DNA of 64,000 nt. Source: Mizuhopecten yessoensis (taxonomy: Eukaryota). The translations under genes were made by a program, and so were the position numbers. Numbering within the stretch: the first letter of the stretch is position 1; each line of letters opens with the position of its first letter. The stretch is taken from positions 837,616-901,615 of the forward strand of contig NW_018408884.1 of the NCBI RefSeq assembly GCF_002113885.1. Reading direction: 5' to 3'. Shown in pieces: positions 1 through 64,000 of this stretch. The notes beneath the pieces were generated by a model, which saw only the letters and a list, made by a program, of their open reading frames with translations, ran no database searches and was not told the origin of the DNA.

Positions 1-265
1 CCTGTAAAGACAGACAGACAGACATTCTTTATTTCCTCGTAGGTCGAGATTATTACAGAACAAAATACATTCAAAATGTACACTTACACTATTGCTTGCA
101 TTTCATGAATTGTTTTGTCATTATTCATAAGGCATTTAATAAGTCATCCATTTCATTGAACATTGTTTTCAGCGTTCTTGATGTGTTTATCATCAAATAT
201 TCCCAGATATCATCATTAAGACGAATGATGCTTCGATCACCAAGAAGGAAAATACTTGGTTAATT
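1..265 (-). mobile_element. Probable 3' end of a CR1/L2-type LINE (fragment)
   Basis: (GACA)n tail next to TTTATT at 8-33, followed by degraded RT-C-terminus-like sequence on the minus strand; family assignment is by resemblance only. Confidence 0.35.
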
Positions 266-1025
266 ATCATCTAAGTTTGAAAACACAATGTAATCGTTAA
301 TGTTTACTGATGTTTTTGGGGTTGAATGTTCTACTATACGTTAACATGTACAAAATGTCTTTACACTACACAAAGTTTACATTATTTATAATTTTAATAA
401 AATACCAAAGGAAAACAAATTAATAAATTAATAAGACATTTCAAATGTATATGTTCCATAATAAGAAAAACTTGATCAGGAAAGTTATTGTCTAAAAATG
501 AATTTTGCAGGAGGGGGTCAGTAAAATGGCTAAGAGATAAGGAGTCTGAATGCCTGCAGTTTCATCATTGTATGTGTTATATTTACATTTCTGTTGTACA
601 GACTCTAAATACTGTCATGTAAGCATAACACCTGAAGAACTTGTATTTGTTAATATCGAAAATGGTTCTAGTAAGTCTTTCAACCAGTTAACATAAGCTC
701 GATCAGACCAATCATTGTGTAACCTCAAATTCAATCTTTGCCAGAAGTTCCCTAATAGTTTCTAAGTGACCCTAAATATATAATTTATCTTAATTACCAG
801 ATTTTTAAACTGACTTATTTCTCTTACCAGATAAAGTATTCTGTTGTCCATGTACTGTCACTACACATTGAGAATCAAACACGCGCTCCCTGCACTTTCG
901 GCATCGATACAAGCGGGTTGCAGCAGCCATGTATGGAACTTCAGACCTAAAAACGTTTATTTTATAATGTAAAACATGTAGATAATAAAAAAACACAGCT
1001 TAGAGATTAGGCAGAACATGAGACT

Positions 1026-1439
1026 AATAGAATCTCTCACCCGGGCCCTAGGGGGTGAGATTGGGGAATCTCAATCCGAGGGGGAAGATTTTTATGTTGC
1101 CAAACATGAGGCTTTGCTGAGTGTTTGGCAACATAAGAATCTTTCCCCCAGGGTTGAGATTCACCTATCTTACCAACAAGGGGGTGAATGATTCTTTTTC
1201 TCTTACCCTGTTCTCCCAATGTGTATCATATACATTTTTGTACACAATGTAATGATAACGTTACATGCTAAACTTAGGGTTGACGCTGATGGATTGTTGA
1301 CGTGACGTCATTGTATTGTTGAAGTGACGTCATACCATTGTTATGAATAGGGGAATCCCCCCCTGTCTCAACCCTAGGGTAAGACAAGGAAATCTCACAC
1401 CAGTAAAAGTGTGGATACACCTGTCCAGGGTAAGAGAAC
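1026..1439. mobile_element. Non-autonomous DNA element (MITE-like), related to the one at ~62200-62598
   Basis: Begins AATAGAATCT and carries internal inverted TTCTCTTACCCTG (1198) / CAGGGTAAGAGAA (1426). The element near 62200-62598 ends AGATTCTATT, the reverse complement of the same terminus. Confidence 0.45.
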
Positions 1440-1955
1440 ATGTCATTACTAACTTTAAATCCAGAGATTTATATTGATTTAGATCGTTATCAATCTCTGA
1501 ATTAGATAGCTATAGAGTTCTCACAGAATTACACACCAACAGGTACTTCAGGTTAGACTTTATTATCTGGAACTCTTGACTGGTTCTGGAGGTAGACACA
1601 TGGACTAAACTAGCACGCTGGCAACAGCATCTCAGCAAATCAATTGAAGTGGGCAAACCACAGCATCAACTTTAAACTGACCCAGAGTTTCTACATTCCT
1701 GACCATTAACTTGAATAATAACGACCCTGACTTCAAGGAGACAACCAGAACTCCTACATTTACTAGTGTGATGATGGGAAGGAAGAAGTGAAATGAATAT
1801 TTGAGTTCGTGACCCGGGGCCCGTGACTGTCTAGCTGGAGGCTCAACAGATGAGCTGAAGGTAAATTCCCTTTAGACGATCTAATAATGTGATTTGGACT
1901 CTATTTCAATTACTCATTCTTTACAAATTAAGTATTTTAACATATAGTCTTTATT

Positions 1956-3839
1956 CACAGGTACTAGCCTCGTCTGTCAATACACCCATAATATAATATT
2001 ACAGTTGTGTAATAGGACGGATTTAACAACGTCCAATTTACTTAATGTTCGTGGACCTGAGGTTCCGTGTTGACTGACTGTACCCTGAAAATATGACTAG
2101 AACTCCAAAATATTAACCAATATCAATTTATTAACAGACAACAAATAGAACAATTACATTACATGGCTAGAGTAGCAAATACTTACAGCTATATTTGAGA
2201 AAACGTATGCTGCTGCAGTAGTCTACATAGAATTAAAACCTCCCAACCGTCCCACTGTGCTAAATATTCCCAAATTACAGATTCATAAATAGGAGTGTTA
2301 TAGGGCTACGGGGCCATATGTCTAAATACCTACACATGCTGAACAGCAGAGGCGACCCGGCAGACAACTTGTTGTCTCTGTGCCAGAGTCAGTTGAACTG
2401 GGAAATGCACGTGCTTTTATAGGCAAAATACATAACCCGAGCGATTACCGGCTCCACTAAGGTTAGAGCCACACGTTATCACCTAAAACGAAAGTGGTCC
2501 AAGACCTGTACTCGTATGTAAACAGAAGGGGTACAGTCTCCAAAACCAGACATAATAAATAATAAGTAGTAATGACGATAAAATCCCTTAATCCCGATGG
2601 TCAAAGAAGGATTTTAAAGGTTTTACCTCTATTTCTCCTATTGGGCCCAACCCTTCTGCTCCCTGGAAGACCACACCCACTGCTTATACAAAATTGAGTC
2701 CCCTTGGCCCAAGGATGCTTCATACCAAATTTCGACAAAACCCTGTCATTCCTAAAGAAGAAAACAGATTTTGAAGCTTTACCTCTATTACCCCTATTGG
2801 GCCCCTCCCTTCTGCCCCCAGGGAGGCCACACTCGCTGTTTAAACAAAATTGAGTCCCTTTTGCCCAAGGATGCTCCAGACTGAATAAGGATAAAATCCC
2901 TTAATCCCTATGGTAGAAGAAGGATTATAAAGGTTTTACCTCAATTTCCCTTATTGAGCCCCGCCCCTCAGATCCCAGGAAGGCCACACCCACTGTTTAT
3001 ACAAAATTGGTTTCCCTTTACCCAAGGATGTTCCACACGAAATATGGAACAAATTCTTTCATTCCTACAGAAGAAGGATTTTAATGAATAATTTGCTATG
3101 TTTCCCCTATTTGGCCCCGCCCCTCAAGCCCCTGGGGGGCCAGACCCACAGTTTATAAAAAATTGGATACCCTTCATCCAACGATGCTTCAGACCAAATA
3201 TGGAACAAATCCTTTCATTCCTACAGAAGAAGAAGTATTTTGAAGAATAATTTGCTATGTTTCCCCTATTGGGCCCCGCCCCTCAGGCCCCTGGGGGGCC
3301 AGACCCACAGTTTATAAAAAATTGGATACCCTTCATCCAACGATGCTTCAGACCAAATATGGAACAAATCCTTTCATTCCTACAAAAGAAGAAGGATTTT
3401 AAATAATTTGCTATATTTCTCCTATTGGGCCCCGCCCCCCAGCCCCCAGGGGGGCCAGACCCATCGTTCATACACAATTGGTTTCCCTTTACCCAAGGAT
3501 GTTCCACACCAAATATGGAACAAATCCTTTCATTCCTACAGAAGGAGAAGGATTTTAAAGAAGAAATTGCTATATTTCCCCTATTGGACCCCGCCCCTCA
3601 GGCCCCTGGTGGGCCAGACCCACCATTTATACAAAATTGAGTCTTCTCCCCCTCAAGGATGCTCCACACCAAATTTTGTTAAAATCCGCTCAGTGATTCA
3701 TGACTAGTAGCGTAAAGTTGACGGACGACGCAAGATGACGGACGACGCGGTATGGCATAATAAGCTCACCATGGTCCTTCGGACCAGGTGAGCTAAAAAC
3801 CACTCCTGCCACAGGTGACAGACGAGGCTAGTACCTGTG
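1956..3839. mobile_element. Non-autonomous TIR DNA transposon with 24-bp perfect TIRs and 7-bp TSD (P-superfamily-like), carrying nested repeats
   Basis: CACAGGTACTAGCCTCGTCTGTCA (1956-1979) and its exact reverse complement (3816-3839), flanked by CTTTATT at 1949-1955 and 3840-3846. Confidence 0.8.
2575..3797 (+). mobile_element. Helentron-associated non-autonomous element (HINE-like), 5'-truncated, with internal ~120-160-bp satellite-like repeats
   Basis: Tandem GGGCCCC...ACAAAATTG...CCAAGGATG units, a GACGGACGACG microsatellite and a 3' stem-loop AGCTCACC-ATGGTCCTTCGGACCA-GGTGAGCT. Same family as 18588-19926. Confidence 0.7.
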
Positions 3840-4770
3840 CTTTATTCAATGCCTTTACTCAATGTCCCTAACTATATACATCAGATGTTAAGTTTCTTTC
3901 TTACCTAACGTAACATCTGATCATCCAGTGTAATCTTGTGTCTCGAAATATGGTCAAATCGGCCCAGCGTACCAACGGACGACTCAAGCAAAGTATTACA
4001 CAGCACGTGACTTCAGATCATTGGTGCGGCCACCATCATTCAGTGTCTTTACCAACAGACTGCAACATGAAAAAGAGATTGTTTTTTGACATGACAACAG
4101 TGTCATTTTAGTTTATTTCTATTTCTCAACACGACTCTATATTGTTGTGGGGCAGTGAGCAACAAGAAAGCTAAATATGACGCAATTATCACGAAAGTTG
4201 AAAAACGTGTAACGAGCTTTGCGTTCAAATTATTTCCTTTATGATTCTTTCTTGTAAACGTTGTCATATGACGAAGAGAGGAATATGTCTTGAAACATTA
4301 CTCACGTTTGTTCCGTTTACAACTTGTTTACGAAACGTTGACAGAAACGAAAGTAACCTTGATTTTCAAGCACCTCCGCGAATCCGAGTGGCGAGACTAA
4401 ATGTCCAAATAATGGAGTCAACATCAACTATCCGGAAAAATCACGGTATACCTTAGCTCAAGTTTAATTTACAAGATTCCATGTGTAGGTTCCAATTTTG
4501 TGATGTGAAATGGAATTTCCTTGGTCCAGAAAAAAAACCCACCATGAACGGCACTATATCAGTAGGCTCTCTTATTTAATGAGCTTTTTATCAGAATTTA
4601 TATCCAAAAGGATTTATTAATAAACGGACACACACAAAAAAAACAATAACATTGGCGTAGCATACATGAATGCTTGTATGTTCAAGCATACACTTAACTT
4701 TTCAAGATTTTTTTTTTTTAATTAGATTTTTTTTTTGATGATTATTATGGACCCGACCGTATCAATCATA

Positions 4771-5168
4771 AACAAGAGGCCCAGGGGCCTTAATAGCTCA
4801 CCTGGTATTTTATTTTCAATTTAAAACCTGCTGAGTACCATACAGGTTTATCAAAGGAGACAAGAAACAAAGTTGCAAGAAGAACTACACATAAATCTGT
4901 TTTGGTGGGAAAGACACCAAGAACATGAGTTTCCATGTTATGTCCCAATTTCCATTTATAAATATTAAATTCCTTTTGCCCAAAGATTCTCTATAACAAA
5001 TTTGGTCAAAATCCCTTCATCGGATAAAAGGAGAAGGATCTTTAATGTTTTCCTCTATTTCCCCTAATGGGCCCCACCCATCTGCCCCAAAGAAGGGGGC
5101 CCACACACCTCAGTTTATACAAAATTGATTCTTTTGTCTTTTGACCCTTTGGGCAAGGTGAGCTAAAA
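4771..5168 (+). mobile_element. Short HINE-like element (same family)
   Basis: 5' AACAAGAGGCCC...GCTCACCTG, one internal repeat unit, 3' GGTGAGCTAAAA. Confidence 0.65.
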
Positions 5169-7035
5169 TTGAAAGAATTAAAAAAAAATCTTGAAAATTT
5201 TAGTAGCGCGCATTATGTTGTTTGCTTGCAAAGCTGTGTCATTCAAATAGATCATAAATACCATACAAAAGCAGTTCAATGCTTAAGTACTAACATTCTA
5301 GCATAAACAGTGACAAAAATACCGATAAATAAATATATAAAAAACGATAAGCTAAACAGACTTTTAACGTGCCATAAGTAAAACAATATTTCATAAATTG
5401 CTCAGCATAAATTTATTTCCAGATTGTTGATTTTGTCAAACCTTACTTGTAAAGGAAATACTAAAAAGTGAGTGTCAACTCGGAGATGAAGCTCTCATTT
5501 GTTGTCTGCATGCCGATAACGTAACACTATCAATATTTTTTATGCTTGTAAATCGCAAAGAAGCTCCGAATTTTTTTTACAGGTAGTGCGTGGGTTCAAA
5601 GTTTATAAAACCTTTTTAATAAAGGTCGTTTCAGTCGTTTTAATTAATTTTCAAAATTCAAAACTAAGTGAGTTATATAGAGCACTATAACTGAATATAC
5701 ATATTAACTCCTACCTGTCACATAGGTATGGTGCTGCAGCAGCATTTTTCCAAGATGCATCGAAGTGAAGAAACTGTCAGCAAACACGTGGTAACCACGG
5801 TCAAGCAGGGACGCCTCGCTCAGTAGGTTGTATACAACGTTACTGTCCTGTAGCTCGCCCCGTGGAGTTGGGTCGAATTCTCGGCCTCTGTATATGGACA
5901 TTTGCAGAACGTACCCTGACGCTGACTCACAGAATATCCAAAACTTAATTCCGTACTTCGCGGCCTTGGAGGGAATGTACTGGCGCATCACACTATGGCC
6001 TTTTGTTCTCACCAAGGATTCATCAACACACAATTCCCTCCTCGGTATGATGACGCGCAGGAACTGTCTGTTGACGAAGTTAAGTAGAGGACGAAATCTG
6101 GCGGCAGGATGCTTAATTAAAAAATAAAATAAAAACCAGTAAATCTTTCTGAATATCTTTTACTCGAGAGACGTTGTTTTCGTTAATATTCACAACAGCA
6201 GGATGTATTTCTACAGCGACGTGACGTTACGTCATTTTATCTAGCACTTCTATCGGTAATATTTGTATATTTATCTGTTTCTTATAATTTTTACCGCGAT
6301 GAGTGGCCAAATACATTTTTTTCGTCAAAATTGAAAATTGTGTCTATGTGAATGACGTCAAAGTATAACATGTATGCTAACTTGTTAGATGAAAAGTGAT
6401 ATCTCAATGACAGTGACACGGATAATAATATAATCAATTTAATTATCATAAACTTGTCCGTGATATGGGATGTTTTGCATGTGCGATACTGCTTATTGAC
6501 AGTGCATAGTCGATATCGCGGACTGACCATATCCGCCCGGCATGCGCCATATTTATCCGTTACGCGCCTTATCGACCCGACATGCGCTATATATTTACCC
6601 GGCACGCGTCTTATCAACCCGACATGCGCCATATCCGTTAAACTTCCATCCCAATACTTTTCAGGAATATCATTAGACAGTGGGTGAAACAAACTAGTAG
6701 TGTACACACTGCGCATCCATCTGTTTTTGTTACGCCTTTCATTGCATTTTATTTTATTTTATAGAATGTGATGATATAAAAAATTGAATATAAATCTGCT
6801 GTGCGTTCTAGAAATAAATCAATTGTAGTAGTGTCATTATTTGTCATTATTACTTTCAAAATATTAACTTTACTTTTAACAAAAATATTACGTTAATTAA
6901 ATATATTATTGAATAGATACTATAATGAATTAAACTTATATTTATACGCGAGTACTTACATTATTTGCTTTTGGCTCTAGTGCCCGCTACCTCTTTTAAT
7001 TCCTATGCTGGCTAGGTAAAGATATAGGTGTACAA

Positions 7036-10000
7036 ATGTTCGCTGTGCTCGCTCTGGCAGCTCTGTTCAAAGTGACCAGTGCACCAGGCCCCAACAGCAA
7101 CTATAACTTCAAGGTACCAGTGTTGTTTGGAACCAACGTTCTGTCGGTATTGTTGGAAGGTTGTCGAAGCAGGAATGGACCGAAGTTCTTGCAGAAGGGA
7201 TTAGATACTCCATGGTTTTTAGCATTTCGCTGTATGACATTGAGGGATCGGGATTTGGTGAGAAATCGCAACAGCATTGGCCTCGTCAAGAATGCAGGAA
7301 ACATGGATTGCGTCCTTAGACCGAACTCTACTATCACCCTGAAGGGATATGTAGACCAGCGGAGCGCCTATCCAACTACCTGTGCTATCATGCAGCCCAC
7401 GGAACGATCCAAGCTGTCCAAAGATATTGATGTTACACCTACAGTGTTTTCATATGACTGCGACAGTACACATCCATTGGACGTTCAACTATCCAATCTG
7501 ACAACACATACGTTTATCATTCCTCCCAAGGCAATTTTATGTGAGATACAGCCAGTGATTGTCCAGGAACTTCCTACTGTTGATGGAGAGGTGGGAATAC
7601 CGAAGTCATTTATGGATAAGATAGACTTTACCAATTCAGCTGTTACGGAGGAGGAACTACAGCTAGGAACGAAACTCATAAAGGGATACGAGGATATATT
7701 TTCACACGGAGATACTGACCTCGGGTGTACTAATCTCGTGAAACATCGAATCGATTTGACGGATCCAGTTGCTTTTAAACAACGCCATAGGAGGATACCA
7801 CCTTCTATGTATGACGAAGTGAAGACTCATCTTCAGCAACTTTTGTCTGCGGGAGTCATCAAACCATCATACAGTCCCTGGTCATCGAACATTGTTCTGG
7901 TGAGGAAGAAAGATGGATCATTGAGGATGTGTGTGGATTTCCGACAGCTAAATCAACGCACCATTCGGGATGCATACGCGTTACCACGAGTAGAGGACAT
8001 CCTGGATTGTTTAGCTGGATCACACTACTTTACTGTGCTGGATTTAAAGTCGGGTTATCATCAGGTTGAGCTAGAGGAAGAACATAAGGAGCGAACTGCA
8101 TTTACCGTCGGCCCACTGGGGTTTTATGAGTTCACGAGGATGCCTTTTGGACTTACGAACGCTCCTGCGACATTTCAGCGCCTGATGGAGAGATGCATGG
8201 GAGACCTACACTTAGCTATCTGCCTGATATATCTTGATGATTTAATCATCTTTTCGCGAACGTATGAGGAGCATCTGGAACGACTAGGAAAGGTTTTTCA
8301 GAGACTCAGAGACAACGGTTTGAAGCTTGCGCCTAAGAAATGCCAGTTCTTTATGAACAGAGTTGCCTATGTTGGACACATCGTCACACCGGAAGGCATT
8401 GAGGCAGATCCCAAGAAGATTGAGAAGGTACGAGACTGGCCGACACCGTCTAATCCTGAAGAACTACGTCAATTCCTAGGTTTTGCTGGTTACTACAGGA
8501 AGTTTGTAAAGGATTTTTCAAAGATTGCGAGACCTTTAACTGACCTGTTACCACCGACCAGAGTAAAGAAGAACAAAGGAAGGGCAAAGACTAAGATAAA
8601 TGGCGTTAAGTGGACATGGGCATCGGAGCATGATACAGCGTTCAACGGCCTGAAGGAAGCGTTATGCAATCCTCCTGTGCTTGGATATGCTAACTACAGT
8701 CAGCCGTTTGAGCTTCACACCGATGCAAGTACCTTAGGACTAGGAGCCGTTCTATATCAAGAGCAAGATGGACAGTTACGACCTATTTGCTACGCCAGTC
8801 GAGGATTGAGCAAGTCGGAGAGGAATTACCCGGCTCATAAACTGGAATTCCTGGCGTTAAAATGGGCAGTTACCGAAAAGTTCCATGACCATCTATATGG
8901 ACAGACGTTCACCGTTTTAACGGACAACAACCCGCTGACCTACGTTTTGTCGAAAGCAAAGCTTGACGCGACGGGGCATAGGTGGTTGTCCGCTCTAGCG
9001 GCATACAACTTCGATATTAAGTATCGACCAGGACGGAACAACGCGGACGCAGACGCTTTGTCACGGCTTCCGGGATGTAACATATCATCAGAATCTGTCC
9101 AAGCCGTCTGTAAAGGAGCAACGTTTTGTAAAGGTTCATTGGTGGAAAGCTTGAGCCTATCAACAGAGGTATTGGATATGCTTGACGTTGATGACGAACA
9201 TGGTTTCCAAACCATGACACCCCACCAGTGGCGAACTCTTCAGACGGAGGACGATGTTATAGGGGAATGGCTACCCATCATTAGGAGGAATCTGAAGCCA
9301 ACACGGAAGAGGTTTTCAGCTATACCAGAAAACGCAACCCTTAACAGATGCTGGGATAGCTGGAAACTGAAACGTGGTGTGCTATATAGACGGGTATCTG
9401 ATGGTGAGACCGATGTGGACCAACTTGTACTTCCGGTTGCCATGCGAGAGAAGGTCCTGACGTCATTACACAATGACATTGGCCATCCTGGAAGGGATAG
9501 GACGTTATCTCTGCTGAGAGATAGATTCTTTTGGCCTGGTATGACCAAAGATGTGGAAACGTGGTTGAAGGAATGCCAGAGATGTCTACTCAGGAAATCG
9601 TCGACTAGCATTAGGGCTCCGTTAGTCAACATTGTTACCACCCAACCTATGGAGTTGGTATGCATGGACTTCTTGAAACTAGAGGCGTCTAAAGGGGGGT
9701 TTCAAGATGTTTTAGTAATCACCGACCATTTTACGAGGTATGCCAAAGCCATTCCAACTCGGAGTCAGTCGGCTAAAGCAACAGCGGAGGCTTTGCAGGG
9801 ATTTATTGAACATTACGGAATTCCGCGGAGATTACATTCCGACCAAGGAGCTAACTTCGAGGGGAAAGTAATAGAAAGTTTGTGCGAAACATTTCATATT
9901 ACTAAATCGAGAACGACACCATACCATCCTAGCGGAAATGGAATGTGCGAACGTTTCAACAGAACCCTGATCGACATGTTAGGCACATTGGAACCGCATC

Positions 10001-11040
10001 AAAAGAAAGACTGGAAGAGCTTTGTGGGTTCGCTCACATATGCGTACAACTGTACACGGCATAAGACAACGGGTTATTCGCCATTTCAGCTGATGTTTGG
10101 ACGACAGCCACGATTGCCCGTTGATCTATTGTGTGGAGTAAACGAGGAAATTACCCCAACTAGCATGCCGGATTATGTCAAAAACATGAGGAACCGGATG
10201 TCACATTCGTTCAGCTTAGCGAGTAAGAAGGCTCGGGAATCGCAGAGTCGTCAGAAGGCAGGCTACGATCTACGTAGTAGAGAAGCCGTTTTGGAACCGG
10301 GTGACCGCGTTCTTGTTAAGGTACTTGCCTTTGAGGGACGTCACAAGCTAGCGGATCGCTGGGAGCCTGACGTATACATCGTACAGAGTCAACCCAACAT
10401 TGACATTCCGGTATACACCATACTTCGAGAGAGTGGTGAAGGAAAGAGTAGAACTCTTCACAGAAACCATCTACTTCCAATTGGAACTATACCGGTGGAA
10501 GTGGATACGGTACCCATTGCACATCCACCTCGGCCGGTACCTCGTGTTAGGAGGTCGAGGATGGATAGTGGTCCGCATCATCGGAAGTCTGTGGCTGAGC
10601 CTGTTGTATCACCGCCTGTAAGTGACAGCAACGAGAGCTCGGATGAGGAATTTGTGGGTATGAACGTTCCTACTAACGTTCAACGGCCTCCCACACAGGA
10701 CAAGGTGCAGCCGAGCAAGGACATGACACCCGTACCTGGACCTCAGATCGACTTCAGTGATGAGGAGACATCGGAATCGGAACCGGAGGATGAACCTGCA
10801 GCTGCAGTACAGGGGAATACTACTTCGCCTGATCCGGAGATTCCAATACCCCGACGATCGACAAGGAACAAACGACCGCCTAATTGGATGACATCAGGCG
10901 AGTTTGTTTGTTCACAACAACCTGCTGGAGCGGAATGGAAGATGAAAGCCATGTTTCTGATGGACATAACATCTACAGCATCCTTCGGAGATATGCCAGC
11001 ATCAGCCCAACAGGCATTGTTAAATATTTTAACTGGTTGA
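7036..11040 (+). CDS. Gypsy pol polyprotein, 1334 aa (LTR-derived leader, protease C-terminal remnant, RT, RNase H, integrase)
   Basis: RT motifs LDLKSGYHQV, MPFGLTNAPATFQR and YLDD; RNase H motifs TDAS and ADALSR; integrase HHCC (LHNDIGH..CQRC) and D-D-E (MDFL, SDQG, ERFNRT). No D-T/S-G protease site and no gag. Confidence 0.92.
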   Translation: MFAVLALAALFKVTSAPGPNSNYNFKVPVLFGTNVLSVLLEGCRSRNGPKFLQKGLDTPWFLAFRCMTLRDRDLVRNRNSIGLVKNAGNMDCVLRPNSTITLKGYVDQRSAYPTTCAIMQPTERSKLSKDIDVTPTVFSYDCDSTHPLDVQLSNLTTHTFIIPPKAILCEIQPVIVQELPTVDGEVGIPKSFMDKIDFTNSAVTEEELQLGTKLIKGYEDIFSHGDTDLGCTNLVKHRIDLTDPVAFKQRHRRIPPSMYDEVKTHLQQLLSAGVIKPSYSPWSSNIVLVRKKDGSLRMCVDFRQLNQRTIRDAYALPRVEDILDCLAGSHYFTVLDLKSGYHQVELEEEHKERTAFTVGPLGFYEFTRMPFGLTNAPATFQRLMERCMGDLHLAICLIYLDDLIIFSRTYEEHLERLGKVFQRLRDNGLKLAPKKCQFFMNRVAYVGHIVTPEGIEADPKKIEKVRDWPTPSNPEELRQFLGFAGYYRKFVKDFSKIARPLTDLLPPTRVKKNKGRAKTKINGVKWTWASEHDTAFNGLKEALCNPPVLGYANYSQPFELHTDASTLGLGAVLYQEQDGQLRPICYASRGLSKSERNYPAHKLEFLALKWAVTEKFHDHLYGQTFTVLTDNNPLTYVLSKAKLDATGHRWLSALAAYNFDIKYRPGRNNADADALSRLPGCNISSESVQAVCKGATFCKGSLVESLSLSTEVLDMLDVDDEHGFQTMTPHQWRTLQTEDDVIGEWLPIIRRNLKPTRKRFSAIPENATLNRCWDSWKLKRGVLYRRVSDGETDVDQLVLPVAMREKVLTSLHNDIGHPGRDRTLSLLRDRFFWPGMTKDVETWLKECQRCLLRKSSTSIRAPLVNIVTTQPMELVCMDFLKLEASKGGFQDVLVITDHFTRYAKAIPTRSQSAKATAEALQGFIEHYGIPRRLHSDQGANFEGKVIESLCETFHITKSRTTPYHPSGNGMCERFNRTLIDMLGTLEPHQKKDWKSFVGSLTYAYNCTRHKTTGYSPFQLMFGRQPRLPVDLLCGVNEEITPTSMPDYVKNMRNRMSHSFSLASKKARESQSRQKAGYDLRSREAVLEPGDRVLVKVLAFEGRHKLADRWEPDVYIVQSQPNIDIPVYTILRESGEGKSRTLHRNHLLPIGTIPVEVDTVPIAHPPRPVPRVRRSRMDSGPHHRKSVAEPVVSPPVSDSNESSDEEFVGMNVPTNVQRPPTQDKVQPSKDMTPVPGPQIDFSDEETSESEPEDEPAAAVQGNTTSPDPEIPIPRRSTRNKRPPNWMTSGEFVCSQQPAGAEWKMKAMFLMDITSTASFGDMPASAQQALLNILTG

Positions 11041-11335
11041 GTATGTGTGCCATTTTACGTAACGTTATTTGAACGTTAATATGCATTTGTATATGTAGTA
11101 TGTATGTGTAAATGGAAACCCCATGGAAGATGAGGACATCTTTCATTTAAGCGGGGGAATACCTGATGAATTGGGGAGTTAATATATATTTTTTTGTTTT
11201 TTCCTCAGTTGCAGATTTTATATTTGAATTGTGTGTAAATATTTTGCATGGACTTTTGTTATATTGTTTTATGTTTTATTTACATTATTTCCTGATCATG
11301 TAGATGAGGACATCTTCCATCTAAGGAGGGGATAA

Positions 11336-12270
11336 TGTAGTAGTGTCATTATTTGTCATTATTACTTTTAATATATTTGTGGTATTTAGCTATACGCGTT
11401 CGTATGTAACGGAAATCAGCCTTCCGTGTAATTTTGTACGTCACGCATTGCGGCAAAACTTTTAGCGCGCGCGCGGAAATAGCACGCGTAAATGCGAGTA
11501 AGGTACTGAGCGGATGTGATGTAATGTGTTGTAAACCTGTTTGTCCAGTACGTATTGTCTATGTATAGAATACCTAGTATTGAATGTAGGGTAATTTACC
11601 TGGTGCACTGGTCACTTTGAACAGAGCGGCCAGAGCGAGCACAGCGAACATTTGTACACCTATATCTTTACCTAGCCAGCATAGGAATTAAAAGAGGTAG
11701 CGGGCACTAGAGCCAAAAGCAAATAATGTAAGTACTCGCGTATAAATATAAGTTTAATTCATTATAGTATCTATTCAATAATATATTTAATTAACGTAAT
11801 ATTTTTGTTAAAAGTAAAGTTAATATTTTGAAAGTCTTTGTAAATTTAGAAATCGGGCGTGGTCAATTTAGTAGACAAGTGATTTCGAAGAAGCAAGTTT
11901 TTAATATATATTGTTTCCTTTTATAGCTTACATTGAACGAGTAAGACTGAGGACTCGGCGGACTTTGTCCGAGAAAACCCTCTTCACATTGAAGAGGTGG
12001 GTATTTTAATATATTTGTAATTATGCTGTATTTCTATATAATATATAGATTGAATGTAACAGTTGTAATACGTATTCCATTATTGTAACTTATGTAACTG
12101 GCTACGGCCAGGTAGTTGTTTGACATGTCTTAGCTTATGTGATTGTATAAATGTTATATGTGTAGTAATATGATGTATTTCATGTTACAGGGTTTTTACT
12201 TACGTAATAAATGAACTGAGAAAAGAACCCAGGAGTTGTCGTATATCCACGATAAAAGACGACTATTACA
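11336..12270 (+). repeat. Complete 3' LTR (935 bp)
   Basis: TG...CA ends, preceded by the PPT; TATAAAT at 11741 and AATAAA near 12207. Confidence 0.92.
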
Positions 12271-13541
12271 CAATTAATTTTGTATGCCGAGATGGAATGA
12301 TAGTGTGACTATTTTGTTCAAAGAGGAGCGCATGGAGGGCATTTTATTCGAGTCATACTTTACATGTACAGTAAGCGCATGACTTCTTCAATTAAGAGAG
12401 TAGGGTATGCATGTGTTATAAGTACTGTGCTGCACTGAAAGGGCACACATACGCACGCGGACCTACTCACATTGAGTAAACATTCTTTGTATAAAACAGA
12501 TCACAATGTGTACCAATGCATAGTCTATAATTTACCTAGACGACACTGTACTAACCTCTCTTCCAACCATGCGTCGGAAATCTGCGATATGTAGAAATTT
12601 CAAAATATTTTGAAAAACCAAGATGAACGTTGACTTGGTAGTCTTGAATTCCAGTATTCGGGAATCAAATGGAATTGAAGGCTTTCTTACAATGGACATG
12701 TTGTAAAATATTGAAAGAAATGCTTTCAATTCCGACAAGATAATTTTTTTCCAGGAACGCGCCCTTGCATTATGTCCCAAATTATTCTGGTTTGTCTGCA
12801 GATGGTGGTGTGCATACCTAAAATGTCAAAGATACTTCAGTAACTTGTCTAACACCTAACATCCAGGGAAGACAACATCATGCAATACTTATCAATAAAA
12901 CAGATATACCGATAGTTTTTTCAGGGGTCATACACATTTATCAGGTAATAACGAAACTGTTGATAAAATGATAAAATGTAAAATATAAAAATAAAAGAAT
13001 ATTTTAAACAAGAAATGCTTTCAGTCATTTTCAAAGGCTTTTTCAAGTCATATATATAATTCAAGGGTTTTTCAAGACCTGTGCGACCACTGTGTTTAAA
13101 ACAGAATTGGGTTCCTGAACTCAAACTATTTCATGATTTATGAAGATTGAAAAGTTTATGTAAACTATTACCTGTTGGTGTGCCGAATTATTTCCTTCAT
13201 CAGTGTCTCTGGAAAAAGAATCATGAAATATGAAAATGGCCGAGAATCCCCGGGAGGCATATGAAGAGGCCTAGGAGCTTCGTAAAAGCCAGGACCCCTG
13301 TCGGGTTCAGGTGGAAACATCCGCATCCATGGAACGGCCATTACTACAGGTGCTTTGCAAAACAATAATGACGTCACTTTGACTAAAGATGACGTCAAAA
13401 TTACGTACCTTTTACATCATCATTTTTCGCGTTGAAAGACGTCATGAAACCCAACGTCATAATTTTGTATGGCAATCAAGATGAGGTGGCATATGATATA
13501 GAAACATTCAACAAAATAAACAACAAACTCTATTTATATAG

Positions 13542-13719
13542 AATCGGCCCCATCGGCCCCCTGGCACTCTGAAACCTTTGTAATCGGCCCCATCGGCCCC
13601 CTGGCTCTCTGAGACCTATGTAATCGGCCCCCTGGCTCTCTGAGACCTATGTAATCGGCCCCATCGGCCCCCTGGCACTCTGAGATACATGTTATTGGCC
13701 CCCTGGCACTGAAAAGTAT
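13542..13719 (-). repeat. Subterminal repeats and degenerate 5' terminus of the piggyBac element
   Basis: Four ATCGGCCCCCTGGC(A/T)CT units, ending (minus strand) TTATACTTTTCAGTGCC, which resembles a piggyBac TTAA-CCCTTT end. Confidence 0.5.
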
Positions 13720-13859
13720 AAATTAATATAATTGATTGACATGTACTGGTATATAACTTATACTAATAAAAATCTGACACAACATAAATAATGGAATGTA
13801 AATAGGATTTAAGTCAAATGTATAATGATTTTGAATAATTCAATTGACAAATTTAACAA

Positions 13860-14555
13860 GTTTTATTTAAATTAATTGCTACTTGCAGAAGAGGGCTGGT
13901 GGTTGGGCCAATCCCTAGCGACCAAACCCTCAGACTGCATATAAAGTAACAATATAGTTAATAACAGTGTTTATGATGATATTTGAATTAAGAAGTAATA
14001 GAGTATATCGCTGATGTCTCCCTATTACCCTTTCACAAAATCACATTTTTGTTCCGATCTAAAATTTGATGTCAAATGTTGTTTGACCAGAAATTTGAAT
14101 CTGTGTAAGTTCTTGGTTGCCTTAATATTATCTGGTAATGCATTCCAGTCCTTTATTGCATTGTAAGAGAAAGATGTGGACTCTACCCCACTTATATTAT
14201 GTATATTAAAGTTGTATTGACTTGATCTTGTACACCTCTTGTTGTTCCTTTCAAAACTTTCTTTCATATAAGCTGGACATTTTTCATGAAAAAAAATAAA
14301 ACCGTGGTTTAATCTCAGTTGAGACACTCTATTACTTACATTCAACATATATAATTTTTCCAGTTCTGTAAAAGTTATTCTTTTCCTGCAATCTAAATCC
14401 AAAATAAAACGATCAACCTTGTTTTGTGTAACTTGAAGTTTGTGTTAAAGATTTTTGGAGATACCCTCGTACCAAGATGAGCAAGCATAGTCAAACTGAC
14501 ATTGGATAAGTGCCGAGCAGAGTGTTTTTCTTGATGACAGAGATAGACTTTTTCT
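13860..14555 (-). mobile_element. CR1/L2-clade LINE 3' fragment (RT C-terminus, degraded)
   Basis: Minus-strand translation LCSALIQCQFDYACSSW...KLQVTQNK..RFILDL...SFSYNAIKDWNALPDNIK, with an in-frame stop. Confidence 0.8.
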
Positions 14556-15348
14556 GGTTATTACACTGAAAGAGTGTTATAATCTTGTCACCAAATACAC
14601 AGGTGTATCGAACCACAATTATAGTTATATCTTATAACCCAAAACACAGATATATCTACCTTAGGAACAGGTATCACATTACTGAACAAGCATACATTTT
14701 AGACAATACACGCCAGGTATGTAAATGCTACGATTTATAAACACAACCTCCACTGACCTACTTTACTATCGATTTCTTTATTATCACTGTATGTCTGTCG
14801 GTAACCTCGCTCAACACGGAAGTTATTTAGTCTGTACAACAGCAGGTCTAAACAGGTAGATCTACGCATTGCTGCAGTGATGGGCGTATCCAGAGCAGAA
14901 ATTTGTTTATGTTACTAACTAGTCAGCAGCATTGTCAAATTCAGCCGAACTTTTGACTTGAAGTTTTGATCAAACTTTTACAATGTCAGCAGGAAAGTGA
15001 CAGATTTATCAGCAAAGCTAGAGGGAAGTTAATCATGTGATTGTGAATCCCAGGGCTGGAAAACCATAGACAATGTAAGTGAACCTTCTGAAGTGTGGAA
15101 CGGTAAACCTGGATTCATCATCACAGTAACCCTGTGACATCAGTGATCGTGAGGTAGTTATTCTACAGTGTTTTTACATTGCTATAAGTTTAACAAACAT
15201 ATACTACTGGATGTGACAGTTATAAGTCAAGTTTTCATTTCTTTACATAACAAACTCTTATTTGTGAGTGTTTACTGATAACAATATATTTATACAAGAA
15301 CAACAAACATCTTCAAGGCTTCAACAAATATTTCAGATTTTCATCATA

Positions 15349-16926
15349 ATGGCAACCCCTAAAAGCCAATTTCCACTCCGTATTAAAGGTCAAACGACCT
15401 GTATTCACCACAAGGGGAGACAATTGGATTTTTACTGTGAAAAGTGTCAGGAACCGGTTTGTCCAAAATGCCTTTCTTCTATTCACAAAACTCATACAGT
15501 GTGTGAGCTAAGTGAAATCATTCCCCAGAAAGAACCAGACATCAAAAACTTTATAGACAGAACAGAAAAAAATGACCTTGTACGAATTGGAAAATACATC
15601 ACCACAACTGATACGCTCCTTAAAGACAACGCCAGTACTTTTGAGAAGCTGTCACAAAAGTTAAAAATGCAAACAGATAAATTAAAACAAGAGCTGGACA
15701 TGCTTACAGCACAGACACTCTCTCTTTACCACAAAATGGAAGAGGATAATACCACGCTGATAAATAAATACAAACAGGACCTGGAGATGTACGAGAAACA
15801 ACTCAAATCACAAATTCAAGAATGCAAAGCAGCTCTCCAGCGTGGTTCACACATACAGATTTATGATACATTTTGTGAGATCCATTCTCCTACACACAGT
15901 CTCCCTGTAACACCTATCCTGGGTACTGCCAACTTCACTTCAAATGAAAAACCTCAAGATCACTTAAAAAAAGCCTTGGGAAAAGTTATCACCTCAGGTC
16001 AAGGTCAAACTTTAACTGACCAGGATCGGTCAGTCTGCGGACAACCCTCTACACAACAACAACAGTCAGGAACAAAAGTGAAGAAAGCAGTGACAACATA
16101 CAAACTACTGCCACAGACCAAGGTAGTGGAGGAGTGGAAGTCTCCACGTTACATTTATTCTATATGTCCCACCACTGATGGTCAGGTGTGGACCACGGCC
16201 AGTGACACATTAACTCTCCTGGACAGGAAGGGTAAAGTAATACAGGAGGTCAAACACAATGTCTACATCAATGACATCAGTCTGTCACCCACCACACACA
16301 CACTGTGGGTCTGTGATGATAAAAATAACATCATGGAGCTGGTATCAGGACGACTGACACACAGATTCAGTACCAAGGAGGAACCCAGGTGTATATGTGT
16401 TACAGCCAGTAACCATGTCATTGTAGGGATGTACAGACACATCTCCAAATTTACCACAGATGGTAAAATGGTGTGTACTACTATGGCTAAAGGGACTGGG
16501 AAACCATTAGTGTGTTCACCACGCAGGATCTCAGAGTGTCCTGTCACTCACAATGTGGCAGTCGTTGATTTCAGAGATGGTGGTGATGGAAACAAACATG
16601 TTGTTGTGATGGACACTGATTTCAAGGAGCTGTTTGTGTATAGAGGTGACATCCCCAGTACATATAAACCAACACCACAAACAGAAGGTAGACCATTTAA
16701 CCCCAGTGGTGGTGTGGTGTATGACTGTGTGGGGAACCTGATCATAGGGGACAGTATCAACCACAGGGTCCTACTCATCAGTGGAGGTGGTGAGTTCCTC
16801 AGGGTCATACACACAGACACAGACTGTGCAGTGGCTGTAGGTATAGACAGGGAGGATGTCCTGTGGGCAGTGTTTGGGTCATGGCTTGTTAGCACAGTCA
16901 AACTACTACAGTACAGCAGTGTGTGA
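15349..16926 (+). CDS. B-box/coiled-coil/NHL beta-propeller protein (RING-less TRIM2/TRIM71-like, mollusc-expanded type), 525 aa, single coding exon
   Basis: B-box CIHH..FYCEKCQEPVCPKCLSSIHKTH, a coiled coil, and NHL-like repeats (FNPSGGVVYDCVGNLIIGDSINHRVLLI). The ATG at 15349 follows a TTTCAG acceptor; the ORF-track GTG start is upstream of that acceptor. Confidence 0.88.
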   Translation: MATPKSQFPLRIKGQTTCIHHKGRQLDFYCEKCQEPVCPKCLSSIHKTHTVCELSEIIPQKEPDIKNFIDRTEKNDLVRIGKYITTTDTLLKDNASTFEKLSQKLKMQTDKLKQELDMLTAQTLSLYHKMEEDNTTLINKYKQDLEMYEKQLKSQIQECKAALQRGSHIQIYDTFCEIHSPTHSLPVTPILGTANFTSNEKPQDHLKKALGKVITSGQGQTLTDQDRSVCGQPSTQQQQSGTKVKKAVTTYKLLPQTKVVEEWKSPRYIYSICPTTDGQVWTTASDTLTLLDRKGKVIQEVKHNVYINDISLSPTTHTLWVCDDKNNIMELVSGRLTHRFSTKEEPRCICVTASNHVIVGMYRHISKFTTDGKMVCTTMAKGTGKPLVCSPRRISECPVTHNVAVVDFRDGGDGNKHVVVMDTDFKELFVYRGDIPSTYKPTPQTEGRPFNPSGGVVYDCVGNLIIGDSINHRVLLISGGGEFLRVIHTDTDCAVAVGIDREDVLWAVFGSWLVSTVKLLQYSSV

Positions 16927-17024
16927 CACCTGTAACCAAACAACTAGTATATCTAGTTATCATGACAATGACATGGGAATCAGAGACAAAGGAAACTTAT
17001 CATGATTACAAATCAACTAACGAT

Positions 17025-17387
17025 GTGTGACATTCACAGGAATATAAGTAAAATGTCTAGACTACAAGATTGTATGACACTCACAGGATTATAAGTAAAA
17101 TGTCTAGACTACAGATCGTGAGACATTCACAGGATTATAAGTAAAATGTCTAGACTACAGATTAAGACATTCACAGGATTATAAGTAAAATGTCTAGACT
17201 GCAGATTGTGTTACATTCACAGGATTATAAGTAAAATGTCTAGACTACAGATTATGAGACATTTACAGGATTATAAGTAAAATTCTAGACTACAGATTGT
17301 GTTACATTCACAGGATTATAAGTAAAATGTCTAGACTACAGATTATGAGACATTCACAGGATTATAAGTAAAAGGTCTAGACTCCAG
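17025..17387. repeat. Minisatellite, ~43-bp unit, ~8 copies
   Basis: GACATTCACAGGATTATAAGTAAAATGTCTAGACTACAGATT repeated. Confidence 0.9.
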
Positions 17388-17578
17388 GATGCAAATAATT
17401 ATCGATTAGGCTCCGTTTTCCATTGAACAGGTAACAAAACAATTGTTTCTTGCATTATCAATCAACAGTCAAAACTATAGGGTATTAGGACAAACCCAAA
17501 TAAATGTTTCTCTGAGGCCAAACCAAACATTTTGAGTCGTACAATCACTCACATTTTGATTATAGGGAAGTAATATTG

Positions 17579-17665
17579 GAGGCACGGTAGTCCAGTGGTT
17601 GGACGCCGGGCTCATGACCGAAGGGTTGCGGGTTCGCGCCACGGCACGGCAATGTGTTGTATCTT
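17579..17665 (+). mobile_element. tRNA-derived SINE head fragment
   Basis: A-box GGTAGTCCAGTGG and B-box GGGTTCG; matches the head of the SINE at 56575. Confidence 0.65.
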
Positions 17666-18587
17666 AATAAATTGAAGGAAAATCACAGAATAATTATTAA
17701 GGAAAAAAGGAAAAGGGACCTTAAAATATTTTGGCAAGGTGGCAAATAAATGGAGTGGCATTATATCTAGGTTTTACTGTACATAACTTCTGGAGACAAT
17801 ACATATATACAGGGTCCTACTCATCAGTGGAGGTGGTGAGTTCCTCAGGGTCATACACACAGACACAGTATATATATATATAATTATTCAATTGTTTGGT
17901 GGGTTGTAATTAGGGTGGAATTATTTTCTCTGTGTTATACGGCGCCAAAAGGGGGCGTGATGGTCTGAGATTTACACATGCAAATCCCTATCGCGTCATT
18001 TACAATGTAAGTGACACAGTTAGCGGCAGGCAGACGTGAAATTTAATTTTTACTTAAAGAAATCGGGGCTGTTTTTTGGTTAAAGTGGAATTCAAATAAT
18101 CATATTAATTTTGTATTTGATATCCTGTTATGAGAAATCAGGGATGTGGGGAGTAATCTGGATCAATTTTAAAGTAAATCTAATGATTAAATACAATCCT
18201 TTGTAGGTGCCTACATGCTTTATGTCCATAACACGTATTGTTGTGTCTGAAAATGATTAGTTTGTTTAATAAATCAGTCGCAGTGCCTCTTTGTCAGTGA
18301 AATACATTTCTGTATATTGTGTTGTTTATCCTGTTGGATAATTAAATAGAGAAGTATCGAGAGCTGAACCCTTGGATTACAAAGACACAAGGGTTTTGAA
18401 GATGGAAGTCACAACGCAGCAAAGCAGACCATCTACAGAAATCCTCTGCATTATGATCATTTATAAACTACCCTGTCATTACACTGAGAAAACAAAAATG
18501 ATTTCCAGGAAGTATGTACCAGGCTCGGGAAAGATCAGAATATTTGATATGATTAATTCTTGAAATTGGACAACGGATACGAATTGT

Positions 18588-19926
18588 CAACAAAAGGCCC
18601 AGAGGGCCTGTATCACTCACCTGAATATAGATTTAAAGGTTATACCTCTATTTCTCCTATCGGGCCCCACCCCTCTTCATCTAGGAGGGCCACACCCACA
18701 GTTTATACAAAATTGAGTCACCTTGGCCCAAGGATGCTCGACTAAATTAGAATAAAATCCCTTAATCCCTATGGTAAAGAGATTTTAAAGGTTTTACCTT
18801 TATTTCGCCTATTGGGCCCTGCCCTTCTGCCCCCTGGGGGACCACACCCACTGCTTATACAAAATTGAGTCCCCTTGGCCTAAGGATACTTCAGACTAAA
18901 TAAGGATAAAATCCTTTAATCCCTATGGTAAAGAGATTTTAAAGGTTTTACCTCTATTTCCCCTATTGGGCCCCGCCTCTCTGCCTCCAGGAGGGTCAGA
19001 CACACCGTTTATAAAAAAACTGGTTCCCCTTCACCCAAGTGTGCTTCATACCAAATTTGGACAAAATCCTGTCATTCCTACAGAAGAAGAAGGATTTTGA
19101 AGAATTTGCTATGTTTCCCCTATTGGGCCCCTTCCTTCTGCCCCCAGGGGGGCCACACTCGCTGTTTAAACAAAATTTACTCCTTTTTGCCCAAGGATGC
19201 TCCAGACTAAATTAGGATAAAATCCCTTAATCCCTATGGTAGAAGAGATTATAAAGGTTTTACCTCTATTTCCCCTATTGGACCCTGCCCCTCAGGTCCC
19301 AGGGGGGCCACACCCAACGTTTAAACAAAATTGGTTCCTCTTTACCCAAGAATGCTCCACACCAAATATGGACCAAATCCTTTCATTCCTACAGATGAAG
19401 AAGGATTTTAAAGAATAATTTGCTATGTTTCCCCTATTGGGCCCCACCCCTCAGGCCCCTGGGAGGCCAGACCCACCATTTATACAAAATTGGTTCCCCT
19501 TTCTCCCAAGAATCCTTCAGACCAAATCCTTTCATTCCTACAGAAGAAGAAGGATTTTAAAGAATAATTTGCTATGTTTCCCCTATTGGGCCCCTCCACT
19601 CAGGCCCCTGGGGGGCCAGACCCTCGGTGTATACAAAATTGGTTCCCCTTTACCCAAGGATGCTTTAGACCAAATATGGAACAAATCCTTTCATTCCTAC
19701 AGAAGAAGAAGGATTTTAAAGAATTTGCTATATTTCCCTTACTGGGCCCGGCCCCTCAGCCCCCAGGGGGAACAGACCCACGGTGTATACAAAGTTGGTT
19801 CCCCTTCCTCCAAGGATGCTTCTGACTAAATTTGGTCAAAATCTGCTCAGTTATTCATGATTAGTAGCGATTTTTAGGAAAAGTTGACAGACGGACGACA
19901 GACGCTGCGGTATGGCATAAGCTAAA
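18588..19926 (+). mobile_element. HINE-like element with internal satellite-like repeats
   Basis: 5' AACAAAAGGCCC...CTCACCTG, about 9 internal units, GACGGACGAC microsatellite and GGCATAAGCT end. Confidence 0.72.
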
Positions 19927-21039
19927 ACTGTTGATTCAACATTGTGTAAAGGTCAACTGATTGACAGAACAGTGTAGATGAGATTATGTTGAGCAACAAT
20001 CGTAAAACATATCACAAGACCGACCTGGATGTACGAGTCTAGAAATAGTTCAAGGTCAGTTTGTGAATTGAACAAGAATGCCATGGAATCGAAGATGGTG
20101 TGTCACCTGCCGCCCCCCCCCACCCCCACCCCCTGCTAATTTTCAGATTTGTGTCAAAATCAAACTTGAGTGATAATTGATACAATAGACATGTGTCGGT
20201 TGTTGCATAAATATCAAAGCATTACTTCATATGTTATCGCACAAAAGCCATGTAACTTTTGAGAGAAAAAAAAAATCAAATTGGCTATTGAGGCCATGTT
20301 GATTTCATAACTGGTTCAAAATCAACTTGAGTGGATAATTGATACCATAGTTAGGTGTGGAAAATTTTATGAAAACAAAAACAATTCTGCAAAGGTTATT
20401 GCATGGAAACCACTTCAAATGGCCACTGGTGGTATTATTGAATTTCAAAATCAATCTGTTCTTTTATAGTTATCAAATAGAAACCACCTCAGGCCATACT
20501 GAACGTCAGGTCTGTGTCAAAAACAAACCTGTGCAAGCTCTTGTAGAATTTTTCATGAAAATTAAATCAATCTTTTTAGAGTTATCACACACCTCAGTTG
20601 TTGAAATCGAAATCCAAGATGGCCACCGGCAGCTATATTTAATTTCAGACCAGTCTAGAGGTCGAATTTATGCATGGATTAATGCTATAATTATTTTTTG
20701 GGAAGTTTCATGAAAATCAAAGTACTCCTTTGAGAGTTATTGCCCAGAAAACTTCATGCAGATAATCCATTGGGCGATGCCAACACTGATGGATCAATAC
20801 CTATAGGTCACGTTCACAGGCGAAAAAATACAAAGAGCACAAAACAATCTTCAGTATTCTGTAAAATAGAACAAGAACACCATCGGTTTATGTTGAAATA
20901 CTTCATTTCTCTTTAAAAGGTAAAATATAATTTAAAGCACAATTAATTGCATCGGAAAAACAACATACTTTTCTGTTATAACTACATATATACAAGTGAC
21001 AAAGGTCACATATCAAGACATGTTTCATACTGACAAAAG

Positions 21040-23150
21040 TCACACACACATCTCAACCGTGTACACAGGTCTGGTCACACACACTCCTCAACCATGTACA
21101 CGGGTCTGGTCACACACACTCCTCAACCGTGTACACGGGTCTGGTCACACACATTCCTCAACCGTGTACACGGGTCTGGTCACACACACTCCTCAACCGT
21201 GTACACAGGTCTGGTCACACACACTCCTCAACCGTGTACACAGGTCTGGTCACACACACTCCTCAACCGTGTACACAGGTCTGGTCACACACACTCCTCA
21301 ACCGTGTACACAGGTCTGGTCACACACACTCCTCAACCGTGTACACAGGTCTGGTCACACACACTCCTCAACCGTGTACACAGGTCTGGTCACACACACT
21401 CCTCAACCGTGTACACAGGTCTGGTCACACACACTCCTCAACCGTGTACACAGGTCTGGTCACACACACTCCTCAACCGTGTACACAGGTCTGGTCACAC
21501 ACACTCCTCAACCGTGTACACAGGTCTGGTCACACACACTCCTCAACCGTGTACACAGGTCTGGTCACACACACTCCTCAACCGTGTACACAGGTCTGGT
21601 CACACACACTCCTCAACCGTGTACACAGGTCTGGTCACACACACTCCTCAACCGTGTACACAGGTCTGGTCACACACACTCCTCAACCGTGTACACAGGT
21701 CTGGTCACACACACTCCTCAACCGTGTACACAGGTCTGGTCACACACACTCCTCAACCGTGTACACAGGTCTGGTCACACACACTCCTCAACCGTGTACA
21801 CAGGTCTGGTCACACACACTCCTCAACCGTGTACACAGGTCTGGTCACACACATTCCTCAACCGTGTACACAGGTCTGGTCACACACACTCCTCAACCGT
21901 GTACACAGGTCTGGTCACACACACTCCTCAACCGTGTACACAGGTCTGGTCACACACACTCCTCAACCGTGTACACAGGTCTGGTCACACACACTCCTCA
22001 ACCGTGTACACAGGTCTGGTCACACACACTCCTCAACCGTGTACACAGGTCTGGTCACACACACTCCTCAACCGTGTACACAGGTCTGGTCACACACACT
22101 CCTCAACCGTGTACACAGGTCTGGTCACACACACTCCTCAACCGTGTACACAGGTCTGGTCACACACACTCCTCAACCGTGTACACAGGTCTGGTCACAC
22201 ACACTCCTCAACCGTGTACACAGGTCTGGTCACACACACTCCTCAACCGTGTACACAGGTCTGGTCACACACACTCCTCAACCGTGTACACAGGTCTGGT
22301 CACACACACTCCTCAACCGTGTACACAGGTCTGGTCACACACACTCCTCAACCGTGTACACAGGTCTGGTCACACACACTCCTCAACCGTGTACACAGGT
22401 CTGGTCACACACACTCCTCAACCGTGTACACAGGTCTGGTCACACACACTCCTCAACCGTGTACACAGGTCTGGTCACACACACTCCTCAACCGTGTACA
22501 CAGGTCTGGTCACACACACTCCTCAACCGTGTACACAGGTCTGGTCACACACATTCCTCAACCGTGTACACAGGTCTGGTCACACACATTCCTCAACCAT
22601 GTACACAGGTCTGGTCACACACACTCCTCAACCGTGTACACAGGTCTGGTCACACACACTCCTCAACCATGTACACAGGTCTGGTCACACACACTCCTCA
22701 ACCGTGTACACAGGTCTGGTCACACACACTCCTCAACCATGTACACAGGTCTGGTCACACACACTCCTCAACCGTGTACACAGGTCTGGTCACACACACT
22801 CCTCAACCATGTACACAGGTCTGGTCACACACACTCCTCAACCGTGTACACAGGTCTGGTCACACACACTCCTCAACCATGTACACAGGTCTGGTCACAC
22901 ACACTCCTCAACCGTGTACACAGGTCTGGTCACACACACTCCTCAACCATGTACACAGGTCTGGTCACACACATTCCTCAACCGTGTACACAGGTCTGGT
23001 CACACACATTCCTCAACCATGTACACATGTCTGGTCACACACACTCCTCAACCGTGTACACAGGTCTAGTCACACACATTCCTCAACAGTGTACACGGGT
23101 CTGGTCACACATATTTCTTAACCGTGTACACAGGTCTGGTCACACACATT
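21040..23150. repeat. Minisatellite, 35-bp unit, ~60 near-identical copies
   Basis: GGTCTGGTCACACACACTCCTCAACCGTGTACACA repeated. Confidence 0.98.
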
Positions 23151-24747
23151 TCAAACCAAGGCAGACGCAATGTTATCAAGTTCAGCAAGTTTACATCTCA
23201 TTTCATCTTAAAAGACAAATTAGCATACCATTTCTTTTAAAAATAAACAGGGGAATCTAAGGACTCCACAAGACAGATGTGTCCGGTATCTGAACCACTG
23301 TTGATCAGGAGCCGCATCTAGGAAGTGATACACTGAAACATGTTATAAAAGTTCCATATCCAGTAGTCCAGAAAAAGCACTACAACAAAGTACCTCCCTA
23401 AGCACTGCTCTGTTTTAACCTGTACAGATGTTATTACCTGTACAAACTTGTAGGGTTGAGTGTGGTAAGGGCATATCTCTATATTGATGTAAGGAGGAGA
23501 GATACAACCACACTCCACTCAACTCTCAATACATGGGTGTGTGGCATATCTTATTGCTGTGTAAAGGATCTTTTTGTCATTTAACTTCTGTCCTTCAACA
23601 AAAGTGTGAATTCAACACGAGATGAAAGTATCCTTTCTGTACCCACCACAGCGCCCAAGAGACTACCCCTGTTGAGACCTGGCCCTGGGATCAACACGAA
23701 ATGAAAGTATCATTTCTGTACCCACCACAGGGCCCAAGAGACTACCCCTGTTCAGACCTAGCCCCGGGATCATGAAACAATCTAAGACCTTAGTTTTTGC
23801 TTAGTCAATCACGCGTGACGTTACTTTTATGACGTTATCTGTGATTGGTCAAGACAAAACTTAAGACAATTTGAGACAATTTGGGCCTGTAGTAAGAGGC
23901 CACTGGTAGTGAATTTCACCGTTATATGAACCTGTATTAAGGATCCCTGTTCCACTGCTGACAAAACACTAGAGAGTTCCACTGTAGTTTTTCGAGCATA
24001 CCTCCTTAATTAAATTTAGGGGACACGATGAGCCAGGTTACTACCGTCGACCAGGTAGCTCTGTTGGTAGTTAGAGCTACAGTATGATAATCTGAGGTTG
24101 GAATCTCAGTCTAGCTCAGTTGCATTCTTACACTAGAAACACATTTCTTGATTTCAGTATTTCATCTTCATTTTGTTCCTTAAAAAGATCCACAAAGTAT
24201 GGTTTTCTATTCAGAAATGCTGGAAAGAAAGTTCCAACTCATAGCTACAGTTTTGGGCCGTGGTATGCGGGTCCCTAAGTCACTTTATGGACCTGCTTAA
24301 GGTGGTTTCAAAATACAAGGTTTAACTGTACTGGTAAGTAAACAGGCAAAGTCAACACTTTACAAACTTGTTTTTAATATGTAAGTACTACATAACAGCT
24401 TTGAAAATTGGGTAAACACTTGGTTTTTGATTATTATCCTTTCGTCAGTCTGGGTATGTAGGAATGAAAATAACTATGTAACTGAAAAAATGTCATATTT
24501 AACTATTGACATTACTGGAGATTATTTCGGGGTTTTTTAAGATGGTCAGTCTCTTGTAACAGCACACTTGTAAAGTGTAGTGATGACTCAGTGATGATTA
24601 GTAATTCTTTTGAAATTGTTAACTTTAGTTTAAAGCTTCATAGATTAATTCTAGAGGAGTGAGTTACTTATTTATCCATGCTAATCAATGAGGTGTGACA
24701 GTCATTGATATAGATAAAAAGTAGTTTAACTGAAATACTGATTATGG

Positions 24748-25012
24748 AGGCAAGATACTTTATTCCGCTTGTTCCAGTCTACTCAGCTGTAAATGAGTAT
24801 GTGGTTGGGTAGTGTGCTAGAATTGTGGAATGCAAGCTGTGAGCGCCGAAATGGCAGCACCGGCTGTATACTCCCCAGGGTGTTGAGAAAGATATTGGCT
24901 GGTTGCAAAGGCCCTATAACCACAGATAATAATTTGTGAACCGCTTTGAGATGACCTACGAACTGGGTTGTGATAAAGCGGTATATAAGAACCTCAAATT
25001 ATTATTATTATA
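24748..25012 (+). mobile_element. 5'-truncated SINE (CORE-like body, LINE-like tail)
   Basis: Near-identical to 56715-56968; ends AAAGCGGTATATAA...ATTATTATT. Confidence 0.8.
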
Positions 25013-25446
25013 ATCATGTTTAGAAATGTACTATCATAACTTGTAATTTTCTGCATAATTTCCTGATACATACATTTATACATTCTGTCTCTCCTTCTCA
25101 CACGTCCGGACACTGGACACAACACTCCTCTCCACTTTTTCTTTCACACATTTGTTCCTCTATTCACACACAGAAACACAAACTTTTACACCAATACTAC
25201 TTCACACCAAATTATCTCCGTTGATCACCATACAGGTTATATTTGCCTGCTTTCATCCAAAGATTCATTCTCCTTAATATTTCTGACAACACTTTCTATT
25301 ACGCTTAAAGTTTTGATAGCTTGCCTATCAAATGTTCACATGACTCGCCCACCGTGTTACGTATAAACACATACTGTAAGATTTCCTTTGGTAACAATGA
25401 TGTCGTTAACCAATATAAACATAAACTATCAGTAACCTTCTAACTC

Positions 25447-25888
25447 CCCCCTCCCATTACTCCTAATCATGAGCTACGTCAAGTTATCTCCCCATTGACT
25501 ATCCCCTCCAATCACTCCTAATCATGAGCTACGTTAAGTTGTCTCCCCTTTGACTATCCCCTCCCATTACTCCTAACCATGAGCTACGTCAAGTTATCTC
25601 CCCTTTGAATATCCCCTCCCATTACTCCTAATCATGAGCTACGTCAAGTTATCTCCCCTTTGACTATCCCCTCCAATCACTCCTAATCATGAGCTACGTC
25701 AAGTTGTCTCCCCTTTGACTATCCCCTCCCATTACTCCTAACCATGAGCTACGTCAAGTTATCTCCCCTTTGACTATCCCCTCCCATTACTCCTAATCAT
25801 GAGCTACGTCAAGTTATCTCCCCTTTGAATATCCCCTCCCATTACTCCTAATCATGAGCTACATCAAGTTATCTCCCCTTTGACTATT
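25447..25888. repeat. Minisatellite, ~55-bp unit, ~8 copies
   Basis: CCCTCCCATTACTCCTAATCATGAGCTACGTCAAGTTATCTCCCCTTTGACTATC repeated. Confidence 0.93.
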
Positions 25889-26712
25889 TCTACGTAAGTT
25901 CGCGTTTGCGTATCCCAGTTGAAACGGTTCAGGTGGCACAGAAATATTCCATGATAAACGAACAAACTTGGCCCGAACTATAGACAGAGCTAAAAATACA
26001 GTTATGGTAAATAAATAACAATATATTGAGAATATCATATTCTTCTTTAACGCGTCCACTTAATCATATAATGTATCTTAAAATCCACATGTGGATTGAC
26101 CTTGTTTTAAAAAGAAATAATGCAATCTAGCAATAGTCAGCATTTTAGTTTCGGTCAGGCACATCTGTACCCCTCAGTCTACACATGCTGAATACTCCCG
26201 AGGTCAGCCTCGGTTCAGATCTGCGCCTGTTGTTTTCTTTCAGGTTCAACTGTTTCAACCGGTTGAACCGCATATGCAAAAGGGGCCTTACTCACTGGAT
26301 TTTTTAATACAACAGCCCCGATCACTGATTGATGTCCAGTTATCTCCCCTTAGACTATTGGTAACACACTCATTAGTCTGGTATTAGTAGCTGGAATCTC
26401 TTTCAAGAATCACCACCTCCCTGTCAAGTTATCTAACTCATCTGTCCCTCAAGTTGTTAACCCATTTAAGTCATCTGTCGCTCAATTTAACAAAACTTAT
26501 ATATTCAAGTTATTAGTCGCTCATATTGTTTGAGGTAAATTTGAGTACACCTGGAAACTTGATTTTCCTCCACAGTTCTCTTGAGTGAGATTCCAAACTA
26601 CAGAAATATCACAACACATGGGCAGGACTGTCCTCATCAGCACAACGACATGAGATATGGATGATGTCCCTTTACAAGTTAAGAACAACGCTCTCCTGTC
26701 AATATCCCTGCT

Positions 26713-29700
26713 TCAAGGTGTCTCCTTGGTGGTTCCGAATTGGTTGAGTTTTTTCTTGTATTCCTCCGCCTCTTCCTCCTTCTGTTTGAGCTGCTGTTTG
26801 TAGTTCTCCGCCTGTTTCTGGATCTCCTCCAGTTGTTTACGTAGAGCGTCCTTATCTAGGCTCTCCAGACTCTCTTTGTTCTGTAATCATCAAATAAGTA
26901 AATACTGTATAGTTGCTCATTTTTTGTGGGGGTTTTAATTTCGCTACATTCACGATCACCAAAGATAGTGCGAAATTAAACACCCAGTGAATATTAACAC
27001 CATGAATAAACAGAGATAAAAGAAAAGACCTGTTTATTATATTCCTGCTGAATAACGATGACGATAAAACACCCATCAGTATCTCTCTATGTACCTCTCT
27101 AATGCTGAACATTTAAAGGTAACCAACTGGTGTCTGTGGTCATACCAATTAGGACAAGCACCAGCTTTTCTTTGTAGGCAATAGATTTACAGAATAGGGC
27201 TTAGGTATGTTTGAAAACTTATCATTATTATTATTACTACATGGTTAACAGCTCATCAACACAGGAGAAGTCACTTGGCCAACAAATGGTCGACAAAAAC
27301 CTTTAATTCTTCACCAGTTGATTATCAGCAATAAAATCCAATCAGGGCAGGAACATTCTACATGTCTGGCATACATAGGTTTCAAAGCTGCTATTCTTTT
27401 AATTGAGTAAGTTATCTAGTGCTTCACCCCAGGTAGGTTTGACCTCTGACCCAACAATGATCAATGATTTTGTTGTGTATGACTTACCTCCAGGAGTTTC
27501 TGTATGTCAACCGATGCCGAGTCCCCCTCCCCCTCGTCCGTCCGCTGACGTTTAGCTGGGGGCTCCTCTGTAAACAAACAATAATGTCTTCAGTATTATC
27601 AACAAGTGGGTTGGGGGGATGGGGGGGGGAATCCTTTAAAATTAAAATGTTGTGAAAGTTTCAATGGAGGAATCACTGTTTTTTTTCACTAAATGCTTTC
27701 ATATATGATATTTGGACAGAAGAAAATTTGAAATCATAGGGCTCAAAACACAAGGGAGCCAATCCTTTATATTTCAACACATTTATTTGATTTTCATTTT
27801 TATATGTATGAAGGTTGATGTTTTTTTCTTGAGAAATAATCAAAAGCGCTATCACTTATCTTATTGGTTATTTGTGTGGTCTTCCGTGACTGAACATTTC
27901 ATACAGGATTACCGGTGTATACCAGGCCTCTGTACAGTGACTGAACATTTCACACAGCATTAACTGTGTATACCGGGCCTCTGTACTGTGACTGAACATT
28001 TCATACAGGATTAACTGTGTATACCAGGCCTCTGTACTGTGACTGAACATTTCATACAGGACTAACTGTGTATACCTGGCCACTGTACTGTGACTGAACA
28101 TTTCATACAGGATTACCTGTGTATACCGGGCCTCTGTACTGTGACTGAACATTTCATACAGGATTAACTGTGTATACCTGGCCACTGTACTGTGACTGAA
28201 CATTTCATACAGGATTAACTGTGTATACCTGGCCTCTGTACTGTGACAGAACATTTCACACAGGATTAACTGTGTATACCAGGCCTCTGTACTGTGACTA
28301 AACATTTCATACCAGATTAACTGTGTATACCGGGCCTCTGTACTGTGACTGAACATTTCATACAGGTTTAACTGTGTATACCGGGCCTCTGTACTGTGAC
28401 TGAAGATTTCATACAGGATTAACTGTGTATACCTGGCCACTGTACTGTGACTGAACATTTCATACAGGATTACCTGGGTATACTGGGCCTCTGTACTGTG
28501 ACTGAACATTTCATACAGGATTAACTGTGTATACCGGGCCTCTGTACTGTGACTGAACATTTCATACAGGATTACCTGTGTATACCAGGACTCTGTACAG
28601 TGACTGAACATTTCATACAGGATTAACTCTGTATACCGGGCCTCTGTACTGTGACTGAACATTTCATACAGGTTTAACTGTGTATACCGGGCCTCTGTAC
28701 TGTGACTGAACATTTCATACCGGTTTAACTGTGTATACCGGGCCTCTGTACTGTGACTGAACATTTCATACAGTATTAACTGTGTATACCTGGCCACTGT
28801 ACTGTGACTGAACATTTCATACAGGTTTACCTGTGTATACCGGGCCTCTGTACTGTGACAGAACATTTCATACAGGATTAACTGTGTATACCAGGCCTCT
28901 GTACTGTGACTAAACATTTCATACAGGATTAACTGTGTATACTGGGCCTCTGTAGTGTGACTGAACATTTCATACAGGATTAACTGTGTATACCTGGCCT
29001 CTGTTCTGTGACTGAACATTTCATACAGGATTAACTGTGTATCCCAGGCCTCTGTACTGTGACTGAACATTTCATACAGGATTACCTGTGTATACCGGAC
29101 CTCTGTACTGTGACTGAACATTTCATACCAGATTACCTGTGTATACCGGGCCTCTGTACTGTGACTGAACATTTCATACAGGATTACCTGTGTATACCGG
29201 GCCTCTGTTTTATCTGGCTATCTACTTACCTGTGGTGTCGACAGTAAGAGTTGCGTCCCCTGCTCCTCCACCTGTAATCTCCTCTAGCACCGTCGTCTCC
29301 TCAGCAGTCAGCTCTGATTGGTCGTGACCAGCTACTATGGTTATAACTTTCTGAAAAATCCAATCAAAACACGAAAAATAAAAAGATTACTTTATCAAGT
29401 AAAAATCAGCTGCATTTAGAAATACATTATGTACCTGTAGAAAAGTATTGGGACACTCTACCATAACTACAAGGTCTGTACACAGTAGAAAAGTATTGGG
29501 ACACTCTACCATAACTACCAGGTCTGTACACAGTAGAAAAGTATTGGGACACTCTACCATAACTACCAGGTCTGTACACAGTAGAAAAGTATTGGGACAC
29601 TCTACCATAACTAACAGGTCTGTACACAGTAGAAAAGTATTGTGACACTCTACCATAACTACAAGGTATGTACACAGTAGAAAAGTATTGGGACACTCTA

Positions 29701-32700
29701 CCATAACTACAAGGTCTGTACACAGTAGAAAAGTATTGGGACACTCTACCATAACTACCAGGTCTGTACACAGAAGAAAAGTATTGGGACACTCTACAAT
29801 AACTACAAGGTCTGTACACAGAAAAGTATTGGGACACTCTACCATAACTACCAGGTCTGTACACAGAAGAAAAGTATTGGGGACACTCTACCATAACTAA
29901 CAGGTCTGTACACAGTAGAAAAGTATTTGGGCACTCTACCATAACTACAAGGTCTGTACACAGTAGAAAAGTATTGAGACACTCTACCATAACTACAAGG
30001 TCTGTACACAGAAGAAAAGTATTGGGGACACTCTACCATAACTAACAGGTCTGTACACAGTAGAAAAGGATTTGGGCACTCTACCATAACTACAAGGTCT
30101 GTACACAGTTGAAAAGTATTGGGACACTCTACCATAACTACCGGGTCTGTACGCAGTAGAAAAGTATTGGGACACTCTACCATAACCACAAGGTCTGTAC
30201 ACAGTAGAAAAGTATTGGGTCACTCTACCATAACTACAAGGTCTGTACACAGGAGAAAAGTATTGGGACACTCTACCATAACTACAAGGTCTGTACACAG
30301 TAGAAAAGTATTTGGACACTCTACCATAACTTCAAGGTCTGTACACAGTAGACAAGTATTGGGACACTCTACCATAACTACAAGGTCTGTACACAGTAGA
30401 AAAGTATTGGGACACTCTACCATAACTACCGGGTCTGTACACAGTAGAAAAGTATTGGGACACTCTACCCTTACTACAAGGTCTGTACACAGTAGAAAAG
30501 TATTGGGACACTCTACCATAACTACAAGGAGACAAGCCTCACCTGTTGTTCTGTTTCCAGCCCTACAGTTTCCTCTTCTATTATTTCTGTTGATTCAGCT
30601 TCCTGGAGACCTTGTTGTTTGATTAGATTCAAAGCAATCTTCCCAGCCTCTGTATAAACAGGTTTATCACATAATGTACTGGGTTATCCAGTGAATATAC
30701 CCATGTCAAAGTTGTTTGCGTATTAACCCATGTAATATATGAATTTTAAGCACTGTGATTGGATATAAATTTCAATTGTTTCAATTGTGACGTCACACCT
30801 AGGACAAATATATGACGTCATAGACTTAAACACTTGATTCAAAATGGCGGTTTGACATTTCAAGGATGCATGAAAATTGTCATTTTACACGAATGAATGC
30901 CACAAATCTTGATTGTGTGAAAAGGATCTTACACTCGTTTTCATTTCATATGAAATTTATGAAACTCGTCACAAATTTTTCATTTTAGCTTGCCAGACTT
31001 TGGCTGAATTGAAAAATTCTTCGACTCATTTTATAAATCTCACATGAAATGGAAACTCATGTAAGATCCTAAAGATATCAGGTATTTGACATGGTTACCA
31101 CACTGTACAGTTGGGATGCAAGTCCTTTCTTCAGTCACATTGTACTTTCTCTTTACAACTATTTATTATTAAGTAACCAGTTTATTTTATTTTCAAAAGT
31201 ATTCAAAACATGCTATCGACTAGGATGGTTATAACTGTCATTTCCTTTGTTGTGAGGTTAGACATCTATACAACAGCTACAGTGGCTATCGACTAGGATG
31301 GTTATAACTGTCATTTCCTTTGTTGTGAGGTTAGACATCTATACAACAGCTACAGTGGCCATTGACCAGGATGGTTATAACTGTCATTTCCTTTGTTGTG
31401 AGGTTAGACATCTATAACACAGCTACAGTGGCTATCGACTAGGATGGGTATAACTGTCATTTCCTTTGTTGTGAGGCTAGACATCTATACAACAGCTACA
31501 GTGGCCATCGACTAGGATGGTTATAACGTTCATTTCCTTTGTTGTGAGGCTAGACATCTATACAACAGCTACAGGGGCCATTGACTAGGATGGTTATAAC
31601 TGTCATTTCCTTTGTTTTGAGGCTAGACATCTATACAACAGCTACAGTGGCTATCGACTAGGAAGGCTATAACTGTCATTTCCTTTGTTGTGAGGTTAGC
31701 CATCTATAAAACAGCTACAGTGGCTATCGACTAGGAAGGCTATAACTGTCATTTCCTTTGTTGTGAGGTTAGACATCTATAAAACAGCTACAGTGGCCAT
31801 CGACTAGGATGGTTATAACTGTCATTTCCTTTGTTGTGAGGTTAGACATCTATAAAACAGCTACAGTGGCTACGGACTAGGATGGTTATAACTGTCATTT
31901 CCTTTGTTGTGAGGTTTAGACAACAACTGGTTACACTTCCATCATTTATCTATATGTATTAGCCCTAGAGAGAATATAAATAGGACCGTTTTATTTGTAA
32001 ATGTTACATACACCTTTCAAACAAAGGCAAAATGACTTTCTTGCAAAACAGTGTAGTTCCCTGTTCAGGGACTGATTTGCCTGTAATTCCCTGTTCAGGG
32101 ACTGATTTGCCTTATAATTACCTGTTCAGGGACTGATTTGCCTGTAATTACCTGTTCAGGGACTGATTTGCCTGTAATTACCTGTTCAGGGACTGATTTG
32201 CCTGTAATTACCTGTTCAGGGACTGATTTGCCTGTAATTACCTGTTCAGGGACTGATTTGCCTGTAATTACCTGTTCAGGGACTGATTTGCCTGTAATTA
32301 CCTGTTCAGGGACTGATTTGCCTGTAATTACCTGTTCAGGGACTGATTTGCCTGTAATTACCTGTTCAGGGACTGATTTGCCTGTAATTACCTGTTCAGG
32401 GACTGATTTGCCTGTAATTACCTGTTCAGGGACTGATTTGCCTGTAATTACCTGTTCAGGGACTGATTTGCCTGTAATTACCTGTTCAGGGACAGATTTG
32501 CCTGTAATTACCTGTGAGTGTGATTGTTTGTCCGCTCTCCACAGCAGAGGTGATCATTCCTCCCTCAGATGTAGTGATCATGGTGATACCCTGACTCTCC
32601 AGCCAACTCAGGGCGTCATTACTATTCACACCTAAACAAAAACCAACAACATTACTCATAGGGTACGCCAGCCAACTCAGGGCGTCATTACTATTCACAC

Positions 32701-35700
32701 CTAAACAAAAACCAACGACATTACTCATAGGGTACGCCAGCCAACTCAGGGCGTCATTACTATTCACACCTAAACAAAAACCAACAACATTACTCATAGG
32801 GTACGCCAGCCAACTCAGGGCGTCATTACTATTCACACCTAAACAAAAACCAACGACATTACTCATAGGGTACGCCAGCCAACTCAGGGCGTCATTACTA
32901 TTCACACCTAAACAAAAACCAACGACATTACTCATAGGGTACGCCAGCCAACTCAGGGCGTCATTACTATTCACACCTAAACAAAAACCAACAACATTAC
33001 TCATAGGGTACGCCAGCCAACTCAGGGCGTCATTACTATTCACACCTAAACAAAAACCAACGACATTACTCATAGGGTACGCCAGCCAACTCAGGGCGTC
33101 ATTACTATTCACACCTAAACAAAAACCAACAACATTACTCATAGGGTACGCCAGCCAACTCAGGGCGTCATTACTATTCACACCTAAACAAAAACCAACA
33201 ACATTACTCATAGGGTACGCCAGCCAACTCAGGGCGTCATTACTATTCACACCTAAACAAAAACCAACAACATTACTCATAGGGTACGCCAGCCAACTCA
33301 GGGCGTCATTACTATTCACACCTAAACAAAAACCAACAACATTACTCATAGGGTATGCCAGCCAACTCAGGGCGTCATTACTATTTACACCTAAACAAAA
33401 ACCAACAACATTACTCATAGGGTACGCCAGCCAACTCAGGGCGTCATTACTATTCACACCTAAACAAAAACCAACAACATTACTCATAGGGTATGCCAGC
33501 CAACTCAGGGCGTCATTACTATTTACACCTAAACAAAAACCAACAACATTACTCATAGGGTACGCCAGCCAACTCAGGGCGTCATTACTATTTACACCTA
33601 AACAAAAACCAACAACATTACTCATAGGGTATGCCAGCCAACTCAGGGCGTCATTACTATTCACACCTAAACAAAAACCAACGACATTACTCATAGGGGT
33701 ACAGGAGGTCTTTCTGCATGCAATCCAACCAGATATAGAATATGATAAAATCCATTAGTTCCATCCAAGTGATAATGGTTCAGTATAATATAAATAGAAT
33801 GTGTAAGACGTGAATGTCCCAGGGCCAGCTACCATACAAATTATTGACATTGTTGGACAAATTTCAATAAATAGTAATTCTTGAACTCTGAATGATGAAC
33901 TCTTTCAAGATTTCTCAAACAGATTTAGATTAAAAGAAAATTTGTATAAAGAATACTTGATATTTATATTAGTCTGATCAAACTACATTCAGAAATTAAG
34001 TTGCAACAAGGATGCTGAATTGGTTGACAAATTTCTACATAAAAGTGACTTAGTGAGCTTGTTGTTGACCGTAACCCTGAAGTATGACCACATTTGTGGT
34101 ATTCTCATACTTGACCTTTGTATAAAGTTTGATAGAAAAGTCAGTTTAGAAATGAAGATGCTAGTGATGATGATGTCTCAGGATGGAACAGGAGGTGAGG
34201 CTACAGACATGGGTAACATTGTATATCCTCACCTCCTCAATAAATGGCGAGGCATGAAAGTATAATTTTAGTTCCTCGAGGCAATCTTTTCTCATATAAT
34301 CTCATCTTCCTTAAAAACAAGTCAAATCAGCCAGAGGCTCAATCTTTACCTGTCTTGGCTAACATGTTAGATTGTGATAAAACTTGTTAACTCATAGCTA
34401 ACATGTTAGATTGTGATAAAACTTGTTAACTCATAGCTAACATGATGTTGGTTTATGATACAACCCCTTTATCTACAGCTCACACTATATTGGTTTGTGA
34501 TACGACCCCTTGATCTACAGCTCACACTATATTGGTTTATGATACGACCCCTTTATCTACAGCTCACACTATATTGGTTTATGATACGACCCCTTTATCT
34601 ACAGCTCACACTATATTGGTTTATGATACGACCCCTTTATCTACAGCTCACACTATATTGGTTTATGATACGACCCCTTTATCTACAGCTCACACTATAT
34701 TGGTTTATGATACGACCCCTTTATCTACAGCTCACACTATATTGGTTTATGATACGACCCCTTTATCTACAGCTCACACTATATTGGTTTATGATACGAC
34801 CCCTTTATCTACAGCTCACACTATATTGGTTTATGATACGACCCCTTTATCTACAGCTCACACTATATTGGTTTGTGATACGACCCCTTATCTACAGGTC
34901 ACACTATATTGGTTTATGATACGACCCCTTATCTACATGTGGTGTTTGGGTTCTTTTGCAATAGATGACGAATACCATATATCTTTGATTTAGTGGGTAT
35001 TTATTTCCCTGTAACAATATTAAAACACACATGAGACAATATACAGAAACGAACTCGCCTAACAATACATTTACATATGGACAATTCACGTTGTAACGTA
35101 CGATACTTTAAAAGACGTAAGGTTTATAAAACAATTATTTAAAGTAGCCTAGAAAACTATATATGAATATGGTTCACATAATACTTATAATACCAGTAGA
35201 CTACCCCGAAGTATAAAATCAGTGTTCAATAAGGAAAGTGTTCACTTAGTCAATAACCACACCCATAATTATATATGAGCAATTTACGGCACGTTATAGC
35301 ATTCCCAATAAATATAAATTATGGAGCATTAATATTTATCAGCATAAATATTAAGTTTAGCAATAGCTTATATATTGTATTTGACCAATAGCTTACCCTG
35401 TATGTGGTACCGGGGATCCACTAGTATAATCTGCCAGGTATGTATATTTCGTAAGTATGTATATATGGCGATGTTGCCTCTACCAGGAGCAGATAGGAAG
35501 TGAATGGAAAAGAAAGGACAGAGAAGCAAAGAAAACATTGAAGCGGGAAATATCACGCAATGCGACAGGTGTCAGAGGTCAGTTTGTCACTGGTCAAACA
35601 GGTATACAACATTCACAATTACGTCACACTCTCATACATCCCATTCAAAACGAAAGTAACACACGAGACTAGGCGACAGCGATTGCGGATGCGGAGCGCG

Positions 35701-38700
35701 GATTACGGATTAAAATCAACGACACATTGTAAGACAAAGTAATCCTAATAAGACTCAATATATTTTAGTGAATCTTTAGGAATATAAGGAATTAAAATGA
35801 ATTAACAAATCTAACCGGGTGCCACATACAGGTCACACTATATTGGTTGATGATACGACCCCTTATCTACAGCTCACACTATATTGGTTTATGATACGAC
35901 CCCTTATCTACAGCTCACACCATATTGGTTTATGATACGACCCCTTTATCTACAGCTCACACTATAATGGTTTGTGAGAGGACCCCCTTATCTATATCTC
36001 GCACTATAATGGTTTGTGAGAGGACCCCCTTATCTACAGCTCACACCATATTGATTTGTGAGAGGACCCCCATACTACCTTGTGAGGTTGTTCCCGGCGC
36101 TGTGGCTTCTGCCAGTGCTGCTAATGTTGCCAGGACAGAAGAGTTGTCTGAACTCTCTGAAAAAACAATTCAAATCATGCTTTTGGAGAAAGACAGAGGT
36201 GTTTATTTTAGTAGAAAAAAGTGTTGTTTCAAAACATAGTACTGTGGACAAGCCTACATTATTCTCAAGATTTAACATGATTGAACTATGGAACAGAAAA
36301 GGACTCTCTCATTTATAATATAGGTTTTGTCTCCTGTTCAGGTGGAGGGGTCTAAATTCATTTTGATATTTAGAGATTTTTAATAAATAATTATTACTCA
36401 GTAGTTCTTTTGCAGTTCACTAAAATAGACCAATCAAAAAAGGCTAATGAAACAGGTTTTTGACTTGTTATGTTAAGTATCCATTTGTAGGATATCACTG
36501 TGTAATTAAATTCAATTATCAAATGGTGTTCGTGAAAGATAAGTGGCCCAAATTTCTCAAAGATAAAACTTCGGACCTACTGGTAAGTCAATTTATCAGA
36601 TATTTTGTGATATTGATCCATATCTCCCACCTATAATTTGCATCGGGCCTAACCTTGAGAAATTTGTTTACCTGGCGATCTAAGGTCTTCCCTAGTGAAA
36701 AGTCACACAAGTCATTTTCATTTTTCACACATCACATGCCAACTGAACAAGGCATCACAAACAATACAAATCCCCTCGTGTGTAGGTCGAGATTTTATAG
36801 TGCACTTGGTACGTCTCACTTTAGCAACATCACGAACATTGGTCAAGGTTTTCTCACGCTTCACCACTACATGAAGCTTTATAAAACTCCAAACAGAAAT
36901 ACCAACTCATTTGAGGTATTGTCATACTTCAAGATACTTGAACAACATCATATGATTTTGATAAAAATCCAAGCAGGATAAATTTGCTAGAGCAATGATA
37001 AAAAAATTCTATAAATAGTAATGGTGACATTGAACTTGACCTTTTGACCCTGAATGACCAATATATAAAGTTTCATCAAAATCTGTGCAGGAATGAAGCT
37101 GATTTAGTGATGACAGAAAGTGAACATACGTAGACACAAACGTACCTATATCCCATCCCCTCCCTGGCTTTGTCGGGAGGGGGGGGGGGGAAAGAAAATC
37201 AGAGACATCTTTACTTACTGGGTTCTTTGGTGGTTTTGGCGATATTGTGATAGAGATTCACAGGGAGGACATCTTTGTGCCCAACTTCTGTCTGCAATGA
37301 GTCAGACGTTGTCACGGTAACTGTTTCTATGGCGTCCGCCTCAACCTCTGTTGTTTCTATGGTGACCGATTCTCCTTCCTCTAGACCCTGTATTTCTGTA
37401 TGCTATCAAAACAGTTCAAAGGAAATTCAGAGGAAAATATTGAAATTCAAACACTTAAGTTTCAATTTTTGTTTGTTAAATAAAAGTCAATTTTTAGCAG
37501 ACTTTTAAACCCTGTAGACATCTACATATATATTAAACATCTGTATATTTTAGATTTTGAGAAAGTGTAAAACTTACTAGTATATTTTTAATTGGGTAAC
37601 AAAATGGCACAGAAACAAAGTCTGACCTCAGAGTTCGTAAACACGAAGACTTGTTGTTTGTATTATGTTACATTTTGCAACAATCACATGACAATGATGA
37701 CAGGCAGTAAGAAAATAATACTTATAAAAATTTCTTTAACATCTGTGCTATGTTCCCTGTGTATCACATACCTGTGCTAACCGTAACATCTGTGCTATGT
37801 TCCCTGTGTATCACATCCCTGTGCTAACTGTAACATCTGTGCTATGTTCCCTGTGTACCACATACCTGTGCTAACTGTAACATCTGTGCTATGCTCCCTG
37901 TGTATCACATACCTGTGCTAACTGTAACATCGGTGCTATGTTCCCCGTGTATCACATACCTGTGCTCACTGTAACATTTGTGCTATGTTCCCCGTGTATC
38001 ACATACCTGTGCTCACTGTAACATTTGTGCTATGTTCCCCGTGTATCACATACCTGTGCTGACCGTAACATCTGTGCTATGTTCCCTGTGTATCACATGC
38101 CTGTGCTAACTGTAACATCTGTGCTATGTTCCATGTGTATCACATACCTGTGCTAACTGTAACATCGGTGCTATGTTCCCCGTGTATCACATACCTGTGC
38201 TAACCGTAACATCTGTGCTATCTTCCCTGTGTATCACATACCTGTGCTAACTGTATCATCTGTGCTATGTTCCCTGTGTATCACATACCTGTGGTAACTG
38301 TAACATCTGTGCTATGTTCCCTGTGTACCACATACCTGTGCTAACTGTAACATCTGTGCTATGCTCCCTGTGTATCACATACCTGTGCTAACTGTAACAC
38401 CTGTGCTATGTTCCCTGTGTATCACATACCTGTGGTAACTGTAACATCTGTGCTATGTTCCCTGTGTATCATATACCTGTGCTAACTGTAACATCTGTGC
38501 TATGTTCTCAGTGTATCACATACCTGTGCTAACTGTAACATTTGTGCTATGTTCCCCGTGTATCACATACCTGTGCTAACCGTAACATCTGTGCTATGTT
38601 CCCTGTGTATCACATACCTGTGCCAACTGTAACATCTGTGCTATGTTCCCTGTGTATCACGTACCTGTGCTAACTGTAACATCTGTGCTATGTTCACTGT

Positions 38701-41522
38701 GTATCACATACCTGTGCTAACTGTAACATATGTGCTATGTTCCCTGTGTATCACATACCTGTGCTTACTGTAACATCTGTGCTATGTTCCCTGTGTATCA
38801 TATACCTGTGCTAACTGTAACATCTGTGCTATGTTCCCTGTGTATCACATACCTGTGCTAACTGTAACATCTGTGCTATGTCCGATCGCCCATTGGAGAC
38901 AGCAATATCAAGTGGGGTTTTGTCAAACTAAAACAGGGTTTAAAGTGACAATAAATGTACATTATTAATAAAGAGATATGCCACATCCAGAATAACATCT
39001 ACACTACAGGTAAGTAGCTGATCAAAGCAGAAATCCAAGGGAATTAAAAGGACATACATTATCAATTGTAGTGCATCATTGAATATATTTTCCGGAGATT
39101 TCTGTTCAATAATCAATATGTTCTTAAAGAACTAAATTAAACTCAGCCTTTTGACACTTATAATTTTTTTGTGACAAGTGAAAATCACTAATTCATGACA
39201 AGCATCTTTGTGTTGACTTTGATGGTCACATATCTGATAAAATGACACTAAACTGACATTAAGACTTGATATATTAGAAATAGAAAATCAACCTTTTTTC
39301 ATATATTTTTTGTGCATTGGTAAGTTAACTTATAGATAGTAGATATTTCTTGTAAAACAAATGTATCTCTAACCTTTACTTAAGTATGTTCTACAATGCT
39401 CTAAAGGGATTTTCCTTCCGAAGCAAAGACCTAGAGTTACCTACCTTGTTGTCACAACTCGTATCGGCCCCATGTCTGACAAGTGACTCAATCACACCAA
39501 GGTGGCCTTTCTCTGTCGCCCAGTGTAATGGTGTCATCTTTAACTACAAAACAATGAAGTAAAAGAAAGATACAGGTACAATGAGACTGGACAGATTATT
39601 AAACCATCTTTTATTTTTCTATTCAGTAATTACCCAAAACACATCAGCAAGCTATCTTTTATATACTATCTAGATATCATACAAAACAAAACATCAAACT
39701 ATCTTTTATATACTATCTAGATATCATACAACACAAAACATCAAGCTATCTTTTATTAATCTACTCATTTAAAATGCAGAGAGTGAATTGCGTACACTTC
39801 TATTAAAAGACACTGGATATGTGTTTTAATACATAATTGTGAAACAATGCAATTTACATGTTATTTGGAAAAAATAAATTGTTTTTTTTAAATTTGAAAA
39901 AGTTTTGAATTTTTCAAAAAAAATGCATCAAAATTAAACATTTGGTATGCGTTTTTCTTTATCATTTTCTAATAATGTCATATAAGTGATGTGATCCTGA
40001 CCATGTCTTTGGCATCGATGTCGGCAGCATGCTGGATGAGGAGCTCCACGATGTCCACATGACCTTCCTGAGCGGCCACATGCAGCGGAGTACGGTCCAC
40101 CTTTGTCCGCGCGTCTCGACTGATGCCTGCCCTCAGGAGTATCTCTGCCGTCTCTATGTGGCCGAACTGTGTGGCGAAGTGGAGCGGTGACGTACCAAGC
40201 TGACAACCAGAGCAACAGGAACGTAGTCACACATTCATTAAAATAAGTTCAAACAAAAATACATGCAGTATTATTTCCCAGAAAAGTCCCCATGAAATTT
40301 CACAAAAAAGATTCACGTGAACAACACGTGCACCTTCTTATGACATACAATTCCTTAATGCAATATTTATATATACATGATCGTCCTATTCAAGGGAGAA
40401 CAATGCATATATAATATCCTCCATGTTTCCAAAATGTGGAATACCAAACAAGATGCCAAATGGGCCTGTATTGCTTCCCTGGTAATAATCTCACAATAGT
40501 AACCAAGGTTTAAATAATTAAACTAGCTGAATTAAGTTACATGGTAAATACAACCAGTCTAGACCTTTTCTAAAGATTTTTTCAACTCATTCACCCCTAC
40601 ATTTTAAAACTTGACTTGCCCAGTCTTTGATTTGGTCAGGTTCAAATGTGACTTCAGGGAGGAATTGGTTAAACATCTGACTTCTGTGACCTTGAAAATG
40701 GGTCAAGGTCATTTATATAAACAAACTTGCAGGCCTTCATCCCTGCAGGCTACTGGCCAGATTATCTTCACTGTAGGTCCTTTTGTTAAAATTGCTTAAA
40801 GAATTTAACACATTTGACCCCCATGACCTTGAAATTAAAGTAGGTCAATGTTATTCATTTGAACAAACATTGGAGTCCTTTATCCCAGCATGCTTTGCGC
40901 AATATCACCATCCTGGGCCTTGTGAATATTTAGAAGAATTTCTTTAAAGATATCCTTAAACTTTTGACCTCTGTGACCTTGAAAGCAAGTCGGGGTCATT
41001 CATTAGAAGAAAAAAAACCTTCTAGACCTCCATCTCAGCATGCTATTAACCAAATATCATCACCTCAGGCATATTGTTTATTCAGAAGAAGTTGTTTAAA
41101 CAAAAAGGTTGATGCCTGATGGGCTTGTCTATTCTTGCCAGGTGAGCTTTAAACAATAATAATGATAATTATAAAATTGAAGATGTTATAAACCGATTTA
41201 TCACTTGCTAGCTCGTGGGTCATCTCAAAGCGGTTCACAAATTATTATCTGTGGTTATACAAACAGGTTGTGGCAGGCACACTATACAACATACACATAT
41301 TTGCTGTTGTGACTATATACCAACCCAGTCAGTGGTGAAGGGCGCCCCATTGGACATGAGAGTGCGAACTTCCTCTGTCTCGCCACGCTTGGCTGCATCC
41401 AGCAGACGTTTGCCAAGATCGACCAATGACATTCCAGATGTGTTCTTGAAGCCTTCACGTTTGGGTAAAACGATGTTGACTTCCTGTGCCAGAACTTGCT
41501 TTATCTGCTTCACAGCCTGCAT
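26713..41522 (-). CDS. GABPB1: GA-binding protein subunit beta. Coding exons 41522-41325, 40199-40002, 39543-39445, 38927-38853, 37402-37219, 36156-36079, 32631-32512, 30649-30543, 29350-29230, 27567-27488, 26880-26713 (475 aa; 445 aa from Met at 41432)
   Basis: [61 protein letters not shown] ankyrin repeats, [12 protein letters not shown] motif, [11 protein letters not shown] and a C-terminal coiled coil [28 protein letters not shown]. All introns are GT-AG with consistent phases. Confidence 0.95.
27885..29208. repeat. Intronic minisatellite, 51-bp unit, ~26 copies
   Basis: GTGACTGAACATTTCATACAGGATTAACTGTGTATACCGGGCCTCTGTACT repeated. Confidence 0.97.
29435..30529. repeat. Intronic minisatellite, 51-bp unit, ~21 copies
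   Basis: GTAGAAAAGTATTGGGACACTCTACCATAACTACAAGGTCTGTACACA-type unit repeated. Confidence 0.95.
30923..31070. mobile_element. Small fold-back (palindromic) MITE-like element
   Basis: AGGATCTTACA...TGTAAGATCCT ends with long imperfect inverted arms. Confidence 0.6.
31212..31916. repeat. Intronic minisatellite, 73-bp unit, ~9.6 copies
   Basis: GCTATCGACTAGGATGGTTATAACTGTCATTTCCTTTGTTGTGAGGTTAGACATC... repeated. Confidence 0.96.
32058..32514 (-). repeat. 30-bp minisatellite (~15 copies) that reiterates a GABPB1 5' splice site
   Basis: Minus-strand unit GTAATTACAGGCAAATCAGTCCCTGAACAG starts at the donor at 32511. Confidence 0.97.
32600..33697 (-). repeat. 69-bp minisatellite (16 copies) that reiterates a GABPB1 3' splice site plus exon start
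   Basis: Unit contains TTGGTTTTTGTTTAG|GTGTGAATAGTAATGACGCCCTGAGTTGGCTG. Confidence 0.97.
34447..36071. repeat. 42-bp minisatellite split by a solo LTR
   Basis: TTGGTTTATGATACGACCCCTTTATCTACAGCTCACACTATA repeated at 34447-34937 and 35827-36071. Confidence 0.95.
34938..35826. mobile_element. Solo LTR (889 bp), probably minus orientation
   Basis: TGTGG...CCACA ends, TACA TSD at 34934-34937 and 35827-35830; removing it restores the repeat unit. Confidence 0.85.
37738..38881 (-). repeat. 47-bp minisatellite (~24 copies) made of an exon 3' end plus its 5' splice site
   Basis: Minus-strand unit ACATAGCACAGATGTTACAGTTAGCACAG|GTATGTGATACACAGGGA. Confidence 0.97.
40447..41150 (+). mobile_element. 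HINE-like element with TTTGACCCC/TGACCTTGAA satellite-type units
   Basis: AACAAGA..GGGCCTGTAT 5' end, CAGGTGAGCT 3' end; units shared with 57388-59660. Confidence 0.65.
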
Positions 41523-42824
41523 CAAGCGCTACATAGGCTTACCTGAAACACATATACCAAGATTTATATTTCGGGATTTTTTTAAATACAATATAATGAA
41601 CCTGAAATAAGCAGCTACCTGTCTAATGCGGCCAGCGGTCACTAAACTCTGGCCCGAGACCTGTATTCAGCGGTCATTTTGTCCAGAAATTGACATCAAG
41701 AAGACCACAATGTATATTAACAAGAACACATCTCAATAAAGCACAGCTAATTACAATGTGTAATTAAAAACCATAAACAAGTAAGGTTTGACACGTTGAA
41801 TTGACAAGTTATTTACACAGCTATTTTCAGCTTGCAAATTGGGGCAGGTCCTACCGACCCATCAACAATGTTTTACAAACAAAACAATTAATCCCACCTT
41901 GTGTACTCAATCAGCTTGTGATTTTCAAAACAAGTATGATCTTTTCTGGTATCTGTACATACTGTATCCAAAGCTACTCAGGCCTAATATGATATGTGAT
42001 GAAAAAACTTGCCACTATATTGTATGTGGAAAACAGATCTGCTTCCGGTCTGCCAGTCACTATATCTATATCAACGAAGCACACATCATGTCAAAAGGAT
42101 AAATTTCACAGCGCAGACACTGAATCAGATTTTTTTTCATTACTATGTCATGATTTATTTCTATATCTTTATTTGGTTTGTAGTAGCTGTGCGAGATCAG
42201 GACATTAGTGTTAACCTTTCCATACGGCACATGGGTGCTGTGAATAAACCGTTACGCTAAGTTGAAAGCTCAAAGATTCTTGCAAATTCTAGATTTATTG
42301 AGTGATTTATTTATAAGTGATGAATTAACTAAATACTGATATATCATTTCATTAGAAAATTATTTGAACCACATAGATCAGAATACATCGCAATGCAGAA
42401 TTTCATTTAAAGTAGATATACATGTAGATTTCAGTACTAGTACTGGTGGTTGTCTGCTAGCGCAAATTATATGTGGAACACTGTGTAGCCAAACAAAAAT
42501 TCATCATTTCAAGAAATTTATCACCAAAACGCCTTTGTATTTGATTGATTATGCATTTATATTCAAGTATGAAATCGTACCCCTGTTAATAAAGGGAGAA
42601 AAAGTCAAAATAACATAGCAGCCTATAATGCCGGGAAAATGTCATTATAACCTGTGGATAATGTATGAAAACTTGGTTGTGATTTTCGGGTGAGCCTGGT
42701 TTTAGCAGCCACTTGTCTTAAGCAGCCAATTTCTGCTGGTCCCTTGGGTGGCCTAGGCCTCTTAATACAGGTTTGACTGTATGTTTCAAATCTGCCAATA
42801 TGATATATCACCCGAGACTTAAGA

Positions 42825-43540
42825 GGTTCTGAAAGCGGATGCTCTTTAAATCTTCTACAAAAACTGTCAAAAGCGAAGAAACAAGCTGCAAGATTACTGT
42901 TGGATGCTCCATTTGATACACCATCAGTAGAACTGTTTTCTTCATTAGGGTGGTTACCAATTGGCAAATATTTGAAATTCAAAAGAGGTGTTATGGTGTA
43001 CAAATGTATAAATAATCTAGTTCCAGGATATCTTTCTAATCAATCTAATTTGTCTAACAACAGATATACTAGATCAGCATCCCAAAACTCTGTCAAGGTA
43101 CTCAAACACCGTACCACATTTTATTCCAAACACTTTTTGGTACAAGGGAGCCAGATTTGGAATAATTTACCGGTTGAAGTAAGACTCTCTTCCTCCTTGA
43201 CAAAACTCAAACAAAATATGATTGGGAACATTAAGAATGCGGTTTAATTGTCTTTTATTTTTACTATTATACTTTTTAGATATAGCTTTGATTTGTTTTA
43301 TTTTCGCTATATTAGCGTGTATTCTGTCAATTTTTAGCTTTTGCTACATTAGCATATATGTAAATTAGACAATTTGTCTTTTAATGAAAACCATAATGGG
43401 TTAAGCACGGAATATATTTCGTGCTTCTGTGATAATTTTATTGTAATTGTATTGAACGACCAATTTTACTAACAGAGGACCCTGTGGAAGATTAGCTTTG
43501 CTAAACAGGTTTTGTATCCTCAATAAATAAAAGTTTATTA
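42825..43540 (+). mobile_element. CR1/L2-clade LINE 3' fragment
   Basis: KQAARLLLDAPFDTPSVELFSSLGWLPI..VMVYKCINNLVPGYL..GSQIWNNLP, then a 3' UTR ending AATAAATAAAAGTTTATTA. Confidence 0.82.
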
Positions 43541-43631
43541 TAAAGTAGATCTAAGATGGCACACAAGGTCTATACATGCAGCTTTCATGATCTCTGGACA
43601 AAAAGCAGGTTGTAATTGCTTGCATAAAATA

Positions 43632-44110
43632 TGTGTAGTAGGACGAGGAACAGTGATAAAGATAGAACCGTCGCAAGGTCTCTAACCCGCAACCCTTGGC
43701 TCTCAATGCACATCTTTTACACTATATATAACCTCCTTTTTTCAAACACCAACCCAGGTTCTTGGACTCCCCACCAAGGGTTCTCCTACCTTGAACTGGG
43801 AGGGTCAACGGCACCAATTTGTAGTAGGACAAGGATTAGTGATAAAGATAGTGCCGCCGCTAGGGCTCAAACCCGTGACCCTTGGCTCTCCAGTCTGATG
43901 CTCTACCACCTCCATCTCAAGTTCAAAGGGTTCTGCATTCAAACCCTGGTCTGGACATACACTTTTCCATCAACTTGTACATTAATATATGTAACAGGAG
44001 AGGAAAAATGAATGGCCAGACTTGGGTTTGAAGCTGGGACCCTCCAAACTCTAGACGGATGCTCTACTAATTGAGCTATTTGGTCGCCGTGATTGACCCA
44101 GTCCAGTTCC
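43632..44110 (-). mobile_element. Cluster of tRNA-related interspersed repeats (three tRNA-like segments)
   Basis: 43733-43910 is homologous (reverse strand) to segments of 54950-55182; A/B-box-like motifs such as TAGCTCAATTAGTAGAGC and GGGTTTGAGCCC. Confidence 0.55.
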
Positions 44111-44400
44111 GCAACATATATATATAACATTACTACCTTTTAAATAGATAAATTGTGATATTTTTGTGCAATATTATTGTTTCAAAATCACTCAGTAAGA
44201 CGTGTACATGCGCCACAAGATTCAAGGCAGTTTTTATCAGATACATCAAAATGTTTTTACACCTAACCTGCTGTAGGCCTAAGAACGATCAAGTCAAGTC
44301 AATTTAACGTCAATATGATTACAAAGATAAACACAAGCTCGTTTAGAGAGCTTTTACAATCGACAAAACAAATAAAAAACGATGCTTTCACTTAGCTAGT

Positions 44401-44808
44401 CAGGTCGGGGAAAAACACTAACTTGCGTATGGATTTGTTATTTAAAATAGCCAAAATCACTTGAATCTTAACTGTTTCAAATTGTTTGTCCAAGACGCAT
44501 TTATTCAGTCATGAAACATAATACAAATGCAAAAATAAAGTTAAGTTGCATGTGGGAAAGTACCAAAAATAGATGCAATACTTCTGGTAAAGTTACATCA
44601 AGTTTCTTTAGTAGCCAACGCTTTCAGTAAACATCTTTTAGCAAAATATTATTTACCTTGTCGTAAATTAATGCGATTTTTAATAATATCTTGCAAAAGT
44701 TACTGTTAAAGCGATTTGTGTTATTTTTTAATAACAAATCCATACTCCAACTTACGTAAAATAGGCGAGTTTGCGTATTATACGCAAGTTGTGGTTTTCC
44801 CCAACCTG
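44401..44808. mobile_element. MITE with ~29-bp imperfect TIRs and 5-bp flanking direct repeat
   Basis: CAGGTCGGGGAAAAACACTAACTTGCGTAT / ATACGCAAGTTGTGGTTTTCCCCAACCTG, with CTAGT on both flanks. Confidence 0.75.
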
Positions 44809-44989
44809 CTAGTTGCTGGTGCCTGGTGCAGCAGTCGATTACTTATTTCAGCTTGCATAAAGCAGCTCTCAGCACTCGATCAATAGAACAAGACTGGTTT
44901 TAACAAATTTAAAAATTTCTTTATCTGCAACGTGTTCATTAAGAAGGAGGCGATGTGGTGATCCGAACAAAGTGAGCCTATAAGTTACA

Positions 44990-45260
44990 GTAGCCATGCG
45001 CCTGTGTCAATGAATGTCAACAACAAACCAGCGGAAGTTGCATGTGGTCGGAGCGGAAAGGACAACAAGATATCAACATCCGCTAAGTCTTCAGACAACA
45101 GATATGGCAACGTTATAATAATATTGTAGGACATCAAAATATGTGCCTAAATAAACAATTTTTACCCGTTTGAATATGATTTTAGGACGAAACTCCGTTT
45201 GAAAGCCAAGACATCCGGAAGTTGGAAATAAAACAAGTAGTCCGGAAACGCTTTAAGCCT
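44990..45260. promoter_or_regulatory. Likely GABPB1 promoter; cluster of ETS (CGGAA/CGGAT) sites
   Basis: GCGGAAGT 45031, GCGGAAA 45053, ACATCCG 45076, ACATCCGGAAGT 45211 and TCCGGAAA 45241, located between divergent genes. Confidence 0.6.
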
Positions 45261-46527
45261 TTTCACATAATATGATATTATTTCGCAGTGTAAAAATTCC
45301 CTTGAATTGATTATATCCGTCAACAATTACATTTGAGTCCAAATTAAATGACATATCCGGATATTATAAGCTTCAAATACTAAAGGGCATCAAAAAAATC
45401 AAACTTACACTGAGAATCAAATAGTTGAGATCTACTTACTGAGCGAGCTTAGGTTGTGATGAGGCTAACGGGAAATAGCGGGCTAAACGATATTTTGCGA
45501 TATTTCACATTCAACCTACTTCCTGTTAATAATTAACCCCGCCCATTTGTACAGTTGATTGACGTTTCGACCACAAGTTCATTATTGGAAGAAAAACCCA
45601 AAAAGAGAACGTGTTATTTATCTTAACAAAAAAGTTCATAACTTTCTTTACAAACATCAACACATCTTATTGACTAACTTCTTAAGTTGTTGGTTTTTTA
45701 TATTTATTTTACTCAGAGACTCTATTTTACTGCATTTAATTTTCTCGTAGGTCAGACATCTTTTTTAATTGACTTATATTTCAATAGTATTTAAACGGCT
45801 CATAAAATAAACGCTTTTGCTGTTATGCATGCGTTATATCCTAAGCTTTTCATGGCATCAAACATAAGAACAATGTCCCTTTTTTCGAGATTCTAATTTG
45901 AGCGGATTTTAGTACAACCGTAAAAAGCTGACGAGGTCGCTTATGAGACCTCATCACATCAACTTCCTGTTAAAATTAGCCACGCCTTTTAGCTTCACGT
46001 TTGAACTTTTCACAAATGAAAGATGGTATCTGGAGTTAAAGGATATCAACAATGACACCAATTAGACTACGTGTTAACAGAAAGAAGTATGCTTACTTCC
46101 TCAAGTGTTCGTAAAATTCCGAGACTGAAAACACAGCAAGTATCCATGGAAAGGCGTAGAAGATTGATGAAGTTTGTTTACGTGCCAAGGCCATTGTGTA
46201 CATCACAATCACATTGTGTAGCGCACAGGACACAACATCAGCACATGGTCAACAGATAGCGACTTCAATATCTCTTGATCGTTGGTAACAAAATGCCGCC
46301 CTAATTAAGATGTGATGAATGATCTCCGAGTACAATAAGAAACGTCCGTGATACATGATGCTAGGGACTCGGGCATCTGTCTTATAATGAGATTTATTGT
46401 TTTATTAATTGAGAAACAAAAACACTTTACTTGTCTAGTCATTATTTAATCATTTTATGTTTTTCAGTTTTACAATCTACTTACACTTTTTATCGCTGGT
46501 GCTAATTTCATAATTTTAAGTAATGAA

Positions 46528-48065
46528 ATGAATAGTGGACACTCGCGTGCAATCGCAAATACTTGCGAACGAAGTCAGAATAAACTTCAGATGATAGCAG
46601 AAATGTTGCTTCTGTCTTGTGAGGCCCGTCCGCTTCGATCATGTTTTTCTAGTCACATTGTCAGTCCGTCCTACCTCCATGAAAAAATATCGGCCACCGT
46701 TAAAACAATTATGACTTTGATGAAGGCTATTATAGCGCATGTACATATGATCTCCACAAAATGGCTTGAAATTTGTGAAGGGCTTCAAGAATTGAGTTCT
46801 ACGACAATCGGTTTGATCGAACTGTGCAGTCACACAGCCTACTTGGTTGCAGTGGACTTCCCCGGCTGTGAGCTGGCAGAGGATGGACTCGTCGACAGAT
46901 ACAGTGTGTTGCTGTCAGGCTTGGAGATAAAGATGAGTTGTAACCGATTGAAGCGTGCACGGGTAGAAGATTTAACCCCACAACTCATAATAGATCTGTG
47001 TTCCAACATCTCACGCCATATCTCTGTGATCACAGATATATGTCGCCTGGCCGGAGAATCGGTCACGGATGAGAGCACATCTGATCAGTTCAAACTTTGT
47101 GTGAAGAGTGTGACCTGTGCTGCGGGATGCCTGATTGCCAGTATAAAATCCTACAAGTCGCATCCCAGCCATACGCATCATTCCAGAGTGATCGTTTTCT
47201 GTGAACCCGTTCTGGCAGCATCCACAGCACTAGTCGGTTTTGCCACGGAAGACGATTTTACAGGAAAGCAAGCTCTACTTACATCAAAAGCTAGAGACAC
47301 ACAGAAGGCAGTACTAGGTGAGAGATGAGTCAGAGATGTCAGAGGAAGTGACGTCTTTGTTTAACCATTATCTGATCAGGTTCAGATGGTATAAACTAGG
47401 GCTGCAGCGATACATTAACATGATGATACACTACGTATTACGATAATGTGGTCACGATGCGTTATCATTTTAACCCCCCTATATAGCTACACAATTTAAG
47501 TAATTGATAGTATACTTTCAAAAAAATGAGGGAGGTAATATTTCTTTGCATTTTGATGATCTGATGATGAGCCCGAAATAAGGTTTTGCTAGAATTTGTA
47601 TAAGCCTGTTTATAAACTTTTGAATTCAGGATCGAACCTGCTGACAAATTCAAGCAAAAATATGTATACATATTATATAACCTATTGAAGTATAGATGTA
47701 CAGTTGTAGAAGATGAGAGCTAATATCGTGTTTGTGTTGTAGGGTCCTGTATGAGTATCGTGTCGGCGGTTATACAGCTATGTAAGACCGTGCGTGACCT
47801 GGTTTACGATGTGATGAAGACACAACACCGCGAGAAACTCCACCTTTGTACGGATTCTGTTGAGCGTGCTTCGTCGAGGTTACATGACACCTTGGAGCAG
47901 CACAGTATAAGTGAAAGGGCCCTGGAGTTATGCAAAGTAAAAAACGACGAGGAAAATAGTAAGAATGAAGTGGACGAACATTGCGACAGTTACCATAGCG
48001 ACAGCACTTCTACCTCCACTGTGTCTGGATCAGAAAACTCGGGAAACTCAATGGCATCAAGATGA
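46528..48065 (+). CDS. TLNRD1: Talin rod domain-containing protein 1 (MESDC1); exons 46528-47317 and 47743-48065, 370 aa
   Basis: KLQMIAEMLLLSCEARP, ELCSHTAYLVAV, GLVDRY, DQFKLCVKSVT and ALVGFATE motifs. The phase-1 intron joins AVL-G-SCMSIVSA, matching the conserved vertebrate sequence. Confidence 0.92.
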
Positions 48066-49050
48066 TGAAGATGTATTTAGTCCTTCGTCCTATTCCTTGC
48101 TTCCTATCCTCCCTTCTCCCTCTCTTCCTAACCCTTGCCTTCCTCCATCTCTCAAACACTCCCTCTCCCTTTGTACACATTGGTTGTTTAAATTAAGTGA
48201 GATTGTTTGATAATCAATTTATTCACAACTTTTTCATAATATTTATAATTCATTTTTTTTATCAGTTATTTCTTTAATACTTACATGCTTATTTGCTATC
48301 TAACTTTTCAGTTGTTTTGTGGTCAAATATATTGACAACTTTGAAGTATTTAAACGGCCCATTCACAGAACGATTTTTTACACAACTAAATCATTTGGAA
48401 TGATTGTGGTATACTTATATGTAACATAGTTAAAAGGTTTGCACACATTCAGTTGAAATTGCCTTAGTTAAAGTTTTATTTAGGCCTGTCTGTAATGTTT
48501 ATTGTGTCTATTTTGTTTCTGAGTATTTTTTATGCGTATCGTTAATACTTTACCCCACTCTCTTATGTTTTGTAGTGGAATGTTGATTTATAGGTTATGT
48601 AGGTCACCATTTGTCTGGTGAGGTGCTGTTTGTTCTAGTCAATATATAATAAAATATTTATCTAAGGAATCACTATCGTAGCAAGCAACGGTATAAAAAT
48701 CTGGTGCTTGGGATGATGAGCAAAGTCAAGAATGACCACATCTCTGCCAAATATTTAATCAAAGGAAATAAAAATTGCCATTTTTAGAGAAGATGTAAGT
48801 TAGATATTTGAAAACTGGAATGTGCCATTTTTTTTTTACCAGACTATACAATCAATGGGAGTTATTTCCCTTTATATTTCATGGTGCATGGGTTTATAAT
48901 TTACAGACTACGATAATATCCATAGCCAAGTCACAGCTCAATGAACTCATTGGTTTTATTTGAGAGAATGTAATTGGTAATATTACAATGAATATTATCC
49001 CAACATATATGTATCTAATGGCCCCCAATATCACAAAATGTTTGGTCTGG

Positions 49051-52000
49051 AATAAACTGGCTGTATCACTGTAATAAGATTCACCAGGTATGTAATAAAA
49101 CCGGCTGTATCACTGTAGTAAGATTCACCAGGTATGTAATAAAACTGACTGTATCACTAGTAAGATTCACCAGGAATTTAATAAAACTGGCTGTATCACT
49201 GTAGTAATATTTACCAGGTATGTAATAAAACTGGCTGTTGCTCTAGTAAGATTCACCAGGTATGTAATAAACCTGGCTGTATCACTGTAGTAAGATTTAC
49301 CATGTATGTAATAAAACTGGCTGTATCTCTGTGGTAAGATTCACCAGGTATGCAATAAAACTGGCTGTATCACAGCAGTAAGATTCACCAGGTAAGTAAT
49401 AAAAATGGCTGTATCACTGTAGTAAGATTCAATGGTTATATAATAAAACTGGCTGTATCACTAGTAAGATTCACAAGGTATTTAATAAAACTGGCTGTAT
49501 CTCTCTAGTAAGATTCACCAGGTATGTAACAAAACTGGCTGTATCACTGTAGTAAGATTAACAAGGTAAGTAATAAAACTGGCTGTATCACTGACTGTAG
49601 TAAGATTCACCAGGTATGAAATAAAACTAGCTGTATCACTAGTACGATTCACCAGGTATTTAATAAAACTTGCTGTATCACTCTAGTAAGATTCACCAGG
49701 TATTTAATAAAACCGGCTGTATCACTGTAGCAAGATTCACCAGGTATGTAATAAAACCGGCTGAATCACTGTAGTAAGATTCACCAGGTATGTAGTAAAA
49801 CCGGCTGTATCACTGTAGTATGATTCACCAGGTATGTAATAAAACTCGCTGTATCTCTGTGGTAAGATTCACCAGGTATGTAATAACACTGGCTGTATCA
49901 CTAGTAAGATTCACAAGGTATTTAATAAAACTGGCTGTATCACTGTATTAAGATTCACCAGGTATGTAATAAAACCGGCTGTATCACTGTGGTAAGATTC
50001 ACCAGGTATGTAATAAACCTGGCTGTATCACTGTAGTAAGATTTACCATGTATGTAATAAAACTGGCTGTATCACTATAGTAAGATTCACCAATTTTGTA
50101 ATAAAACTGGCTGTATCACTATAGTAAGATTCACCAATTTTGTAATAAAACTGGCTGTATCACTATAGTAAGATTCACCAATTTTGTAATAAAACTGGCT
50201 GTATCACTATAGTAAGATTCACCAATTTTGTAATAAAACTGGCTGTATCACTATAGTAAGATTCACCAATTTTGTAATAAAACTGGCTGTATCACTATAG
50301 TAAGATTCACCAATTTTGTAATAAAACTGGCTGTATCACTATAGTAAGATTCACCAATTTTGTAATAAAACTGGCTGTATCACTAGTAAGATTCACAAGG
50401 TATTTAATAAAACTGGCTGTATCCCTGGAGTAAGATTCACCAGGTATGCAAGACAACTGGCTGTATCACTGTAGTAAGATTTACCATGTATGTAATAAAA
50501 CTGGCTGTATCCCTGTAGTAAGATTCACCAGGTATGTAATAACACTGGCTGTATCACTAGTAAGATTCACAAGGTATTTAATAAAACTGGCTGTATCTCT
50601 CTAGTAAGATTCACCAGGTATGTAACAAAACTGGCTGTATCACTGTAGTAAGATTTACCAGGTATGTAATAAAACTGGCTGTAGCACTGTAGTAAGATTC
50701 ACCAGGTATGTAATAACACTGGCTGTATCACTAGTAAGATTCACAAGGTATTTAATAAAACTGGCTGTATCTCTCTAGTAAGATTCACCAGGTATGTAAC
50801 AAAACTGGCTGTATCACTGTAGTAATATTTACCAGGTATGTAATAAAACTGGCTGTAGCACTGTAGTAAGATTCACCAGGTAAGTAATAAAAATGGCTGT
50901 ATCACTGTAGTAAGATTCCCCAGGTATGTAATAAACCTGGCTGTATCACTGTAGTAAGATTTACCATGTATGTAATAAAACTGGCTGTATCACTCTAGTA
51001 AGTTTCACCAGGTATGTAATAAAACTGGCGGTAGCTCTGTGGTAAGATTCACCAGGTATGCAATAAAACTGGCTGTATCACAGCAGTAAGATTCACCAGG
51101 TAAGTAATAAAACTAGCTGTATCACTCTAGTAAGATTCACAAGGTATGTAAAAAACTGGCTGTATCACTGTAGTAATATTTACCAGGTATGTAATAAAAC
51201 TGGCTGTTGCTCTAGTAAGATTCACCAGGTATGTAATAAAACTTGCTGTATCACTGTAGTAAGATTCACCATGTATGTAATAAAACTGGCTGTATCCCTG
51301 TAGTAAGATTCACCAGGTATGTAATAACACTGGCTGTATCACTAGTAAGATTCACCAGGAATTTAATAAAACTGGCTGTATCACTGTATTAAGATTCACC
51401 AGGTATGTAATAAAACCGGCTGAATCACTGTAGTAAGATTCACCAGGTAAGTAATAAAACTGGCTAGATCACTGTAGTAAGATTCACCAGGTAAGTAATA
51501 AAACTGGCTAGATCACTGTAGTAAGATTCACCAGGTATGAAATAAAACTAGCTGTATCACTAGTACGATTCACCAGGTATTTAATAAAACTTGCTGTATC
51601 ACTCTAGTAAGATTCACCAGGTATTTAATAAAACCGGCTGTATCACTGTAGTAGGATTCACCAGGTATGTAATAAAACTAACTGTATCACTAGTAAGATT
51701 CACCAGGGATTTAATAAAACTGGCTGTATCACTGTAATAAGATTCGCCAGGTATGTAATAAAACTGGCTGTTGCTCTAGTAAGATTCACCAGGTATGTAA
51801 TAACACTGGCTGTATCACTAGTAAGATTCACAAGGTATTTAATAAAACTGGCTGTATCTCTCTAGTAAGATTCACCAGGTATGTAATAACACTGGCTGTA
51901 TCACTAGTAAGATTCACAAGGTATTTAATAAAACTGGCTGTATCCCTGGAGTAAGATTCACCAGGTATGCAAGACAACTGGCTGTATCACTGTAGTAAGA

Positions 52001-53342
52001 TTAACCAGGTATGTAATAAAACTGGCTGTAGCACTGTAGTAAGATTCACCAGGTAAGTAATAAAAATGGCTGTATCACTGTAGTAAGATTCACCAGGTAT
52101 GTAATAAAACTAGCTGTATCTCTGTGGTAAGATTTACCGGGTATGTAATAAAACTGGCTGTATCACTGTAGTAAGATTAACAAGGTAAGTAATAAAACTG
52201 GCTGTATCACTGACTGTAGTAAGATTCACCAGGTATGTAATAAAACTGGCTGTATCTCTGTAGTAAGATTTACCAGGTGTGTAATAAAACTGGCTGTATC
52301 ACTATAGTAAGATTCACCAATTTTGTAATAAAACTGGCTGTATCACTAGTAAGATTCACCAGGTATGTAATAAAACTGGCTGTATCTCTGTAGTAAGATT
52401 TACCAGGTGTGTAATAAATCTGGCTGTATCACTATAGTAAGATTCACCAATTTTGTAATAAAACTGGCTGTATCACTAGTAAGATTCGCCAGGTATGTAA
52501 TAAAACTGGCTGTATCACTGTAGTAAGATTTATAGTAAGATTCACCAATTTTGTAATAAAACTGGCTGTATCACTAGTAAGATTCACCTGGTATGTAATA
52601 AAACTGGCTGTATCACTGTAGTAAGATTTACCAGGTATGTAATAAAACTGGCTGTATCACTCTAGTAAGATTCACCAGGTATGTAATAAAACTGACTGTA
52701 TCACTAGTAAGATTCACCAGGTATGTAATAAAACTGGCTGTATCTCTGTAGTAAGATTTACCAGGTATGTAATAAAACTGGCTGTATCACTGTAGTAAGA
52801 TTTACCAGGTATGTAATAAAACTGGCTGTATCTCTAGTAAGATTCACCAGGGATGTAATAAAACTGGCTGTATCACTGTAGTAAGATTTACCAGGTATGT
52901 AATAAAACTGGCTGTATCACTGTAGTAAGATTCGCCAGGTATGTAATAAAACTGGCTGTATCACTGTAGTAAGATTTACCAGGTATGTAATAAAACTGGC
53001 TGTATCTCTAGTAAGATTCACCAGGGATGTAATAAAACTGGCTGTATCACTGTAGTAAGATTTATAGTAAGATTCACCAATTTTGTAATAAAACTGGCTG
53101 TATCACTAGTAAGATTCGCCAGGTATGTAATAAAACTGGCTGTATCACTGTAGTAAGATTAACCAGGTATGTAATAAAACTGGCTGTATCACTGTAGTAA
53201 GATTAACCAGGTATGTAATAAAACTGGCTGTATCACTGTAGTAAGATTAACCAGGTATGTAATAAAACTGGCTGTATCACTGTAGTAAGATTTACCAGGT
53301 ATGTAATAAAACTGGCTGTATCACTTATAAAATTCACCAGGT
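49051..53342. repeat. Minisatellite, 41-44-bp unit, ~100 heterogeneous copies
   Basis: AATAAAACTGGCTGTATCACTGTAGTAAGATTCACCAGGTATGT repeated. Confidence 0.98.
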
Positions 53343-54044
53343 GTATGACCTTTTCTATGCGTTTATTACAACATTTCTAGCTATGATTAAAGGTAAATTA
53401 GGCACATTAATTATGATGTATACTGTTCCATTAGTCCTTTGCAATCAGTTTGTTTTGGGAAGTGCAATTCTATGAGAATTTCTAATGCAATGAAGAGTTG
53501 AGTTATGGTAATCAACCCATATATACAATATTAATCATGTGATCTGTTAAATAAATTATAGAAAGGTTGTGTTTTTTTAATAGAAATTATTCTGTTCCGA
53601 TTACTTCAATTATTTTCCCAGTGTTACAGGGTAAAAAACAGTCTTACTGATTTTCACAATTCTTAGCTCGCTATATCATGTGTGTGCACGTTTTCTAGAA
53701 AATACAAGCCAACAGAAAGGTTTTAGTTGAATATTATTTCAATTATTTTTTTTCAGTTTGTTTTCCTGGAATGATTCAGCATATAAAACCAATGTATTAG
53801 TGAGGTAGAATAGGAAAATCAGTTTCATATTATTTAGTTCATTCTTTAAAAAATTTGAGAATCCCACTGGAGAAAGAGGGTTAATTGTTTCATTGTCCTA
53901 TTTTATGGTGTGTTGATTTAAGGATCCCCATACCACTGCCAAAACCTGTAGCTGTACATCAACAACCTTTCTTCCATCACAACTATAGCTTTGATAAATA
54001 ATTTCTGAAAGTAAACCATACCTTAATATAAGCTTGCAGAACTT

Positions 54045-54449
54045 TATAAGCTCACCTGGCCCAAAGGGCCATGTGAGCTTATGCCGTACTGGGCATCCTT
54101 CGTCTGTCAACTTTTGTTTTTAAACGACTTCTTCTGAAGAACTGGAGGACCTAGGGTCATGGTATTTGGCCAGTAGGTACCTGGGATGGAGTGCTATAAA
54201 GTGTCCTCATTAAAATGACCTTGACTTGCTTTCAAGGTCACAGGGGTCAAATATGTTCAAAGGTCAACGTGGGTTAAAAGCTTTAAAATTACAATTTCAA
54301 ATTTCAAACAACAATGTCTTGAGAAGTGTTTAAGAGATGTTAAAATGTCTTGTGTTCTAGTTACCAAATTTGGTCTGAAGTTACCTATATGTCAGTTTCA
54401 TGTAACAAAAGAAACAGGTGAGCGATACAGGCCCTCTGGGCCTTTTGTT
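54045..54449 (-). mobile_element. Short HINE-like element, reverse orientation
   Basis: AGCTCACCTGGCCCAAAGGGCCA-TGTGAGCT stem-loop at the left; CAGGTGAGCGATACAGGCCC..TTGTT at the right. Confidence 0.7.
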
Positions 54450-54708
54450 TGAAAAAATGCAATGAAGATAAAACAAAATCAAAGAGCAACAGTGTTCTGG
54501 TTGTTAAAATAAACCAATAAGACAAGGATACGAACGCAGGGACGTTGATCATTATGTTTGGTCACACTAACCAGCTGCGCTTCCCGGTCAATGATAGTAC
54601 CAAGGCTCATTTGTGCTTCAGTTTTGTCAAAGACGAAATTAAGGGGAGGTAACTGAATATAGGAAAACTGCAGTAAGTTGTATAATGTTTCCAGTAGGAC
54701 AGGGATCC

Positions 54709-54799
54709 TTAACTCATTCAACCCTCAAACTCCAGAATGAACTATTCCAACCTTTGAATTGGAAGAGTTAAAATGTGACTTCAGGGGTGAAAGAGTTAA
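54709..54799. mobile_element. TTAA-flanked mini-element (piggyBac-like MITE); related copy at ~40581-40672
   Basis: TTAACTCATTCAACCCT / AGGGGTGAAAGAGTTAA inverted ends; both copies share AAATGTGACTTCAGGG. Confidence 0.55.
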
Positions 54800-54947
54800 A
54801 TAACAGTTAAAACATTTTTAAATATTTACCCCATATTGCATGTATAGGATCTATAAATTGTTACTAGTGGTCAGGGAATTATAACAAAGCTCAAAGCTTT
54901 AATGTAAAAGATGTGCATTAATTAGATTGTCCTACAAATTGGTGTTG

Positions 54948-55182
54948 TTGACTCCCCAATCAAGGTAGGAGAACCCTTGGTGGGGAGTAAAGAACCTGAG
55001 TTGGTGATTGAAAAAAGGGGGGAATAGTGTAAAAGATGTGGATTAATTAAGTTGCCTTCAAGCGTCAGCTGTAGGGGATTTCCCTTTAGCTCAGCGATAG
55101 AGCATCAGACTGGAGAGCCAAGGGTCACAGGTTCGAGCCCCAGTGACGGCACTATCTTAATCACTATTCCTCGTCCGTCTAC
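54948..55182 (+). mobile_element. Interspersed repeat with an internal tRNA-like segment
   Basis: TAGCTCAGCGATAGAGCATCAGACTGGAGAGCCAAGGGTCACAGGTTCGAGCCC at 55087-55141; homologous to 43733-43910. Confidence 0.6.
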
Positions 55183-56159
55183 ATTTATACAAAGGGATCT
55201 GTATGTGTTTGTAAAGTTATGTACTACCATACCTGTATCTCTGTATTACAGTAAAATTGAGATAGTTTTATAAATGTTGGGTTGTACATGTAAGAAAAAA
55301 AAATCTAACTTTAAGTTTATTTGTAGATACATGTATACCAACAAAGAATATAAGATCTTGTGGTATTCAAAATAAACTAAAAACTAATGTTAAATGGTCA
55401 CCGACATTCTTTTTCAGATCTGAGGAAGTCTTGTAAAGGTCAACTTTAGACGGTGTATTATACTGTGACACCAACATAGATGTATATATTAACCCCAAAT
55501 AATCAAAAGTAGGGAGAGTTTTGTTGTAATCAATGTATAATGATTTTACCAGGATATGGTATATAAAACCTCAGGGTTCTGTAGCTCAGGTGATGTCCGA
55601 GATCATCCAGAGACACGTACTGTCGCACCTGGAGGCTCGTAACATTGATCACCAGGGGCCTGTTCGTTTATGTGGAACAAACGGTTTGTCTGGTTTTTAA
55701 ATGTAACGGTTTTGGGTATAAATCCTGGCGGACCGGCAAATGTTTATGCAGGTCTTATAAGGCTTTGTCAAGGCTCGCCTGAAAGCAGCATCAGATTACT
55801 AGGTCTGACTTTATTTCATAAACAAACAACTCTGGTGCAACTGTTTGGATCGCGATACATGAAAATTGGGCAGTAAAACCTTGTTATTTTGGATTTTGGA
55901 GCAAAAAAAGGAAAAGTTACTGTATATATAAAACATGCATTATATCAAGGTTTTAGTGTATATATAACAAGAGGCATTATTTCTGGGTTCTTTGTACATT
56001 TTATACCTTCTGTATATCACATGATTATTAACCAACTATGTACAAAAAAGTATATTTTGGTACTTTGAAATGTTCAAAATGTAAACTGGTAGAGGAAATA
56101 TATGTATTTATATGAACGTTTAGGTACTGGAAGTAGGTGACTACGGTGGATCTGAGCAC

Positions 56160-56400
56160 TTAGCACCTGGAGTGGTGTGACTTTACTACCATTATAGGTT
56201 TTAGCACCTGGAGTGGTGTGACTTTACAATCATTATAGGTTTTAGCACCTGGAGTGGTGTGACTTTACTATCATTATAGGTTTTAGCAACTGGAGTGGTG
56301 TGACTTTACAATCATTATAGGTTTTAGCACCTGGAGTGGTGTGACTTTACTACCATTATAGGTTTTAGCACCTGGAGTGGTATGACTTTACTATCATTAT
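56160..56400. repeat. Minisatellite, 41-bp unit, ~6 copies
   Basis: TTTTAGCACCTGGAGTGGTGTGACTTTACTACCATTATAGG repeated. Confidence 0.93.
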
Positions 56401-56574
56401 GTTTTTTTATTGTATTTTCCCCCAGTAGGTTGATCCATTATGTGTTGAGCGTACGTCAATCAGCGTTTTGTTTTTGTTTTTAATTAATCATATTTGATAC
56501 AAATCAGAATTATTTTAAGCAATTCTTTTTTTAAATACTTCAATAATTAACATGCAATCAAACAAGATCCTATG

Positions 56575-56968
56575 AACACGGTAGTCTAGTGGTAGAACAC
56601 CGGGCTCGTGACTGGAGGGTTGTGAGGCACAGTAGTCTAGTGGTAGGACGCCAGGCTCGTGACCAAAGGGTGGCGGGGTTCGAGTCATGTCATGGCACTG
56701 TGTTGTGTCTTTCAGCAAGATACTTTACTCTGCTTGTTCCAGTCTACTCAGCTGTAAATGAGTATGTGGTTGGGCAGTTCTAGAATTGTTGAATGCTAGC
56801 TGTTGTAATAAGCGCAAAAATGGCAGCACCGGCTGTATGCTCCCCATGGAGTTGGCTGGTTGCAAAGGCCCTATAACCACGGATAATAATTTGTGAACCG
56901 CTTTGAGACGACCTACGAACTAGGGTTGTGATAAAGCGGTATATAAAAACATCAAATTAATATTATTT
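56575..56968 (+). mobile_element. Full-length tRNA-derived SINE with partially duplicated head
   Basis: GTAGTCTAGTGGTAG A-box twice, GGGTTCGAGTC B-box, CORE-like GCAAGATACTTTAC..CAGCTGTAAATGAG body and an ATT-repeat tail. Confidence 0.82.
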
Positions 56969-57387
56969 TTATGTTTTAAATGTCATCCTCAGTGATTTAG
57001 ATTTTTACACTCAGAATCTTTCTACAGGTTTGTAACTCAGTGAATCTTTTCCAGTAAATATTCCTGTATAGTGAAGTATTTTGATTTTGAGCCCTAATCT
57101 CTCTGACATGGACAGTTTATGTCTAGCATTGATAATAGAATCTCGGAACTTCAGTGATTTTTTTTGTTAAATTTTCTGTCATATTCACATTCTCATTTTA
57201 ATTTTTGCAAAACTTCCTTCAAAAGATTATAAAGCATGTGACAATGTTGTTTTGTTTACTTGTATATGATAATATTTACATACGAACGGGAAATTGTGCT
57301 ATAAATAAAGGTAAATAATCAACAATTATATAGGTTTCTCTTATTTATGATACCGTGTTTGTATGTATGATCTTCAGGTGTTGTAAA

Positions 57388-59660
57388 GCAAGAGGCCCAA
57401 TGGGCCTGTATCAGTCACCTGGTATTAATTTCACACTTGTAACCTTAACAAGAGGCCCAATGGGCCTGCATCGCTCACCTGGTATTAATCTCACACTTGT
57501 AACCTTAAAAGTGGACCGAAATAAAGCTACAAGCAAAATATCAGTATCTATGACTCGAAGTCATAAGTCATTCAAAAGAAGCTATTAATAGATTTAAACA
57601 CATTTGACCCATGTGACCTTGAAAGTCAAACAAGGAAAACTTTATAGCCGTTCATCCCAGCATGCAACTTGCCAAATACCACCACCCTAGACCTTGTGTT
57701 TATTCAGTGAATTATTGAGATCTTTTAAAGATTTATATATGCATTTGAAGATATGTGACCTTGAAAGTATGTTCAAGTCATTCACATGAAAAAAGCTGAG
57801 CATGCTAATGGCCAAATATCACCATCCTATGCATTTTGGTTATTCAGAAGTCATTAGAAGTATTTAACATATTTGACCCCTGTGACCTTGAATATGATCC
57901 AAGGTCATTCATCCCAGCATTTCACTGGCCAAGTATTATCAACCTGGGCCGTTTGATGATTCATAAGAATTAAAGTTGTTCATATTTTACCTTTGTAACG
58001 TTGAATATGAGTATAGAGTCATCATTCATTTGAACAACCTAGTAGCCGTTCACCTCAGCATGCTACTGGCAAAATATCCTTACTTTGGGTCTTTTGGTTA
58101 TTAAAAAGAAGCTGATTAAAGATTTCAACATATTTGACCCCTGTGACCTTGAATATGGGTGAAGGTCATTCATTTGAACAAATATCAACACCCTCTGTCT
58201 TTTGGTTATGCAGAAACGATTGTTTGAATTTTTTTCAAACATTTGACCCCAGTGAGCTTAAAAGTTGATCAAAATCATTCATTTAAACAAACTTTGTAGC
58301 TCTTCATCCCAGCATGCTCTTGGCCAAATATCATCACCCTAGGTCTATTGATTATTCAGAATAAGTCATTTACAGAAAACAAGAGGCCAAGAGGACCTGT
58401 ATCGCTCACCTGGATATTTAAGCAGTCATAGCAAAATATTCTCATTAAATATTATTCGGCACTATAATATAATATTGGCTGTCTCTCGGCAACACCCTTT
58501 ATTATATGGTCCCATCCTTCTGTCCCCATGGTTTATACAAAATTGATCATATTGGGTCAAGATCACTCCATCAAATTAGATTTAGATAAAACTATAGGAT
58601 AACAAAGAGATTCCAGAGGGATCTTGGCGCTCACCATTGTACCATCTCCGTAACCTGGTAGTTCTATGTCAGTTCCATCTTTTCTCTTCTTTTTCTTTTA
58701 TCTGTTTTATCAGTTTGCCTGTCCGCCTCCTTATCAGTATTTTGATCATGCTCAAAAATTAACATGCACAACTAAGGACCAAGAAAGATCCTTCCAGTAT
58801 ATTCTGAGAAATAGCAATGACAAACTTAAACTGTAATAAGATGGCCACCTGTCCGCATCTTGGTTTTCAGATCAGTCCCAAAATTTGATATGCATAACTA
58901 GGGACCTTGTGGAACCGTCATGTGAAATTTGAGAAGATCCCTCCAGTACTTTATGAGAAATAGCACTAACAAGAATTGTTTAAGAAGGACAGACGCTGGG
59001 TGATTTAATGATGGTCACGGGGCTTAAAATCCTTACCTGTGACTCTTGATTAATCACAACCTGTTACAAGATTTTAACACATTCATCACGGTGACCTTGA
59101 AAGTCTAACAAAGTCAATCAGTTGAAAAAACTTGGAAGTCCTTAATACAAAATATCATCACCTTGTGGCTCCTAGTTATTGAGTAGAGTCATTTAAATAT
59201 GCTAACACATTTGATCCCTATGACCTTGAAAGTAGGTAAAGGTCATTTTCATTCACTAACTTTGTTGGGGTCGATCTAAGGAAGCAACTTGTTAAATATC
59301 AAGACTTTGCACTTAAACCCCAGTGAATTGATAATAGGTTGAGGTAATGTTCAATCACAATTTTTGTTGGGCTCCATCCATGGAAGCTATCCAACAAATA
59401 TTATTATGTGATTCTATGCCTTTCGGTTCTTCAGAAGAAGTTGTTTGAACTGTCTGACACATTTGTCCCTGTGACCTTGTAAGTAGGTCAAGGTCATATT
59501 CATTCTCAAACTTTGTTGGCTCTATCCTAAGAAGCTACCAGCCAAATATTAAGATTCTAGGCCTGTCCATTCTTCAGAAGTTGTTAAAAGGAAATGTTGA
59601 CGGACGACAGACACTGCACCATGGCATAAGCTCACTAGCCCTTCGAGCAGGTGAGCTAAA
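57388..59660 (+). mobile_element. Nested/tandem HINE-like elements with degenerate satellite units
   Basis: CAAGAGGCC..TCACCTGG starts at 57388, 57449 and 58380; repeated TTTGACCCCTGTGACCTTGAA; terminal GACGGACGAC plus AGCTCAC..GGTGAGCT. Confidence 0.7.
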
Positions 59661-59922
59661 ATTTGATGAAGGACGCCGCACCATGTGACCTAATAAATCA
59701 AGAGACATTGATGATTTCACTTGTCATTGATAATTCCACATGTCATTAATGATTTCTGATGTCATATGATTCCACATCACATTAATCATTTCTCATATCC
59801 TGATCTCACGTGTCATAATTTCATTAAGACATTAAAGTCATTAATAATTCCACAAGTCATTAATAATTCCACAAGTCATTAATAATAATTTCTCATTTCC
59901 TGATTTCACATGTCATTAAATT

Positions 59923-60217
59923 AATGATTTCTCATGTCATTATCTCACATCATTGATGATTTCTCATGTCATTATCTCACATCATTGATGATTTCTCATG
60001 TCATTATCTCACATCATTGATGATTTCTCATGTCATTATCTCACATCATTGATGATTTCTCATGTCATTATCTCACATCATTGATGATTTCTCATGTCAT
60101 TATCTCACATCATTGATGATTTCTCATGTCATTATCTCACATCATTGATGATTTCTCATGTCATTATCTCACATCATTGATGATTTCTCATGTCATTATC
60201 TCACATCATTGATGATT
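59923..60217. repeat. Minisatellite, 32-bp unit, ~9 copies
   Basis: TGATTTCTCATGTCATTATCTCACATCATTGA repeated. Confidence 0.95.
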
Positions 60218-61024
60218 CCATGGGTCCTTGAGTTGTTTCATGTCATTAATGTGTTTTGCGTCATTAATTAATTCATGTCTTTAAGGATTGGCAGATTATG
60301 AAAACAAATAACCAGATTTAATTAAACGTTATTTTATTTAAGAAGCCAAAACGATAATATGACATACAATATCTGAGAAATGGAAATACAAAAGATTTTA
60401 TTCACCAGATTTAAACCTTCATTAAACGTGAAAACATCAGCCATCATCGGATTCAATCATACCGGAGGTTTCAAACAGATTTCATGTAACAGAATTTTAA
60501 GAGCAAAGAATTTCCTAAAAAAGATATCTTTAGGCAAAAATAACAAATAATCTCACAATAAATGCCTGGGGCAATGGTATTCCTAACTTGGGACATGGTT
60601 AAAAGAACCAAGGAATATATACATGTACATGAACTCCATATCCTGCCAATATCACATATGGGTTATACTTTGTTGATTTCTCCCACCTCTGTCTATGTGG
60701 CATACAAGTAACACACATTGGTACTATGATGACGTCACAGTCAGATGATGCCGTTTTACTGTGACATCACAATTAAAACTTGTTAAAACATTGTTTGACT
60801 GTCTGTAGCAATATTGCCATCAGCAAGTGACATCAACTCCAGAACATAAGAACTGCTGTACAAGCTTGCCCTCAAGGTCTTACTTGTATCTCTTGATCTT
60901 ACTTTTTTAAGCTCTTTCTAAATAGAGCCGTAATTTGTACAAGAAATTTCGTTATATTTAATACTGCATTTGTATTGTCTGTGTTCTGTTTTACCAAAAG
61001 TTCTGATAAGAAAGAGGTGGCAGT

Positions 61025-62130
61025 AAAAGAGTCCATTGACATGAAGGTATGTGGGGATGTGGATACTCTACACCCTCGGATGTAGAAGTGGGTCAGGACC
61101 TCGGTAAAGAGTCCATTGACATGTAGGTATGTGGGGATGTGGATACTCTACACCCTCGGATGTAGAAGTGGGTCAGGACCTCGGTAAAGAGTCCATTGAC
61201 ATGTAGGTATGTGGGGATGTGGATACTCTACACCCTCGGATGTAGAAGTGGGTCAGGACCTCGGTAAAGAGTCCATTGACATGTAGGTATGTGGGGATGT
61301 GGATACTCTACACCCTCGGATGTAGAAGTGGGTCAGGACCTCGGTAAAGAGTCCATTGACATGTAGGTATGTGGGGATGTGGATACTCTACACCCTCGGA
61401 TGTAGAAGTGGGTCAGGACCTCGGTAAAGAGTCCATTGACATGTAGGTATGTGGGGATGTGGATACTCTACACCCTCGGATGTAGAAGTGGGTCAGGACC
61501 TCGGTAAAGAGTCCATTGACATGTAGGTATGTGGGGATGTGGATACTCTACACCCTCGGATGTAGAAGTGGGTCAGGACCTCGGTAAAGAGTCCATTGAC
61601 ATGTAGGTATGTGGGGATGTGGATACTCTACACCCTCGGATGTAGAAGTGGGTCAGGACCTCGGTAAAGAGTCCATTGACATGTAGGTATGTGGGGATGT
61701 GGATACTCTACACCCTCGGATGTAGAAGTGGGTCAGGACCTCGGTAAAGAGTCCATTGACATGTAGGTATGTGGGGATGTGGATACTCTACACCCTCGGA
61801 TGTAGAAGTGGGTCAGGACCTCGGTAAAGAGTCCATTGACATGTAGGTATGTGGGGATGTGGATACTCTACACCCTCGGATGTAGAAGTGGGTCAGGACC
61901 TCGGTAAAGAGTCCATTGACATGTAGGTATGTGGGGATGTGGATACTCTACACCCTCGGATGTAGAAGTGGGTCAGGACCTCGGTAAAGAGTCCATTGAC
62001 ATGTAGGTATGTGGGGATGTGGATATTCTACACCCTGGGATGTAGAAGTGGGTCAGGACCTCGGTAAAGAGTCCATTGACATGTAGGTATGTGGGGATGT
62101 GGATACTCTACACCCTCGGATGCAGAAGTA
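61025..62130. repeat. Tandem repeat, 80-bp unit, ~14 copies, mostly identical
   Basis: GTCCATTGAC recurs every 80 bp from 61031 to 62071. Confidence 0.98.
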
Positions 62131-63789
62131 GTGTCAGCATCTCAGTGAAGCCTTTTTAAAGATTTTGACAGAAACTCTGCACTCTTGTATAGAACATCCA
62201 TTTCTCCCACCCTTCACAGGTGTGTCTCCCATTCAAGCCGGGAAAGATCAGCTTGTCATCCCCCAGGCGGAGATAGCCTCATGCCGATTAGCACTTGTTC
62301 AATTGTGACGCCATTCAAATGCGTCATCGGTAATTGTGACGTCATCAAAAGTGAATGACGATATGCATACCCGACACGTGTTTTTGTTTACAAACATGGC
62401 AGACTACTGTCGGTAGAATTGTGACTGAAATAATAGGATTGGGAAAAAAATAATCATCCCCTACCTTGAGGGTATAACAGAGAAATCTCCAACCCTCTGT
62501 GTGATTTTTTTGGTTGTCTAACCCTCGGCAAAAACATCCCCCCTCGGGGTGGCGATTTCTCTGTCACACCCTCAAGCTAGGTAGGGGAAGATTCTATTAA
62601 TCCTACATATGACAGACTCTATCAATATTCCCCTGTAAGTATATGATGTAATTGGCTGAGGTTGTGAAAAACAATGATTTGTATTTTTTAAATATAATTA
62701 CATTTACCAATTATTAAATCTTTCTAGTACGGAGAATATACCACCTGTAACATCTGTCACAGAATTAGGACATAATTATGTGTTCAAACATTGTTATGTA
62801 CATACTAACACTCTACAAAATAACATGATATCTGAAAACAAAAATCAGTATACTACAAACATGTACAAGAGATCCCACTAACGGAAAACATAAATCATAG
62901 TGATACGTCGGACCAAATGTTTCCTGGGAACACATACACATCACAGTTTTACCGACCCTAACGTAAATCACTAAGTCATACGGTGTATTGTGTGATGTAT
63001 AACAATACTCTCTTTCAAGGATTTTTGTTTACAAACTATTTGATTCATTATTTATTTTCATGATCTGCAGGTATACATCTGTAGTCACTAATGTTCATGT
63101 AACTAGGAAAGCTGGAGTTAATACACATTAAATGTTTCAAACCGTTACGTTAATACACAGTAAATGTTTCAAACCGTTACACGCACAGGGCAGATATCAG
63201 GATTTTTGTAACCAAGGCTTTACTCAACTCACAATATGTTTTCTGATTATAATTCAGCACAAAAAGATAGAATTACAATCAAACTGAACATTGAGAGTAA
63301 TTTGAGGGCCAGTTACTGTAAACATACTTAATTTAGAAACTAAACTTTAATGTTTCATCAAACTATACAGATTAGAACACTGATCTATTGGTGAATCCAC
63401 AATACAATAAAAGATGACTTACAGAACCTTCTGTCAGTGTAATCATAATTTGATGCAATATTTCAAATGTGAAAATCACTAAAAGTAGAGTACTGCTTAA
63501 ACAAGTATATTTACAGTACTATGATTAAACCCCCTATCTACATCAAGGAGATCTTTGTCTGGGTATTGTCCTGTAGTCAGACACTGTATCTATATACCAG
63601 AAACATCATGGACATGTTCCAGTGGAGAGTACTGTCACGGCAGTGAGAGACCTTGAGTGGTCTATGTAAAACTACTCTAGGTTGGAGAGTATTGTCCTGT
63701 AGTCAGACACCGTATCTATATACCTGCTACATCATCGACACGTTCCAGTGGAGAGTACTGTCACGGCAGTGAGCCGAGAGACCTCGAGT

Positions 63790-63920
63790 GGTCTACCTGA
63801 TACACTTTAGACAGGAGCAGGGGTCTACCTGATACACTTTAGACAGGAGCAGGGGTCTACCTGATACACTTTAGACAGGAGCAGGGGTCTACCTGATACA
63901 CTTTAGACAGGAGCAGGGGT
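63790..63920. repeat. Minisatellite, 32-bp unit, 4 copies (preceded by a ~125-bp duplication at 63562-63795)
   Basis: GGTCTACCTGATACACTTTAGACAGGAGCAGG repeated. Confidence 0.88.
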
Positions 63921-64000
63921 TTATCAGGATACTCTTAAGGGCTGTTTAGAGGACCCATTCCTAATTGAAAAAGTTTGTAGTTTTTCACAATTTACCCCTT

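What the first reader, a model, noticed from the sequence alone, without database searches (positions are those of the whole stretch)
6824..7140. Gypsy 5' LTR, gag and protease replaced by an inverted LTR piece that gives pol a new in-frame ATG and signal-peptide-like leader
Seen: after 33 bp of normal LTR the sequence switches, through ACTTT microhomology, to the reverse complement of LTR 11599-11835 (6852-7088; one mismatch in 237 bp, a synonymous GCC>GCA). It then joins the tail of the protease (VPVLFGTNVL). The antisense LTR supplies ATG 7036 and MFAVLALAALFKVTSAPG in frame with an uninterrupted RT-RNaseH-IN, with TATTTATA about 90 bp upstream. TSDs are intact. Inference: a template-switch rearrangement created a gag-less, protease-dead pol gene that may be driven by the antisense LTR promoter and might be ER-targeted. 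Pro at +1 argues against cleavage, and the frame fusion may be chance.
Basis: partly seen in the sequence, partly recalled or inferred. Interest (0 to 1): 0.7.

Follow-up and report, generated by a model that had tools for sequence, protein, structure and literature searches.

The report
Retrotransposon copy with spliced-looking inverted head
One copy of a gypsy-type jumping gene has lost its front half and carries a flipped piece of its own end repeat fused in frame to the enzyme gene; the join likely arose by RNA splicing before the copy was inserted, and the copy is probably a dead end rather than a new gene.

Summary
The described structure is in the assembly: 33 bp of LTR, a 237-bp inverted LTR piece, then protease tail, RT, RNase H and IN, with CAAT duplications. 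It is unique in this genome.

Three things change the reading. (1) The pol join sits one base from the best splice-donor match on the antisense LTR and from an acceptor-like AG in protease, phase-matched. This suggests an antisense-LTR exon spliced onto pol, reverse-transcribed and inserted after a strand jump at a 12/14-bp match. (2) The 'uninterrupted' pol is probably collapsed-repeat fill: 0 differences from three siblings over 3.8 kb. Intactness at this locus is not shown. (3) One low-depth contig in an independent RNA-like run spans the pol join with 7 mismatches, which argues against a pure artefact. A DNA run that carries the insertion shows neither join, but its contigs are pruned.

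The ATG is absent from 7 of 7 older LTRs, the TATA is poorly conserved, and SignalP could not be run. Likely a dead-end copy. If transcribed through, it would form a 237-bp hairpin. Look-ups of the scan's earlier notes found nothing similar.

The parts
6820..6823 (+). left target-site duplication CAAT
   Evidence: single CAAT in the 3 closest paralogues of the host repeat; flank|LTR join spanned by a 75-bp contig in DNA run X1
6824..6856 (+). stub of the 5' LTR (LTR 1-33), keeps the TG end needed for integration
6852..6865 (.). J1: ACTTT overlap inside a 12/14-bp inverted match between LTR 29-42 and LTR 500-487; the arm's bases are kept at both mismatches
   Evidence: exact J1 probe matches once in G000
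6852..7088 (-). inverted LTR piece (LTR 500 to 264); likely first exon of an antisense LTR transcript
   Evidence: exon role inferred
6939..6946 (+). TATTTATA = reverse complement of the LTR's TATAAATA; poorly conserved, no promoter evidence
7036..7087 (+). ATG and hydrophobic leader MFAVLALAALFKVTSAP supplied by the antisense LTR
   Evidence: best 10-aa Kyte-Doolittle mean 2.84; ATG in 23 of 30 distinct LTR segments, 0 of 7 at 82-87% identity
7087..7089 (+). J2: arm/pol join, one base from donor-like CAG|GTAAAT (antisense LTR) and acceptor-like TCTTTTGCTGGTAG| (protease); phase 1 to phase 1
   Evidence: unique in G000; spanned by X11 record 16
7089..7146 (+). last ~20 residues of the protease domain; catalytic DTG absent
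7036..11040 (+). 1334-aa ORF in the assembly; 7204-11037 is probably collapsed-repeat fill, not locus-specific sequence
7900..8385 (+). reverse transcriptase (PF00078)
8617..9006 (+). RNase H (PF17919/PF17917)
9433..10059 (+). integrase (PF17921, PF00665)
11323..11335 (+). polypurine tract
   Evidence: sequence
11336..12270 (+). complete 935-bp 3' LTR (TG...CA); one private SNP at LTR 878; includes the arm's partner 11599-11835 and a GC box at 11855-11862 that the arm lacks
12271..12274 (+). right target-site duplication CAAT

Best explanation
This is a single-copy, gag-less and protease-less Ty3/gypsy insertion whose front end is a flipped piece of its own LTR, likely made when an antisense LTR transcript was spliced onto the pol of a nearby copy, reverse-transcribed and integrated, and it is probably a dead end. 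Shown: the structure, the two joins, the TSD, the uniqueness in G000, and a contig across the pol join in one independent run. Inferred steps: (1) an LTR lying head-to-head with, or nested in reverse inside, another copy was transcribed antisense from near LTR 500. (2) The RNA was spliced from the donor at LTR 265 to the cryptic acceptor in protease, in frame by phase match. (3) The RNA (arm-pol-PPT-U3-R) lacks a PBS, so it would borrow minus-strand strong-stop DNA from a co-packaged normal RNA. (4) The minus strand, on reaching the arm's end, would anneal by the 12/14-bp match to LTR 29-42 of plus-strand strong-stop DNA and copy LTR 28-1. That restores both integrase ends. (5) Integrase inserted it with a 4-bp TSD. 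The copy has no PBS, gag or active protease. The leader is an incidental feature of the young LTR subfamily, and any protein would likely be non-functional.
For: Donor: J2's left side is the top-scoring of 45 GT sites on the antisense LTR and the only one matching MAG|GTRAGT at 8/9 or more. CAG|GT is kept in 27 of 30 distinct LTR segments. Acceptor: ranks 16, 5 and 4 of 487 internal AGs under three crude scores. Chance of both: about 4e-5 for a free join, about 2e-3 if an AG/AG overlap is granted (post-hoc, using the rank-16 score). J1 is the best inverted match to LTR 29-42 (12/14, next best 10/14) and one of only 3 such pairs in the LTR; the arm's bases are kept, which fits minus-strand priming. 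Both LTR termini and a true TSD are present. X11 record 16 (206 bp, depth 2.95) is laid ungapped from 7046 to 7240, with 43 bp left of J2; it is the only X11 contig over 7099-7240, and X11 has no cover of the flank. The T at 7161 is also in X1's contig, so the anchored segment is not simply a noisy read.
Against: The first base after the AG is G in the window but T in 7 of 7 acceptor copies found in G000. A clean splice needs a parent with that variant or a later change. The acceptor ranks only 88 of 487 under a fourth score. No head-to-head parent was found: only the window has both orientations among 49 of 55 stretches with element pieces, though only 40 of 130 LTR candidates were scored. 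DNA run X1 carries the insertion but has no contig across J1 or J2. X11's RNA status is a guess, its contig has 7 mismatches of which only 7203 is listed, and J1 was not seen in either run of the narrow lay. No antisense start site or use of the donor was measured.
Confidence: 0.45

Rival explanations
1. Same structure, no splicing: a deletion-inversion-deletion of the 5' end made by two template switches, either during reverse transcription or by replicative/end-joining repair after insertion. The frame fusion is chance.
For: The arm is what an in-place inversion of the element's own 5' LTR would give. J1 has 12/14 homology. J2 reads as blunt or AG plus a tolerated mismatch, and its G matches the LTR side exactly. 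It needs no parent locus. 9.4% of 1314 breakpoint/frame combinations give an in-frame ATG, and 3.4% give an equally hydrophobic leader. Other copies show plain internal deletions (L021, L031, L032).
Against: It leaves unexplained why J2 falls on the best antisense donor and on an acceptor-like AG in matching phase.
Confidence: 0.33
2. Assembly artefact in whole or part: one or both joins were made by gap filling in a fragmented assembly, and the true locus has a normal or simply inverted 5' end (J2 would then exist only as spliced RNA).
For: G000 has 82,659 contigs. Several copies have N gaps between LTR halves, and family interiors are visibly collapsed. The 33-bp stub is about one k-mer long. 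Carrier run X1 has no J1 or J2 contig: depths are exactly those of the ordinary LTR and pol contigs, and a 2462-bp contig runs on into normal protease. A short LTR-deletion joint survives in X1 at depth 15.3.
Against: X11 has a contig across J2. The private differences near J2 match the end-only divergence seen in other copies, so the segment looks locus-anchored. Logan contigs are simplified with SPAdes-like heuristics (PMC12424806, passage). X1 shows signs of pruning: multi-kb unbranched contigs through a multi-copy family, and only one of two linked LTR-deletion joints listed. The polarity of J1 fits molecular priming better than an overlap join.
Confidence: 0.15
3. A selected new gene: an antisense-LTR promoter drives an ER-targeted RT-RNaseH-IN protein.
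For: In-frame ATG with A at -3, a 10-residue hydrophobic core, and a possible V-T-S|A cleavage site. An RNA-like contig spans J2.
Against: Single copy and young. The ATG is absent from 7 of 7 older LTRs. The TATA-like site is non-canonical and in the least conserved bin. Two upstream ATGs give tiny ORFs. The open frame is probably assembly fill, and at 1-2% neutral divergence the chance of no stop is 0.17-0.03. Depth at J2 is about 3, against 27-48 for ordinary LTR sequence in the same run (contigs measure level poorly). RT and IN have no known role in the ER lumen (established knowledge).
Confidence: 0.04

Closest known systems
Ty3/gypsy LTR retrotransposons (closest solved structure: Ty3-G Gag-Pol, PDB 7q5b, E 4e-105)
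   Same: PR-RT-RH-IN order in siblings, TG...CA LTRs, PPT, 4-bp TSD, PNMA-like gag with zinc knuckle.
   Different: This copy lacks most of the 5' LTR, the PBS, gag and the catalytic protease. The clade was not determined; PMC6238403 (passages) lists 21 mollusc clades, and no reference sequences were compared.
LTR-mediated retroposition / chimeric retrocopies (Tan et al. 2016, PMC5131818; section 5 and passages read)
   Same: Part of the element is replaced by another RNA-derived segment. Both integrase ends are kept, microsimilarity lies at a switch point, and the insertion is young. That paper notes a recurrent switch-back site near an exon-exon junction.
   Different: Here the captured piece is the element's own antisense LTR, not a host mRNA. 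The switch lies 33 bp into the 5' LTR and removes the PBS. The second join looks like a splice, not microsimilarity. The paper's main text has 0 occurrences of 'inverted'; its supplements were not read.
SpIREs, spliced integrated retrotransposed L1 elements (Larson et al. 2018, PMC5860796; abstract read)
   Same: A spliced element RNA is retrotransposed, loses promoter sequence, gives a truncated protein and is a dead end.
   Different: L1 uses target-primed insertion and sense-to-sense splicing. Here it is an LTR element, an antisense exon joined to sense pol, and a one-base mismatch at the join.
Mu killer of maize (PMC3440606; abstract read)
   Same: A rearranged transposon copy with an inverted duplication that could give hairpin RNA against its own family. 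Here the arm and the 3' LTR form a 237-bp near-perfect duplex.
   Different: DNA transposon in a plant, with proven silencing. Here the stem is short, the loop is 4.5 kb, and no small RNA or silencing was tested.

Membership tests
Ty3/gypsy (family of the element) | pol order PR-RT-RH-IN | tested here: met
   Pfam on sibling pol and window ORF; Ty3 is the best PDB hit
Ty3/gypsy (family of the element) | TG...CA LTR ends, PPT, short TSD | tested here: met
Autonomous Ty3/gypsy copy | two full LTRs, PBS, gag, active protease | tested here: not met
   LTR 34-263, 501-935, PBS, gag and the DTG motif are absent
Amplifying non-autonomous derivative | several copies sharing the rearrangement | tested here: not met
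   one match each for the J1 and J2 probes in G000
LTR-mediated retrocopy (Tan 2016) | both integrase ends kept, with TSD | tested here: met
LTR-mediated retrocopy (Tan 2016) | microsimilarity at switch points | tested here: inconclusive
   J1 12/14; J2 none, or AG plus a mismatch
LTR-mediated retrocopy (Tan 2016) | captured host mRNA | tested here: not met
   the insert is 236/237 identical to the element's own LTR
Spliced retrotransposed element (SpIRE-like) | join exactly at donor and acceptor | tested here: inconclusive
   one base off; donor rank 1 of 45; acceptor rank 4-88 of 487 by score
Spliced retrotransposed element (SpIRE-like) | unspliced parent locus or demonstrated splice in RNA | tested here: inconclusive
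   no parent among the fetched loci; the RNA-like contig cannot tell parent from copy
Signal-peptide-bearing protein | positive SignalP call and ER entry | not testable with these tools
   only hydropathy was computed
Mu-killer-like hairpin silencer | inverted duplication within one transcription unit | tested here: inconclusive
   the inverted repeat is present; a read-through transcript is not shown
Mu-killer-like hairpin silencer | small RNAs and silencing of siblings | not testable with these tools
   no small-RNA or raw-read runs were offered

The most novel reading that the evidence does not exclude
LTR elements can splice a divergent antisense LTR exon onto a neighbour's pol and re-insert the product without a primer-binding site, by using a short LTR-internal inverted match for the second strand transfer. 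The resulting copy segregates in the population, is transcribed, and acts either as a Mu-killer-like hairpin source against its own family's U3 or as a gag-independent pol mRNA.
Probability: 0.12. Interest if true: 0.6.

Novelty: new variant of a known kind. Interest (0 to 1): 0.32.

Why it matters
Most likely it is one broken transposon copy. Its value is as a footprint: it would show antisense-to-sense splicing between LTR copies and PBS-free completion of reverse transcription in an animal genome, and it offers a natural hairpin allele to test for family silencing. It also warns the scan that 'intact pol' in this assembly is not locus evidence, because repeat interiors are collapsed.

Tried and rejected
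- My first reading (70% gap-fill chimera) rested on five differences clustered at 7059-7203 and on X1 lacking both joins. I lowered it after X11's contig, the shared T at 7161, and the finding that other copies also differ only near their ends.
- X9's joint 6815>12271 looked like an empty allele, but its 27 inserted letters match paralogues of the host repeat. It does not show polymorphism.
- X9, X2 and X3 show normal protease as the loose end at 7089, but 730 pieces were not shown, so absence of J2 there is not established.
- A conserved antisense signal-peptide gene in the family: rejected. The ATG is missing in 7 of 7 older LTRs. The antisense open frames of 70 aa or more listed in L002/L004 (longest 153 aa) were only inspected by eye and showed no obvious second exon.
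- Protein search with the 72-aa junction peptide: 1 candidate, none at E<=0.001, lengths 39-126 only. The exact full ORF is not in the collection. The sibling protease region had no PDB hit.
- A-to-I editing as the source of X11's unlisted mismatches (5 A's in 7046-7075) is possible but untestable here.
- Literature searches for a direct precedent returned 0 papers or only analogues. This covers the held library only.
- The reciprocal inversion join was not searched genome-wide.
Full report
Observation. The element runs from 6824 to 12270, with a 935-bp 3' LTR at 11336-12270 and CAAT on both sides. It lies in another repeat whose three closest paralogues have one CAAT at the site, so the duplication is genuine. 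After LTR 1-33 the sequence becomes the reverse complement of LTR 500-264 (6852-7088; one mismatch, at 7059) and then joins pol. Against sibling copies the join falls at about residue 147 of the pol frame, in the protease domain (66-166) and past the DTG motif. ATG 7036 opens a 1334-aa frame with RT, RNase H and integrase hits, and Ty3 Gag-Pol is the best solved relative. Exact probes for J1 and J2 each match once in G000, and J2 still matches once with two mismatches allowed.

The open frame is not locus evidence. Over 7204-11037 the window has 0 differences from L003, L004 and L018 and 1 from L002. Yet these copies differ by 1-2% near their ends, and an older copy has a zero-difference island in the middle. 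The 5' and 3' LTRs of L001 and L002 differ by 10 and 14 substitutions. The interiors are therefore probably filled from one collapsed path. The window's own differences lie at 7059, 7088, 7109, 7161 and 7203, near the left flank, plus LTR 878 near the right flank. That is the same end-only pattern, so 6824-7203 looks locus-anchored and the rest of pol is unverified. At 1-2% neutral divergence the chance of no stop would be 0.17-0.03; shared subfamily variants would raise that.

Are the joins real? I laid 5 of 20 listed runs, all as Logan contigs.

DNA run X1 carries this insertion: a 75-bp contig spans 6779-6853 at depth 9.4. It has no contig across J1 or J2. Bin depths equal those of the ordinary LTR and pol contigs alone, and a 2462-bp contig continues into normal protease. 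This counts against the joins, but weakly. Contigs are simplified with SPAdes-like heuristics (PMC12424806, one passage). X1 has multi-kb unbranched contigs through a multi-copy family, and only one of two linked LTR-deletion joints is listed for it. The other joint did survive at depth 15.3.

Run X11 (RNA by guess, another study) has a 206-bp contig at depth 2.95 laid without gaps from 7046 to 7240, 43 bp left and 152 bp right of J2, with 7 other letters. It is the only X11 contig over 7099-7240, and X11 does not cover the flank. Only 7203 is listed as different. If the table is complete, the contig agrees with the window at 7088, 7109 and 7161, and six differences lie within 30 bp of its ends; I could not see its letters. 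So J2, or a near copy, exists outside this assembly. J1 was not seen in X1 or X11. For X9, X2 and X3 the piece table was cut. The T at 7161, unique among 8 G000 copies, is also on X1's contig, so it is a natural variant.

What made the joins. J1 is a 12/14-bp inverted match, the best for LTR 29-42 and one of three such pairs in the LTR. The arm's bases are kept at both mismatches, which fits the bottom (minus) strand priming on LTR 29-42 and copying LTR 28-1 (inference).

J2 has no exact overlap. Its left side is CAG|GTAAAT, the best of 45 GT sites on the antisense LTR and the only 8/9 match to the donor consensus (the scoring frequencies were recalled). Its right side follows TCTTTTGCTGGTAG, ranked 16, 5, 4 and 88 of 487 internal AGs under four crude scores. 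Both are phase 1, which explains the frame. The coincidence is about 4e-5 for a free join, or 2e-3 given an AG overlap (post-hoc). The blemish is one base: G in the window, T in 7 of 7 acceptor copies.

I put 0.45 on the splice route: an antisense LTR exon spliced to a neighbouring pol, copied with borrowed strong-stop DNA, completed at J1 in place of the missing PBS, and integrated. I put 0.33 on a plain deletion-inversion-deletion by template switching or repair, 0.15 on a full or partial assembly artefact, and 0.04 on a selected gene. No head-to-head parent was found: only the window has both orientations among 49 of 55 stretches with element pieces (some stretches overlap, and 40 of 130 LTR candidates were scored).

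Promoter, ATG and leader. TATTTATA is the reverse complement of the LTR's TATAAATA, does not fit TATAWAWR, and lies in the least conserved 20-bp bin of LTR 201-520 (0.72). The LTR's GGGCGTGG box (520-527) is outside the arm. The in-frame ATG is present in 23 of 30 distinct LTR segments and in none of the 7 at 82-87% identity, while CAG|GT is kept in 27 of 30. Random breakpoints give an in-frame ATG in 123 of 1314 combinations and an equally hydrophobic leader in 45. The leader has a 10-residue hydrophobic core and no basic N-region, and could be cut at V-T-S|A; SignalP was not available. A Pol with no Gag handle and no protease, sent to the ER or not, has no evident route to function (established knowledge). 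Without a PBS the copy cannot start normal reverse transcription, in line with its single copy.

A likelier consequence, if transcription runs through, is RNA structure. The arm and 11599-11835 would form a 237-bp duplex (predicted -412 kcal/mol) across a 4.5-kb loop, a possible source of editing or small RNAs against the family. This is untested.

Comparison. It works like LTR-mediated retroposition (PMC5131818, section 5 and passages read) and like L1 SpIREs (PMC5860796, abstract), and it has the shape of Mu killer (PMC3440606, abstract). It is a member of none by all defining features. It belongs to a Ty3/gypsy family whose clade I did not determine (PMC6238403, passages only). Searches for a direct precedent gave nothing or only analogues (listings only unless stated). 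No supplements were read, and those of PMC5131818 could hold similar cases. The scan's earlier notes had nothing relevant.

Verdict. A probably real, single-copy, dead-end rearranged retrotransposon with an interesting possible origin by splicing. The new-gene reading is unlikely. New variant of a known kind; interest 0.32.

Noticed in passing
L001-L004, L018, L021 and window 7204-11037: Copies of this family differ only near their ends and are identical in the middle; even an older, diverged copy has a zero-difference island. 5' and 3' LTRs of one copy differ by 10-14 substitutions. Repeat interiors in this assembly are collapsed, so LTR dating and ORF integrity are unreliable.
   Followed up: yes
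L004 8698-9239, L016, L027, L036, L037: A short LTR variant (1-392 / 593-663 / 855-937) recurs in G000; one of its joints is in runs X1, X9 and X3.
   Followed up: partly
window 11596-11635 (LTR 261-300): Conserved block (0.93-0.97 among 14 diverged LTRs) containing the antisense donor; possibly a regulatory motif.
   Followed up: partly
window 11128-11165: A diverged second copy of the PPT-containing block about 170 bp upstream of the real PPT.
   Followed up: no
window 6132-6818 and 12271-13030; 5707-6159: The element sits inside another repeat family (11 other matches at 87-95%), next to a DDE_Tnp_1_7 transposase fragment. The window copy lacks about 23 bp just left of the TSD relative to its paralogues.
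   Followed up: partly
window 10060-11037: Long acidic and proline-rich tail after the integrase core, with no Pfam hit.
   Followed up: no
window 15268-16926: Single-frame 552-aa B-box/NHL (TRIM-like) ORF.
   Followed up: no
window 27868-29217: 449-aa minus-strand frame with no Pfam hit at E 0.01.
   Followed up: no
window 46450-47328: 292-aa frame with a Talin IBS2B domain hit.
   Followed up: no
window about 20900-23260 and from about 48980: Tandem arrays of 35-bp and 44-bp units; the 35-bp array is open in three frames.
   Followed up: no

What the first reader, a model, noticed from the sequence alone, without database searches (positions are those of the whole stretch)
32512..33697. Sixteen tandem, in-frame copies of a GABPB1 3' splice site: a VNTR that could set protein length by acceptor choice
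Seen: the 69-bp unit is the last ~37 nt of the intron (TTGGTTTTTGTTTAG) plus the first ~32 nt of exon 32631-32512. It is a multiple of 3 and stop-free in the GABPB1 reading frame ([23 protein letters not shown]). All 16 acceptors have essentially the same context. The unit variants I could see (AAC/AAT, GTG/GTA, TAC context changes) do not break the frame. Inference: use of an upstream copy would insert 1-15 x 23 aa (up to 345 aa, one Cys and one Trp per unit) between the ankyrin/[10 protein letters not shown] region and the NLS without triggering NMD. Either an isoform ladder exists or exon definition must ignore 15 identical decoys.
Basis: partly seen in the sequence, partly recalled or inferred. 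Interest (0 to 1): 0.85.

Follow-up and report, generated by a model that had tools for sequence, protein, structure and literature searches.

The report
Silent decoy acceptor repeat, scallop GABPB
An intron of the Yesso scallop GABPB gene ends in 15 extra tandem copies of its own splice acceptor, but the RNA reads examined use only the last, true copy. It is therefore an ordinary, already described kind of intron repeat ("mirage" minisatellite), not a ladder of protein lengths.

Summary
A 69-bp unit (37 nt of intron end plus 32-33 nt of exon start) is repeated 15.9 times at 32599-33698. This gives 16 acceptors that are identical from -34 to +33, and the exon's reading frame stays open through the whole array.

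The isoform-ladder reading is not supported.
- In raw RNA reads from four runs (two studies), all 17 exon6-exon7 junction reads join at 32631.
- No read lies anywhere in the array.
- No protein in two very large databases carries the 23-aa unit.

The same exon's donor is also followed by about 15 decoy donors (30-bp array), and these are equally silent.

Tandem repeats that span exon-intron borders without disturbing splicing are already described: amphioxus "mirages" and human F7 intron 7. This scan has reported many of them before on other DNA of this same genome. The array is absent from two other scallops, so it is young. Its copy number rests on one assembly and was not checked.

The parts
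32632..33698 (-). Decoy part of the 69-bp minisatellite: 15 complete extra copies of the intron-6/exon-7 junction. Each has a likely branch site, a pyrimidine tract, the AG and 33 nt of exon start. The array ends distally in the original intron sequence.
   Evidence: TRF period 69, 15.9 copies, 98% matches; copies in register; open exon frame; zero RNA depth in bins 32792-33746 in 4 runs
32512..32631 (-). Authentic exon 7 (120 nt, 40 codons, [21 protein letters not shown]...). Its first 32-33 nt form the exonic part of the repeat unit.
   Evidence: Joints 36079->32631 (17 reads) and 32512->30649 (16 reads); 100% match to P0034 residues 278-317; conserved across molluscs
32052..32511 (-). 30-bp x 15.4 minisatellite that starts 4 nt inside exon 7 and repeats its donor (ACAG|GTAATT), giving about 15 decoy donors. 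In the exon frame it reaches a TGA after 8 codons.
   Evidence: TRF 32052-32515, 98% matches; sequence; only the exon-proximal donor 32512 is joined to 30649, and depth is zero in bins 31646-32409
36079..36156 (-). Exon 6 (..[19 protein letters not shown]), the upstream partner of the acceptor in question
   Evidence: Joint to 32631, and a loose end at 36156 that reads the end of exon 5; tblastn with P0034
30543..30649 (-). Exon 8, the downstream partner of the exon 7 donor
   Evidence: Joint 32512->30649, and a loose end at 30543 that reads the start of exon 9; tblastn
26716..41522 (-). Coding span of the GA-binding protein subunit beta-1-like gene: 11 coding exons, with ankyrin repeats at the N-terminus and a coiled-coil C-terminus
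   Evidence: P0034 (XP_021377852.1, Mizuhopecten yessoensis, 475 aa) maps exon by exon at 100% apart from border codons; splice sites listed

Best explanation
This is a 'mirage' minisatellite. A 69-bp piece spanning the intron-6/exon-7 junction of the Yesso scallop GABPB gene was duplicated in tandem. It was then amplified to about 16 copies by the usual minisatellite processes (replication slippage or unequal exchange; inferred). The whole decoy array is removed as part of intron 6. The spliceosome pairs the exon 6 donor only with the acceptor that is continuous with the unique body of exon 7. Likewise it uses only the donor continuous with that body, although about 15 identical decoys lie on each side. 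The likely reason (inferred, from the exon-definition model of splice-site choice) is this. Only the last acceptor has the purine-rich unique exon sequence and a real donor directly downstream. Each decoy is followed by another pyrimidine tract and no strong donor, so a productive exon-definition complex forms only across the 120-nt exon. The array has no shown function. It is a tolerated by-product in a genome very rich in tandem repeats.
For: - The array and its register are real in the assembly.
- RNA: four raw-read runs from two studies give 17 reads on joint 36079->32631, with up to 70 nt on the shorter side, which is well past the 33 nt shared by all copies. They give 16 reads on 32512->30649. 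No joint to any other copy is listed. Depth is 0.00 in every bin inside both arrays. A different array on the same stretch (73-bp, 31212-31922) does receive reads in X22, so arrays are not simply unmappable.
- Because decoy use would be in frame, nonsense-mediated decay cannot be hiding such transcripts.
- The annotated protein lacks any insert.
- No protein in 5.8 billion clusters or 1.84 billion representatives carries the unit at high identity.
- The exon start is conserved and single-copy in Ylistrum balloti and Argopecten irradians. So the junction is ancestral and the array is a young, lineage-specific copy of it.
- Those two orthologues carry their own junction arrays at other borders, and Argopecten transcripts are normal.
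- The kind is described in the literature: tandem repeats spanning exon-intron boundaries, including 3' intron end plus 5' exon part, with regular splicing (PMC3087553; PMC3902484); human F7 intron 7 donor pseudo-sites are silent (PMC1557585).
- Tandem repeats are the largest repeat class in a scallop genome (PMC10225492).
Against: - Junction counts are small: 0 of 17 gives a 95% upper bound of about 16% for all decoys together.
- Only about 19% of each of four runs was read, and the tissues are unknown to me.
- Copy number and even array length rest on one assembly.
- The exon-definition account of why the last copy wins is inferred, not tested. The nearest decoy would give a 189-nt exon, still a normal size, so distance alone does not explain its silence.
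- Arrays touching exon borders are somewhat more frequent in the three orthologous genes than a random-seed model predicts (10 of 32 against 5.2 expected, P = 0.015). Pure chance placement is therefore not fully established.
Confidence: 0.85

Rival explanations
1. Isoform ladder: upstream acceptor copies are used at an appreciable rate and add 23-aa steps to GABPB between the ankyrin part and the nuclear localisation signal, so that VNTR length sets protein length.
For: The unit is a multiple of 3 and stop-free in frame. All acceptors are identical from -34 to +33. In-frame products would escape nonsense-mediated decay.
Against: 0 of 17 junction reads and zero depth across the array in four RNA runs. 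The annotated product has no insert. No protein anywhere carries the unit. By this scan's earlier (AI, unchecked) notes, in-frame acceptor arrays elsewhere in this genome were also silent.
Confidence: 0.04
2. The array is silent as a coding element but has a regulatory role. The decoy acceptors would bind U2AF/U2 or other factors and tune the speed or efficiency of intron 6 removal, or they are used only in a particular tissue, stage or stress.
For: Each unit looks like a complete 3' splice site, and each AG is followed by GTGTGA, a weak donor-like sequence. Both sides of one exon carry about 15 decoys. Junction-touching arrays are mildly over-represented.
Against: Nothing shows any effect. 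The array is absent from two related scallops whose exon 7 is spliced the same way, so it is not needed. Units differ only at three sites and show no sign of selection. Period being a multiple of 3 is not general: 12 of 33 arrays across the three loci, which is about one third.
Confidence: 0.07
3. Assembly artefact: the array, or most of its copies, was created by mis-assembly of a short duplication.
For: Long runs of identical 69-bp units (copies 7-9 are identical) are hard to size. I could not lay DNA reads because the one call was used for RNA.
Against: The copies carry an ordered pattern of three variants, and the array has clean unique flanks. The window has no gaps. The unit maps to this locus only. 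Arrays of the same type sit in the same gene in two independent assemblies of other scallops. Amphioxus examples were confirmed by re-sequencing (PMC3902484).
Confidence: 0.04

Closest known systems
Amphioxus 'mirage' minisatellites (Adh3, troponin C, globin BflGb6/BflGb9, PGBD5)
   Same: Tandem repeats whose unit spans an exon-intron boundary. BflGb6 repeats the 3' end of an intron plus the 5' part of the next exon, exactly as here. Many units keep AG/GT signals. RT-PCR showed regular splicing (PMC3087553; PMC3902484).
   Different: A different phylum (mollusc, not cephalochordate). There are more copies here: 16, against 3-6 in BflGb6. The unit here is in frame and stop-free. The same exon has a second array on its donor side. 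Length polymorphism and somatic instability, shown for Adh3, were not tested here.
Human F7 intron 7 37-bp VNTR
   Same: The first unit of a minisatellite spans an exon-intron border, so the true site is followed by identical pseudo-sites. These stay silent although they are functional when tested; the copy next to the exon is chosen (PMC1557585). The 30-bp donor array at 32052-32515 is the direct counterpart.
   Different: F7 concerns donors. The finding here concerns acceptors, for which the chosen copy is the last, not the first. The experimental dissection (50 constructs) exists for F7 only.
Other junction arrays in this same genome reported earlier by this scan (for example s1-517129, s1-554996, s1-512415)
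   Same: The notes describe 10-43 tandem copies of an acceptor plus exon start, some in frame, with RNA using only the last copy (AI notes that I did not re-test).
   Different: A different gene and an unrelated unit. Here exon 7 is flanked by decoys on both sides, and two orthologous loci were compared.
Tandem alternative acceptors (NAGNAG-type) and recursive splice sites (AG|GT ratchet points)
   Same: Closely spaced equivalent acceptors. Each unit also has AG directly followed by GT (AG|GTGTGA), the formal layout of a recursive site.
   Different: Those are defined by use in RNA. Here no copy but the last is used, and no exon6-to-decoy intermediate was seen.

Membership tests
'Mirage' minisatellite (tandem repeat spanning an exon-intron boundary) | Head-to-tail array of a minisatellite-sized unit (roughly 10-160 bp) | tested here: met
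   Period 69, 15.9 copies, 98% matches
'Mirage' minisatellite (tandem repeat spanning an exon-intron boundary) | The unit contains part of the exon, part of the intron and the splice signal, and the array is continuous with the authentic junction | tested here: met
   The unit is 37 nt of intron end plus 32-33 nt of exon start. Copy 0 is the junction used in RNA.
'Mirage' minisatellite (tandem repeat spanning an exon-intron boundary) | Regular splicing is kept and the repeated sites are not used | tested here: met
   17 of 17 junction reads at 32631; zero depth in the array; four runs, two studies. The upper bound is about 16% from junction reads alone.
'Mirage' minisatellite (tandem repeat spanning an exon-intron boundary) | Length instability or polymorphism between alleles | not tested
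   Candidate DNA runs were listed (X15-X20), but the single read-laying run was used for RNA.
Alternative 3' splice-site series that yields protein isoforms | More than one acceptor of the series is joined to the upstream exon in mature RNA | tested here: not met
   Only 36079->32631 was found. No protein with the 23-aa unit.
Recursive splice site (ratchet point) | An AG|GT site used as an acceptor, with the regenerated donor then spliced onward | tested here: inconclusive
   The AG|GTGTGA layout is present in every unit, but no exon6-decoy intermediate or array read was seen. Short-lived intermediates would need lariat or nascent-RNA data.
GA-binding protein subunit beta (host gene) | N-terminal ankyrin repeats, a conserved [10 protein letters not shown] segment, a C-terminal coiled coil, and orthology to annotated GABPB proteins | tested here: met
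   Exons match XP_021377852.1 at 100%. Hits carry Pfam ankyrin families and GABPB names across molluscs.

The most novel reading that the evidence does not exclude
Upstream acceptor copies are used rarely or only in some tissue, stage or stress (below the roughly 16% that 17 junction reads can exclude). Because the unit is in frame and stop-free, such use would give stable GABPB variants lengthened in 23-aa steps. A copy-number polymorphism of the array would then change which variants an individual can make.
Probability: 0.06. Interest if true: 0.55.

Novelty: new member of a known kind. Interest (0 to 1): 0.22.

Why it matters
As a biological device it matters little. It is one more tolerated junction repeat in a repeat-rich scallop genome.

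Its modest value is as a clean natural test of splice-site choice. One 120-nt exon is picked correctly although 15 identical complete acceptors lie upstream and about 15 identical donors lie downstream. On the acceptor side, misuse would be in frame and so could not be hidden by RNA decay. The decoys transcribed first are not the ones used, which argues against a simple first-come choice and for recognition across the exon.

For annotation, such arrays are a warning. Gene predictors and readers can be misled into long repetitive in-frame 'exons'.

Tried and rejected
1. Isoform ladder: rejected on the RNA reads.

2. Database search for the repeat peptide.
- The search for homologous proteins with the 396-aa read-through (a first try was a frame slip) matched only the exon 7 part (9-11% coverage).
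- The exhaustive search gave 20-35% identity matches over the repeat part. The three top hits I scanned carry Receptor-L/LRR-like or DUF7151 domains. I take these as chance periodic similarity, not homology.
- A Pfam Rubi_NSP_C hit of the read-through had no stretch passing on its own, and I disregard it.

3. Fetching the genomic loci by exact protein failed for P0001 and P0034. It worked for P0033 and P0035.

4. A junction-directed amplification process.
- A first null (arrays inserted uniformly; count those within 5 or 25 nt of a border) gave P of about 1e-9 to 1e-11. That null ignores unit length.
- With the proper random-seed null the excess is small: 10 against 5.2 expected, P = 0.015. 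For the two species that were not chosen for this feature it is 6 against 3.6 and not significant. I do not claim such a process.

5. Selection for frame: 6 of 8 periods in this gene are multiples of 3, but only 12 of 33 across the three species, about one third.

6. Literature searches for bivalve or oyster reports of such arrays found none.

7. The spliced gene model was not joined into one query. Exons were searched by reference or compared with database proteins.
Full report
**Observation.** Tandem Repeats Finder reports one array at 32599-33698 with period 69, 15.9 copies, 98% matches and no indels. Read on the minus strand and laid out in register, it gives 16 acceptors at 32631 + 69k (k = 0-15).
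- Each has the same 34-37 nt of intron end, with a TAAT/CTAT branch-like site about 20-27 nt upstream and a T-rich tract ending in TTTAG.
- Each has the same 33 nt of exon start.
- Only three positions vary among copies.
- Copy 15 is preceded by unique intron sequence and copy 0 is followed by the unique exon body. This is the signature of tandem duplication of a piece that spanned the junction.
- The exon frame is open from 33754 to 32489, and 69 = 3 x 23.

The unit occurs nowhere else in the 987.6-Mb assembly.

**Gene and organism.** The minus strand between 41522 and 26716 carries 11 coding exons. They match XP_021377852.1 / OWF38720.1, 'GA-binding protein subunit beta-1-like [Mizuhopecten yessoensis]' (P0034, 475 aa), at 100% apart from border codons. 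The animal is therefore the Yesso scallop, not an oyster. Exon mapping used database proteins against the window, and searches used references. Exon 7 ([25 protein letters not shown]...) is conserved across bivalves, gastropods and cephalopods. Its first 11 codons are therefore ancestral coding sequence that was copied into the intron, not the reverse.

**RNA.** One search for runs and one read-laying run were allowed. I laid four raw-read RNA runs from two studies on 30500-36200.
- The joint 36079->32631 (intron of 3447 nt, GT..AG on the minus strand) is carried by 9 + 4 + 3 + 1 = 17 reads. The shorter side reaches up to 70 nt, far beyond the 33 nt shared by all copies.
- The joint 32512->30649 is carried by 16 reads.
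- Loose ends at 36156 and 30543 read the end of exon 5 and the start of exon 9.
- No joint to any other acceptor or donor copy is listed.
- Depth is 0.00 in all bins from 32792 to 33746 and from 31646 to 32409 in all four runs.
- The bin holding the first two decoys shows no more bases than the 31 exonic nt in it explain.
- Another array on the same stretch (73-bp, 31212-31922) does receive reads in X22, so the tool does lay reads on arrays.

The bounds are as follows. From junction reads alone, fewer than about 16% of transcripts (95%) can use any decoy. Use of distal copies is bounded at a few per cent by my rough reckoning, because each such transcript would add hundreds of array bases and none was seen. 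Since decoy use is in frame, nonsense-mediated decay cannot explain the absence.

**Databases.** The 396-aa read-through found only GABPB proteins, each matching the last roughly 40 residues. The exhaustive search of 1.84 billion representatives found the same. It also found low-identity periodic matches; the three top hits I scanned carry Receptor-L/LRR-like or DUF7151 domains, and I regard these matches as chance. No predicted or transcript-derived protein carries the unit.

**Surroundings.** The donor of the same exon is repeated too. A 30-bp x 15.4 array at 32052-32515 starts 4 nt inside the exon (ACAG|GTAATT...). It has a TGA in frame after 8 codons. Only the exon-proximal donor is used. 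Exon 7 is thus picked correctly between about 15 decoy acceptors and about 15 decoy donors. Elsewhere in the gene:
- a 47-bp x 24 array repeats the end of exon 4 plus its donor;
- a 42-bp array starts exactly at the exon 6 donor;
- two more arrays start 13 and 22 nt after the donors of exons 8 and 9.

**Comparison with other scallops.** The orthologous loci of Ylistrum balloti (L010) and Argopecten irradians (L011) have a single exon 7 acceptor with unrelated intron sequence upstream. The 69-bp array is therefore lineage-specific and, at 98% unit identity, young. Both species have their own junction arrays in this gene.
- Ylistrum: at the exon 7 donor (39 bp), the exon 8 acceptor (58/88 bp) and the exon 11 acceptor (82 bp).
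- Argopecten: at the exon 6 acceptor (51 bp), the exon 7 donor (51 bp, in frame) and the exon 8 donor (46 bp).
- Argopecten transcript-derived proteins are nevertheless normal.

**Is the position at the border more than chance?** A naive null suggested a huge excess, but it ignored unit length. Under a random-seed model, a first duplication of unit length falls anywhere in the non-array part of the intron. On that model 5.2 of 32 arrays should straddle or touch a border, and 10 do (P = 0.015). In the two species not chosen for this feature it is 6 against 3.6, not significant. In short introns packed with arrays, junction-spanning arrays are close to expected.

[quoted passage not shown] They were found again in amphioxus globin genes, including a repeat of the 3' intron end plus the 5' part of exon 2, with RT-PCR showing regular splicing (PMC3087553). 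They are also reported in troponin C and PGBD5 (PMC3902484). In human F7, a 37-bp minisatellite whose first unit spans the exon 7 donor gives identical pseudo-donors. These are functional but never compete with the exon-proximal one (PMC1557585). Tandem repeats are the largest repeat class in a scallop genome (21.7% in Amusium pleuronectes, PMC10225492). This scan's own earlier notes list at least 15 findings for 'mirage acceptor' in this same genome, the ones shown being silent junction arrays. Those are unchecked AI notes. They gave me the term and the two papers, which I then read myself. My literature searches found no published description in molluscs.

**Mechanism.**
- Shown: the array exists in the assembly, only the copy continuous with the exon body is spliced, and the array is not conserved.
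- Inferred, origin: a seed duplication across the junction, followed by slippage or unequal exchange.
- Inferred, choice of the last copy: exon definition. Factors bound to the unique, purine-rich body of exon 7 and U1 at the true donor would stabilise U2AF/U2 only on the adjacent acceptor. Each decoy is followed by another pyrimidine tract and at best a weak GTGTGA donor-like site.
- The decoys transcribed first are not used, which speaks against a first-come rule.
- The account is incomplete. The nearest decoy would make a 189-nt exon of normal size, so distance alone does not explain its silence.

**Verdict.** This is a new member of a known kind, of low to modest interest, mainly as a tidy natural example of splice-site choice. 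Open points are the copy number and its polymorphism, and rare or conditional decoy use.

Noticed in passing
window 32052-32515 (minus strand): A 30-bp x 15.4 array repeats the exon 7 donor (ACAG|GTAATT), so the same 120-nt exon has decoys on both sides. The decoy donors are unused in RNA and would bring an in-frame TGA.
   Followed up: yes
window 37737-38881, 35827-36078, 29430-30529, 27886-29208: Further arrays of the same gene sit at or near donors. The 47-bp x 24 array copies 29 nt of the exon 4 end plus CAG|GTATGT. The 42-bp x 6 array starts at +1 of intron 6. The 48-bp x 23 and 51-bp x 26 arrays start 13 and 22 nt after the donors of exons 8 and 9. Arrays make up roughly 6.6 kb of the roughly 14.8-kb coding span.
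   Followed up: partly
L010 (Ylistrum balloti) 13229-13712, 14473-16077, 17341-19038; L011 (Argopecten irradians) 24691-25964, 47992-48503, 50488-50953: The orthologous GABPB genes of two other scallops carry their own, unrelated junction-spanning arrays. The exon 7 donor is affected in all three species with different units (30, 39 and 51 bp). The Argopecten one is in frame, and transcripts are still normal.
   Followed up: partly
window 34893-35847: RNA reads cover part of intron 6, with a spliced joint 35396->35007 (GT..AG on the minus strand; 5 reads in X22, 1 in X23). In X22 the depth there exceeds that of exon 7. No joint to exon 6 or 7 was listed, so it may be a separate transcript or an unannotated alternative exon pair.
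   Followed up: no
window 30663-30708 and 34099-34132: Two short stretches (about 45 and 33 nt) collect many reads whose ends run on into unrelated sequence on both sides. One has a fixed G>T at 30682. They look like pieces of a dispersed repeat expressed from elsewhere, not GABPB RNA.
   Followed up: no
window 49054-53342, 21039-23148, 61026-62137: There are large arrays outside the gene: 44 bp x 98, 35 bp x 60 and 80 bp x 14. The units of the first and third contain strong donor-like strings (CAG|GTATGT, TAG|GTATGT). They may be junction arrays of neighbouring genes.
   Followed up: no
A 552-codon open frame starts with a cysteine-rich motif that resembles a B-box zinc finger. Neither was examined.
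   Followed up: no
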